Positions 1 to 64,000 of a DNA stretch of 64,000 nt are shown here, one piece after another. Every line of letters begins with the position of its first letter. Within the stretch, counting starts at the first letter, position 1. Source of the DNA: Takakia lepidozioides (lineage: Eukaryota; Plantae; Bryophyta); assembly GCA_030704615.1 (NCBI GenBank), contig CM060732.1, positions 55,738,001 through 55,802,000 of the forward strand. The letters run 5' to 3'. A program made the translations under genes and the position numbers. The notes under the pieces are model-generated. The model was not told the origin of the DNA and did not search any database. It saw only the letters and a program-made list of their open reading frames with translations.

Positions 1-1640
1 CCTTGTTCAAAGTAGGAAATTGTAGATTTTGTGATGTGACTGTAGTCAGAATCTGGGCATCCTGTCCTCAGAATTGTAGAAAGCAAGTTTCTTTCATGTG
101 GATAATATGGTCTCCAGAGCTGTGTGAAACAGTTGATTGTTTGCCAATAATTTTGAATATGTTACATGGATTTATGACTACGACTATGGTGCTCACATCA
201 AATCTGGTTCAAGAAGCTACCAGTCATTCAATGTTCATCACTTGCCATGTCAAAGGGGGAAACTTTCAAGCAAGTAGTAAATATTACCATCAAGCCCAGC
301 TCATACGTCATGAGTCATGACCCTTGTTTTGTAGTTTAGAGATGGATGAGCTGAGTGAATTAGTGATGTTCTTGTGCGGGTTGATCTTGTGTAGGGCTAA
401 CTAAGTATGGCTGGATTTTTCATTGCACCATCCTGATCTTGTAAACTCCGTACCGTGGTTAATCACAGTCAGCGTTCTCTTGACTGCAGCTTCAACATCC
501 CATGAACTAGGATAAATCTGTAGCAGTTGAGGACTTTCCAGAAAATACTGGAGAGTGTGGTACTCTCACAATTACTTCGGCGGATAGGTTTGAGTATCCA
601 AGAACTAGCCAAGAGTAGAGAGAGATAACCCTGCTCCACCATGGGCCTTCAGGCGGCACTGTCCATGCCAAGTTACTCTTAATATGCATGGGTCAGACAC
701 CTACCTCATGACTGGACCTACCTTAAGTACCAACTGGTACCAGCATGCACAACCTGAAACACTCTTCCCCAACGAAGAATATGTGCAATCTGAGAGATTC
801 TTTGACGACAACTTGTGCACTCTTGAACTCACACACACAAGAACTGTGGGACTCCTTATTGTGATTGCTCTAGTATAGAATCAAAAGTCTCAGAGATAGA
901 GGTACAGACCAGTAGACTCATCTTCAGATTATGTGGTACAAGGTCCACTCTCCAACAACGTGGACCATCAACTCCAAACTTGGCAGCAACACTTCCTGAA
1001 ATCTCACTTGAGACTCTGCTGGAAGCTGGTTGGCAAACTGCAAGTTGCAACAGTGAATGTAACTGTGGATCCATCCATGATTCCATCACTCTAGTCTCTC
1101 ACCTCCAGCGCCATCCAAGGATCTGCAGAATCAGAGTCCCACACTAAGACTTAAAGAATCATTAATGCAGTGAAGTCAAAGAGGCTGAATAGGACATGGG
1201 CTGTTATTGTTACAGATAGCCCATCTCTCTACTCCCTTCAATTCCTTTATGCCTCTTTATTGTTGTCTCTGCGCCCGAGTCAAGGGTGGCCATGCACGAG
1301 CTCGGAGATGATGATGATTATTCATCCACATATATCATCCCTATTCATCTATCTGTCACCCTTTTTCCTAATTTTATTTTATTTTATTTTTCAGGAAAAT
1401 ATTGATTCGTCCAGCTGATAGGCGAATGCATCATCCACATCCTCTCCCTCTAGTGGCTCGCGTGGCCTTCCGAAAAAAAAATAAAAAAAATAAAAAAATT
1501 GAAGAACTAAACAGAAGAATAATTCTGACGTGGACGAACGAAACCCATGGACGAAACGTTTGCAATGATGCAGTTATCATCCGTTCGGACGGAAATCATC
1601 TATAAACAGCAGGACGGGGTTGGTGGCGGGTGGTAGCCCG

Positions 1641-2723
1641 GGTCAAACCACGGTGTCAGAAGCTTTGAATGCGCACGAACGAGTTTCATCTATCACCTGA
1701 TGAATGACGCCTCACCATTAGTGGGTACACGACCTCATCCACATCTACATCCACATCCTCACGGGAGGATGGATGTCCAAATGGATGAATGAAGCTCCAC
1801 CTGGTGACTCACTGTTACGTGACGTATTGTCAACGGAAGCTTCCGCAAAGGGAGACTTGGGGGTCAATTTACGTCCGGTGGGATGAATTTGCACAAGCCA
1901 TCCATAGGACTCGCTACTGAGACCCATAAATAAATACATTCCATAGGACTCGGAGTGGTCACCGACCCGTCGTTAACAACTAAAGTCGATGGTTCCAATA
2001 AATGAGGGAATTTGGTGTATTTTTAGGACCAGCAAACGAATGAAAACGTGAGATCCTGATTGGATGTGGATGTGTGACGCTGAAGTGTGGGGGACGTTTC
2101 GTTTGGCCGGTGCGATGTGGATGGATGGAGGTCATCCATCTGGGGCCTCGTAATGGCATAGTTGACTCGGAAGGCTTTTGACTGTTCCTGGAAGCTCTTG
2201 CTGGCTATGGTGGTCAAACTCCCTGCGGCCCTCTCCTGCTTCCTCGTCACCCAGGTGCAGCGGTGCGAGACGAGCTGTGGAGGCTGTGGCTGTGGAGGAA
2301 TCGGGGGGGGGTTGGTGGTTGTCTTATTGTGTTTTCGTTGGTAGCGTGAAGGGGGGTTGTGAGGTCGGTTGAGGCGAGGGAGTGATGTGAAGGAAGGAAC
2401 AGGGAGGTGGAAGATGGAGGAGCTTGTTTGTTTTGGGAAAGTGTAATCTTGTTGCGTTGGAGTGAGTGGTGTGCAAGCACGAAGGCTGAAGTCGGTATGG
2501 GAGGGAGGGTGAACTCGTATGCCTGGGGAAGGTTGAATGCAGATGTGACAGTGGTTGTGAGGAATTGCGGTGTCGGAAATGCAAGCAACCTGATGGATTT
2601 GGGCGAGGAGTAGTAAATCCAGAGAGCGGGAGCAGGATCAGACCGTATGTCAAAGGAAAGCTTCATCAAGATGCCAGATTTGCTTTTGCGTAATTAGGAA
2701 GCAAGTGCATGCATCTTGGTCAA
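1641..2723. promoter_or_regulatory. W-box (TTGACY) cluster upstream of the WRKY gene
   Basis: TTGACY or its reverse RGTCAA at 1641, 1862, 2162, 2178, 2212 and 2718: six sites in ~1.1 kb, against about one expected by chance. Confidence 0.5.
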
Positions 2724-2795
2724 TATTAAGCATCGTCCAGAGAGCTAGAATCCTAGAGATGCAGGATTCTTGAGTGTAAGAAAGTGAAGGAACTT

Positions 2796-5336
<2,541 letters not shown>

Positions 5337-6468
5337 CATGGACACTTTGTAGAAATCTTCCTTGCGGCAACAACTTTCGTTTACGTATATAGTTACATAC
5401 CATTTTGAGAGCCCAAGACCTCAAATGAGATCTTAAACTTCTCCACTTAACCCAGTTTGTTTTCACTCATTGGAAAACACCATAAATAAGGCTCTTTATA
5501 ACTTGTCTCCTCCTGACATATGGTAGTGGGAGTGAGATTCGAATACCCCGTCCAATTCTTTTCCAGAGTATGTTCATACAGACACATGCTGCAGTTGCTG
5601 GGCTTGCATGGCGAGTAACTGCAAGTTGGGATTGCCAGGATAGGGAGGAAGGTAAAATTACCTTCAAAGAGTAGACATCAGTAGCAAGATATCTCTACTA
5701 ACTGTAGGTTCGCTGGGTCGCACTCCCAACCTTTTAGTGGTAGTTCAGTGGTACTGAAATGGCACAGCCCCAGCAGAGGCAAGAGGTAGAACTCTGTTGG
5801 TGTGTTTGCAATGGCAAGGTCTACCTGGTTTCTCAATCATCCTACTCCTCAGATTCTTCTTGAACAACAGCAAAGTACCCCTGCTGTATGATGTTAGAAA
5901 ATTTGCATACTTGCGTGCCACCTAGATGCACAACTCCTGGATCACATGGACTTTCAAGGAGTGAGTTGCAGTGTCATCGTGCTTAGGAACACTCTCCCTC
6001 ATTTGGTAGCCTGATGCAAAGAAAGGCATAGTTGAGATGATTGTCTGCACCATCAAAGAGTCTGAGCGCACACCTCCGCAGGCTCTTCGGCTTTCGGTAA
6101 ACCTAAAGTGGCACATGATTGAAAACGTAATCGAGAAATCCGTCGGCATTTGTTGAGGAGACTCGTCCTGTGATCGGGGGACTCATTGTAACAGGTGCTT
6201 GGAATCACGCAAAAGTACAATCTGTTGTTTTAATACATCATCACAAACGCCACATCTCTCTCTTCCTGCAGTCTTCGCTCACAATGTGTGCCATATCATA
6301 TCATACTCCACAACTCTCGGAAAGCTCAGAACAGAGAATCCAAACAGTTCAGAGATCCCAGAGCTTTTCTTTGTGCGTCGGTTGCAGAAAAGATCCATGG
6401 GGTAACTGACTTAGGCGCCCTCCTTACTGGAAGCGTGCAGACGCAGTCTGTGCGCAGCAGCTGCAGCT

Positions 6469-9400
6469 ATGGATGCAAATGCCAAGAAATCTGCGAAGGC
6501 TGGTAAAGGAAGCAGTCGAGATGCAACGCTCAAGCTTAGTAAGAATCGGCTAACACTTCCGCTGGGGCTTGCTGTTCTTGCATCCTCTGTTTAGAGCGCA
6601 GACTGAGATCACGTAATGACAGGCTCATAGTCGTGATTATATGAAATTCATGGTGTAGCATGAGGTTCTCTTTGGAAGGTTTACAGTAGAGTTTAGTTGG
6701 ACCGCAATTGAAGTGGGATACAGGGGTGTCGAGGGGGTCGGGGTTTGAGCGAAGACCAAATTACCGATGGGATGCACAACCTGCTTCTCTTTTTCAGTAG
6801 GAGGAATTTTGTTGTGTGCTTGCAGAGTCGCCGGCTGAGTTCTTCTCCGAGAACAAGAATATTGCGGGTTTTGACAATGTAAACCGTTTCTCACCACCTT
6901 CTTGCAGGCTAAACGTAGCAAAAAAATTCGAGCGACCAGCTACTGCAGAATAGTTTTCCTTGCTTTCCGTGATCATCACATTGGCAGTCCTCCCTTATTT
7001 TCTGAGTGAAGATGGAATTTGCACGTAACTATGATCCCATCATTACCATGATCACTAGTTTTTCTGGAGAGAAATATTTCATTGGACTTATCTTCGTCTT
7101 CAATCTCGATTTCAATTGGAAATGAAATGTTCATGAGTGGTTGGAGTGACACAGCCCGGGAAGAGTCTGTACACAACAGTCCGAGAGCTCGTGGAAAATT
7201 CCCTTGATTCTGCGGAGTCGATTGCCGAGCTCCCCGTCATTGAAGTCACCATGTGAGTAAGGATGCAAGTTGTTTGTGCTACAGCTTATTAGCATGGCAT
7301 CTCCAAATTTGCTATTCCTTCTCTCGCTATCTGTCTGTGTATCCCGATATTTATGCTACAAGAGGCCTATAGTGTGCCCTTTATCTCAACTGGAAGTGCA
7401 ACTACAGACACAGGTCACTCACACTTGTAAGGTAGAGGCATACATTGGTAGTGCTGAAATACGTACAGTTTTATGAGTATGATGTAAACCCACCACAATT
7501 CCCGAGCGAGGCCACAGAATGACCTGGAAAATAATTTACAGATCAGAACTCTTAGCTGTGAGTGAGCAACAAAGAAGGGGAGGGGCAGATCCTGGCTAGG
7601 GGTCCAAGGGGTTTATTTAAGTTGAAGGCTCATGATCCAGAAACTGAATTTTTTTCCATTGGTAGATTTCAGCCCTAGTATGCATCTTTCCTGTACTGAA
7701 TCGTTGTCAGCTATGCGTACGCGCTATGGCAAGTTTGGGTGGTGTTTTATTCAATGGAGGCTTAAAACCCCATGACCAGCTCCTAGGGTTGGACAAACCC
7801 ATGGAATTTTTCATCCTGGAATTCTTAATCTGTTTTGGAGTTTTGTCTCTGGTGCTGGAAGTATTACTTGCTAACCTGCGATTCCTGATCTGCAGTGAGG
7901 AGATTAGTAGATCCCAATTCAATGCCATGATCGGACTTGTTGATCGAGAGCGTGTAGATGCAGCCCTTTATGATGACTTTGAGTCTGAAAAAGCTCGGGA
8001 GGTAAGTTCTTGTATGTAATCTGCTAGCAATGTAGCTGGCATTGTTCTGCTAGATGCTTCACCTTGCTGCAGGTCTTTGAGGAAGTAGTATACGAAATTT
8101 ACTACATCTGCAGGGAGCTCCAAGGGCCCTAGGGGCACAGTTAAACCACAGAAACTAAAGAACAAATGAAACCCAAATGTTGCATGGAGTTCAAGTGCTT
8201 CATGGGTAAGCTGGAGCACTTCACGTCCTCATAACTGGAAGGCTTCTGCCACGTGAAAAAATTGACACAGAGAGAGGGAGAAGAAACAACTGCTTTTTTG
8301 CCTCCACCATCAAGATAAAAGCAAGAGAAATGAAATGAAATGGTGCTTTATAACGATAAAAGATAAAAGCAAGAGAGAGAGAGAGTGACAGAGAGAAATA
8401 AAATGATACTTTTATAACGTTCGTGTAAAGCTTAAAGAGCTTATGGGACGAGAAAGCATGAAACCAGAAAGAGAGAGGGGCCCTCCACAAGCTTGTTTAG
8501 TTCTATTGTTCAATCTCATGCATAGATGCTGCTAAGCATTTCTGATCCTTGTTATGGAAGACCTCTGTGAGAGATTGGTTAGACGATATAATCTCCCATG
8601 GATCTCACAGTAGAGAGGACAGTGAAACTGAGTCTCCACAAGCATTACCTGCATGCCTGGGAAATCGGTAATCTCATGGTAAACCTAGAGCAACAAGCTC
8701 TGCCGTCCAAAATTCTTGCCAACAGCATGTGTGGGTGGCAGAAACGTCTTGTCAAAGAAGCACGAGAGCAAGAGAAGCAAGCCAAGGCTATGGCTGCAGG
8801 GAAAAAGATGAAGGAAGCCGCTGCTCCCAAGTTGGGTAAGGGACGTGGTGAAACAGCCTTCTTCAAGGTCACTTGCAAGGTACATATAGGCTCCACATAT
8901 CTCACCTCATCACAAATGAGCAGTAATTCACCAATTTTTCTAGTGTTCTACCCCTTGCTTGAAGTTCTGACCAGGGTTACTAGGGTGTCACTTGGAGGCA
9001 TTGAAAGAGGGCTTTGGGTTTCCATCAGATGGTTGAATTCTTCTCGCAGAAAAGAAAGAAAGAGTCCACTTTTTTTTAATGTTCTCCGTTGGGCAGTTGT
9101 TGCCCGAGGAACAACTGGAATCTACTTTTGACTGTTTGGTATGGAAGACTAACTAATCATTTTGAAAGAATACTTCTTCCGAGTCAGAAGCAGATTTGAG
9201 AATTCTTTTTCATAAGCACAAACTATCCAAGCTTCAGGGGTGAAGGTTGATGGACATTCAGGGGCCTCGGTTAAAGAGTCTGAAGGAGTGCATGCTATTT
9301 ATCAACCCGCCTGTCAGGCACTGCATTATGCAATCATCTGCAGTATGGCTCTAGAATCCATGCTTTCTGCATGCTTACCTCAGTGATAATCCCAAAATAA

Positions 9401-12400
9401 AATTTCTGTTTGAGTTATCTTTAGTTGCTGATGTAGGTGGTTGACAATGTGTAGGATAATGGGAAAGGAATGCCGCATGATGACATCCCAAATATGCTTG
9501 GGCGAGGTAAGTTACTATTTGAAGCTTTCTTTTTTGGCAGTGATTACGAGAGTTATACTGAAAGTACAGATCTTGTAATGTATTGTTTTGGTGTTAGAAG
9601 AGGTAAGTACAAATTATGTATTATTCCAGATGAGGAGTGGAAAATCTGCTATATTGTGTCTTTAAGCCTTTTGGCTGTGGGATTTCTCTTACCTCGAACT
9701 ATGATCTTGATGGATTGTTTTTTGACTGTGTAGTACTTTCGGGAACAAAGTACGGCCTGAAGCAAACACGTGGAAAGTTTGGACTGGGTGCCAAGATGGT
9801 GAAGCATATTTCAAACTGCACCCATAATACAAAAACTTCTCCAAACAGGCCATAAGTTACCATCTTTTGTTCATAGCTTACTGACACAATCATTTGAGCC
9901 TTGTTTGGAGTTTTGCAGTATTCTTCTTCCCTTGGAAATCTTCAATTAAGGGGTGTCTACAAATCCTCATGTTGCAAATTGCAGGCATTGATCTGGTCAA
10001 AAATGAGCACTGGTTTGCCTATTGATATTTGGAGCGCTACAAAAAACCAAAGTTTTATTTCTTTCTGCCGACTCGATATTGACATCCACAAGTAAGCCTA
10101 GGTCAGCCCATGAGCTTCAGTTTGAGGCTTGTTGATGAGAACAAATTCTACCTTGCTCTTATCACGTTAATGCCATCCACTTTCTAGGCAGACCGGAGTC
10201 ACATCATCCAAATGCTTATATGATGGAGTGCAGAGCACATTATAGTAAACAGCTGGGCAAGAGAGAGCATCCTCTTGGACATCACACCTCCTTGATATTC
10301 TTGTTGCTAGGCTCTCTTGTGAAGCTATGTGCTAAGTTCTGCTCAAGAGATGACCAATGTGGTCCTAATGTAGAACCCATAGTGGGTCTGTAGCGGGCCA
10401 GTAACATCTGCTAGGTTGCTGTGTTTTTGCTATTAAAAGGGAGTGTGTGCAGTAATTAAGAGGGACCATGTTTCTATTTCTTTTAATGTATGTCATGGGT
10501 TATATCAGGAATGTTCCCAATATCCACAAGAATGAAAAGCGAAGCAATACAGAGGGTTGGCGTGGAGCTGAGCTCCAGGTCACCATTGAAGGCAACTGGA
10601 CTACTTATCGTGTATGTAAACAGAAGATTGTACCTGTCTATGCTGCTGTGGCAGTGAAAAGTGGAGGTGGCCGTTTGCGTAGTTGCAGTTCCTGGTAGTA
10701 GGAACGAGGTTGTTTGTCTTTAGAAAAGAAACTTCCTCGACAGGTGGTTGTTAAGTATTTGTCAATCAATAGGTGCCTGATTTAGGTTTGTGCTGATTAG
10801 GGACAGCATGTCTCATGCCTGTTTGAGTGTCTGTTTCTGTCTTGCATGCTGAAAATTTTTAAATGTAGTCTAGGGATGCCTTCACACCTTCATATGGAAT
10901 TTCATGTTGTGGTTGTTGCTTACAGTCAAAGATCCTTAACTACATGCGCCAGATGGCAGTCATCACCCCATATGCTCAGTTCCTTTTCCGCTACATCGGT
11001 ACAACAGCTGAGTGAGTGCTGCTCCTAATTCCTCTTCACTTTCCAGCCATACACAGTTTCACACACTCTTCCAATCTGTCCTGGCTAATATCTCTCCCTC
11101 TCTGGTGCTTCTCCTTCCTATGGGCTCTCCAGGATCCCTGTAAAGCTTCCTTCTTTCTTTTGAGAGGACTCTGCAACACGCACATCAGTGAGTTGTCTAA
11201 TATGGTGTTTCGTCTTCTTATTGTGCTGATTCTGAAAGTTGATATGCAATCTTTGCAGCAAGAATATGACAATACGATTTTCAAGGCGGACAGATGTGAT
11301 GCCTCCCATACCTGAAGAGACGAAATATCATCCGTCTGCTGTGGACCTCTTGCTCATAAAGAGATTGATTGCAGAGACAACAAAGCCGGCCCTGCTTCAG
11401 TTTCTGCAGTATGAATTTGTCAGCATCAACAAGGCACATGCTGACCGCCTCATTGGTAGAATACTGGCGGGAACGCAAAACTGGAGAGCATAGGCACTTC
11501 TTAACAGCAATGGACCTAGAGTTTTCAGTGTAAACTTGGGTCATGTCTGCTGGTTGGGCTTTGCTGGGAGGCTTTCCAGCTCTCCTGTTTACATGGGAAT
11601 TATGGAGCATTGCTAGTTTGGAGAGAGTACTCTACAGATATACTTACTGGTCTTCTTTACATCTGGATTACTGATCACCTCATTGAAATTGATCCTAATC
11701 TTCAGGTGAAATGGGACCAGAATTTACCAACAAAATGAATGTTAAGTCACTCACCGATGAGCAGATTGTCCGCATTCATCAGCTGTTCCGCCAAGCCAAA
11801 TTTGATGACCCAAGTGGCGAGGTAAATTTCCAGTGTTTTCAGTGACCAGGTTGCTGATTTACATGCAAGTGCAGTTCTATGAGTGCCCTGTTCTACTCAT
11901 ACTTTGAAATTTAAAATCATTTTCAAAATCAATCAGGCAGTGACAGAAGATAACAAGGAAAGACATTTTGTTCTCTTAAAATCCACATTTGGCTTCTTAT
12001 TTGTCGACCCTCAGTGTGTGAGATGAACTATGGGTTCAGTGCCAGTCTGTGCTTCACCCTCATCCAATCTTTCTGAAGACTTGTCATGTCACTCTTCACC
12101 TAATTGTTGTGAGCATGGCCCCACTATTATAACGTTGTCACTTTGCTTCTGCAGTGCCTCAGCCCTGCTGGAGAGTACAATCTGCGCCTAGGTATCATGA
12201 AGGAGTTGCATCCTGACATGGTCGCAACTTACGAGGGCAGGTAGTTTGAAACTTTTAGCCCTATCCTGTCCCAACAATGTTCTACTACTATGTGAATTGT
12301 TGCAATATCCACGTTCTTTTTCATCCTGTTTCAAATTCAACAAGTACCCAAGGTTTAGTTCTCCATGGCTACACTTCAGGTGCTCCTGGGCTCCTCCTGT

Positions 12401-15400
12401 GGCCTTTGTCGGGCCTTACGCAAGTTGGTCTAGCCAGCTAGAGGTGCAGTGCAGTAGTCAGTGAAGTAGTCAGTTTATGCATTGTCCCTTGGTGCTTCAT
12501 AGTTTTGACTGAAAGCAGTTTACTATGAGCTCTTGCTGCAATGCGCAGTCATCATTTACATCTTTCTTGCCTGGAGCACTTGGGAAGCACAAAGCAAAGT
12601 GCAGTCCTTGGCAATGTACAACCTTAACTTCAACTGAATAGGAGTTCAGTGCATTTCTGTTTGGAAGCTGAAGGTCCCGTGGTTTGCCTGCAGTCCACAT
12701 GTATTTGAAGGTCACCCATTTCTTGTGGAGGCAGGTGTCAGCCTCGGTGGTAAAGATGTGAAGCCGGTATTTGTCCTCTCTCTCTCTTTACCTTTGAGTA
12801 TCTCTTGAAGTTGAATATTTGTTTTTGGCTGCTCGTCGAGAGCCTCACAATCTTTCTTGTATCCTGCTATCTTTTTCCCATAAGCTCTTTGAGATTTACG
12901 CAGACAGTATAATGTACCATTTCATTCCGAGAATAAAGTATCATTTCATTTCATTTCTTTCTTTTTTCTAATTCTTGTGGTTCTTTCTCTCTTTAGTTTT
13001 CAGGATGCTTGTTGAGGGCCTCACCTTCTTTTCTACTGCTTTCTTTCGTCTTTAAGCTTCCCGCGGACGTTATAAAGTACCATTTCACTTCGTTATTTTT
13101 TTCCAAGCAATGCTTGGCGCCAGAGGCACAACTCCATCTCACATCCTATGTGCATGCGTGCCACTTCAAACCGAGGCCCTCTTCCGGCTTACAATCTTTC
13201 TTAAAAGGTTACAAGCCCTCCCACCCGAGGGGCTCATGGCAAGAGCCCTCGCAACATCTATTAGCTCAAAACAGCAGGTTTCAAGCACTCCTGGTATGCT
13301 CGAGTGTGCAGTTTTTTTGAGCACAATGGACTCTCTATTGCTTCACTACTCCACAAAATCCAGAAGGGGTGGAAATCACATCCAAACAGGACCGCAACAG
13401 ATTCAGTAGAAGAAATGAAATGAAATGGTGCTTTATAACGTCCACGGAAAGCTCGTAGAGCTTATGGGACAAATGGAAGGAAACATGAGAGAGGAACAAA
13501 TCCAGAAACCACAATTAATGTTCTAGCGATTGTCTAAGGGTGAAGGCCTCGTGTAAGTAGGCTGCCACGCATTTTTGATCCTCATAGTGAAAGACATCAG
13601 TGAGAGTTTGGGTTCCACTGAAATCTCCCACGGATCTCGTAGTATAGAGGGCAGTAGAAGAAGAAGTGTTCTTCAGTTTCAATTTCCTTGCTGCGCCCTA
13701 TGCAAGCTGGACATAGGCGGTCCTCCCGTTGCAGGTTTTCCCATCTGCCAGTCTCTATCCGTAGGTTGTGGGAACCCACCCTGAACCGCCCCAATGCCCT
13801 CAAGAGGGAAGGAGATAAGGGTGCTGAAAGGTAATTTGGTCTCAAGATTCTATCATCGCGGAGCACCAGGAATGTCTCTCGATAGAAGTGGAGCTTTGTC
13901 GTGAGATTGGGTAGCATCCAAGTTCTCTTGACATGTAATTCCATAAGCTCTCTCCGAATGAGTCTGTTGCGGTCATGTCTGGATGTGATGTCCACCTCAT
14001 CTGGGTTCATTGGTAATAGGAAAGCAGTAGAAAGTCCGTTACGTTGAAACTGTCCACTCGAGCATACCAGGAGTTCCTGAAACCTGCAGCTTTGAGCCTC
14101 ATAGATGTTGTGAGGGCCCTTGCCACTAGCCCTTTGGGTGGAAGGGCCTGCAATCTATGGAGAAAGATTGTAAGCCTGAAGAGGGCCTCGGATTGCAATG
14201 GTACACATGCGAACTCTGCACCTAGGATCTGAGATGGAGTTGTGCTCCTGGCGCCAAGCATTGCTTGGAGAAAAGATGACTGTAATGGTTCCAAATTCTT
14301 TTCCCACCAGGAGACAGGGACACCAGGTGCCCAGAACTCACAACCATAGATGGTAGCAGGGCTGACGACGGTGTCAAACAGCCACTTTTTGGTCGGGGGA
14401 TGCCGCAGATGTGTTTGCTTGCATTTGGCCTGAAGGCGGACGGAGGCCGCCTTACCTTTAGTCAACCTGTCCAAGGCAGTGGCTGCAAAGTGAAACGTGG
14501 GGGAGTGGATAACCAGACCTAGGTACCGGTATGATTTCACAATCTCAATTTCCTGCTGGTTGAAGATGAATCTACGATCAGCCTGGCCATTGAAGACCAT
14601 GATCTTGGTCTTGCTAAGGTTGACCTGCATCCCATAGTCTTTGCAGAACTGTTCCAAAATTTTGAGATGGCGTTGCAGAAAGACCGGGGATTGTGCCAAA
14701 AGGGCAACATCATCAGCATAGAGGAGATCTGATTGGGTTGGTCCCCCACCCAATGGGACCCCAACCCCATGGTTTTTTGATATGTAATTCTCCAAGGCGT
14801 CAATGGAGATCCCGAACAGGGTAGGTGAAAGGGGGCAGCCCTGTTTGACTCCAATGTTGCTGTGGATCTCGGCTGAGAATTCACCAGCGACGTTGACCAT
14901 GCCAGTGACAATCTCATACATAGAAGAGATGGCACAAAGGATGTCTGGAGGGACTTCCACTCTATAGAGCCGTTGGAAGAGAAGGTCCCGAGGAACTGAA
15001 TCAAAGGCTTTGTGAAAGTCCACGAAGCAAACATAGACCATTCTTTTGTCATAGCGTGCACTTTCCACCATAACTTGAAGAGTGAAGATGTGGTCAATAG
15101 TAGATCGGTTTCGACGGAAACCAGCCTGTCCCTCAGCACGAATGCGAGAGTACTCAGCCCAATCATCCAGTTCCATGGCCACTACTGCCCCAAACAGTTT
15201 AGCAAGTAATGAGGACACCATGATAGTACGATAGTTTGTCGGTGCGAGCCTGTCACCGCTCTTAAAAAGTGGGTGGATGATGCTCTTTGTCCACTCTGTT
15301 GGAAAGCCCCGTTGCACCACCTCATTGAAGAGGTTAGCTATAAAAGGGGCTAAAGTAGGTGCAGCATGCTTGATGAATTCACTCTGAAGTCCTGAAATGT

Positions 15401-18400
15401 CCACCGCTCTGCCATTTTGCAGCTTCTTGATTGCCTTACTGACATTGGCTGTAGTAAAGAGAGAGAAGTGAAGGGGTTTAGAGGTTATAGGAGAAGGAGT
15501 TTGGGTTGGGGAATGGTACAAAGACTGTGCATACTCATGCCAGACATGAATGTCAGTGATTGGGGGGGGGATCTCTATGAGGTTTAAGGAGGGACCAAAA
15601 AGATCGAGGAGAAAATCTGATTTTAGCAAGGAAAGAAGATTGCAACTTGATAGTGTAGGCTTGCTTTTTGGATCTAATGAGGGACTTATAGTGCTTCAGA
15701 GCAAGATTAGTGGACTCTGGAGAAGAATTGGTATCAAGTAGTAAAAATTTGATGCGACGTCTAGCAGTCTTGCATTCCTCATCATAAAATGGTGCGTAAC
15801 GACGAGTGGAGAAGGGTGAGGAGGTAGATGGAAGGGTGACGGGAAAGGATCGCAGGGCTGAGTCCCAAAGGGCTTGAGTAAGATGTGTAGCCTTGTCGTT
15901 AGGAGATGATAGATGTAGAATGGAAGGGAGGGTTGACGCTAGGTATGTTTCATACTCGGCGTCGTGTAAGTGAGAGAAAGGGGTATTAAAGTGGATACGT
16001 GGGTGTAAGGGAAGAGATGCAGAGGGGATCCTCATGGGGAGGGAGATGGAAGGAAATGCAAAGGAAAGGCAAGAGTGATCAGAATCCGGGTACCTCGCGA
16101 TGTAAAAGGAGCTTATTCTATCAGGCTTGTTGGGGCTCCCCAAGAGATAGTCAACCACGCTTTGGCCCTTGTACGTGTGGCAAGTGAACTGGCTGGAGGA
16201 TTTGAAGTTGGTTGTTCCATTGTAAATGGACAGCCCCTGAGTTTCACAAAACTTGAGTAGATGGTGACCATAACTTGTGATTTCGCAAGAGGAATCTGCA
16301 CTTTGCCTCTCCAATTCCGTATGCGAGCGTTGGATGTGTAGAGGATCTGTGTGGTCGAAGGTAGGGGCCTGTAGTGATCCTGTACGGGCGTTGAAATCTC
16401 CAACCAAGAAAATGTCCGTTTGTGGGGTACAGAGACGGGCCATATCGTCTTCCAATGGAACATATGGTGAATCTGTTCGAATATGTAGGCCGCTGTGCGG
16501 AGATGCAGCCGGAGCAAAATAACATCCCGCCAGCAGGATGTTGTAGCCTTTGATTGAAGAGAACTTATGGAACTACCTGTCAGGAGAACTTGGAAGCTAC
16601 CCACTCTCACAACAAAACTCCATTTCTATTGGGAGCCATTCTTGGTTCTCCGTGATGATAGAATCTTGCCAATTACCTTTCGGTGCCTTTATCTCCTTCC
16701 CTCCTGAGGGCATTGGGGCGGTTCAGGGTGGGCTCCCACAATCTACGGATAGAGACTGGTAGATGGGAAAACCTGCAACGGGAGGACTGCCTATGCCCAG
16801 CTTGCACAGGGCGCAACCAGGAAACTGAAACTGAAGAACACTTTTTCTTTTATTGCCCTCTGTATTATGAGATCCGTGGGAGATTCCACTGTCTATTCCA
16901 TGGAACTCAATCTCTCACAGAAGTCTTCCATTATGAGGATCAGAAATGCTTGGCAGCTTATTGCACAAGGCCTTGACCCTTGGGCAATCCCTTAAGCAGT
17001 AGTTGCTTTTGGGCTGCTTTTTGGCTCTGGTTTTGTCTCCTCTCTCTTGTTTTTTCCATTTTGTCCCATGAGCTCTTTGAGCTTTCCGCGGACATTAACA
17101 AGTACCATTTCATTTCATTTCATTTCTTGGCAATGTCCATGAGATAATTTGGTTGCCCCCTATTCCTATTTTTGGAAAGTTGTTAGAGTGCCTGCTGTGG
17201 CCTCAAGAAAAAGATATTTGAAAAATTCCAAGGAACTAAAATTGTACGAAGAATTGTTTGCAAGGACAAGTCAATGTAAGATGAAGCCATACGTAATCCT
17301 TTGTCAGTGCTTTACGAACTACAATCCATTTTAATCTTGTGCAGGGCATCAATGTTTTCCGTTTTGCAAATCGTATACCACTTTTATTTGAACAAGGAGG
17401 AGACGTGGTTACACGCACAGCCATGAAGCGCATCAAGTAAGCTTCTTCACAGTTTCTCTACTCTCTCAAAAGTAGGTGGCAATGTATGTACTGGGGTGGA
17501 CTGAAGGTCTTCATATTCATGCAGCTGGGTCAGCTATAAAATAAATCAAGCGCAAGACAAGATTGGCGTGTTTGTGAGCATTGTGAGCACGAAAATTCCA
17601 TTCAAGGGCACTGGCAAAGAGTATATTGGTGACGATATATCTGAAATTTCTTCAGCTGTGAAGGTATATACTGATGACATTCCCAAGTAGGTGAAAGGCT
17701 GATAAGGTAAGCGCAGAGCAATTAACTAGGATTCATATGTTGAAATGTAGTTGAAATTGGGGAACACGAGAATTTCTCACAATGTAGCTGAAATTGCTTC
17801 AGCTGTGAACGTCATTACTCATGACTTTTTCCCAAGTAGGTGAAGGTTGACAAGGTAGTGCGGAAGAATTAACTTGGATTCATGTGTTGAAGAAATTGTA
17901 GTTGAAATTGGGGAACATGAGAACTTTTTGCAAGACACCAACTTTATTGTTTGTGATCTCTCTCTCCTCTTGTCCCACAAGCTCTTTGAGCTTCCCACTG
18001 ATGTTATGGAGTACCATTTCATTTGTCTCTCTCTCTCTCTTAGTTCTTATTCTTGGGTTCTGGATTTGTTCCTCTCTCATGTTTTCTTCCATTTTGTCCC
18101 ATAAGCTCTATGAGCTTTCCTCGGACGTTATAAAGCACCATTTTATTTCATTTCTCTCTCTCTCTCCCTCTCTATGTCCAACGTCAGCCCCTGACAGAGG
18201 TAGGTTCTGTCCCTTTTGTTCCCGCTCAAACTGGGCGCGGGGTCAATGGCCACAAGGCTACGGCAAACAACGTCTTATGAGTACAATCTCTCTCCCTCTC
18301 TATGGCCACAAGGCTATGGCAAACAACATTTTATGAGTACATCTCTCTCTCTCTCGAACAATCGTTGCTTTTGGGGTGCTTGTGGAGGGCCCTCTCGTTT

Positions 18401-20384
18401 TCTTGTTTCTCTTGTCGCATAAGCTCTTTGAGCTTTCCACGGACATTATGAAGTACCAATTCATTTCATTTCTGTCTTGCTCTCTCCCTCTCATCTTTAA
18501 GCTCTTTGAGCTTTCTGCAGACGTTATGAAGTACTATTTCATTTCATTTCTCTTCTTTACAGCAATTTTGGAAAAGAGGTCAGAGGTCCTTCTGTCCCCA
18601 CCTCAAAATTGCCACTGCTGTTCGATGACTTCCATCTGGCACAGTGTTTTTTTTTTTCACTTTTCCAAAACCGCAGGCAGGGCGACATGTAGATTCTACC
18701 CAACGCCCATGTGGCGAGAATAACGAGGTGACAGAGCTAGAAAAGAGGCTATATTACAGGTGTCATATTTTAACAGGTCCACGTAGGACAAATCTGGCTC
18801 CTGGTATTTAACCTTTGGCGCTTTCTGGCGATTTTCTTGATTTTTATTCCCATAATTCCTTAGTAAAAGTAGCTGACCCATTTTCCAGGTCGAAATCTGG
18901 CGATTTTTCGCCAGAAAAAAAACACTGATCTGGCACCTACTGAGATTCTTTAAATCTACTTGTCTTTTTATTGCACAGTCGGCTCTTCAGCAATGCTGTA
19001 TACAGCTGAAGTCTAAGATTGTACGGCAGCAGCAAGCTCGAGATCAGCAACTGCGCAAACGCAACCTTTCTAAGTAAGCTTAGCATGTTTCTTATGCTAA
19101 TGGTTCTTCCCATCATTTCTGCTGGCCACTTGAGGAGGTGTATGTCCGTCTGTTCTCTCTCCTTCTCAAAATCTGAGATGGCGTTGTCTGAGCCTGATGA
19201 CACTGACAATTTTCCAGGTACATACCAGATGTGTCACGGGCCATCTACGATGTGGTAGAGCTTATATCCAGTGACCAGGAAGCAAAGAGGCAGCGCTATG
19301 GTGCAGAGTATACGGATATGCTTGACAAAGTAGCAGGCCGTGAGGTCACTGAGGCCACTTTCAAACAGAAGCTTACTGAGCATGTGCAGCAGGTCTGTGT
19401 TTTCCTCGAGTATTGTGGTGTCTCATTGTTGACAAGAGTAGGATTAGCAGGTTTCTCATGAACTTGATTCAGTCGGACTATATCCCTAGATGCCAACTAC
19501 ACCCTAAGTGTGACCAAGGGTCATATATTGGTACAAGTGGTGGTGGAGTGTCGGTGCTGCTGAAGCAGTCCCGCTTGGCCAGATAGTGCAACAATGTGAG
19601 CAAGATAGTCTTCCCTTTGAACAGACAACCCCTCTACAAGCCAGTTTTTGCCAGTATGTGGAAACTCAGCTCACTACTTTGGCAGCTCTTGTGCACAAAT
19701 AACATCTAATCTGGTCACAGGCCATTGAGTGCTCATTTGAAGGCTGACATTGAGATCACACCAGAAAACATAATAAATTTCAGCAGTATTAATATACCTC
19801 TCAACACTATACATGTAGATGTACTTGGACTGCCAGTCACCCTGTAGGACCAAGTAAACCAAACCATGAGACAGGTAGAGAGAAAGTACTCCTAAGACGT
19901 TGTTTGCCATAGCCTTGTGGCCATAGACCCCGCACCCAGTTTGGGAGGAACAAAAGGGAACAGATATGACATTTGTGAGGGGCTCACTCTGGTAGTGTGA
20001 CTTACCTTGATAGAGACAACAAATAGAAATAGACATAAAGAGAAAGCAATCTATTATCTCTGCTGAGGCCAGAAGGCCTATGGGATGCAGTAGAGAAGGT
20101 CTCATATTTGTTCTCCCTGACAAAGATGTACCTTCGATTGAGATTAGACCCTCCTCGAGATTGTGGAGGTTATGCAGCAGTATTATGTGTTTGTAGTATC
20201 AGAGTTAACTACTGGCTGGGTGATTCAGGTTGACTCTGAGATGGCGCTTGAGTATGCTACACAAAGTGGCATGGTGGACGCTGCTCGAGAGACTGTTTAT
20301 CTGAGGACTTTGGACAGCAACCGTACCTTTGCAATAGAGCTTCATAATCCTGTTTGTGTCTTACGTCTCTTCTCTGGCCTTTAA
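6469..20384 (+). CDS. TOP6B: DNA topoisomerase VI subunit B (19 exons)
   Basis: Exons ~6469-6538, 6826-6878, 7155-7252, 7896-8001, 8742-8879, 9455-9506, 9734-9798, 9985-10091, 10509-10611, 10926-11011, 11259-11455, 11706-11821, 12155-12240, 12694-12766, 17345-17436, 17525-17663, 18979-19073, 19218-19392, 20229-20384. Peptides SPAEFFSENKNIAGFDN, SLYTTVRELVENSLD, DNGKGM, TRGKFGLGAK (GHKL ATPase), RFANRIPLLFEQG, STKIPFKGTGKEYI and EMALEYATQSG match plant TOP6B. Confidence 0.96.
8329..8359 (-). mobile_element. 31-bp tail-only insertion of the RTEX-like LINE with a 17-bp TSD
   Basis: Minus strand reads ...CGTTATAAAGCACCATTTCATTTCATT, the terminus of the LINE ending at 13411. Flanked by AAGATAAAAGCAAGAGA at 8312-8328 and 8360-8376. 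Confidence 0.8.
8393..8495 (-). mobile_element. Short 3'-end copy of the (CATTT)n-tailed LINE family
   Basis: Minus strand reads GCTTGTGGAGGGCC...CCCATAAGCTCTTTAAGCTTTACACGAACGTTATAAAAGTATCATTTTATTTC, next to a (GA)n tract. Confidence 0.7.
12825..13092 (+). mobile_element. Stack of 2-3 short 3'-end copies of the (CATTT)n-tailed LINE family
   Basis: CCCATAAGCTCTTTGAG...GTACCATTTCATT (~12877-12927), TAAAGTATCATTTCATTTCATTTC (~12934-12957) and AAGCTTCCCGCGGACGTTATAAAGTACCATTTC (~13054-13086). Confidence 0.7.
13097..13409 (+). mobile_element. 5' part of a plus-strand, 5'-truncated LINE copy interrupted by the minus-strand copy
   Basis: Peptide MLGARGTTPSHILC..VPLQTEALFRLTIFLKRLQALPPEGLMARALATS is homologous to the minus-strand ORF at ~14276-13958. 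Confidence 0.85.
13411..16668 (-). mobile_element. 5'-truncated non-LTR retrotransposon (APE endonuclease, RT, C-terminal zinc finger), RTEX-like, in TOP6B intron 14
   Basis: Frameshifted ORFs: 16455-15553 (GDFNARTG, VVDY, SDH = APE); 15629-14007 (QAGFR, FVDFHKAFD, GVKQGCPLSP, YADD, YLG = RT); 14010-13597 (LRIETGRW...CPAC...ETEEHFFFYC). The 3' UTR has an AAGCTC-TAC-GAGCTT hairpin and a (CATTT)n tail. The clade is inferred from domain order, not from a tree. Confidence 0.92.
16669..17127 (+). mobile_element. 3' part of the plus-strand LINE copy (zinc finger, 3' UTR, (CATTT)n tail)
   Basis: ORF 16683-16976 is near-identical in peptide to part of 14010-13597. Ends GAGCTCTTTGAGCTTTCCGCGGACATTAACAAGTACCATTTCATTTCATTTCATTTC. 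Confidence 0.88.
17641..17927 (+). repeat. ~145-bp diverged tandem duplication spanning the TOP6B exon 16 end and donor site
   Basis: 17641-17775 aligns with 17788-17927 (CTGAAATT.CTTCAGCTGTGAA...CCCAAGTAGGTGAA...TGTAGTTGAAATTGGGGAACA.GAGAA). Confidence 0.85.
17960..18560 (+). mobile_element. Head-to-tail array of short retro-insertions in TOP6B intron 16: four (CATTT)n-tailed LINE ends and two (CT)n-tailed family-2 copies
   Basis: AAGCTC-N3-GAGCTT...CATTT units end at ~18025, ~18153, ~18472 and ~18550. Family-2 units lie at 18183-18300 and 18300-18355. All are on the same strand and separated by CT-rich tracts. Confidence 0.8.
18642..18927. mobile_element. hAT-type MITE (286 bp)
   Basis: TIRs CAGTGTTTTTTTT / AAAAAAAACACTG and a perfect 8-bp TSD ATCTGGCA at 18634-18641 and 18928-18935. 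Confidence 0.9.
19878..19988 (-). mobile_element. (CT)n-tailed short repeat, family 2 (inverted relative to the copy at 18183)
   Basis: Minus strand CCCTTTTGTTCCTCCCAAACTGGGTGCGGGGTCTATGGCCACAAGGCTATGGCAAACAACGTCTTAGGAGTACTTTCTCTCT matches 18211-18295. Confidence 0.8.
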
Positions 20385-21838
20385 TCAGCAACTCTTTGAA
20401 GCTCCTCCTGTCAAGGAATACTACAAGGCATGTATGAGTTTGTGGTCATGTCTCAACTACAGCAAGCGAGGATTGCATCAAGCAAGAGAACCTGCTGGTG
20501 GGCAGGTCTAGGGCACCCAAATGCTGCCAGACATTAGCTCTGAAGTGGTGTCGACGTTGATGTGGAACGGGGAGAAAGAGTGACCACAATACGTCACAGA
20601 ACAGTGACCCTAGATAACAGATGGAGAGGTTTGACCGGGATGCACTGTTGTATCAAATGAAGTCAGAAGTGCTTGAAAGGTAAATGAGATAAATTGACTC
20701 CTGAAAAATGAAAAGCCGGGGTATGGTGCAAAGGTCCACTTGGCTCTGAAATCTATGGTGACAGTGATCCCCGTGGTTGAATGCTCTTGCTTGTTTATAT
20801 CACAAGTGCAGTCGGGGTGGATGATGATCATTCAAGATAGGTTTGAGCTTGGTGTTCAAATCCTGGGGTCAAGGAGACATTTAAAACAACTTTGTCACAT
20901 GTTTTAGGTGGTTTAGAATGAGTTCCATACCCTCAGTATTGCATTTATCTTGAGTTCAACTCCTCAGTTGGAACTAAGCTGCTAATTAAGGCCCTTGGTT
21001 GTAGATTTCTATGCATTTGTGCATGTTCTTTGAGGAGGGATGTACTTGCCATGTTCATGCATGTGCGATATGCTCTGAACTGCAATTGATGCTCCATAAC
21101 AATCAACATTGGGTAGGGGACAGAGAAGGTTGTTTCCCTTCTTTGTTATCGGAAGGTGTGTTTGTTGATATTTTCCAATGGAGGCCTTGTCAAGTGTTGA
21201 TGTGTTGGAAACTTGAATGGAGTGCTTTTGCAGTGAATGGATTGGACACCCAGAAGTGCCAGTGTTGGCCAGGTTGAGGAATTGGCAAATGCAGTTGAAG
21301 ATGTTGCAGGAGTGCACATACTATTGAGAGGCCCAGATACCTTTCTTTGCCCAATAACAGACATCCTGTAGCACATCTGGTGTATAGAATTGGGGCATGG
21401 TGTGTAAATGTATATGTACGTTGTGAGACAGTGCCACAGTTTCATTGAGTGTGTGTTTGGAGTTGCATGCTTTCATGTGGTGATCGAGATCTTGGTAATG
21501 GTGAAGGGGCTGCCTTCTACATGTCAGGTTGGGGTACATAGCTCAAATGCCGTAGTCACATTGTCGAGTATCGTGCAGCATGCACGCTCTCAGTACGAGA
21601 CCAAGTGCAAGTGCAGGCCAAGCCCCAAATGCTGAAGCTGCCATGGGTCTACAGTGTGCTTATTATAACGGACGAGAGAAGAAGCTCTTGAGCTGGCAAG
21701 AGATGCTCTCTTGATCGTGTGAGCCAGCTTGTGTTGCAGTTTATGACATCGAAGCTTGCGAGCTGTCTTGCAGTACGAACCAGCATTCAATGTATCCCAG
21801 CCACTCAATGCCTGATGCCAGGCCAGGCCGGACAGAAA

Positions 21839-21867
21839 CGAAATGAAATGGTACTTTACGGTACTCT
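21839..21867 (-). mobile_element. 29-bp tail-only insertion of the RTEX-like LINE with an 18-bp TSD
   Basis: Minus strand reads ...GTAAAGTACCATTTCATTTCG. Flanked by GGCCAGGCC(G/A)GACAGAAA at 21821-21838 and 21868-21885. Confidence 0.75.
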
Positions 21868-22069
21868 GGCCAGGCCAGACAGAAAGAAAGAAAGGTAGGC
21901 GCCGACTGAGCCTTTACGTTGTCTTGTAGACAGAGCTCTGCAGATATTTGCTTAACTAACCCTGACACGACTCTGAGCACGAGCAGACATAACTCTTGTT
22001 TACAGGAAAAAAAGAGTTGAATACAACTCTCGAGGCCCCTTCGCCGATTGTGTCTGGTGAACTTTCAAG

Positions 22070-25000
22070 ATGCCGATGGGCACGAACGACAGCTTTCAGT
22101 GAGTTTTGGGGCTAATTCTCATTGTTACATTTGCTACACAGTACTGTTTTGGGTAATATTTTGCAGAGGGCGGCTGCTGGCCAGTGTCTTATAACAGCTT
22201 CTCTTCTGTCTCCCGGCGCGCTGTCCTGGGTCCGACTCTATTGTTGTCTCTCGCCCATTCTCGTTCTCAGGATTGGCTGGAGCTTGGGTGTGTGTGATCT
22301 CTCCAGGACTTTGGAAGCCCTCCCCTTCCGTGGCGTTTGCTGCCTGAAGTGGTCACACTTGTTGGTTCTTCCATCCAGCTCTAGCGTGTGCAGCACACCT
22401 GGTTTGGACACCATGGTACGTCCAGTGCATGCGTGAATTTCTCAGCATGGTCTCTTTTCCATGCGTATCTCTCAAAATTCTTAGCTCGCTGCAGTGGATC
22501 ATCTCGCATCTCCAGAGTCAGCTCGTCAATTGGTTTATGGTACTCGCTAATTGTCTGTTTGTGGGGGTCTGCATGCATCTATCTAGTCCTGGGAGTCTGA
22601 CACAGCTCCTTCCATGTTGCCATTCCACTTCTTGTGAGACGAAATCATCTCCTTGAAAACAAGCTAACTAAATGTCCAAATGATGTATCAATTGGACAGG
22701 ACTTACAACTGGTCGCGGATGAACGTCCCACCCGCAATGCCTGCCAACGCATTACGAATCACGACAATCATGATAGACAGACTTCAGATGATGAACTCGA
22801 GGATGGAGCAGTGGATATTAGAGGGAGACCGGCGAACAAGACAACAACAGGCCGCTGGAAAGCATGCTACCTTCTTATGGGTAGCGTGTCCAGAACGCTT
22901 TTACACTTGTTGCTGTAACTCAAGACCCATTGTCAACTTGAGACAACTCCATATCTTGTGAATTGACTTTCTGAAATCAAAGCAGAAGAAGGACCCATGC
23001 ATGCTTTCAATCAAGCCAGTCCACAATTTGTGTAGATTAGGGACTCTCACTCGAATTTTGGGACAACCCCCCTCAATTGTTGACATGTAACTGGATATGG
23101 TGGGAAGTGATGCACAACACCAGAATGCTATCAATTAATCTCTTGAATAAGTTAAATTTTGAACCACATAATTCGTTGTCCAGAGAGCTCCATGTGAGTC
23201 GAAGTTAGTATCAGGCCCTCTATAATTTGAGTGGCAGAAAGATACTTCACACACATAGGTTGCAATCTGATAGCACTTGCAGCGCACAACGTTGTCTAGC
23301 TCGTAGTATCTACTCTGCTGCCGGTCCATGGGATCATTGCCGGTTTCAGGCAACCATGTAACATTTGTACCTTCAACTGCTTACAGGCTTTGAGGTTTTT
23401 GAGAGATTGGCTTATTTGGGGATTGCATCGAATCTTATCACATACTTGATATCTGTGCTTCATGAGGAATCTGCATCGTCAATTTCGAGCGTATATAACT
23501 GGGCGGGTGCATCATGGATATCTACTTTGCTTGGAGGATTTATTGCAGATACGTACTGGGGCAGCTTCTGGACTATCGCAGTTTTTGCTGGTGTCTATCT
23601 TCTGGTATGCAATGATCTCCAGCCCTCAGAGTTGACTAGACATGTGGATGCTCACCTAGTGTTGTCATAAGGAGGTTTCTGAGCATTGTTGTAGTGCAGG
23701 AAGAAGCAATTTTTGCCAGTTTCGACTTGCCCGAGCTACTGTGACCAGTGTCTGGAATATTGGACATAGCCACATGGTAGCTTAACGTGGTCCATTTTTG
23801 TGTGTCAGGGGCTGCTGCTTCTGACGCTGTCGGTGATACTACCTGGCCTCAAGCCCCCTATGTGTCCCACCTCTGTCAATTGCAAAGCGGCATCAGCAGG
23901 GCAAATGGGCATCTTCTACTCCTCTCTTTATGTAATCACTTTGGGAGTGGGTGGTGTGAAGCCCAACATATCAGCATTCGGGGCATACCAGTTTGACGAG
24001 GAAGACTCGGAGGAAAAGGTGATGAAACGGTCATTCTTCAACTGGTGGTGGTTCTCCGTCAATATCGGCGGGTTGATTGCTTTTACAGGGCTTGTGTACA
24101 TAGAGGACCATGTTGGCTGGGGGTGGGGCTTTGGAATACCCACCGTCGGGTTTGCGATTGCGATGGGCCTCTTCTTCTCCGGTGCCCCGTTGTACCGATT
24201 CAAGCGCGCAGGTGGTAGTCCTCTAACAAGCGTGGCCCAAGTTCTGGTTGCTGCCTTCCGCAAGAGCAATGTAGCTGTCCCCTGTGATCCAAATATGCTC
24301 TATGAAGTGGATCAAAAAGGGAAACGAAATCTTGTTCACACCAACAACCTATTGTAAGTAAGCACTTTCCTTGATTCTCCAGGGATCCGCCTGGTCACAT
24401 CACGCTTCAGCATGTTAAGGCTAAATTCATGGTGTCACTGGTAGTTCCACCGTCAACAGCTTACTAATCAGCACGCTGATCCGGTGATCATGTAATTGAC
24501 TGCAATGACTAGAGCAAAATAAGCCAGTGAGCATGAGCCCGTTGGCACTGAAGCTGTTTCTACTCTATAGTACAACTCGCCTGTGCCAACTGTTGCTAGT
24601 TAGCTAGCTTTGACTCGTGAGCTTTAGCAAGCGTTCAAAGCTCGATTACAGTCAGTAGTACCAGGGGGTTTTACATATCTGAGCCAATTAGCCACGAGAG
24701 AAATCCTCAGGACTGAGAAATTGATTCAACGCCAGTGCGGCAGGCCTGTGAGCTTTGATCTACCACTTCTAGAAAATGTTCTACATATGTTTTTTACTTG
24801 ACTAAAGATAGCTAAATTATCAATAATCCAATCTATCCAGACCAGGACACACCCATTTCTGAACTTGTTACCATCGCAGATTCCTCGACAAAGCAGCAAC
24901 CCCGGTGGCCTGGAACATCGACCACAGAATGGGAACAGCGGACCCCACAGATGAATCACCGAAAATCAATCCATGGAGACTTTGTAGCGTGACACAAGTA

Positions 25001-25807
25001 GAGGAGGTGAAACTCCTCTCTCGGGTGATGCCCATTTGGTTGTCCACATTGGTATTCTTGATTTTGATGGCCCAGATCTCGACTTTCTTTCTAAGACAGG
25101 CAAGCACCTTGGATTTATCAATGGGATCCAGCTTCAAAATTCCGCCTGCCTCCCTTGAAGTGACCCTCACACTAACTATTCTCATCGTCATTCCTATCTA
25201 TGATCGATTCTTCGTTCCGTTGGTACGTCGGTTCACAGGGAATGAAAGGGGCATTTCACTTCTGCAGCGGATTGGAACAGGGCTGGTTATCTCAATCATT
25301 GGAATGGTGATTGCAGCTGTCGTGGAGAGGAAGCGACTCATGGTTATCAGAGACCATGGATTGCTTGACAATCCGGGAGCGACAATTCCTATGAGTGTCT
25401 TCTGGCTGGTCCCACAATATAGTATTTTTGGCCTTGCCCAGGTCTTCACATACATTGGACAGGTTGAGTTCTTCTATGATCAGGCCCCCGATGGCATGCA
25501 GAGCATCGGAACGGCTCTCTTCACATCAAACATAGGGGTGGCCTATTTCTTGAGCACTGCACTCTTAAAGGTTGTCGTCGGTGCATCAAAGCGATGGGGA
25601 CACCAGATCTGGATAATAGATAACCTGAACAGATGCCGCCTGGATAATTTCTACTGGCTCTTGTCAGCAATGAGTGCTTTCAATTTCTGTGTGTTCCTCC
25701 TCGTTGCCCGGTGGTACACTTATAAGAAGGCCGAGAGGAAATTTCAAAGCTACTCTTTTAATTTCAAACTAGACAGAGTGGCTCCAGAGCATCTAATTGC
25801 AGTCTGA
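22070..25807 (+). CDS. NPF: NRT1/PTR family (NPF) transporter, NPF5-like (paralog A)
   Basis: Exons: tentative 22070-22098, then 22606-22880, 23387-23604, 23809-24353, 24880-25807. Motifs TGRWKA, EVFERLAY, GGVKPNIS, FFNWW, WRLCSVTQVEEVK, QRIGTGL, EFFYDQAP. The start exon is uncertain. Confidence 0.92.
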
Positions 25808-26264
25808 AAGATACAGTCCAATGCTGCAATTTTACACTTGAATATTTGTTGCACATGAGAGTCAGTTGATTCACAGGTTGAGTTTTCTACTGGAACCCAC
25901 TTTCTGGAGCGTGTAGGTAAATGATTGTGAGAAGGACAGGGCTACTAACCTCCGGCAGCTCCAACAGTGGCCACCGATCTCTGCACCGCACGTACAGAAT
26001 CAAAGGATGTTGCCTCAAATACAATTGCCCAGGAAAGCTGGTACCTGTCCAATGAACTTGCAATGCTAAGAGGAGGGTTGGGAAAATTGGCTATCTGATC
26101 GTGATCTGGAAACTAAAACACGAGAAGCTAGCGTTTGCTAGGTCGATGAATTCAAAAGCTGCAAAATTTTTGAATTTGTAGTCCACATCAAGGGCTTTCC
26201 AACGTCACCTGCCCCAGTTCCCTAAAAGCGATGCAGCAAAGCAAAATCTCAGGGCAGGTTTTCG

Positions 26265-29200
26265 TTGGGCAAGAAAGTGAAGATGCCCACGTCGCAGGAG
26301 CCGCTCTGGATTGACAAAGTCCAGTTTGGGTCATTACGCAAGGCACTGGGATCGACGTATCTTGCCGACAAGGCAAACATGAACAAAGAGCGGCCATCCA
26401 TTCCTACGGCATTCATCATTGAGCTTCTTGCACTGAAAAAAAGTGTCGAGGAGAACGATGGGAAAGCAAAATCAATGAGATCTGACTTCAAAAAGGTCTA
26501 TAGGCATGTTGGCATTGGAGCAAAAGCAGATGATATCAAGTTGAAACTCTCCTATATCCGAAAGGACGAGTTTGCAAACATCAGTCTTGTGTTCGTGAAT
26601 ACTCTCCCAGAAGATGATTCGATAATTTGGTCTCCCTCGGATTACTCAACAATCCTCAACGCATTCCGATTCATGAAGTTTAATTGCACTGCCTTTGTTT
26701 TCATGTCGTCTTGCATCTTCAGCTCATCTCAATTGCTACATTCGAACTAGAGAGGGTGCCAAAATATTTATTTGTGTTCAAGGTCTCTATTTTCCTGGGG
26801 CGATGGAGACTGAGTACAAGTTCTGCAAGTTTGGATTGTCGGAACCATATCTTTGTCTGGACTATGTGTTTCCGGTCTCATCTACAGAGTTGCATCCATA
26901 GGAGTACATTGACAGATGACTGAGAGTCAAACCAATTCAGACTGTCTTGAGGGGTACAAATGACAAATTTACAGACCGCGAATTTGAAGTCCTACACTCA
27001 TGAGCTTCGCAGCTCTGCTTATGCGTACATCGCCTCTTCATTTTGCACGGCAGGAATGGCGGCGGTCAATATTTTTGGAGAACCTGCACTTTCTTGTCAT
27101 CTCCATGTAAGTGCTAGTATCATTATAAATATATTCTGAGTTACAGTTTTTTATATCTTTTCACTTTATTTTTATATCTTTGCTCTCTTTCACTTATCTC
27201 ATTTTTTTTTGTTAGTTGATGACTTTGAAACAAGGTCCGAAGTCATTTTATAATTCCTACGTAGGATGTTTAATATTTTTCCACTGTCTCTAGCTTGTAT
27301 CTTTTCTCTGACACGGTTAATCATCATGTCATCATGCTCTTCAAGTACGCATTCCTGACTTCAACTCCCACGACCAAAAGGTGGTATGCAAACAGAAGAT
27401 AGAGGCAGAGTTTCGTCACTTAATGCTTCAAGAGAAAGGGAAAGGTCCAACCGAAGGCCAACAGAGCACCGTTGGGAGTTAACATGGAGGGCGTGATCCA
27501 CCACTAAACCCTATTATCCCTAGCACGATCAATCCCATAGTGGATGTTTTAGATTCCAGCGTGTCAGACGAAGACAATCAACATGGGACTAATAGTAAGG
27601 AACCACAAGACGATGTGGTCAGAAGAGTCTCACCTCAAATCACAGAAGGCAGTGCCACCCGACGTCCAAGTACTGGTGGTATTGGTGATGGTACTAGTAG
27701 TCCTCATAACGAGGAGAATAACGAGAAATTATCGTCGTTTGAGAGGAATTTGAAACTTGGGTCTATGAATCTGATGTTGGATTACGATGCCACGGGTCAT
27801 CAGGCCAATCTGGTGAATCTGGTAGATCCAATTGCGTCTAATGTGCAGGTCCCGGAAAATACCATGACAAAGTTTGTTGACGTCTTGGATGTGGCTCTTC
27901 ACAATGATGATGGTGATCGCCCACCAACAGTGCAATTTCTTGAGCCTGTCCCACATGCCATTCCGACTTATCGTGTCCAGTCAATAATGGGTGTGGTACT
28001 TGGGAGAGGTCTAATATCCCCACGTCCAGAGGAAACAAATGCCTTGGATGATGTAGAGGTTGAGCAAGATGATAGGGGTTTTGTTCCTACAGCTAGTGAT
28101 AGGCCTCTGGATTTTCAATCTCCCATCCCCACGAAGAGACGTAGAGAATGATCGTCTACTGGGAAAGTGAATGAAGTACGTAACATCTCTGATCAGGAAA
28201 CATTATGATTGGATAGATGATGAGACATTGTTGAAAACCGTTGATATGAATGTCTGCAATAAATTTGAGTAGTACATTCCTTGGTAAACTATTTGATTAC
28301 ATGTTTGATATCCATCTTTTGTAACTATTAATCTTAATGAATATAATTATGTGTTCTAGGTTCAACTCTCAGAAACGAGGGAGATCACTTTGTCGCAATC
28401 ACCCTCAGAGTTACATCGGACAACTCAGACCCAAGTGGAAGTGACAAGTCATGCTGTGATTACCAACGTTAGCCAATCAAGCTCCGACGCAGTCCTTAGC
28501 CCGCCGTCACTACAGACACACAGCACTGGAGCAGTACATGCACTGCAGATGTTGTTACAGATCCAAGAGATAACACAAAAGAGGCTCCAGGAGCAAGGAA
28601 TTCCCCCAGTCATTCCAAATCAACCTCAACAGCAGCAAATCAAGGAGACGAGCAATGAGCAAGGTGAAACATCTCCAAATCTAGTAAAGTACTACTACAC
28701 TATATGAACTTTACTCTACAATTTTTCTAGATGTGTGGACTTCAAAACATGGTCCGAAATATTGAATCTCAAACATATAACAAAGCTAATTACATCTTAT
28801 GACCCAATGTAATACGTACACTTATGGATAACTCTTTAGTGTCATCTTTTATCCACTCTTGATATAGCAGTGAGACCCAAAACTATAATCCCTTTGTCCA
28901 TTGGCCCCAATGAGTCAAAAACATTATATTATGTTGTGGTTCTTTGATTTCGGAGCTAGAACCATGTGTGTATATGTATGGTATAAATAATTGTGCTTAG
29001 TTGTCTTCGTATTATTGAATGGTTATTACAATAATTGTGTATTTTGTTTGTTTCGGGGTTGCAACTCTATGATTTCACTAGAATGAGCCTTAGCGACCTC
29101 TTGGCGAGGTACAGAGTGTCCAAAAACGAATGTTAACATTCTTTCAATCGTTAATGGGAATAGTGACTGCATGCCCTATAAATTGAGGAGCATTGGCAAT

Positions 29201-30340
29201 AGGAGACGAGACACTTTGAGGCTACTTCCAGCTCAGTTGAATTGGAGGAAAGTTCGTATTTAGTTCAATGAGGTAAGTTTATTGAGTTCTCATTTGTTAT
29301 CATTGACATTCTATATATACTACCACTTCGAACCTCATTTCGATGTGACTGTCTTTCTCGATTTTCTTTCCCACACTATGTTATGTTTCCGGAAAATACT
29401 TAGAAGCATACCGGCTCTATGTGAGTCCATGAGACGTAGGCGCTGGAACTTCTGTTTACTTTCTACCCGTTGGAGTCCTTGACTCTTCTCATTCTGTTGT
29501 GCACTATTTCGGTACTGGATTGGGTGTTTTATCTTGTGGACTTAAAGTCATTCATCGTATTTTATGTATTGATTCATTACCATCTTGGATGCAGGTCAAT
29601 GGTATCCTTGGTCTTGCACCTGTTTCTAGCTCGACCATAAGTCGACGGATTCGAAAACGAGTTTTTTCAAATGTTGAAGTACGTAAGTGTGGGAGTACTT
29701 TTGCAAAATGCACAAAGTGTGAGATGTTGAAGGATTTTATCAAAAAGTCTGTGACATAATCAACTCAGCCATAAAAAAACTTTAGACAAACATTTGAAGC
29801 ATCAAGAGTCTTGTCGGAGGCTTTATCACAGCTAGAGAAATAAATCCGCTATGATGGAAAACTTTGTGTGAAGGGCTTTCTAGGGGACCCATTTATCAAA
29901 GTTGAACACGTGAATTAAATTGACTTCATTGACTAAACTAAATAGCATTGTCATCAAATTTGTTCCAAAGATTTCTCATTTGTATTACAAACTTTCAAGA
30001 ATTAGAATTTGTAATAGTTTAACTTCAATTTCGAAGTGAAATAATTAAATATAATTATTTCACATGTTATTTGTTAAATTAAATTAAATTAAATTAAATT
30101 GTCATGTATACTAAGTTTGGTCCGGAATTAACGAAAAAATTTGGAATTAGTTAAAATTGAGTTATTTTATCATGTGTTTTGTGGGGCCAGCGGACTCGTT
30201 TGCCCCAGCACGACTGAGCCCTACGGGTGGGGGCGCCCCCACCCTCCGCAAGTGTAGCGCCCCACCCTCCGCGAGTGTAGCCCGTGCTACAGGCGGGCCC
30301 CGCTGCAACCACACGTGCCTGCATTGAAGACACTATTATC
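26265..30340 (+). mobile_element. Degenerate DNA-transposon-like relic (disrupted ORFs, GC-rich subterminal block, one TIR-like end)
   Basis: Broken ORFs at 26265-26750, 27540-28151 and 28390-28707. A Cys/His fragment FAKCTKCEMLKDF...LDKHLKHQESCRRLY lies at ~29690-29830. The end TGCATTGAAGACACTATTA is shared with the element at 59417-59600. Superfamily unresolved. Confidence 0.5.
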
Positions 30341-30693
30341 TTTTTATGAGAAGCCCACAGTTTTCTCTTTCTTTTCATCTCGTTTTTTTATTTGAGATCT
30401 CTCTAAGATCTTCAATTGAAAAAAAAGGCTAAAAGTACAGCAGGGATCAAGTTACCTTCCTGACTTCTGAAATGTACAGGCTCAGAGTGGAGCCTCGATT
30501 CTCAGCCTTCATGGCAATTGTAAGGTTATTTTCCTTACTTATTAATAGAATTCCCAGGGCCACTGTCCCCTGTTCTCTAAGAATAATAACAACAATAATA
30601 ATAATAAATTGTACAGTGCTTCACTAAACGGTACCAAGAAGTCCATAAATCTTGTTTTCACTGGCACCTACACCTCCTGGGCTATGGCGATGT

Positions 30694-33600
30694 CTAAAGC
30701 TGAGATTCGTCTCTGCAGACATTTGGCTGCAATCTCTGTGTCCAAATGACAGATTTACTAGGTTCCAGGGGGATGTCCACATTGTACTTGTACCCGTGGG
30801 AAAATAGGCGGAAGAGACAGAAGTCCAATGCCATCAGCAGGGCAGTTAGCCAATACAGATTGTCCAGACGACTTCTGTTGATGTTGTTCACGATCCAGCT
30901 CTGGTGACCAGACCGCCCAGTGATCTTCACAACACTCTTGGTCAATGCTGTACTCCAGAAGAAGCCAACGCCTATTGAGGAAAGACAGAAGGCTGATCCC
31001 AGGCTTCGCATCCTCTTTGGATATTGGTCGTAGAAGAGTTCCATTTGAGCTACACTGCAAAAAACCTCTACAGTCCCGAGCAAAGCGTATTGCGGAAGTA
31101 GCCAAAAGATGGTGAGGGGAACTACCTTTCTGGGTGCGTCGAGAAGGCCATGGTCCCTCACAACCTGCACATGATTACCAAGCTTACACAATGAGTGCGC
31201 AGAGTGATTGCCAATAGGATAGATCTACATAACAGTACGCACAACTGAACTGCTCAAAGAAAGTGTTCTCCACTGTATAGATTGGCCACCCAGACTCTGG
31301 TGTGAACTTTGAGGTCCAATAGTAAGGGATTAGAGTGCGATTTACTGGCGAGAGTCCCACCTTAAGTCTCTTTATTTCAACCGCCGCTGCAACAGTGCAG
31401 GCCAGAACTCCTAAAAGTGTACCAGTGGCATAGCGTGTAAGCATCGTGATTCCTCTTGGATTCCCTGTGAAGCGGCGAAGCGCAGGAACCAGGAATTTAT
31501 CGTACATGGGAATCAGAATAAGGATTGTGATTGTGAGGAAGGCCTGAAGCGACGCAGGAGGAATCTCGAAGTGTGGGCCCATGTGGGTGTCCATAGTGCG
31601 ACCTTGCTTGGTGTAAAACGTTTGCATCTGGGCCATCAACAAACCGTGCGGGGTCATCGCAAGCCAAATTGGCAGCAACCGCAGCACTCGTTTCAATTCC
31701 TCCACCTGTGTCACACTACATAGTCTCCATGCGCTAGTAGCATTGCTTGCAGATCCGTGCTCGGCCGGAAGAGCGATTTGGTATGCTGCTGCTTTGTCTA
31801 GGAACCTGCAGTTGATAATAGCAATAATCAATGATGCAATAGTTCTAAGTATTAAAGCAAGTTCCATCTGATTAGGACATGTTTGGTTGTGCACGAATCT
31901 AGTCTGTGTGTACAATGTATAGATGGTCTCGATGTAGGTTTTGCGATTTAACTTCTTGAACCTCACATTCTTTGGACATCATAGTTGGTCTCGGAACATA
32001 CATTTACATGAAAGCACTGGTTGCAAGACTCGGATCAGATCACATGTATAACTAGTTCAAGGACCACTTGTGCATACGGTAACTTATCAAGACCGTCAAC
32101 ATGCATTCGAATAGACCTGTGCAAGCTTACAAGAAGCCATGCGTGTGCGGAATACGTTGCGAGCTTGGATCATGTAGAGACTCGTCGTCTTGAACTTCAT
32201 ACAGTGAGTCTAAGTTATCCACAGTAAGAACAACATTCCGCTTGCGAAATGCTGCTACGAAGACCTGGGCCATGCTTGTCAAAGGGCTGCCAGTTGGTGG
32301 CTTATACCTGTAGAATTTAGCACCTGACAAGACACTTAGTATGGCTATTGCGATCCCCACTGTTGGGACACCATATCCCCAGCTCCAGCCCACATTGTCT
32401 TGGACGTAGACAATTACTGTCTGAGCAAGAAGGGCACCTGTTTCTATACAATGGAACCACCAGTTGAAGAACGAAAACTTCACCGTCCGCTCCTGCAAGA
32501 CGTCGTCATCGAATTGGTCTGCCCCTAATGTTGTCATGTTTGACTTCACGCCACCCAAACCAAATGCTATCAAGTACAGCGAAAAATAGAAGAAGACTAG
32601 TTGATTAGAAGTTGCGCGTTGGCAGACGCTGGCCTTTGGGCTACACGGTGGAGGCCGGAATTGATGTAGCGACACTGATAACGTCAAGCAGATCAATCCC
32701 TGCACAATTCAGTAGTTACGTAGATCAGTGACTTGACCTCTTCAGAGCAAATTATTATATTTAAGTAATCACTTACAGCGCTTGAAGTAAACATGCTGCC
32801 CACTCGTTTCGTGGATATTCACCAGGCAGGCTCTGCGTGCATAAAAGTACTCGCAAGAACTTTAAGACAAACTGTCAGAAAGTGAAGGCTTGTGGGCTCC
32901 GGCTCTTCTCACTCCTACCACAAAAGCGCGTCAGGCCAGTCCAGTTAGCCATCACCAACACCATCCTGCGGTCGTTCGCGGTCATTTGCGGTCGTTCGCG
33001 ACAAAGGAAGATCAGCCCAGAATTCAGAGCTCTATGCTTGGCGAGCTGGATGGAGGGAAAATGGCGTTGCCCAGGATCCTGAGGTCGTCATGGTGCCATT
33101 TCGGCGACATGGAATTGAGAAGTCAACGCAACGATCGGCATCTTCCAGTACCGGTTCTTGAAGATGCCGGACTGCCAACCTCGCTATCCCGCCTTCTGCT
33201 GAGGAGGAAGAGGAGGGGCTCAAACCCGGCAGTTGCGGCCGTAATCATGACTGTCAAATTGCAGTAACCAGCGATCTGCCGGAGTAGGACTATCTTCTTT
33301 CCATGATGAGTGGTTCACCAAGTAGGATCGTACATTCATGACAGATGCTTGCTCAAAATATCTAGAACCTTGAGCAAGTGCTTGGAACCATCAATATTTT
33401 AGGAATCAGGACAGACTGGTGTGAACTCATAGAAAGCAAATTCTCCATGGGTTGAATCAGCACCAGCAGGTATAACGTTGCGAAGATTATGATGGTTTTG
33501 AAACGACCCAAGAAGGAGTCCGCAATGAACGCTCCAAACAACGGAATGATCCAGGCCGCACCTCCCCAATTGAACACATTTGTCGCAGAGGATTCGTTGC

Positions 33601-34035
33601 CCTCGTGCATCACGCTCGTAAGATACGTCACAAGGCTTGCTATTATCCCGAAGTATGCCATTCGCTCGAACACTTGCCCCACTGTACACCATCCACGGGA
33701 AGATTGCCTCGCACATCAGAGTCTTTACAAGTTGAACTTCAACTTTCAATCTAGCATGAGCACTGTCCAGAAGATCTGGGTTTTCTTTGCAAACTTGACG
33801 TAATGAACGACTTACATAGCCACAGATGTGACCTCTTCTCTATAGTTGAAGAGAAGTGAATACCCATTAGGAATGCAGCGGCTTTCCAGCGGCCAGTGGT
33901 TGCCAAGTTGGCCGGTCTGCCTCTAAAGTCAACGGCACCATTGGACTTCAAATTCTCAGAACGGACCTCCTCTTCGAAGTTTTCAATCTGAAGTTTAGGA
34001 CTAGGAAGACTGTAGATGGCGTGACCCCTCTCCAT
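30694..34035 (-). CDS. NPF: NPF transporter (paralog B), 5 exons
   Basis: Exons ~34035-33864, ~33681-33464, ~32699-32130, ~31806-31361, 31164-30694. Motifs TGRWKA, QVFERMAY, GADQFD, FFNWW, WRLCSVTQVEELK, LDNLYW. Confidence 0.93.
32831..33313. other. ~480-bp GC-rich insertion in intron 2 of NPF paralog B
   Basis: Flanked by TTCACCAGGCAGG (32818-32830) and TTCACCAAGTAGG (33314-33326). The equivalent intron of paralog C is ~430 bp shorter and lacks it. Confidence 0.6.
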
Positions 34036-35919
34036 GAATGCTGGCCAAGATTATTATCTAAGGCTGGAAATTTTCCTGCCCACATTGGGACAGAAACCTG
34101 CAAATCGGCAAGACTCAATGCAGAGAATGTGTTGAATTGCAATCTGTTCGAAGATCCAGGGAGATAACCAAAAGTCTTAGAGAGGGAATTTCACACTATA
34201 GGGCAAATGAGCGCTCAAGAAAGACAGTCTATTAAGAGAGTTCTAAGGAGCTTACCAAAAGCCCAAAGAGCTTGTAGGATCGTCACACATAGCAAACAAC
34301 AGTGAGCTCATACATATAACTAAATCACTGCTAAGAAACGGATGCCCTCGCGAACATAACATGCTAACATTCCTGGTCCACAAAACTGAATGCACAGATA
34401 CTGGCACTGATCTGATGGGGGCAGAGAGAGAGAAACTTAGAGAGCTTTCCCTGGCAATGCATCTCTCAAAATATTGCATCACCACTCGCATGCAGATAAA
34501 TGCATGCAACTCCTTGGAGAAGAATATACAACATTACAGAGCCCCAGATACTAAAACCGTAGGCCCAGGCTGCATATTACGAATGATCAGGGCGCTGATA
34601 TTTGTATCCATCAGGTTCGCATGATCTGGACAATCAAGGAAAGACCTACAGGTGCATAGCAGCTGGGCTTCGGATCAACCCAGCTATGGCGTCAACAAGC
34701 CCACCACCCTGGAGACTTTTGATGCGCAACAAATAGATACTAACCCTCGCATGCGTGCCAGAAATGTCCACACCCAACTTGTGAGAAGGCCCTCATCCAA
34801 GTCAACACACCGAACTCTTAAAGTCTTATATTCCTAAGAGAGCATCTTTCCTTGCGCGCAGTGAGCTTCTTCTTCTTTTTTTATAAGTGAAACCCAGTCT
34901 CTCATGTCACGTATGACATGTAAATAGTATATCATACTCTACTATACCATACTATACTTGGGTTCAATGAGGGAAACAACCCAGAGAGCTCTACTCTCCT
35001 TACAAATCAAGGACAAAATAACCTCTTCACTCAAGAACTATTCAAAATTCACATAAATCAAACCTTTCAAAAAGCTTGACATAGTCTGAAAGCGTCTGTG
35101 TACATGTGTGTATGAGCAATGATGGCATGATAGTGTAATATAGGTAAGAATTGTTGTCTTCTTCTTTTGTTCTTTTTTTTTTGTCTTATACTAGTTGCAA
35201 AAGGGGACGGAGTTTTTGAAGTTTTTAGTTTGTTTTATATAAAAATTATTATTAGCAAACTTACACCTATAAGCAATTGCTCACAAATTGGCCTATTCAC
35301 AACAGGGAGAGGGAATTAAATGAACCTCTTTCAAAGTCACCTTGCCACAAGGAGACACCAAGGAGAAGATGGTACCACATGCAACTACTAGGTAGATGAC
35401 AGGAATCCAAGCAAATTCCTTTTGTAGGGGGTGGGAATGAAGAGGCATCCAAATGGTAACCCAATATTTGTTTTTGTTGATGTCATCTATAAATGAGTTT
35501 TCGTCCCCAACCCCAAATTCATATGGTTGTTATAGTCAATTGGAAGGTGCATTGTTGAGCTAAGTACATTCCTTTAGCTTTGGCTACAGATACGGCCAGC
35601 TTAACTTATATGTCCAATGTCCACCGATTTTCTATTTCAGTGGAAAGGCCTCTTCCGGGATTTGAGGGCCTGAACCCAAGGCCAATAGCTCAAGGTGAGG
35701 CCCCAAAAACCCAGGAAGGTCGGACACGAGGGGCCTTCCCGGTAAGGCTATTTTCTGCACCTGTCAAAAGGCATTTGACAGGCAAAAAGAGGCAGAATAA
35801 AAAAAGGCCTGTCAAAAGAAAGGCAATGACCAAAAATTGCCTTTCACAGCGAAAGGCAAAATAAAAAACAGCATGTCAAAAGAAAGGTAAAAATTACAAA
35901 GGAAATGTACAAGCACATC

Positions 35920-35990
35920 GGCTGGTAGCTCAGTTGGTAAGTGCAGAATGTGTCGCCATGGTGGTTCGGGGTTCAAACCCGCTGCCCAGT
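35920..35990 (+). repeat. tRNA-derived SINE-like head (Pol III A/B boxes)
   Basis: TAGCTCAGTTGG at 35926 and GGTTCAAACCC at 35970. The anticodon and acceptor stems do not pair properly, so it is not a functional tRNA. Confidence 0.55.
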
Positions 35991-36959
35991 GTGGGGATTG
36001 TTCATGGCGTTATGTCTGGATGTTATCGTCTTGTGTGCCTCCATGGTCCATAAATGAAAGGGGTTATTTTTCCCCCTCCTCAAGGGTCTGAATTGTGGGT
36101 TGTCGGTTGCGTCCACCCACCGTGTGTTACATGCAGGCCTGTAGGTTGGCTTACTCTTCAGGGTTTTGGGTTCTACCTTCAATGAAAGCTACATTGGCCC
36201 ATGAGTAGAGCTGTGTGGGGTTTTTGGATCTTTATCATAAACCTTAATAGTGCCAACTTTCCCACGTCCGGTCTTCAGTCCTGACCATTGCTTGCAGTAT
36301 GTACTTGACTCTCGCTTAGGTCACACGCTCGAGCATGTCATTTCTGTTCATTGGAAGAATACAATCCCAAGATTAGCTAGCTAGCTGAATTTCGATGATT
36401 TTGATCTTTGAAGCGTTCTCATATACTGCTCCGGGTTGTGAAAGGGCAACTTTAGTCATCTATCGCTCAAGATTTACTTCAAGAAACATGCACTTGGGCC
36501 TTAAGTTCACAACGGCCTAAGTAATTCGGGGATGCAGTTACTTATAGCCTCGCCTGCATACAAAGAGTAGTCGTCCAAGCCCCTCCGAGCTCTATTGGAC
36601 ACATTGTGATCCCAAGCAACTTTCCCTTTCATCCGTGGTGAGCATGATCGAGTGATCCTTCCAGGGTCGAGCAAGTCTAAGTGATTGAGCCCGCAAAGAC
36701 TAACTGAGGACTAATTAATTGGAAGGATTTCACACTTTACACTTCTTTTCATTTTTCATTTCTAATTTCATATGACGGTTGTGTGAAAGATCAAAAATTT
36801 GTCAACCTGTCATATGAAAGGCATTTTCTCAAAGTTGTCTCTCACAGTGAAGTGAAAAAAATAAATCCGTCACAAAAAAGATAGGCTATCGAGTTGTTTT
36901 GAAAAAAAGTTGAGAAGTACTTCTATTCTAGTTTGTGTAGATCCTGAGTGTTACATAGT

Positions 36960-37230
36960 GTGGCTCATGCGTTCCAAGTGTTTGATAAAATACCTAGGAA
37001 AAATGTAGTTTCATGGAATGCCATGATTGCAGGATTAGTTCAGCAAGCAAGGGCATGGTGGAGAAGCATTCAAACTCTTTGCACACATGCAAGGAGATGG
37101 CGTGAAGCCTGACAAAGCCACTTTCATTACCATCCTTAATGCTTGCACCAGCCCTCTAGCTCTGGAATAGGGCAAGCTGCTCCATGCAAGCATCATCAAA
37201 GCTGCTTTGGCGTTAGGTATCTATGACAGT
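36960..37230 (+). pseudogene. Isolated PLS-class PPR fragment
   Basis: AFQVFDKIPRKNVVSWNAMIAG...EAFKLFAHMQGDGVKPDKATFITILNAC...LE*GKLLHASIIKA, with a frameshift and an in-frame stop. Confidence 0.8.
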
Positions 37231-37476
37231 TTGGGAGTTTACCGAAGTGATTTTTATCAAAATAATAGGTAGTATGTTCATGTATGCCCAGTTTTGAAAG
37301 ATTCATAGTTGCTTTACTTCTGCTTTTTATACATGCAACTAGTCGGCATAAGTAAGAGCCACTTTAGACTACTGTGCCCCTATTCATCCAGAGTGGATGA
37401 TATAGTGATTAGTACATTCATCCTAAACAAACCCAAAGAATGCTCCCTTGTTTCGCAAGCACAGACTTACACAGCG

Positions 37477-40400
37477 ATGGCAGCGACGGAGGTTGCTCTC
37501 CTGAGCGCGCAGGGAGAGCTCGTACGCAACGCCCTTCATTCTGCTTGGGCAGAAAGAGATGGAAGCAACAGATCAATGGGCCTGAATGTGGAGCTGAAAT
37601 GGGGATCCAGCTTGGCAAAGTGGGGCACCAGAATGGTGGCTGTGATGCCACTCCAGGCTCCAGGGATAGTGGAAAAAGGTACGTACACGTCAGTCTCTAT
37701 ATGATTTTGAGGGTCCTGGAGCTCTGCTTCGTGATTTCATTTCCCATTCCCTCAAAATTACTCCCGTCTTCGTCGAATTCTTTTCGTCCGTGCCTCAGTC
37801 TGTATGTTGAAATATCAAAACTTTATGATATATTTTTTTTCTTCTTCCCTCTCATTGCATAAGATGAAGAGATACGTATTCATATACATTGTGGCTGACT
37901 TCAGACATCATCCCACAAAAGAGGCTCTCTGGATTGACAGTTGGTCGAACCCTCCTTGGGTGAAAGCACAATTAGATGCCAGGATACAAGGTCAAGCACG
38001 ATGTGGTGAAGTGAGGACACTGTGTATGGCAGGACGAGTGAAAGAGGCCCTGCACATTTTGAATCATGGAGGCACCTTGGCAGACTCTGATACTTACGTC
38101 TGTCTCTTGCGTGAGTGCATTGACCTGCAAGGCCTAGCAGAAGGAAAGCAAGTACATGTGCACATTATCCAAAGTGGATTCAAGCCAAGCATGTTTCTAC
38201 TCAACACCCTTGTCAAAATGTATGCCAAGTGTGGGAGCGTGGTGGATGCGCGCCAAGTGTTTGACAAAATGCCTGAACGAGATATTTTTTCTTGGAATAT
38301 AATGATAGCAGGGTATTCCAACCTTGGGTTTTTAAGGGAAGCCTTTGATATCTATGACCAAATGATACAGGAAGGGGTGCTGCCTAACATGGTCACATTC
38401 ACTTGCATTCTGAAGGTGTGTTCTACCCCTGCCGCCCTGGAAAAGGGCATACAAGTCCATGCGGACATCATCAAAGCTGGAATTGCACTTGACAGTATTC
38501 TGGAGAATACCCTCATCATCATGTATGCTAAATGCAGGGGTATAAAGGATGCGCACAAAGTGTTCAGCAGTATGGCTAGACGAGATGTGGTGTCATGGAA
38601 TGCAATGATTGCAGGATAGGCTCAGCTTGGAGATGGTAGGAGGGCTGTCGACCTCTATGAGCAAATGTCACAGGATGGGGTGACACCCAACAAGGTCACT
38701 TTCATGTGCATTCTCAAGGGTTGTGCCTGCCTGACAACCCTGGAAAAAGGTGTAGAGGTGCATGCCAATATTATCAAAGCTGGAATTTTGCCTGACACCA
38801 TTCTGGAGAATACTCTTGTCGACATGTATGCCAAATGTGGGAGTATGAGGAATGCACGCCAAGTGTTCAACAATATTTGATGGTATGGCTAAACGAGATG
38901 TTGTGTCATGGAGCACAATGATGGCAGGATATGCTCGGCATGGGTGTGGTAGGGCTAACCGAGATATGGTGTCATGGAACACAATGATCTCAGGATATGG
39001 TCAGCAAGGGTGTGGTAGGGAGGCTTTTGAGTTGTATGAGGAGATGATATGGGAAGGGGTCACGCCAGACAGAGTAACGTTTCTTTGTGTTCTTAATGCG
39101 TGTGCTAGTGCGGCAGCCCTTGAAAAGGGTAAGGAGGTCCACGCTCACATCATCAAAGCTGGTCTGGCACTAGATATTATTCTGGAGACTGCACTGGTGG
39201 ACATGTACACCAAATGCGGGAACATTAAGGCTGGCAAGTGAGACTTTTCAGTTGTATGAACAAATGATACGCGAAGGAGTGGCGCCCGACAAAGTCTCGC
39301 TCACTTGTGTTCTCAATGTTTGTGCCAGCCTGGCAGCCCTGGAAAAGGGCAAAGAGGTCCATGCTGACATAATCAAAGCTGGAATTATGCCAGACATCAT
39401 TGTGGAGACTACCCTCGTCGACATGTTTGCCAAATGTGGCAGCATCAAGGATGCTCGGCGAGTATTTGACAGTATGGCTCAACATAATGTCGTCTCATGG
39501 AATGCAATGATCACGGGGTATGCTCAACACGGGTTGGGTTGGGAGGCCCTCGAGATGTATGAGCAAATGATTTGGGAAGGGGTGACACCTGATAGGGTGA
39601 CTTTCCTTTGCATTCTCAAGGCGTGTGCCAGCCTGGGAGCCCTGGAAAAAGGCAGAGAGATCCCGGCTGACATCATCAAAGCTGGAATTGTGCCAGATAT
39701 TACTCTGGATAATAGCATCATCGACATGTATGCCAAATGCAGGAGCATAGAGGATGCACATCAAGTATTTGACAGTATGGTTAAGCGAGATGTGGCATCA
39801 TGAAATGTTATGGTTGCAGGATATGCTCAGCAAGGGTGTGGGTATAGAGGCTTTTCAGATATATAGGCAAATGATACGAGATGGGGTGGTGCCAGACAAC
39901 GTCACATTCACTTCATTATTGATGCGTGTGCCAGCCTGGCAGCTCTGGACAAGGGTAAAGAGGTCCATGCAAACCTCACTGAAGCTGGAATTGTGCCAGA
40001 CCTCAATTTGGAGAAATCTCTTCTTGACATGTATGCCAAGTGTGGGAGCATAAAAGATGCACACCGAGTGTTGGCCGAACGGGATGTGGTCTCATGGAGT
40101 GCCCTGATCGCAGGGTATGGTCAGCATGGGTGCGGTAGGGAGGCGCTGCAACTATTTGAGCAAATGCAGCAGAAGCGGACTGTATCACCTTCCTATCTGT
40201 TATCTCTGCATGTAGCCATGTGGGCCTTGTGGATGAAGGCCATCACTACTTTCATTCCATGAGTCGAGATCATGGCCTCTCTCCTAGCGTGGAACACTTT
40301 GGCTGTATAGTGGACCTGCTTGGCCGTGCAGGGCGATTGGATGAGGCAGAGGACTTCATTAACAAAATGCCCATTGGACCAGGGGCTGCAGAGTGGAGGG

Positions 40401-40610
40401 CCTTGCTTAGTGCCTGCAGAATTCATGGCAATGTCGAGGTGGCAGAACATGCGGCAAAATGCCTTCTCAAGTTTGACTCACAGAACGCAGACGCTTTGTA
40501 GAAGAAGAATTGCATCCAGAAATTGAGTACATCCTTGCTGAGCTGATGAGAGTTGTCTGGCAGATGGAGGAGTGGCTGGCGATTGATTTTGGTCTCGTCT
40601 GGACCACCCT
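37477..40610 (+). pseudogene. PLS-class PPR pseudogene with E/E+ and DYW remnants
   Basis: Repeated MYAKCG / VVSWNAMI / TF..IL.AC motifs across ORFs 37804-38619, 38665-38880, 38852-39241, 39252-39803, 39993-40262 and 40220-40501 (VDLLGRAGRLDEA...WRALLSACRIHG). Premature stops at 38617 (TAG) and 39801 (TGA), plus several frameshifts and deletions. Confidence 0.9.
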
Positions 40611-41105
40611 GGATGCATGTAAAATGGTGACGTGTATGTGCACTTTTTTGCAGTGTTTGGTTTGAGGAGGTTCTAGTGGGGATCCATGTGGATCATGAAG
40701 CATGTGGCAAAAGAAAAACTTGGGACGCAGCGGTGCACCTGACAGTGAACAACTTGTAATCCTTGGGCATGGGACGAAGCAGGGAGGAAGGGCATGAGAA
40801 CTGGGAAAAGGCAAATGATCTGGCAGGCAGCAAGCTTGGCACGTGGCACATGAATTTAAGGAGACAAGCTGCTGTTTTTCTTAGAGCGGGTTTGTAGACG
40901 GGTGTAATCACATCCACTTAAGCTGGGGCAGCGTGCAAGGTAAATGGAAAGCTTTTGAGAAAAGCTTGGGAATTAGAGGAAAGTGACTGTCAGGGAGCCT
41001 CGAAGTCCATGGATTGAAAAAGTGTCCCCACTAATCTGGTTGTCTTGTTGGGTTGTTGATTATATTATGTTCTTATCTTATCAAGTGGATTGTCTTCTCT
41101 TTAAG

Positions 41106-41210
41106 AGGTAAAGCTCTTACCCGAGGACTTTCCTGGATTTTTTGAGAGTCGTGCAGAGCTCGAGGGCAGACCCCAGAAATCCGGAAAATTCAAGGGTAAG
41201 AACTTTACCT
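41106..41210. repeat. Small foldback/MITE-like inverted repeat
   Basis: AGGTAAAGCTCTTACCC...TTTCCTGGATTT pairs with AAATCCGGAAAA...GGGTAAGAACTTTACCT. Confidence 0.6.
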
Positions 41211-43369
41211 GTTGTAAAGCAAAGCTCAAAAATATCCCTCTGCCCCTGCCTGGATTATGAGAATGCCCCGGGCTGAGGGCTGTAATCCAGAATCTATCGG
41301 AGGCAGAGTGACATATTCCAGCGAAGGGATATTCTGCTTGGAGATGTCACAATATTTACAAAGAGAAGAAAAGATGTAGTATGCCATGGACTAACCACTG
41401 AGTCTGCTTTTATGCAAGTGAGGGATGCAGATGCACCCTGCATACTTCAACTTTGTACATGGTGGTCTTCATCTGAGCACATGATGAAAAGATGTAAGTT
41501 ACATTTCTCATGAAATCTTCCTTGTTGATATGAGCCAGAATACAGAGTTCACCTGGATGTCTTCTCTCCAGCTGCAGCCCATGAAAGGCACCCCACTTTT
41601 CCAAAAAAACTGCACTGGAGCATACTGGAAATTTCAGGTTCGAAATCTGACCAAATCCACCAACAAATCATCACATGTTTCTAGATGACTCATTTGAGGT
41701 TGACTTTCTCTCCCTGTTAACAGGGAGGCTGGAGACGAATATGAACAGCAGACTCCACCATGGGGACCGACCGATGTGACGGCAGAGTTTACTTTCTGCA
41801 GAGAAGTCCTGAAGTATAATTTGGAATGTCTGTTGGCCTATTCTACTATCACAAAGATTCTAAAGTTCAAACATTCAAACAGGCATATAGGAGGCTTGCA
41901 CAGAGTTACAGGCATAGTGGCTGGGGTATTTGTGTCTTGCCTGTGCATAGCCAAGGTGAGCTGGGATGCGATCTTTCAAATGCCCCTTGATGCTGTGCAC
42001 TGAGCACCAGGCTTTGTAAATTTGCCAGCCCTCAAACAGTCTTTACTTCGCAACCTGCGCTCCGGGATTGAATGTCACAAATTTAACTCTCAGGTCTACT
42101 ACTTCTATGCGCAGCACATATAGAGCTAGTGTCATACCCATAAATTTAGCATCATGAATATCTCAAATTTTCTTACTAGAGGCTCAATCCTTCCACTGTA
42201 AAGAGTGAGAAGGAATTGCGGTTACTGACTGCTTCTTTGATGTTTTTTTATATAGAGAACAGAGGACAGAGGCCCTGTTGATGTTTGGGTCTCGAACAAT
42301 ATTCTGCGAATGGAACAAGCTGCCACCGACCAGCTGGAGCAACATCAATACCACCATCCACCGCATCGCCGGAGTTTGTCAGGGACATAAACTGGAAGCA
42401 CGTCAAGGAGGGCGTCAAACAATCGAGGCTCCACTTTCGCTGATGTTTGGTAGCTCTGAAGTATGGTCGAGCTGTAATCACTCAATCGCCTCCAGGATAC
42501 ACCCATGTTCTGTGATGTAGCTACTCAATAATTAATCCCCAGGCGTTTTGCCCTGGGGATGCTTGATAATTACAAAGCAATTACTAGCAAGGTTTTATTT
42601 ACTCAATCAGAGTAGGAAAGTTCGCATTTCACTGACTTCGGTGTGTGGGCCATGTGGTGTTCCCGAGGGTTTAATTTTTTCCCTCTAAATAATTCCAAAT
42701 AAAGTAAAAACAAGGCCACTGCCCCCTGTTCTTAAAAATAAAATATATAAAATATATATATATATATATATTGGGCGGGTATAGGTGTAGGTATGGCCAG
42801 GTCTCATGCTGATTATTCACAAGTGGATAATCGGATCTGACAAGCCCCTCTCGCACGTCTGCTCCTTACCTGCGTGGCTTCCTCGAGAGTCAACATCCTT
42901 CATATGACACATAGCTGGTTAAACTGGAGTTGGACTTATAATTTTCTCCAATGATGTTGACCATACGCTAGAATCAACCTTCAATTTCAAGTGGGAAAGA
43001 TGGCCCTGATGGAAGTTAACAAGTTACACCTCATTTTCAGTTTCCTGGTTGGAAGGCCTTAACACACCCACTTTGGATATTAGTATCACTATTTTTTATT
43101 TTTTTAATAAAAGGGAAACACCTGGGAGCGACATCTGCACCAATTTGCTTCAAATTGGTCCACAGGTTTCTTGGTCTGGTCTGTAGTCTAAAGTGGCCCT
43201 AAGTAGAAGTCCAAAAAGCATCCAGAATCTTGCATATGAAGTATTCATGCATAATTCTGCATTAGCAGATCTGTCAGGAGTTTGCTATGCATTCAGTAGT
43301 AACATAATATCATGCTTCTTAGATAAGGATGATGAAGTAAGAAGGAAGACTTGTGCGCAAGCAGCGCGA

Positions 43370-43652
43370 CTTATGGTGTCACTCCACCCCAAAAGACTAC
43401 TACCTTCTGTTTTAAAGGTGGACACCTTCTAACAGCCACTTGCCATAACCCCCGCACTCTCCCCTCCCACCCCCAAAAGAACTTGAAAGTAGAGTTCCTG
43501 GCCAACACATTGACCCGAGTATATCCCCTTTTTATGGCTGGGTTAGCCATAATGGGTGACATCCAACACTTAAGTATGTGGCTTAACTGGCTTTAAACCC
43601 ATGCCACTTGTAATATGGCCTGGCGCCCTAACCACTGGGACATCTGGTGGAT
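43370..43652 (-). repeat. Diverged copy of the tRNA-headed SINE-like family also at 58912 and 59951
   Basis: Minus strand has a TGTCCCAGTGGTTAGGGCG...GGTTTAAAGCC head and the shared body GGTGTCCACCTTT...GAAGGTAGTAG...GACACCATAAG. Confidence 0.55.
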
Positions 43653-43753
43653 GCTGATGATACGCTTTTGTAATTTACAGTTTAGTTGTCAGGTCTGTAT
43701 GTATACACAAGTCTGTGAAGCTATGTAATCGACAGTCAGTGGGGCTTGTCTCT

Positions 43754-46589
43754 CTATGGATGCTCGGATTTGTGCAACCCATCAGGAGCATTGAGGGCTT
43801 TGAGTCCAAGATGGCCAGACTCACTAGTTTGGAGGGTGCTCTCCACCTTGTACTTGTAAAACTGGGCACAGATGAGAAAGGCACAGAAGTTTGAGGCCAT
43901 GAGCACAGCAGTGAGCCAGTAGAGGTTGTCGAGGCGGCATCTGTTGATGTTGTTCACAATCCAGCTCTGGTGACCAGACCGCCCAGTAACCTCCACTACA
44001 ACCTTGGTCAATGCTGTACTCCAAAAGTTGCCGATACCGATAGAGGCCAGGCAAAAGGCTGTTCCCAGGCTTCGCATGCCGTAGGGATATTGATTATAGA
44101 AAAATTCCATTTGTGCTACACTTGAGAAGACCTCCATTAGCCCAAACAGAGCATATTGTGGAAGCAGCCAAAAGATGGTGAGAGGAACCACCTTCTGCGG
44201 CTGATGGAGAAGGCCGTGCTCAGTCACAACCTGCACAGTATGGCCACGATGTGTTCTGTGAAGTGTACCACCTAAAAATTGGATGGTGAACTATGGCGCA
44301 CAATGTTTACACTTAGAAAGCTATGCATATGCACAGATCCTGACAGAGTGAGCTGTTTGGGCATGTGTGAGTGCAAGGTTGGGTGGCTTCAGGATTACAA
44401 CTTGGACTATTGCGCACTGATCTACAATGCCCACACTGCATTAGAAAGTGAGAGTACAGCAAATTACCTTCAGTCGCTTCATTTCAGTAAAAGCTGCGAC
44501 GATGCAGACCAGAACTCCAAGGAGTAGACCTGTTCCCAGGCGTGTAAGCATCGAAATTCCTCTTGCGTTTCCTGTGAAGCGGCGAAGTGCAGGAACCAAA
44601 AGTCGGTCATACAGGGGGATGAAAATCAGGATCGTAATTGTAAGGAACCCCTGGAGCGAAGCAGGGGGGATTTGGAAGTGTGGCCCCATGTGGGTGTCCA
44701 TGGTGCGACCCTGCCTTGTGTAGAAGGTTTGCATCTGGGCTTGCAACAAACCGAGCGGGGTCATTGTAAGCCAAATCGGCAGCATTCGTAGCACTTGTTT
44801 CACTTCCTCCACCTGTGTCACCGTACAGAGCCTCCATGGACTAGTATCAACCTTGCGAAATTTCTTGGGTTCGGCCTCAACAGATAATTTTTCGGCTGCT
44901 GCTTTATCCAGAAAGCTGCCAAAAAACAATAACATCAGAAGCAGCAGGAGGTTTGCAGCTACATATTCACTGTAATTTAATCCATCGAGGTCACTTGAAC
45001 TCGAGTTTGAGTACACACAACAATTTCTCGAGATCTATCGTAGCTTCACATGCTGAGTGCATGCGTCATGTGCGTCAAGTTATGAGAAAGTCAATCTCGC
45101 TGGACATGAACGTGGAGTGATGCTTACAAGAAGCCCTGCGTGTGCTGAATGCGTTGCCAGCTTGGATCAAGTAGAGATCCGTCGTCATAGACTTCATACA
45201 ACGTGACTTTGTCCGAGGAGACAACAAGATTCCGGTTGTGCAATGCTGCTACAAACACCTGGGCCATGCGTGTCAAAGGGCTGCCAGTTGGCGGCTGATA
45301 CCTGTAGAATTGAGCACCGGATAGTATACAGATGAAGGCTACAATGAATCCTGCTGTTGGGATACCATATCCCCAGCCCCAGCCCACGTTGTCTTGGATG
45401 TAGACCATCACTGTTTGAGCAAGAAGGGCACCTATCTCGATACAATGATACCACCAGTTGAAGAATGAAAATTTCATTCTCCTCTCCTCCCCAACTCCAT
45501 CATCGAATTGGTCGGCCCCAAGTGTTGACATGTTCGGCTTCACTCCGCCCAAGCCCAGTGCTATCAAGTAGAGCGAGAAATAGAAGAATGTAAGCTCGCC
45601 AGAAGTTGCACCTTGACAAGAGGTAGCAGCTGAATGACACTTAGGCGGTCTCAAATGGGGTAGGGACACAGACAAGGTCAAGGATACCATTCCCTGCAAT
45701 TCCAACGTCCGTATTGAGTGTTCTCTTAGGAAGTTAATTAATGTCATGCATGCTTAGTTGTGGGCAGAAGTTAGCATTCGAGCTAACCGTGCTGCTCATC
45801 GACTACTGCAGGTAGGGGAGTGTAAGGAGGGACAGTAGGTTCTTCAAATTATGGGAAGGTGGTGGGACTGGAAGTAAATTCTTGAAAGGCAAGAAATTTG
45901 TACTTGTGATGTTCTTTGAGCCTGGTGCAAATCAGAGGGAACATGTATACTACTTGAATTAGTGTTCGAATAAAGACGCACTCTAAGGTTGAAAACTTGC
46001 ATCTTGCCATGAGTTGAAAGAGCACCAGCAGGTATAACACAGCGAAGACAACGATGGTCCTGAAGCGACCCAAGAATGTGTCCGCAACGAATGCTCCAAT
46101 TAGCGGAGTAATCCAGGCCGAACCTCCCCAGTTAAATACGTTTGTCGAAGAAACTTCTGTGCCTTCGTGCAGCACGGTCGTAAGATATGTCACAAGGTTT
46201 GCCACTATCCCAAAATACGCCACTCGCTCCAACACCTCTCCCACTGTTTAGCATCAAAGAGACATTGTCTTCACAGATGAGTAGGCATCTTTCCCCAGCA
46301 CTTCAACTTTCGACCTCATCCACGTACAATGCAAAATTTAAGCTGCTTTTTCTATTATCTACCGATTGAACTACCATTCCGCATGTAACCTATTCTGTAG
46401 AATTGAAGAGAAGTAGGTACCCATCAGAAAGGAAGTGGCTTTCCAGCGGCCAGTGGTTGTCATGTCTGCTGGTTTCCCGCTGATGTCCACTGAACAATCC
46501 GTTAAGTGACGCTTCTTGCCATTGACGTCTTTGATGTCCGGTGTGCTATGAACTCTCTGTGCATTGGTGTTCTTCTCCATGAACGCCAT
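43754..46589 (-). CDS. NPF: NPF transporter (paralog C), 5 exons, close paralog of B
   Basis: Exons ~46589-46421, ~46243-46026, ~45692-45127, ~44915-44468, ~44231-43754. Motifs TGRWKA, EVLERVAY, GGVKPNMSTLGADQFD, WRLCTVTQVEEVK. Same intron positions as paralog B. Confidence 0.94.
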
Positions 46590-48653
46590 GATAACTAAGC
46601 TGGATTGCTTGAACTTTTCAGAGAAGTCAAGATTCCCGTGGCACTAAGAGGCGGACTGCATTGGCGGAGAAGGAAAGAGAATAGTGGCTCCGATAGAGAA
46701 TCAAAGCTTTTGGGTTCTGGAATTGCGAGGACGTCTCTGACAACGTCCAGGAAAAAGGCCGATCTCGCAAAGGCAGGCCTAGATAAAATATCACTAATCA
46801 CCTAGCAAACCCCAACTCAAAAGAAGACACTAACAATGACTGCGAAAGACACAAGGGAGTCTCCGTACACAGCTGATAGGATAGAAACTTCCTGAAGGAA
46901 CCTGAGAGCGACACTCAGATCAGAGAGCAAAAGAAATATCACGTCGGCTGTAGGCCCAACCCAAGTGACACCAACATGACAACAAAGACCCACAGACCAA
47001 ACAATCCGCAAATCCAGAGAGGAAGAGTGAGAAGAGATTGCTCCCAACAGAATCAGGAGACCGCGTACTCCTTGCCAATGTGAAACACCCAAACCAAGTG
47101 CAATCAAGACAAACGACTAAATATCCATGAACATCTACGACAGGCCTGCCGTGTACCAATCGAGCTCCTGCAATCATAAACTCCTTGATAAATGCGTGCT
47201 GGCAACAAAGATTGAACGTGAATGAGATACTACCGACTGCAGACTGACAGCGTACGCTCTCTCCTCAACCCTGGACAGGAGCTGGACAGTTGCTGTGGGT
47301 CCCCAAAGGCATGCACGTACTGACAGCCGCCGTCAATGAACGCCTTGTGAAGACCAAGGCCATGCCCCCAACTTTAATGTTTATATTGTCAATTATATTT
47401 ATGTCTGAGACCCCTAGATTTAGTCACAGGCAACAAAAAAACACAAACCGAGACCAGAATTTCAACTCGAAATTAGGGTGCAAGTACCGGTTATGGCCCA
47501 ACAAGTTACTGAAATGCTTTTTACTTGTTCTACTTTTAGCCTCTGATCTCATGTAATACCTTAATAGAACGGGCTTTATATAGGACATATTTCTTTAGTT
47601 GAAAGTTTAAATTCTTCTTTTTTCCAGAATTACAAGTCCCCATATAATTTTTTCTTTTTTAAACTTTATCGGATGCCTAGCAAATCTTGATCCTATTTTG
47701 GCGCACCATGTTCCTATTGTGGTGCATGGTGAACCTTGTTCATTGTAACTTGGGATAATAACCATTTTAAAATATAAAGATACCACTGGAAAGCTCTTCA
47801 TCCTCCCCATCTTTTAATTAGAGCATCTCCACGGTGAGTAGGGCCGTCAAACATTATATACCCTGGTGATTACAAGGGTGACCGTAGTTTTTAAGGGGAA
47901 TGTTTGGTTAGTATTCCACACTGGGGACGGTAGGAGAGCCTGCAGAAGATCATCGCCCCATGCCCATCGCGGGATAGCAATCTTGGCCCGTTGACCAAGG
48001 ACATCATATCTCTTGACCTCACAAATTTAATGTGGAGTGGTTGGCCGGTCCCTATATGTTTGGCAAAAGTGTCGGGCTAGAGGCAGATTTGAGGTGGGGC
48101 TTGGAGCAATTCTACGGGGCTGAGGCAACTGCTCCGTGGCCCCGCCACACCAGATTGCCGTTTTTGGGCAGGTACAATGTCACCGTGGAGATGCTCTTAG
48201 AACAGTTTTCAATAGGCCTTCATCTACTTGGAGTAATTTGAATGGTTCACAAGTCACCATATGTGCTAAATTGCAAGTTTGGTACCTTGGATTGTAACCA
48301 TTCTCGAAATTAAACATACCATTGAGAAGCTCTTTATGTGCCCCATCATTTTGTAGTTAGAACAATTTTCAATAGAATTCATCTACCTAGGGTAAATTGA
48401 GTGTAGAAGAAGGGTTCGATGGTTCAATCCTTCGTGGGTACGTTTATTGACCAATCGTGGTGCACCCAGCCTAACATTGTTGTAATACATTCCAAAACTG
48501 GGTGCGTCATAGGGGTGTACGTTGGTGCACCACAATTTGCGCATGCCACATGGCCGGTGCTTCTATATGGTTTCATGCATTACTTAGGGCGTTATCACAC
48601 GATCGGCAAAAAAAAAACGTGAGATGCAATTGGTTGAGTCATCGCAGAGCGAC

Positions 48654-49366
48654 TGTCGCGCACCTCACTTCGGTAAGCTCCCCTTCAAGTCATAGTTACT
48701 TGCTCTGATGCGCACGCCTAACTCCCTAACTGGCCGCCGGGCCAACTCGGAGCTTCGGCTGCTCACCGGGACATAACGGTCCCCTTTACTCCTCCACAAG
48801 ACCCTCTCCCAATTTGGGCCTAGTGGAAATTCCCTTTGGTCGATGGCAGTCCGGAATAGCTCCCCACACCTTGGTCGCTTTCCGGCTCGCACGCTTACTC
48901 ACTAGTTTTGGTCACCAACAGGCTTGCACCGTTCTCGGGGTTATTACTCCCTATATATACTTCTGTGACTGTCCGCGGGGGTTTCACAAATAACCATGTC
49001 ATTTTATGGCGAACCACCACGAAAACCCTTGATTCCCGGTGATGTGTCGCGGTGAGTCTTGGCCCACTCACCACAGTCCCATTGGACCGTGATGAGTCCC
49101 AAGACTCCCCACAACTCCCACCACAAGGTCTCCGCCCCATGGTGAGTCCTATGCCACCCCCACTAAGTCCCACTAAGCTACCATCACCCTCGGGAACCAC
49201 CCCCACCGCAACCCGGTGTGCGGGGCTCCACTTAGTGAGCGCCTCCGCCTCCTTGAGTGCCTTGGACACTCAAGGGTGCTTTAGCCCCGCATCTATTGTT
49301 GCCACTACCCCCACCACAGGGGCAGCCCCTCTCGACCCCCTGCCCTCAAGGCGAAGGGCCGCGACA
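48654..49366 (-). repeat. 3' LTR (713 bp)
   Basis: TG...CA termini with a 7-bp inverted repeat; aligns with 51749-52468 and 55581-56193. Confidence 0.93.
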
Positions 49367-50263
49367 CACACCCCTACCAACAGGGAGTCGATGTCCTGAT
49401 CGACTTGTCTATTTTGTAGAAAAGAACATCCAAGTTGTGGCGTCCCACATCAAGGAGTTTGTTTCCGCACCATGGCGTCATATGGCTAAGAACCAAATCC
49501 CCACTTGATTCTACTCTCCACTAGCTAGTTCGGCCGACTTCCTCCAAGTCCCGGCCAAGGGTAGAGCCTCTCAAGCTTCTCCCAGTGCTCTTCTTGACCC
49601 ACTTCAGGCCAAGGGATCATCAAGAGATCGATCGCCTTACTGCAACAACATTTGCTTGCGACCACTCGTGATGTCGCTTTTGGCATCACCTTGAGCAAGG
49701 GTTCGCCTTGAACCCTTTATTACTAGGAAGATAACCTTGAACCAACCGTGCGCCCCAATCACTACAATTGGGTCCGCCTTGGAATGCTAGCTTGAGGTAC
49801 GGGAACATGCCGAAGCCGTACTACGACTTCGTCCCGAGGCTACACGATTATAGTACGTGAACGGAAGCACGTAGCTTCCGCATTAGTCCACACTACAAGG
49901 CAACCCCCTTGGTAGCGCAGTTATAGTACACGCACGCGCCAGGTGCGCACTAGCACGTGAACTCCCAACGAAGGTGCAAGTTTCCATTGCCCATTGGGTG
50001 GGAGTCACTCGATTTTGGCACTACAAAAACACATGATTAATCCAATTTACCTCTCCCACTTTTGTAGCTTAGCATGCATTCTACACACTAGCCAACCATA
50101 CCATGCATCACCATTCCAAAACAAATAGGACGCACAACATTTGGAAACCATTTCATTTATAACAAAATTTGTACAATACAAGTTTTTACAATCGGATTCC
50201 TGAGCTAGCTAAGCCGGGCTAAGCATGCATTTCCTCCCCCACGCTCCAAGGTTGATGTCCCTA

Positions 50264-51745
50264 TCAACGCTTCTTCCGCTTTTGAGGTCGCCCTTCGAAA
50301 GCTGCAACTGCCTCGGATGCGTTCCCCATTTCTGAGGCACGCACCCAAGATGCCTCCACATGATGATGGCCCTTCCATTTCACGAGATACTCCGTTTCTC
50401 GATTCTTGAACCTCCTCAACTTAAGCACTGCCTCCACCTCGTACTTAGGTTCATTTTTATGATCCAACAGCACAGGTGGCGGACGCAACACTTGAGGCTG
50501 ATTCGGATGCGCTTCATCTTTGAAGTAAGGCTTCAAAATGGAGACGTGGAATACCGGATGCACCTTGTTGTTTGCCAGCAGCTCCAATTCATACACATCC
50601 TCATTCATAACCTTCCGGATGCGAAAGGGTCCCGCATACGGAGTTACAAACTTCGGACTCACTTCCGGAGGTAGTCGAAAATTCTTGATGTTCAACCAGA
50701 CCTCCGTGCCTGCCTCAAACTTAACCTCCCTCCGCTTTCGATTTGTCTGCCGTTCATACCGTTTCTTAGCTTTGGCAATGTTGTACTTTGCGAGCTTCAA
50801 CAAACGTTCGCGTTCTTCCAGCACTGCCGCTGCTGCCGGTTCCTCAACGTCTTGGGCGGCCCAACTTGTCGGCATCATAGGTGCTTTTCCATAAACCAAT
50901 ACGAAGGGGGAAACTCCCGTTGCGGAATGTTTTGTGTTATTATAACATAACTTTGTCGCATCCAAGTGCTCCACCCAGTCCGATTGGTCTGTCGACACGT
51001 AATTCCGCAAGATCTGCTTCACCACGGAATTCACCCTTTCCGTTTGGCCGTCCGTTGTAGGTCGGAAGGCGGTGCTCATTTTGAGCCTCGTCCCCATTTT
51101 CTTCCAAAGTGCCCTCCAAAACTTACTTATAAACTTTGGATCGCGGTCCGAGACAATATCTTTCGGGAGTCCATGATGCTGGAAGACGTGGGCGAAGTAA
51201 AGTCGTCCCGTCTCCTGCGCCATTGCCATCTCCTTGGTGGGGATGAAATGGCCCATTTTACTAAACCTATCCACCACCACCATGATTGCATCGAATCATT
51301 TTGACAACGACATAGCAGTCATGAAATCCATCGAGACACTTTCCCAAGACCCCTCTGGAATCGGCAAGGGTTGTAACAGCCCCGCTTGCTTTTTGTACTC
51401 GCTCCGGTTTTGTTGGCATGTGGTGCATGTCTTGACATACTCCTCGGCCTCCTTCCTCAGTTTAGGCCAGAAATACTCTTTCTTCAGGAGTGTCGCGGTG
51501 CGCTTGGCTCCGCCGTGGCCCGCAAGCGGGCCATCATGGCATTCTTTCAAGAGACTATCTCTGATCCCTCCCTTCGGCACGTAGAGACATTTTTGCTTAT
51601 ACCAGAGCAGTCCATTTTGCAAGTGGAACTGTGATTTAACCCCCATCCTCAAGTCCCGCATCACGGACTTCACCATCTCATCCTTCCGGTAAGCCTTCCG
51701 GACCTTCCTCTGGAGTGTCGTCTCGCCCTTGTACACTAACATAAG
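50264..51745 (-). pseudogene. Retrotransposon integrase with GPF motif and C-terminal chromodomain (frameshifted)
   Basis: HHCC (CHDGPLAGHGG...CTTCQ), SMDF, IVSDRD, DGQTERVN, YAGPF and a chromodomain. Confidence 0.9.
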
Positions 51746-51748
51746 TTG

Positions 51749-52468
51749 TGTCGCGCACCTCACTTCGGTAAGTTCCCCTTCAAGTCATAGTTACTCGCTT
51801 TGATGCGCGCGCCTAACTCCCAACCTGGCCGCCGGGCCAATTCGGAGCTTCGGCTGCTCACCGGGACATAACGGTCCCCCTTTCTTTCCCCAACAGACCC
51901 TCCACCAATTTGGGCCTAGTGGAAATTCCCTTTGGTAGATGGCAATCCGGAATAGCTCCCCACTCCTTGGTCAGCTCACTTACTCACTAGTTTTTGGTCA
52001 CCAACGGGCTTGCACCATTCTCGGGGTTACTACTCCCTATATATACTTCTGTGACTGTCCGCGGGGGTTTCACAAACAACCATGCCATTTTATGGCGAAC
52101 CACCACGAAGACCCTCGATTCCCCGTGATGAGTCGCGATGAGTTTTGGCCCACCCACCACGGCCCCATTGGACCGTGGTGAGTCCAAAGACTCCCCACAA
52201 CTCCCACCACCAGGTCTCCGCCCCATGGTGAGTCCTATGCCACCCCCACTAAGTCCCACTAAGCTACCACCACCCCCTTGTGGAGCCACCCCCCCCCCAC
52301 CGCAACCCGGTGTGCGGGGCTCCACCTAATGAGCGCCTCCGCCTCCTTGAGTGTCTTGGGCACTTAAGGGTGCTTCAGCCCCCCGTACCTATTGCTACCA
52401 CCACCCCCACCACAGGGGCAGCCCCTCTGCATCCCGACCCCCTGCCCTCAAGGCAAAGGGCCGCGACA
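51749..52468 (-). mobile_element. Solo LTR of the same family nested in pol between RNase H and integrase
   Basis: Full 720-bp LTR flanked by a 5-bp TSD AGTTG (51744-51748) / AGCTG (52469-52473). It splits ...ADALSRKQQL | QLMLVYKGE... Confidence 0.9.
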
Positions 52469-55400
52469 AGCTGCTGTTTTCTACTTAAAGCATCAGCCAC
52501 CATATTGTCCCATCCTGGTTTGTACTGGATATCCATGTCGAACACCGCCAAAGTGTCTTGCCACCTAAGTTGTTTTGGGGACAACTTAGGCTGCGTGGCA
52601 AAATACTTCACCGTGACATTGTCCGTGAACACCTTCACCGGGTTGGAACCAACATAGTGGCGCCAAAGCTCAAGGCAATGCACCACCGCCTTCATCTCTT
52701 TCTCGTGCGTTGGCCACCGTCGCTCCACTTCATTCAGTTTCTTACTTTCTTAAGCCACTGGACGTCCATCCTGCATGAGTACACCTCCAATCGCGAACTC
52801 CGACGCATCCGTATGAATCTCAAATGGGCGGTTGAACTCCGGGATTTTCAGGACTGGAGCTTCCGCCATCGGCTGCTTCAACTCGACAAAAGCTTGGCCA
52901 CAAAAGGTGTTCCATACCCATACCTTGGATTTACACAGAAGGTCTGACAACGGCCCCGCGATCTTGGCGAAATTTCTCACATACTTTCGGTAATAGGAGG
53001 CGAGTCATAAGAAGGATCGCACTCCCGGGAGCGAAGTTGGAGGCTCCCAGTCCAAGATCGCCCTCACATTTTTGTCATCCATTTTTATCCCATCCTGTGT
53101 AATCACATGCCCCAGGAACTCCACTTTTGTGACCCCGAATTCGCACTTTGAAGCTTTGGCATACAGCTTCCCTTCCCGTAATTTCTGGAACACCCTTTTG
53201 AGGTGCTCCAGGTGCTCTTCTTTTGTTTTCGAGTACACCAAGATGTCGTCGATGTACACGATCACAAAGTCGTCCAACCACTCCTGGAAGAGGCTATTCA
53301 TTAGCGTGCTAAAGGCTGCGGGTGCGTTTGTGAGCCCAAAAGACATCACCAAGAACTCATATGAACCATACCTTGTCATGCACGCGGTCTTCTCCTCATC
53401 TCCTTCCGCCACTCGAATTTGATGATACCCGGAGCGCAAATCGATCCGGCTGAAATACTTCGCTCCTGCCAACCAATCGAAGAGGTCGTCAATCCTTGGC
53501 AAAGGGTATCGGTTTTTTATAGTCACCTTATTCAGAGCCTTGTAATCGACACACATCTGCAGCGTCCCATCCTTCTTGTCTACGAATAGCACCGGGGCTC
53601 CGTAAGGTGATTTACTCGGCTGGATGTACCTCTTTGACATTAGATCCTTGAGCTGAGTCTTCAACTCGACCAACTCTCTGTGGCTCAACCGGTAGGGCGC
53701 CTTGGCAGGCGGCTCTGATCCCGGTATCACCTCAATCTTGTGGTCAACTCCTCTTCGCGGTGGCAAGCCGCTTGGTAAATCCTCCGGCATCACATCCTGG
53801 TATTTCTCCAAAATCCTCTTGATCCAATCTGGGCTCGGCTCCCTATCGCCTTCTCCCTTCACTTGTCTCACGTAAAGTAAAAACTGGGGCTCGTGTGGCT
53901 CCTCCACGGCCCACTCCTTTGTTGACAACAAGTTTATTTGCCCTCCCACTGGGTTGGGCGTTTCCGACACTCTTAAAACTTCGCCACCATTCTCACACGG
54001 TAGCGTGACTACTCTCTTGCGGCCATATATAACCGCTCCGGATTTGCTCAAAAAGGTCATTCCCAAAATGAGATCTACTCCATCGATCTCGCAAATGGTG
54101 AAGTTATCTCGTCCCTCCCAACTCCCGAGCTGAAGAGGAACATCGAACACCAACCTCGTCGCCAATTGTGGTTCTCTTTTGGCAGAACACACCTCAATAG
54201 AGGCCCCCACATCACTTGTCGGGAGTCCCAGCTTCCGTGCCGTTGCCGGTGTCATGAAGAAGTGTGACGCTCCTGTGTCGACACGTTAGATCCGGAGATT
54301 ATCCCACTCACAAACATTAATTGACTCCCTTTCCGCAAGGTGCCAGTTTCATGATACAACTCACAAGAGTAGTTGCCTACCTTGCAAGTCTTAGCGACCA
54401 CCGCCTCCACCAAGTGGCTGATGGAAGCTTCGGACAACTCCGTGGTTGCCCGAGTCAAGTTCAATTGTCGGGGATTCGTACACTTCTTGGCCATGTGCCC
54501 AGGCTCCCCACAATTGAAGCACACTCCATCGAAGGTCGCCTTTTGTCCGCCATAAGGCATTGCACCTGATTTTCCTTTCGGAGCACCGGGTGTCGTCTTG
54601 GCGTGTGAAGGCCTTCCCTTCGATTTCCACGTGCCATTGTCGCCGCGTGGCCTATCCCACTTCTTTTCCGGTCAAAATGAGTCACCCTCCCGCCGGGTCT
54701 TCTTATAGTTTAGCTCCGTACGGCCTTGTCTTTCGCCCTTAGGGACATCCGAGAAACATTCAGCCCTCTCAATTGCCTCGTTCAAAATCTTAGGTGGCTT
54801 CTCCTCCAACTTCCATCTGGCCCATGGGACCAGTCCCGCCACAAAGTTGAAGACCATTTCTGGTTCTGCCATGTCCGCGACTTCGAGCAACAGCACATTG
54901 AAAGCCTGAACATATCCCCGAATGTCATCCGTTTGTTTCAGATTCATCATCTTGTCCCGGGCGAGCCAGGACGCGTTGAGGGGCACAAACTGTCTCTTCA
55001 TCAGTTCCTTGAACCCACTCCAGTTCAAGGTTTCCGGGTTTGGACCTCGATCGTGAAGGCGTTTCTGCCACCATTGTTGAGCATAGCCCCTCAAATAGGT
55101 AGGAGCCACTTCCACCTGATCCTCGTCACTCAACTTGGCCGCCCGGAAGTACTGCTCTAGCTCCAAGAGCCAGGTGTTGAGTGCCTTCCGATTTTGGACG
55201 CCCTCGAAGGTTCCGGGTTCCTTAGGCTTCACCTTAAACTTTGCCTTAGAAGTGGCATTAGCCGCCTTCAACACGTCTTTCAACGTCCCGCCAAACTGCA
55301 CCAACAGGCTACTGGCATGGGAGGCATCTGTTGGTCTGTCGGAGCTCTCTGGAATTCCTCGGGCTCTGACTCCTCAGATTCCTCCTATTCTTGAGCGGCC

Positions 55401-55579
55401 TCATTTTCAAAAGCATGCATCGCTTCCTCAAATGGCTGCTTCGGTGACACGTCGCCCCCATCGGGCTCACCAGGATCATCATCTTTCGGGCTGTTCTGCT
55501 TTCGCTTTGGCTTGCCCGACCCCATGATGAGGCCGATCCCAAGGACAATCGCGTACTGAACTGTAAGCTCTGATACCAA
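52469..55579 (-). pseudogene. gag-protease-RT-RNase H of the gypsy element (frameshifted)
   Basis: ORFs 55304-54672, 54560-54252, 54255-53005, 52980-52750 and 52728-52469 carry the canonical motifs. Confidence 0.9.
55567..55578 (-). promoter_or_regulatory. Primer binding site for initiator tRNA-Met
   Basis: TGGTATCAGAGC 2 nt inside the 5' LTR boundary. Confidence 0.9.
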
Positions 55580-55580
55580 G

Positions 55581-56193
55581 TGTCGCGCACCTCACTTCAG
55601 TAAGCTCCCCTTCAAGTCATAGTTACTCGCTCTGATGCGCGCGCCTAACTCCCTAACTGGCCGCCGGGCCAATTCGGAGCTTCGGCTGCTCACCGGGACA
55701 TAACGGTCCCCCTTTACTCCTCCACAAGACCCTCTCCCAATTTGGGCCTAGTGGAAATTCCCTTTGGTCGATGGCAGTCTAGAATAGCTCCACACACCTT
55801 GGTCGCTTTCCGGCTCGCACGCTTACTCACTAGTTTTTGATCACCAACGGGCTTGCACCATTCTCGGGGTTACCACTCCCTATATATACTTCTGTGACTG
55901 TCCGTGGGGGTTTCATAAACAACCATGCCATTTTATGGCGAACCACCACGGTCCCTGTGGACCGTGATGAGTCCCAAGACTCCCCACGACTCCCACCACA
56001 AGGTCTCTGCCCCCATGGTGAGTCCTATGCCACCCCCACTAAGTCCCACTAAGCTACCACCACCCCTCGTGGAACCACCCCTACCGCAACCCGGTGTGCG
56101 GGGCTCCACCTAGTGAGCGCCTCCGCTTCCTTGAGTGCCTTGGGCACTCAAGGGTGCTTTAGCCCCCGCATCTATTGTTGCCACTGCCCCCAC
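55581..56193 (-). repeat. 5' LTR (outer ~50 bp missing, plus an internal deletion)
   Basis: Aligns with the 3' LTR until ...CCACTGCCCCCAC at 56193, then switches to unrelated sequence. Confidence 0.9.
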
Positions 56194-57219
56194 ATGAAAG
56201 ATCCCGGTTGCATGTAAGTACCATGAGAAATGGAAATGGTGCTACAGGCATCCCACCAGGCTGAATTTTGGATAAACGATTTGAAATGGATACTAAAAAA
56301 AGTCGAATTGGTGAAGGAAAGTAGGTAAATAATCAAGGGCTGAATTCATGATAAATGATTTCAGATAGATACTAAGATAAAGAATTCTTGAAGGACCATA
56401 ACAATACAAAGCCTGCTTTCCTACATAGTCAGCAACACCACATGCCACATGTCATGCAGAGCTGACTGCCCCTGACATAGAAGCCTGTGCCAACTATTTC
56501 ATACCTTCATTCAGTTGGCATTGAACGGTTTGGATACAAATCTTGCAAACTCTCTCGATCCGACCATTGATTAAGAACAACTATTAGCTTCATAACAAGA
56601 AGGATAATTGGCCTATTTATTCATTCAATCAGCACCTTGGATTTGGCTTCTTCCAATGCCTTAAGACAATCTGTTCAGAAACTAAATGAAGTAGAATTTT
56701 GAAGATGAAAGACCCCAACCAACCGGATTCAAAACCAACAAATTCGCTGGATCTCTCAAGCATTCCTCCCTCATCTTAAGCCTTTTCCATTGATTGTGGT
56801 AAAGAACCAAGGGTTGAAGTCAAAGAGAGTCAGAGAGAGCGGAAAACAATGATGTAGAGCTTCAAATCAAATGAGGACATCAAAATATCTTATTGATGTC
56901 CATGCAAGAGACAATGAAGAAGCTAGTTAAGAAACTCTAAGTCAATCGTTGTTATGGTTCATTCGAACAAGTATGGTCTTGGTTGTGAGGGAATGTCTCA
57001 TCAACCAATGTTCTCTTCTTTGAATTCCACAACGATTTGGCAATAAAAATCTTCTAGCCACTATCTCATTTGCACTTTTCCTTCCTGATTGCATGACAAC
57101 TTCATATCTTTTGCCCGCTTCCTCTTTCATTCGCTCAAGCTCCTCCCTTGAGTTGTCTTCAGCTCCACGTAGATTAGAGAATGAATTTCCAGCTATGGCA
57201 TCTATTTTTGTGCAAGATT

Positions 57220-57900
57220 GTCCGCATTGAATTTGTTCCCATGGACAATACATATATTATGTAAAATGAGATATGCTCCAACAATTTCAGGGACTAACTT
57301 GAGATTCACATCTAACCTTTTCAGTAATATTCTTCACCGTCCCTTTAATAGACCAAAAGCTATTTCTATGCACATCTTGGTGCTACTCTGAATGAAGTTC
57401 CAATTATAATGTTCTTTGGAAAGACCATCATTGTGACATTGAAATGGTGGCTATATCCATGGACGTGTGGGATAAGCTGCATCCCCAACCAAAGCATACG
57501 GTGCTAATGTTGCAGTTTCACAAAATTTCCCAATTGTTGTATGACCCCAGAGATTTGCATCATACATTGAACCAGCCCACCCTATGTCATAGTCCCAAAG
57601 CATACACTTACTTGTAACTATTCCCTAAAGTAAACTGAATGAAACCCCTTGCGATTATAATAGTCCGCAGCATGAAGGTGAGGGGAGATGATATGAATAT
57701 GAAAGCCATCCACTTTTTGGTTTTCCGAGACAGATGCAAGTGAAGACGTTGTGAGTGAAGAAGCGGGTTGGGCATCATAGCCATGGACAATCGAAGAAGA
57801 GCCCTGATTGTCGCCCTCGTATGCTAGATAGCCATGTACATAATGCGTGAAGTGAGCTCTTACCTGCAAGAAGCTCGGATTGTATTGCATCATCAGAGTG
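57220..57900 (-). mobile_element. PIF/Harbinger DDE transposase relic
   Basis: Minus-strand translation DGFHIHI...DYYNRKGFHSV / GIVTSKCMLWDYDIGWAGSMYDANLW...YALVGDAAYP...WI*PPF...NFIQSSTKMCIEIAFGLLKGR*RIL...LHNIC, with stops and a frameshift. Confidence 0.9.
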
Positions 57901-58911
57901 CTCCACCTATATATGAAATACCATGTAGTGCTTCAAATTCATAAGCATATTTTTCCATCATGGAAGGTGAAGGCTCGTTGGCAGGAAAGAAGAGCGGTCG
58001 TTTTGTTCTCATCGTTTTTGCGCCGACTTATCTATACCCAATTGTCGGTTGTCTGGTAGTCGGTTTTTGGTTCTTGCTGACATATATGTCATCGCTCAAA
58101 AAAAGTCCTAGCCAGGGACTTCCACGTCATTGTTTTTCGTTGCCACTCATGTGGTAAGGGCCTTAAGCTAGGCACAAGATGTCTCTCAGTACATCACCCA
58201 CTCTTCTCATGCTACACCGTCTCTCAGTTTTAGTTTCCTGCTCCTCTTTAGGGTTCAGTGCACACCCATGATTCAAGCTTGTTGTTACTGTCAAAGTGAA
58301 TTTCTTCTCCTTTTTAATTTGACAAGCTTATTGCTAAGACTGTGTTTGGTGCTACCGGCCCATCATAATGCCTTCATGGCCTCCTTTCAGGTTATTTTTT
58401 CCATGATCCCTAATCTAATTTATATAATAATAATAATAATAATAATGGCCTTCTCTCCCCTTTAAAAAAATTTCAAAAATGGACATGGAGAATTGATGAT
58501 TATATCATTATAACTGTACAAATATTAGACTCTTGCTGACCTTATTGTGTATTTCAAGGACAATACAACTTTACATGTGAAGAACCACATTCAAGTTGTT
58601 CCCAGCTCACTAAATTATAAACTGAAATAAAGGTGAAGAATAGTAGGAGTTTATTTTTGGATCTGCAGACACAAGATCAGAATCAACAATTTTATTTTAT
58701 TGATCAAATTTTAGTCTTCTTAATCATATTTATTTATTTATTTATCCTCTTGTTTTTCAAACACAATTTTTTGAAGCAACAACGAGCATCCTCTTGCAAT
58801 ATTTGGTACATTCCCATCAGCGGACATAGAGGATGAGTGACCATATTCAATATTATGGTCTTCTTCAAGTTCCCGTTATTGAGTCTGGTCAGTCTGTCCA
58901 TACCAAGATAT

Positions 58912-59060
58912 GGACAACCAAGTTGTAGCCCAGTGGTAATGGGCACATACCACCTCGGAAGTGGTTGTGGGTTCAATACACCGATTGGTGTCACAAAGAG
59001 GTAGGTATCCACCTTCCTGCTGGAAGGCAGTAGCCCTTATGGGTGAAGAGACACCATAAT
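58912..59060 (+). repeat. tRNA-headed SINE-like element, copy 1
   Basis: A box TAGCCCAGTGG, B box GGTTCAATAC, body CCACCTTCCTGCTGGAAGGCAGTAGCCCTTATGGGTGAAGAGACACCA. An inverted copy lies at 59951-60087. Confidence 0.7.
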
Positions 59061-59416
59061 TTACACTTCCTTTGGGAGGGAGGCCTCATATATCATTATT
59101 GCAAAGATATGGCTACACGGTTAGCGGTGTAGGTGTGGAGCATTATATGCGTGAGCATCTGGGCAATATGTGGAAAGTGCACAAATTCCAGGGGCTGGGT
59201 GGATTGTGCATAGTTGTAGGTAGTTGCCCCTACGACCGCCATCATCGTTGCTCCGGTCCAATCAATCGACATTTCTTATGTGTGCTTAGTATGTTGGTTG
59301 TATGAAAGTAATATCAATATGAAAGAAACCTACACCGGGTATTGTCCTATAGTATAATAGTATGCTGTTGTATAGGAGTTGACTTAGCCCAATAAGTAAG
59401 GCTTCTCAATCAAAGA

Positions 59417-59600
59417 TAATAGCATGTGTGGTTGCGGCGGCCCGTTTGTGGCAGAGGGTTGTGGAGGGTGGGTGCGCCCCTTACCGGACCTAGCGAATAT
59501 GCTAGTGGGTCTGGCCGGCAAGCAAGCTATATGCTTGGGCCCACAAAACACATAAAATATACTAGTGGGGCCCATAGGTGCATTGAAGATGCTATTATTA
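59417..59600. mobile_element. MITE-like element related to the terminus at 30170-30340
   Basis: Right end TGCATTGAAGATGCTATTA. The left part GTGTGGTTGCGGCGGCCCG...GGAGGGTGGGTGCGC...GGCCCACAAAACAC is an inverted match to 30175-30315. Confidence 0.6.
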
Positions 59601-59950
59601 AAAAATGAGAGGCATTAGTAAGAATATGTTAATTGAAAATAACTTATTATTTAGCCAACAAAGTTTGTCTAAAAAAAACTGTTGATTGGACAAACATTCA
59701 ATACATGTTTAATTTTTCTAGTTTTTCCATTTGGCTAAGAGTATGTAATTGGTTAGTTTGGAAACAAATTTGTAGTTGTATCCAAATAATTCATTGGATT
59801 ATGTTTGAAAGAAATGTAATTCTTAAGGAAAAGATACAATTGCGCCTTCATTGCAATGGAAAAAGTGGAGAAGACAATCGTTCATGTCGACAAGTTCCCA
59901 GTTTCAGCCTCCTATATCCTTAAGATTATTGGCTACACACTGAAGCTCCA

Positions 59951-60087
59951 ACTTGTGGTGTCTCTTCACCACAAGGGCTAGTACCTTCCAGTTGAAAGGT
60001 GGACACCTTTGACACACCAGACCGTGGTTTGAAGCCACAACCACATTCAACATGGTATTTGCCCACTCGGCTATTATGCTGGTTGTC
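59951..60087 (-). repeat. tRNA-headed SINE-like element, copy 2
   Basis: Minus strand GACAACCAG...TAGCCGAGTGG...GTGGTTGTGGCTTCAAACC...CCACCTTTCAACTGGAAGG...GGTGAAGAGACACCA aligns with 58912-59060. Confidence 0.7.
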
Positions 60088-62639
60088 AACAAAAATATTG
60101 TATATGGTAGGTGGGCATGTTTCCCAAAGGACCTACAGTCCATCTTGTCATAACAAACAGAGATTTTTTTGAAAAAATAGGAGATTAAATTTATCCAATC
60201 TAAAAGTCTTCTCTAAGGCTCGGCAGCTTGTAGCTAAGGATTTTTTCTTTTCCTTTTGAAAAAGGGGGCCTCCCGCCCAAACTTACCTTGTGACGGAAAC
60301 CGCATTTCGTTCGGGTATGCTCCGGTGTCCCAACTTCTTTGGAAGGAAAAAATCAAAATCCTCCATGCAGCATCTAGCCCAGTAGTGAAAGACGGAGTGG
60401 GTCCGGGGTGAAGGCCTCACCAAATTTGTTTTTCCTTGGATCTCCGTCCCCCTCTTTTTTTTTTTTCTTTTCGGGTCCCCATTTTTCTTTTCCCTTTTAT
60501 TGAAAGAATAGAAAGGTGACAAATGTTTATATCAATAATTAACCTGTTGATTGTAACCACTAAACGCCACAGCCCCCTCATTTTTTCTCAAGTAGGCCCG
60601 CCGTCCAGTCCACTGTAACAAAAGCCGAGTTAGTTGGCCCAACTCACTGCGTCTGACACAATGATCAGTGCCCGAAAGGAATCTATTCTAGATGTGCGTG
60701 AGGAATTGAATGCATGCGCACCATCATTCCAAGGCACGCACCTTCAAGCACTTTGGTGTGTGATGTCACTCCATCTCTCAGTCTTTTGGTAAGCTTACTG
60801 GAGATCCAATGGCAACGTGTTGGAAGCAATGGGATAAAGCCCTCGCATCGGATCCGTCATGTCTGGTTGGCGTCTAACTTAAACTTTTTCCCTTCTGTGT
60901 CGCTTCCCTCACTCTTTGCTTGTCCGCGATTGTGTGGGAGATTGTTTGCGATGTCATTGTGGCTTGCATATGCAAAGTTTTCGCTGTATCTCTATCTGTA
61001 TATCGGCAATACATGAAGCCTGTTGAGAAGTTTGCAGACTGTAGACAAGATCAACTACATTGTAGTGGCGTCTGCAATGTGTTCGAGTTAACTAGTGCTT
61101 TGGGGAATATTGACATCATTCCGATGCAATGTTGTTGCGGTGAACAAGGATCCATGCTTCAAATACAACTTGAGCCATATTCACTGGAGTTTGTCGTGTC
61201 ATGCTGATGCAGTCTCGTTATTTGGGACTATCCCAACAGCAACTGAAGTCTGTGAAGCATCTACAAAGATTCGTACCGCCTATCGTATTTTGTAGAATTC
61301 ACTCATAGTATGAAGCATCACGAAGCTCTACACATGTACACGTACCCAATTGATTGAAATTGAAAATGAACCGAAAGTGGAGTGGACATGTATGTAAGTT
61401 ATCTGGCCCACGCATGGAGGTGAGTGGCGAATGCATGTTGGCAACTTGGCGATAGCAGGAAGGACGTTTCTAGTTTCTACTTAGTGTTAAGTTATGCAAG
61501 TAGCTTGATTTTTACTTACCTTCCAGTAAGGGTAAATAGAAATGAGAAGATTACCTATTCTCTGAATAAGAATAAATTGTTTATATTCAGGGGGGCGGTG
61601 TTCCCTTTTTCATCCTGAGTCCATGGTTGTACTCGAGGTTATGTTTTCCTCACCCATGTTTAACAAGCCTACAACGGCAATGGGCTCTCTTGCTTTGGCA
61701 AAAGATAAGCAGAAGGTGAGAGTAAGGGGCATGACTCAGCCCAATCGGAGGAATCGGAGCCTTGACACGGTGTAAGGTCCTTTGACCACATTTTCTTCAT
61801 TGACTTCAACATGTTGCAAAGTCTCTCTATGCAAGAGAGCCAATAAAATTCGGGCCCTTCCATCGGCCTTCCTCAAAAAATAAATAAATAGTTTATAGCC
61901 ACTTGTTTATCCATTAAATAACTTGGTAAACAAGCGGTAGTCGCACATGGCTCCTCTTTGTGAATAGTAAAATCTACTTCCACCCATAATAAACTTGAGA
62001 AAATCATCAAATTATTTTTCATAAATTGTTCAATAAGAGAGATGGTACCTGAAAAGGTGCTACCTGGAGGCACAAGGAGTGTCACTAGGGGAAGGCACAA
62101 TAGGGACTTAGCGATTTTTGACACCGATGCGTAGTCTCTTCTTTAGAATAAAGAGGAGCCAATAGATTTTTGACAATTTATTTATCCTCCTAAAAAGGTC
62201 AATCTTGTGAAGATTCCACCTTCCTGCCTGTTCGACATACAGATGGATGAAGATGGATACTTCCTTGGAGTAATGAAGATGAGCTGGATCTGCTTAGACA
62301 TTATATAATTAGTTGTCATTCCAGCATGGCCTAGATTAAGATGAGGTTAGGATGGCCCAAACATGAGTTGGCATCTTTCAGTGGTTGTGGATCAAGATCT
62401 GGCTATCCAATAGGACGAGGCCACATGACCTTGTGGATAGAATCTTACGTTTTGTGTCTCATAAACCTGGAGGCAGAAGCTGACCGGGCAGTGTGTTATT
62501 TTGGTGTTCAACAGTATACGGTGGCTTTGGATGAACTGTTTGTATCATTGGATCTTTCCAACCCTACCAAAATTGCGGCCTCTATCTAACCCCAAGTGCA
62601 ACCTCCAGCACATGAGGTCCTTGTCCTAAGTGATTTCGT

Positions 62640-63350
62640 AATTTAGTTGAATTTTCAGTGACCAAAATTGTTTGTAATTCCATAAGTCTCGGCCTGTAGG
62701 TCCAAATTTTGTGAAACCAAGTCGCTGCACCCCTAATCATCGAGGGCTTTCCAACGGTACTAAAATCATGGCCCAAGGCCCTGTGGTTGGGGAGATCTCA
62801 ACGACACTATAAACAATATTGTGAACATCAATATTTTATAAAAGCCCAATTTACATTTACATCCACATCCACAAAAGACAAATGAAGGGCCAAAAAGGGT
62901 TGGCCCAATCGTCCACTATCTATCTAAGTCCAGTCTTATGTATCCACAGACCCTGCAATTTGGGAGATCGGTTTGGGAGATCTCCACGTCATTGTTCCAG
63001 CAAAGCACTCTTTGTTATTTTTGCATTATCCCCTCTTGAGGCTTAATATATTGATATATCCTTTGCTATTTTTCGTGAATTTCCATCGACCAAAAGTACT
63101 CCAAATTCCAAATCTCCCATGTGAAGGGCCAATCACTGCCCAAGGAAAGCCCACTTTGCTATTTTTCCCGAATTTCTAGCAACCAAAAGTACTCCAAACT
63201 CCATATCTCCCACACCGTAGGTCCAAAAATTATGAGACCAAGCTGATGCACCCCTCCCCATGGGGGGCTTTCCAACGGCACCAAGCACCAGGGTTGGGCC
63301 CCCGTGGTTGGGGAGATCTCAACGACGCTACAAAACGAAACGTCTCGCTT
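62640..63350. repeat. Internally repetitive non-coding element (probable transposon subterminal region)
   Basis: Direct repeats GGGCTTTCCAACGG...GTGGTTGGGGAGATCTCAACGAC at ~62744-62805 and ~63265-63326. AAAAGTACTCCAAA.TCCA.ATCTCCCA occurs at ~63092 and ~63185. Confidence 0.6.
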
Positions 63351-63397
63351 CATATATTGATCATAAAAAATCTATGGTGAATATGAATAAAAACTTC

Positions 63398-64000
63398 AGA
63401 GAGAGAGAGAGAAGACTCCGGCCAAGGCCGGCATAATTAAGAGCCACTTCGCCTTGCGGCTACTGCCCCCTTTCGGGGGTTGGGCCTATAACAAAAAGTG
63501 TCCAGGGAGACACTAGGTGACCGCTAAGAATAGAGGGGGCGAGGGTACCCAGGGGACCTAAGGTGCGTTTGAAGTGCCGGATTGCGTTTGTTGGTGATAA
63601 TAGTTGTGAGTGAACGGAGTACTGTGAGATGGATTTCCTTGAAACATTTGTGGATGGGAAGAATGGGAATTTGGAAGTTATCGTGTATGTCCGTGATACT
63701 GGCGTTATGAATGCCACCTCGAGTTCTGGCTGTGATGACAGTTAACGGGCCGGTTTTCCAGCCACACCTTCGGAGTGCAAGGATAAGCGGGGCATATTTT
63801 TGCTGTTTTTCTAAGATTGAATCATTTGGATAACGATCATGACAAAATGTGAATTCAATGAAATGAATGGTGAGTTGTGGGGATGGTGAGGTGGGGGGTA
63901 AAGTGTTGATAGGTAGACCTTGGACGAGGAGTATGTCCGAGCAAAGTCGAGCTCTGGAAACACCGTGCTATCCAAGCTCCCGACGGCCTGTCTTCATCAT
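63398..64000 (-). mobile_element. 3' end of a non-LTR retrotransposon with a restriction-like endonuclease (RLE; possibly Dualen/RandI-like)
   Basis: Open frame without a start codon, ~63967-63522: RLCSDILLVQGL...TIHFIEFTFCHD...EKQQKYAPLILALRRCGW...LTVITARTRGGIH...IITNKR. This fits the RLE pattern (P)D...IE.T...D...K..KY..L...GW...RG. It is followed by a hairpin-rich 3' UTR and a (CT)n tail at 63398-63412. Confidence 0.75.

Follow-up and report, generated by a model that had tools for sequence, protein, structure and literature searches.

Extremely 5'-truncated copies of a LINE with a conserved 3' hairpin in the TOP6B region of Takakia lepidozioides

Most copies of CR1, L2, RTE and L1 elements have lost their 5' part and lie between duplications, and the non-LTR elements that target microsatellites are reportedly sequence-specific members of the R1 clade. 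The latter are reported to land in simple pyrimidine/purine repeats and to form stacks (Kojima & Fujiwara 2004, ref 30 in PMC3747384). Eel UnaL2 requires a two-part stem and (UGUAA)~3; its reverse transcription begins within the repeat, and synthesis continues only if the protein leaves the loop and the stem unfolds (PMC1636434). All algal RTEX and plant RTE families listed in PMC3747384 (Table 3) end in non-A microsatellites, and in Marchantia, a liverwort, LINE/RTE-X is known as one of the abundant classes (bioRxiv 10.1101/827881).

Here we analyse the copies of one LINE in a single window, a stretch of 64,000 nucleotides of Takakia lepidozioides DNA (GCA_030704615.1, contig CM060732.1, positions 55,738,001 to 55,802,000). 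UnaL2 and ZfL2, L2-clade 'stringent' LINEs, have a stem split by an internal loop and followed by ~3 copies of a 5-nt repeat, and the Takakia LINE likewise has a two-tier hairpin and (CAUUU)2-4; it belongs, however, to another RT lineage (plant/streptophyte, with an RTE-like build), the function of its hairpin is putative, and a GACGUUA box with a 12-nt spacer is particular to its lineage. The non-A short repeat at its end is shared with RTEX of green algae and RTE of flowering plants, whereas its (CATTT)n tail, TCT sites and tail-only inserts do not appear in the texts consulted. Simple pyrimidine/purine repeat targets and stacks are common to this LINE and the microsatellite-targeting elements, but its preference is loose: c8 sits at a lone TCT, c13 beside GGCC repeats and c7 without a CT flank. 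Against the truncation seen in CR1, L2, RTE and L1, the median copy here measures ~90 bp and three inserts are less than twice as long as their own duplication. We propose, at a probability of about 0.8, that the copies are ordinary products of target-primed reverse transcription by one high-copy, endonuclease-encoding LINE, which, like the 'stringent' LINEs, would use a conserved 3' module to recognise its own RNA.

Motif, BLAST, profile-HMM and covariance-model searches all lead to the same set of 12 copies, in 13 pieces, of a single LINE 3' end, bearing out the first-pass annotation, which had counted about a dozen copies within 8.3-21.9 kb and none in the remaining ~50 kb. An 18-mer motif, searched window-wide with at most 2 mismatches, matched 11 times (8332-21857) against 0.03 expected from shuffled sequence; BLAST with the resident LINE as query returned 13 pieces that make up 12 copies (8326-21858); and a profile in nhmmer (--max) and a covariance model with its filters off recovered the identical 12 copies, the other 50 kb giving no convincing copy but noise-level matches with E values of 0.27 to 5.8. 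The exact 3' terminus is common to all 12 copies and variation is confined to the position of the 5' end. Three copies are ~25-31 bp long, six measure 49-109 bp and one each 233, 887 and 3,144 bp, nine of the twelve being no longer than 110 bp. Identities of 67-100% indicate differing ages, most copies being old (67-87%). The features are collected in Table 1.

Table 1. Positions of the LINE copies, the putative 3' recognition module and the host gene in the window
Feature	Position	Strand	Details and basis
TOP6B, bryophyte-type, approximate span	6415..20400	+	RNA contigs, Topo-VIb_trans
c1, tail-only insert	8312..8376	-	insert 8329-8359 (31 bp); perfect 17-bp duplications 8312-8328, 8360-8376
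c2, older 233-bp copy	8395..8627	-	67-80% identity; nhmmer, covariance model
c4, 96-bp copy with hairpin	12831..12926	+	nhmmer, covariance model
c5, tail-only, ~27-33 bp	12927..12959	+	in or behind c4 tail; CATTT-like flanking repeats, 10 bp, 1 mismatch
c6, 88-bp copy, hairpin 5' arm deleted	13007..13094	+	nhmmer
c7 left part, older 5'-truncated copy split by c8	13097..13413	+	LINE coordinates 2727-3050 (BLAST)
c8, near-full-length LINE, local reference copy	13414..16557	-	3,144 bp; Pfam, BLAST self-map, junction reconstruction against homologous part
Putative 3' recognition module (reference copy c8)	13419..13466	-	RNA fold, covariation
c7 right part, hairpin and (CATTT)4 tail	16558..17127	+	16558-17121 = LINE coordinates 3048-3589 (BLAST)
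c9, ~55-69 bp copy	17956..18024	+	5' limit ambiguous in CT run; (TC)n after tail; nhmmer, covariance model
c10, 109-bp copy	18047..18155	+	91-93% identical to c8; within (TC)n behind c9; BLAST, covariance model
c11, 108-bp copy	18366..18473	+	starts directly after (TC)n run; covariance model
c12, 49-bp insert	18489..18559	+	insert 18500-18548; 11-bp duplications 18489-18499, 18549-18559, 1 mismatch
c13, tail-only insert	21821..21885	-	insert 21839-21867 (29 bp); 18-bp duplications 21821-21838, 21868-21885, 1 mismatch

The longest copy, c8, gives Pfam matches to Exo_endo_phos_2 (2e-6) and RVT_1 (4e-33) in consecutive minus-strand ORFs (14007-16455), and as its EN + RT ORF is split into 3-4 frames this copy is dead. 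An endonuclease followed by a reverse transcriptase, a shared 3' end, a variable 5' end and target-site duplications mark the element as a LINE. Its build appears RTE/RTE-X-like (~3.1 kb with one EN-RT frame and without poly(A)), with size and frame read from one damaged copy, frameshifted and starting near the EN N-terminus. The best protein matches of the RT are in Klebsormidium, Chlorella, a liverwort, a fern and a conifer at 31-49% identity, the nearest ones being unnamed or 'hypothetical', and every copy ends in (CATTT)2-4, a short non-A tandem repeat; the end of c8 is made up of the hairpin, a GACGTTAT box and (CATTT)~3. This copy is nested inside the older, 887-bp copy c7 (~79-82% identical to the LINE), where it landed at a lone TCT in the LINE body and duplicated 3 bp, which read AGA on the + strand and TCT in element sense. 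The LINE is very abundant in the genome: depth on tail-bearing bins is 43,000-140,000 as compared to a single-copy depth of ~57, with 2,904 contigs.

The 3' end of the family consists of a two-tier hairpin, a GACGTTA box (RNA GACGUUA), a 12-nt spacer and (CATTT)2-4. In the predicted fold (-11.7 kcal/mol, z -2.1) an outer stem GUCC/GGAC, an internal loop and an inner 6-bp stem with a 3-nt loop precede the GACGUUAU box, the spacer, which is single-stranded, and the repeat. Covariation was scored over the LINE family of the window, L001, L002 and a Klebsormidium lineage (L004); 95.8% of cells are paired, versus 17-49% with slid partners, and 3 pairs are altered on both sides (8 sequences, 4 lineages). 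Hairpin, box and short repeat, with compensatory stem changes, are kept in L001 and L002 (42-47% RT identity) as well as in Klebsormidium. The predicted 3' stem-loop is conserved and maintained by compensatory changes, as in stringent-type LINEs. Sister families of the same genome, one tailless and one TC-tailed, share the hairpin and box architecture, the TCT/CT-rich sites and the head-after-tail stacking, but differ in the tail, and their hairpin and box sequences are out of register in alignment.

Where duplications define the site, it always starts with TCT or TTTCT, the duplications themselves ranging from 3 to 18 bp (a perfect one of 17 bp, near-perfect ones of 18 and 11, and one of 3). 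In 9 of the 12 copies the 10 bases that follow the tail include 8 or more pyrimidines, against a window background of 8.3% (binomial P ~3e-8, a value inflated by stacked copies sharing tracts). The flanks of c6 and c7 are neither pyrimidine-rich nor duplicated, and the duplications of c9, c10 and c11 are unsizable in low-complexity CT runs. At other genomic copies the loose-end consensus beside the tail (place 13410) is purine-rich on the + strand and hence pyrimidine-rich in element sense. The targets are TCT/CT-rich yet heterogeneous, with c7, c8 and c13 outside (TC)n/(TTTC)n arrays proper. These data agree with the earlier reading that one LINE family inserted here by target priming, leaving duplications and extremely 5'-truncated copies, at sites that are CT-rich on the element-sense strand.

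The first-pass annotation went further, holding that the CATTT tail selects CT-rich tracts by annealing, that immediate abortion is normal and that introns lengthen in a self-feeding process powered by tail-only inserts, a combination that we consider doubtful. Pairing of 2-4 nt would be possible, as the duplication of c13 opens with TTTC within a (CTTT)3 tract, adjoined by GGCC repeats, and that of c1 begins with TC; c5, in addition, sits in an earlier CATTT tail. However, the tailless sister family, which has three short tails in these TOP6B introns, abuts the same TCTCTC there, (TTTC)n-tailed relatives likewise abut CTCTCT, and c8 made only a 3-bp TCT duplication, so that annealing is doubtful as the cause of targeting. 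Endonuclease preference would account for the sites at least as well, and since the tail itself ends in TC the two are indistinguishable by sequence.

New copies lie 0-45 bp behind earlier tails, and among ~9 stacking events only that of c5 falls in a CATTT tail, the others falling in the CT-rich flank, which again speaks against annealing. Non-LTR reverse transcriptases are known to jump between templates, and an array could be one insertion in which the enzyme jumped between LINE RNAs; c7 starts 2 bp past the end of c6 and c4/c5 are 6 nt apart, with no clear private duplications. We find this unlikely, as c12, 15 bp behind c11, has its own 11-bp duplication and c1, which sits 20 bp downstream of the c2 tail within its CT-rich flank, has its own perfect one of 17 bp. 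Neighbours also differ in age (identity to c8 is 80% for c9 versus 93% for c10, and 67-80% for c2 versus 100% for c1), and two families are interleaved in one array. In the target-primed reading that we prefer, each duplication, which re-creates a TCT-rich site, would leave a used site as usable as before or more so, and arrays would grow.

According to this reading, the endonuclease would nick the bottom strand opposite N|TCT, and the terminal UC/UUUC of the RNA repeat would pair with the freed DNA end and prime cDNA synthesis. Early stops would be frequent, with one discrete failure point at the 3' foot of the hairpin, conceivably a protein-bound stem that needs opening, and a stop there would yield the 25-31-bp tail-only inserts; other stops would fall inside the hairpin or shortly beyond it (49-69 bp) and ~90-110 nt in. 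The first LINE-derived base of c1 is exactly the last one of the outer stem, while the starts of c5 and c13 lie within a few nt of it, ambiguous by several nt, and c12 begins within the inner stem, in its 5' arm. This suggests that reverse transcription breaks off where the hairpin has to be opened, and the tail-only inserts may be a discrete class ending at an RNA-structure boundary, of which one case is exact and two are approximate. The first-pass annotation had placed the smallest two inserts (31 and 29 bp, with 17- and 18-bp duplications) to the base. Its statement that the element 'usually aborts almost at once', to which the 9 of 12 copies of at most 110 bp lend some weight, is doubtful, as its basis is 3 tail-only copies of 12 at one hand-picked locus, a window picked because the copies cluster in it.

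Four copies have their starts close together, 88-109 nt from the end, and stringent LINEs typically mobilise partners with a shared 3' end (PMC3747384, PMC1636434). The 50-110-bp copies could then be short non-autonomous RNAs, SINE-like or processed 3' fragments with the hairpin, mobilised in trans. We give this little credence, somewhat less than template jumping, because the sequence upstream of the hairpin is LINE 3'-UTR of two subfamilies with no common foreign head, no tRNA/5S-like sequence reaches Rfam gathering thresholds anywhere in the window, and the tail-only copies are without the hairpin and would not be recognisable as separate RNAs. Nor do the short copies within the window bear a SINE-like head that would point to a partner SINE.

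The insert of c1 (covariance-model match, E 0.003) consists of 4 extra nt and 27 nt of LINE end, identical to c8 at 30 of 30 positions counting shared junction bases. Since the two lie 5 kb apart and both carry the rarer GCACC variant, and c1 and c13 both show a few extra, partly repeated nt at the 5' junction, one might think of filler DNA copied from a nearby LINE end during double-strand-break repair. This is very improbable: arbitrary internal segments would be expected, whereas all three tail-only pieces hold the exact 3' terminus and, as the long copies do, adjoin TCT-type sequence, and the 17-18-bp duplications indicate staggered nicks. A second sample carries the c1 insertion as well (X5 contig 8326-9346), and no empty-site allele was found.

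The host gene, as the first-pass annotation had recognised, is TOP6B. Topo-VIb_trans matches three exons at 12.7, 17.3 and 17.5 kb (profile positions 33-54, 58-84 and 86-134), and RNA contigs support the exons 7896-7999, 8740-8877, 9732-10091, 10509-10611, 10926-11011, 11259-11454 and 11705-11819, those beyond being deduced from reading frames and GT..AG boundaries. In runs X6 and X7 the contigs are joined at GT..AG, which indicates normal splicing, and as the gene is still correctly spliced its introns tolerate the inserts. Most copies do lie in the gene span, as had been claimed of the introns, but c13 (21.8 kb) is downstream of the last recognisable coding exon. One intron of 4.6 kb is 93% LINE. 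The growth is real and the duplications renew TCT-rich sites; the bulk, however, ~4.0 kb, was supplied by two long copies as compared to ~0.85 kb by ten short ones, contrary to growth driven by tail-only inserts.

Whether the confinement to TOP6B reflects an insertion preference, or instead chance or differential retention in which old introns were kept and intergenic DNA turned over, we regard as evenly balanced. The copies form only 5 independent clusters with a modest scan statistic (~0.009) noticed post hoc, most are old, and the rest of the window, with a Ty3-type LTR element and duplicated NPF genes, is probably younger DNA. Against this, the tails of two, possibly three, related families all lie in the TOP6B span and none in ~22 kb of other non-coding DNA. 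Pyrimidine-rich 10-mers are equally frequent outside the copy region, and target supply therefore does not account for the clustering.

The insertions are real, and what they show is known LINE biology taken to an extreme and not a new kind of element; they are informative on how LINE copies abort.

The copies of a LINE 3' end described in the first-pass annotation are real. An 18-mer, searched with up to two mismatches, gave 11 matches, all within 8332-21857, compared with 0.03 in shuffled sequence, and the same 12 copies (c1, c2 and c4-c13; 13 pieces, the two parts of c7 being one copy) were obtained by BLAST with the resident element, by a nhmmer tail profile (--max) and by a covariance model with its filters off. 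Their confinement was borne out as well; outside 8.3-21.9 kb BLAST, nhmmer and the covariance model returned noise-level matches only, two of which were inspected as sequence and were unconvincing. The smallest inserts are as first described, with perfect 17-bp repeats on either side of 8329-8359 (31 bp) and 18-bp repeats carrying one mismatch on either side of 21839-21867 (29 bp). Metagenome contigs, scanned with an exact 23-mer, yielded no further copies. In its source organism the family is highly abundant: read depth was ~57 over single-copy sequence versus 43,000-140,000 in tail-bearing bins (2,904 contigs placed), figures that measure abundance and not copy number.

Coordinates of the resident LINE, related tails and neighbouring features of the window
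Feature	Position	Strand	Remarks
c8, resident near-full-length LINE	13414-16557	minus	3,144 bp; Exo_endo_phos_2 and RVT_1 domains; frame broken
c7, older LINE copy	13097-13413 plus 16558-17127	plus	c8 nested inside
Sister LINE family tails (three, ~40-105 bp)	18187-18286, 18302-18355, 19885-19990	plus, plus, minus	all within TOP6B introns
Possible tail of third related family	9040-9125	minus	covariance-model match, at E 0.5 only
Possible old diverged copy, same or related family	8095-8240	minus	nhmmer E 0.27; just downstream of c1
Ty3/chromovirus-type LTR retrotransposon	48650-56170	minus	gag, RT, integrase, chromodomain
NPF/PTR2 transporter paralogues (three)	23300-25800, 30700-33950, 43750-46500	plus, minus, minus	
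PPR gene with 303-nt internal repeats	37.3-40.1 kb		between the two minus-strand NPF/PTR2 copies

When the two halves of c7 are set against the homologous region of c8, a 3-bp duplication becomes apparent at the c8 insertion, TCT in the c8 sense. A 540-aa RT query found its best protein matches at no more than 47% identity, all of them unnamed or 'hypothetical' and derived from metagenomic contigs, Adiantum, Taxus, Riccia, Klebsormidium and Chlorella. The build of the element is RTE/RTE-X-like, which is a likeness of build and not a clade placement, and the literature on RTE-X in mosses supplied context only, with no description of this family found in it. The type of element, its microsatellite tail, the microhomology at targets, the 5' truncation and the stacking are all well documented in LINEs; this is a new family of stringent-type, microsatellite-tailed, RTE-like plant LINE in which truncation is unusually extreme.

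In every copy that is long enough, the 3' end keeps one order: an outer stem GTCC/GGAC, an internal loop, a 6-bp inner stem with a 3-nt loop, the GACGTTAT box, a 12-nt spacer and (CATTT)2-4. Stem positions pair in 95.8% of alignment cells versus 17-49% when the partners are slid, and in the same alignment three stem pairs are altered on both sides, a compensatory change; the tails of a sister family were out of register in the structure alignment, and the model excludes them. L001 and L002, two relatives whose RT is 42-47% identical, retain the layout but differ in the inner stem and end in (TTTC)n; in Klebsormidium (L004) the stem is shorter, the box is kept and the tail is (CAATTA)n. Riccia and more distant algal relatives likewise combine a hairpin with a box and a repeat, both short. 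The eel element UnaL2 requires a two-part stem plus (UGUAA)~3, its reverse transcription begins in the repeat, and synthesis proceeds only once the stem unfolds and the protein is released (PMC1636434). The module described here matches this 'stringent' type in its two-part stem and short repeat, and algal RTEX and plant RTE families as a rule end in non-A repeats (PMC3747384). In Riccia sorocarpa (L003, CM100801.1, 4780-5290) the liverwort relative ends in a hairpin and (TTACCAG)3, and immediately after it comes a second LINE fragment, truncated at its 5' end and bearing a hairpin and an A-rich repeat of its own, so that a new copy placed behind an earlier tail occurs in a liverwort too.

The copies fall into ~25-31 bp (c1, c5, c13), 49-69 bp (c12, c9) and 88-109 bp (c6, c4, c11, c10), the remainder being 233, 887 and 3,144 bp long; membership of a second 3'-UTR subfamily caused four of them to be under-called by BLAST against c8 alone. 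In c1 the LINE sequence begins precisely with the final base of the outer stem, and in c5 and c13 within a few nucleotides of it; c12 begins inside the inner stem's 5' arm and c9 at about the 5' foot of the hairpin. From these very few cases, reverse transcription would appear to fail where the bound hairpin has to be opened. The short copies might instead be SINEs, a reading that we rejected, as nothing was found in Rfam and the copies run on into the LINE 3'-UTR of two subfamilies; the tail-only pieces (c1, c5, c13) lack the hairpin, which precludes an origin from short RNAs recognised in their own right. In c6 (13007-13094) the hairpin lacks precisely its 5' arm and loop, the loss that slippage across a palindrome would be expected to produce.

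The expected pyrimidine-rich targets were found: at least eight of the ten bases after the tail are pyrimidines in nine of the 12 copies versus 8.3% in the window, and the loose-end consensus beside the tail of other genomic copies is likewise pyrimidine-rich in the element sense. Orientation tracks the pyrimidine strand, copies being minus at 8.3 kb, where the plus strand of the intron is GA-rich, and plus at 12.8-18.6 kb, where it is CT-rich. In the four insertions with usable duplications these start with TCT (c1, c8, c12) or TTTCT (c13). As the tail itself ends in TC, endonuclease preference and tail pairing are inseparable by sequence as choosers of the site. The sister family, which lacks a repeat tail, adjoins identical TCTCTC in the same TOP6B introns. 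This comparison favours endonuclease preference, over the proposed annealing of the CATTT tail, as what would pick the sites, with tail pairing probably assisting priming.

In about nine cases the start of a copy lies 0-45 bp beyond the tail of an earlier one. Of these, c5 alone sits in a CATTT tail, the other stacked copies re-using CT-rich flank duplicated by the previous event. The arrays probably arose by successive events and not by single template-jump events, given the private duplications of c1 and c12, the differing ages and the presence of two families interleaved. Alleles without c1, c2, c4, c5 or c6 were not seen across 7500-13450 in four read runs, where contigs break at repeats, and the sole second-sample contig carries c1.

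TOP6B is spliced with GT..AG introns in RNA contigs. When its exons were searched one by one against the Topo-VIb_trans profile, positions 33-54, 58-84 and 86-134 fell on exons at 12.7, 17.3 and 17.5 kb, an order that makes 12768-17344 one intron. This intron is 93% LINE, in keeping with the suggestion that insertion lengthens introns, but most of the added length came from c7 and c8 and not from small tails. The RNA contigs place c1 and c2 inside intron 8000-8739; c13 is beyond the coding exons and may lie outside the TOP6B introns. At 17664-17900 a tandem duplication of ~130 bp repeats a TOP6B exon end, a donor-like site and an intron start.

The three sister-family tails have a small hairpin and a ACGTCTTATGAGTACA-type box without a repeat tail, each adjoining TCTCTC-like sequence, and two of them make up the 56-bp 'tandem repeat' reported by TRF between c10 and c11. 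The candidate third-family tail has a hairpin with a 7-bp stem, an A-rich box and then (TTTC)3, as in L001 and L002; the candidate old copy has a hairpin-like stretch followed by ...CTGCAGATGTAGTAAATTTC and, if real, would make more than half of intron 8000-8739 LINE-derived. Five independent clusters of two or three related families lie within 13.8 kb (scan statistic ~0.009, post hoc), and none of the same families' tails was found in ~22 kb of other non-coding DNA of the window. Target supply was rejected as the cause, since pyrimidine-rich 10-mers are equally frequent elsewhere in the window; the clustering may reflect a bias of insertion towards transcribed DNA, better survival of copies in introns, or chance. 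Further along, an LTR-like block of the Ty3/chromovirus-type element occurs in three copies (about 48.65, 51.75 and 55.58 kb), pointing to an element of tandem or recombinant make-up with a shared middle LTR, and the two minus-strand NPF/PTR2 copies, 13 kb apart, share 77-81% DNA identity over ~3 kb.

We propose, giving it roughly one chance in four, that opening of the protein-bound 3' hairpin is a rate-limiting checkpoint in this LINE lineage whose failures would yield a discrete, abundant class of 25-31-bp tail-only inserts with full-size duplications, and that this class, together with re-use of the duplicated TCT sites, preferentially in transcribed introns, would generate TTTC/TC-rich simple sequence and longer bryophyte introns largely unseen by transposon annotation. 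The locus offers a natural read-out of reverse-transcription abort points relative to a covariation-supported RNA structure, and hence a testable hypothesis. Should tail-only inserts prove frequent across this genome, a measurable part of its LINE activity escapes standard repeat annotation, and with it a source of intronic pyrimidine-rich simple sequence. The conservation of the hairpin-GACGUUA-repeat module between Klebsormidium and land plants suggests that plant RTE-like LINEs recognise their RNA by a mechanism of very great age.
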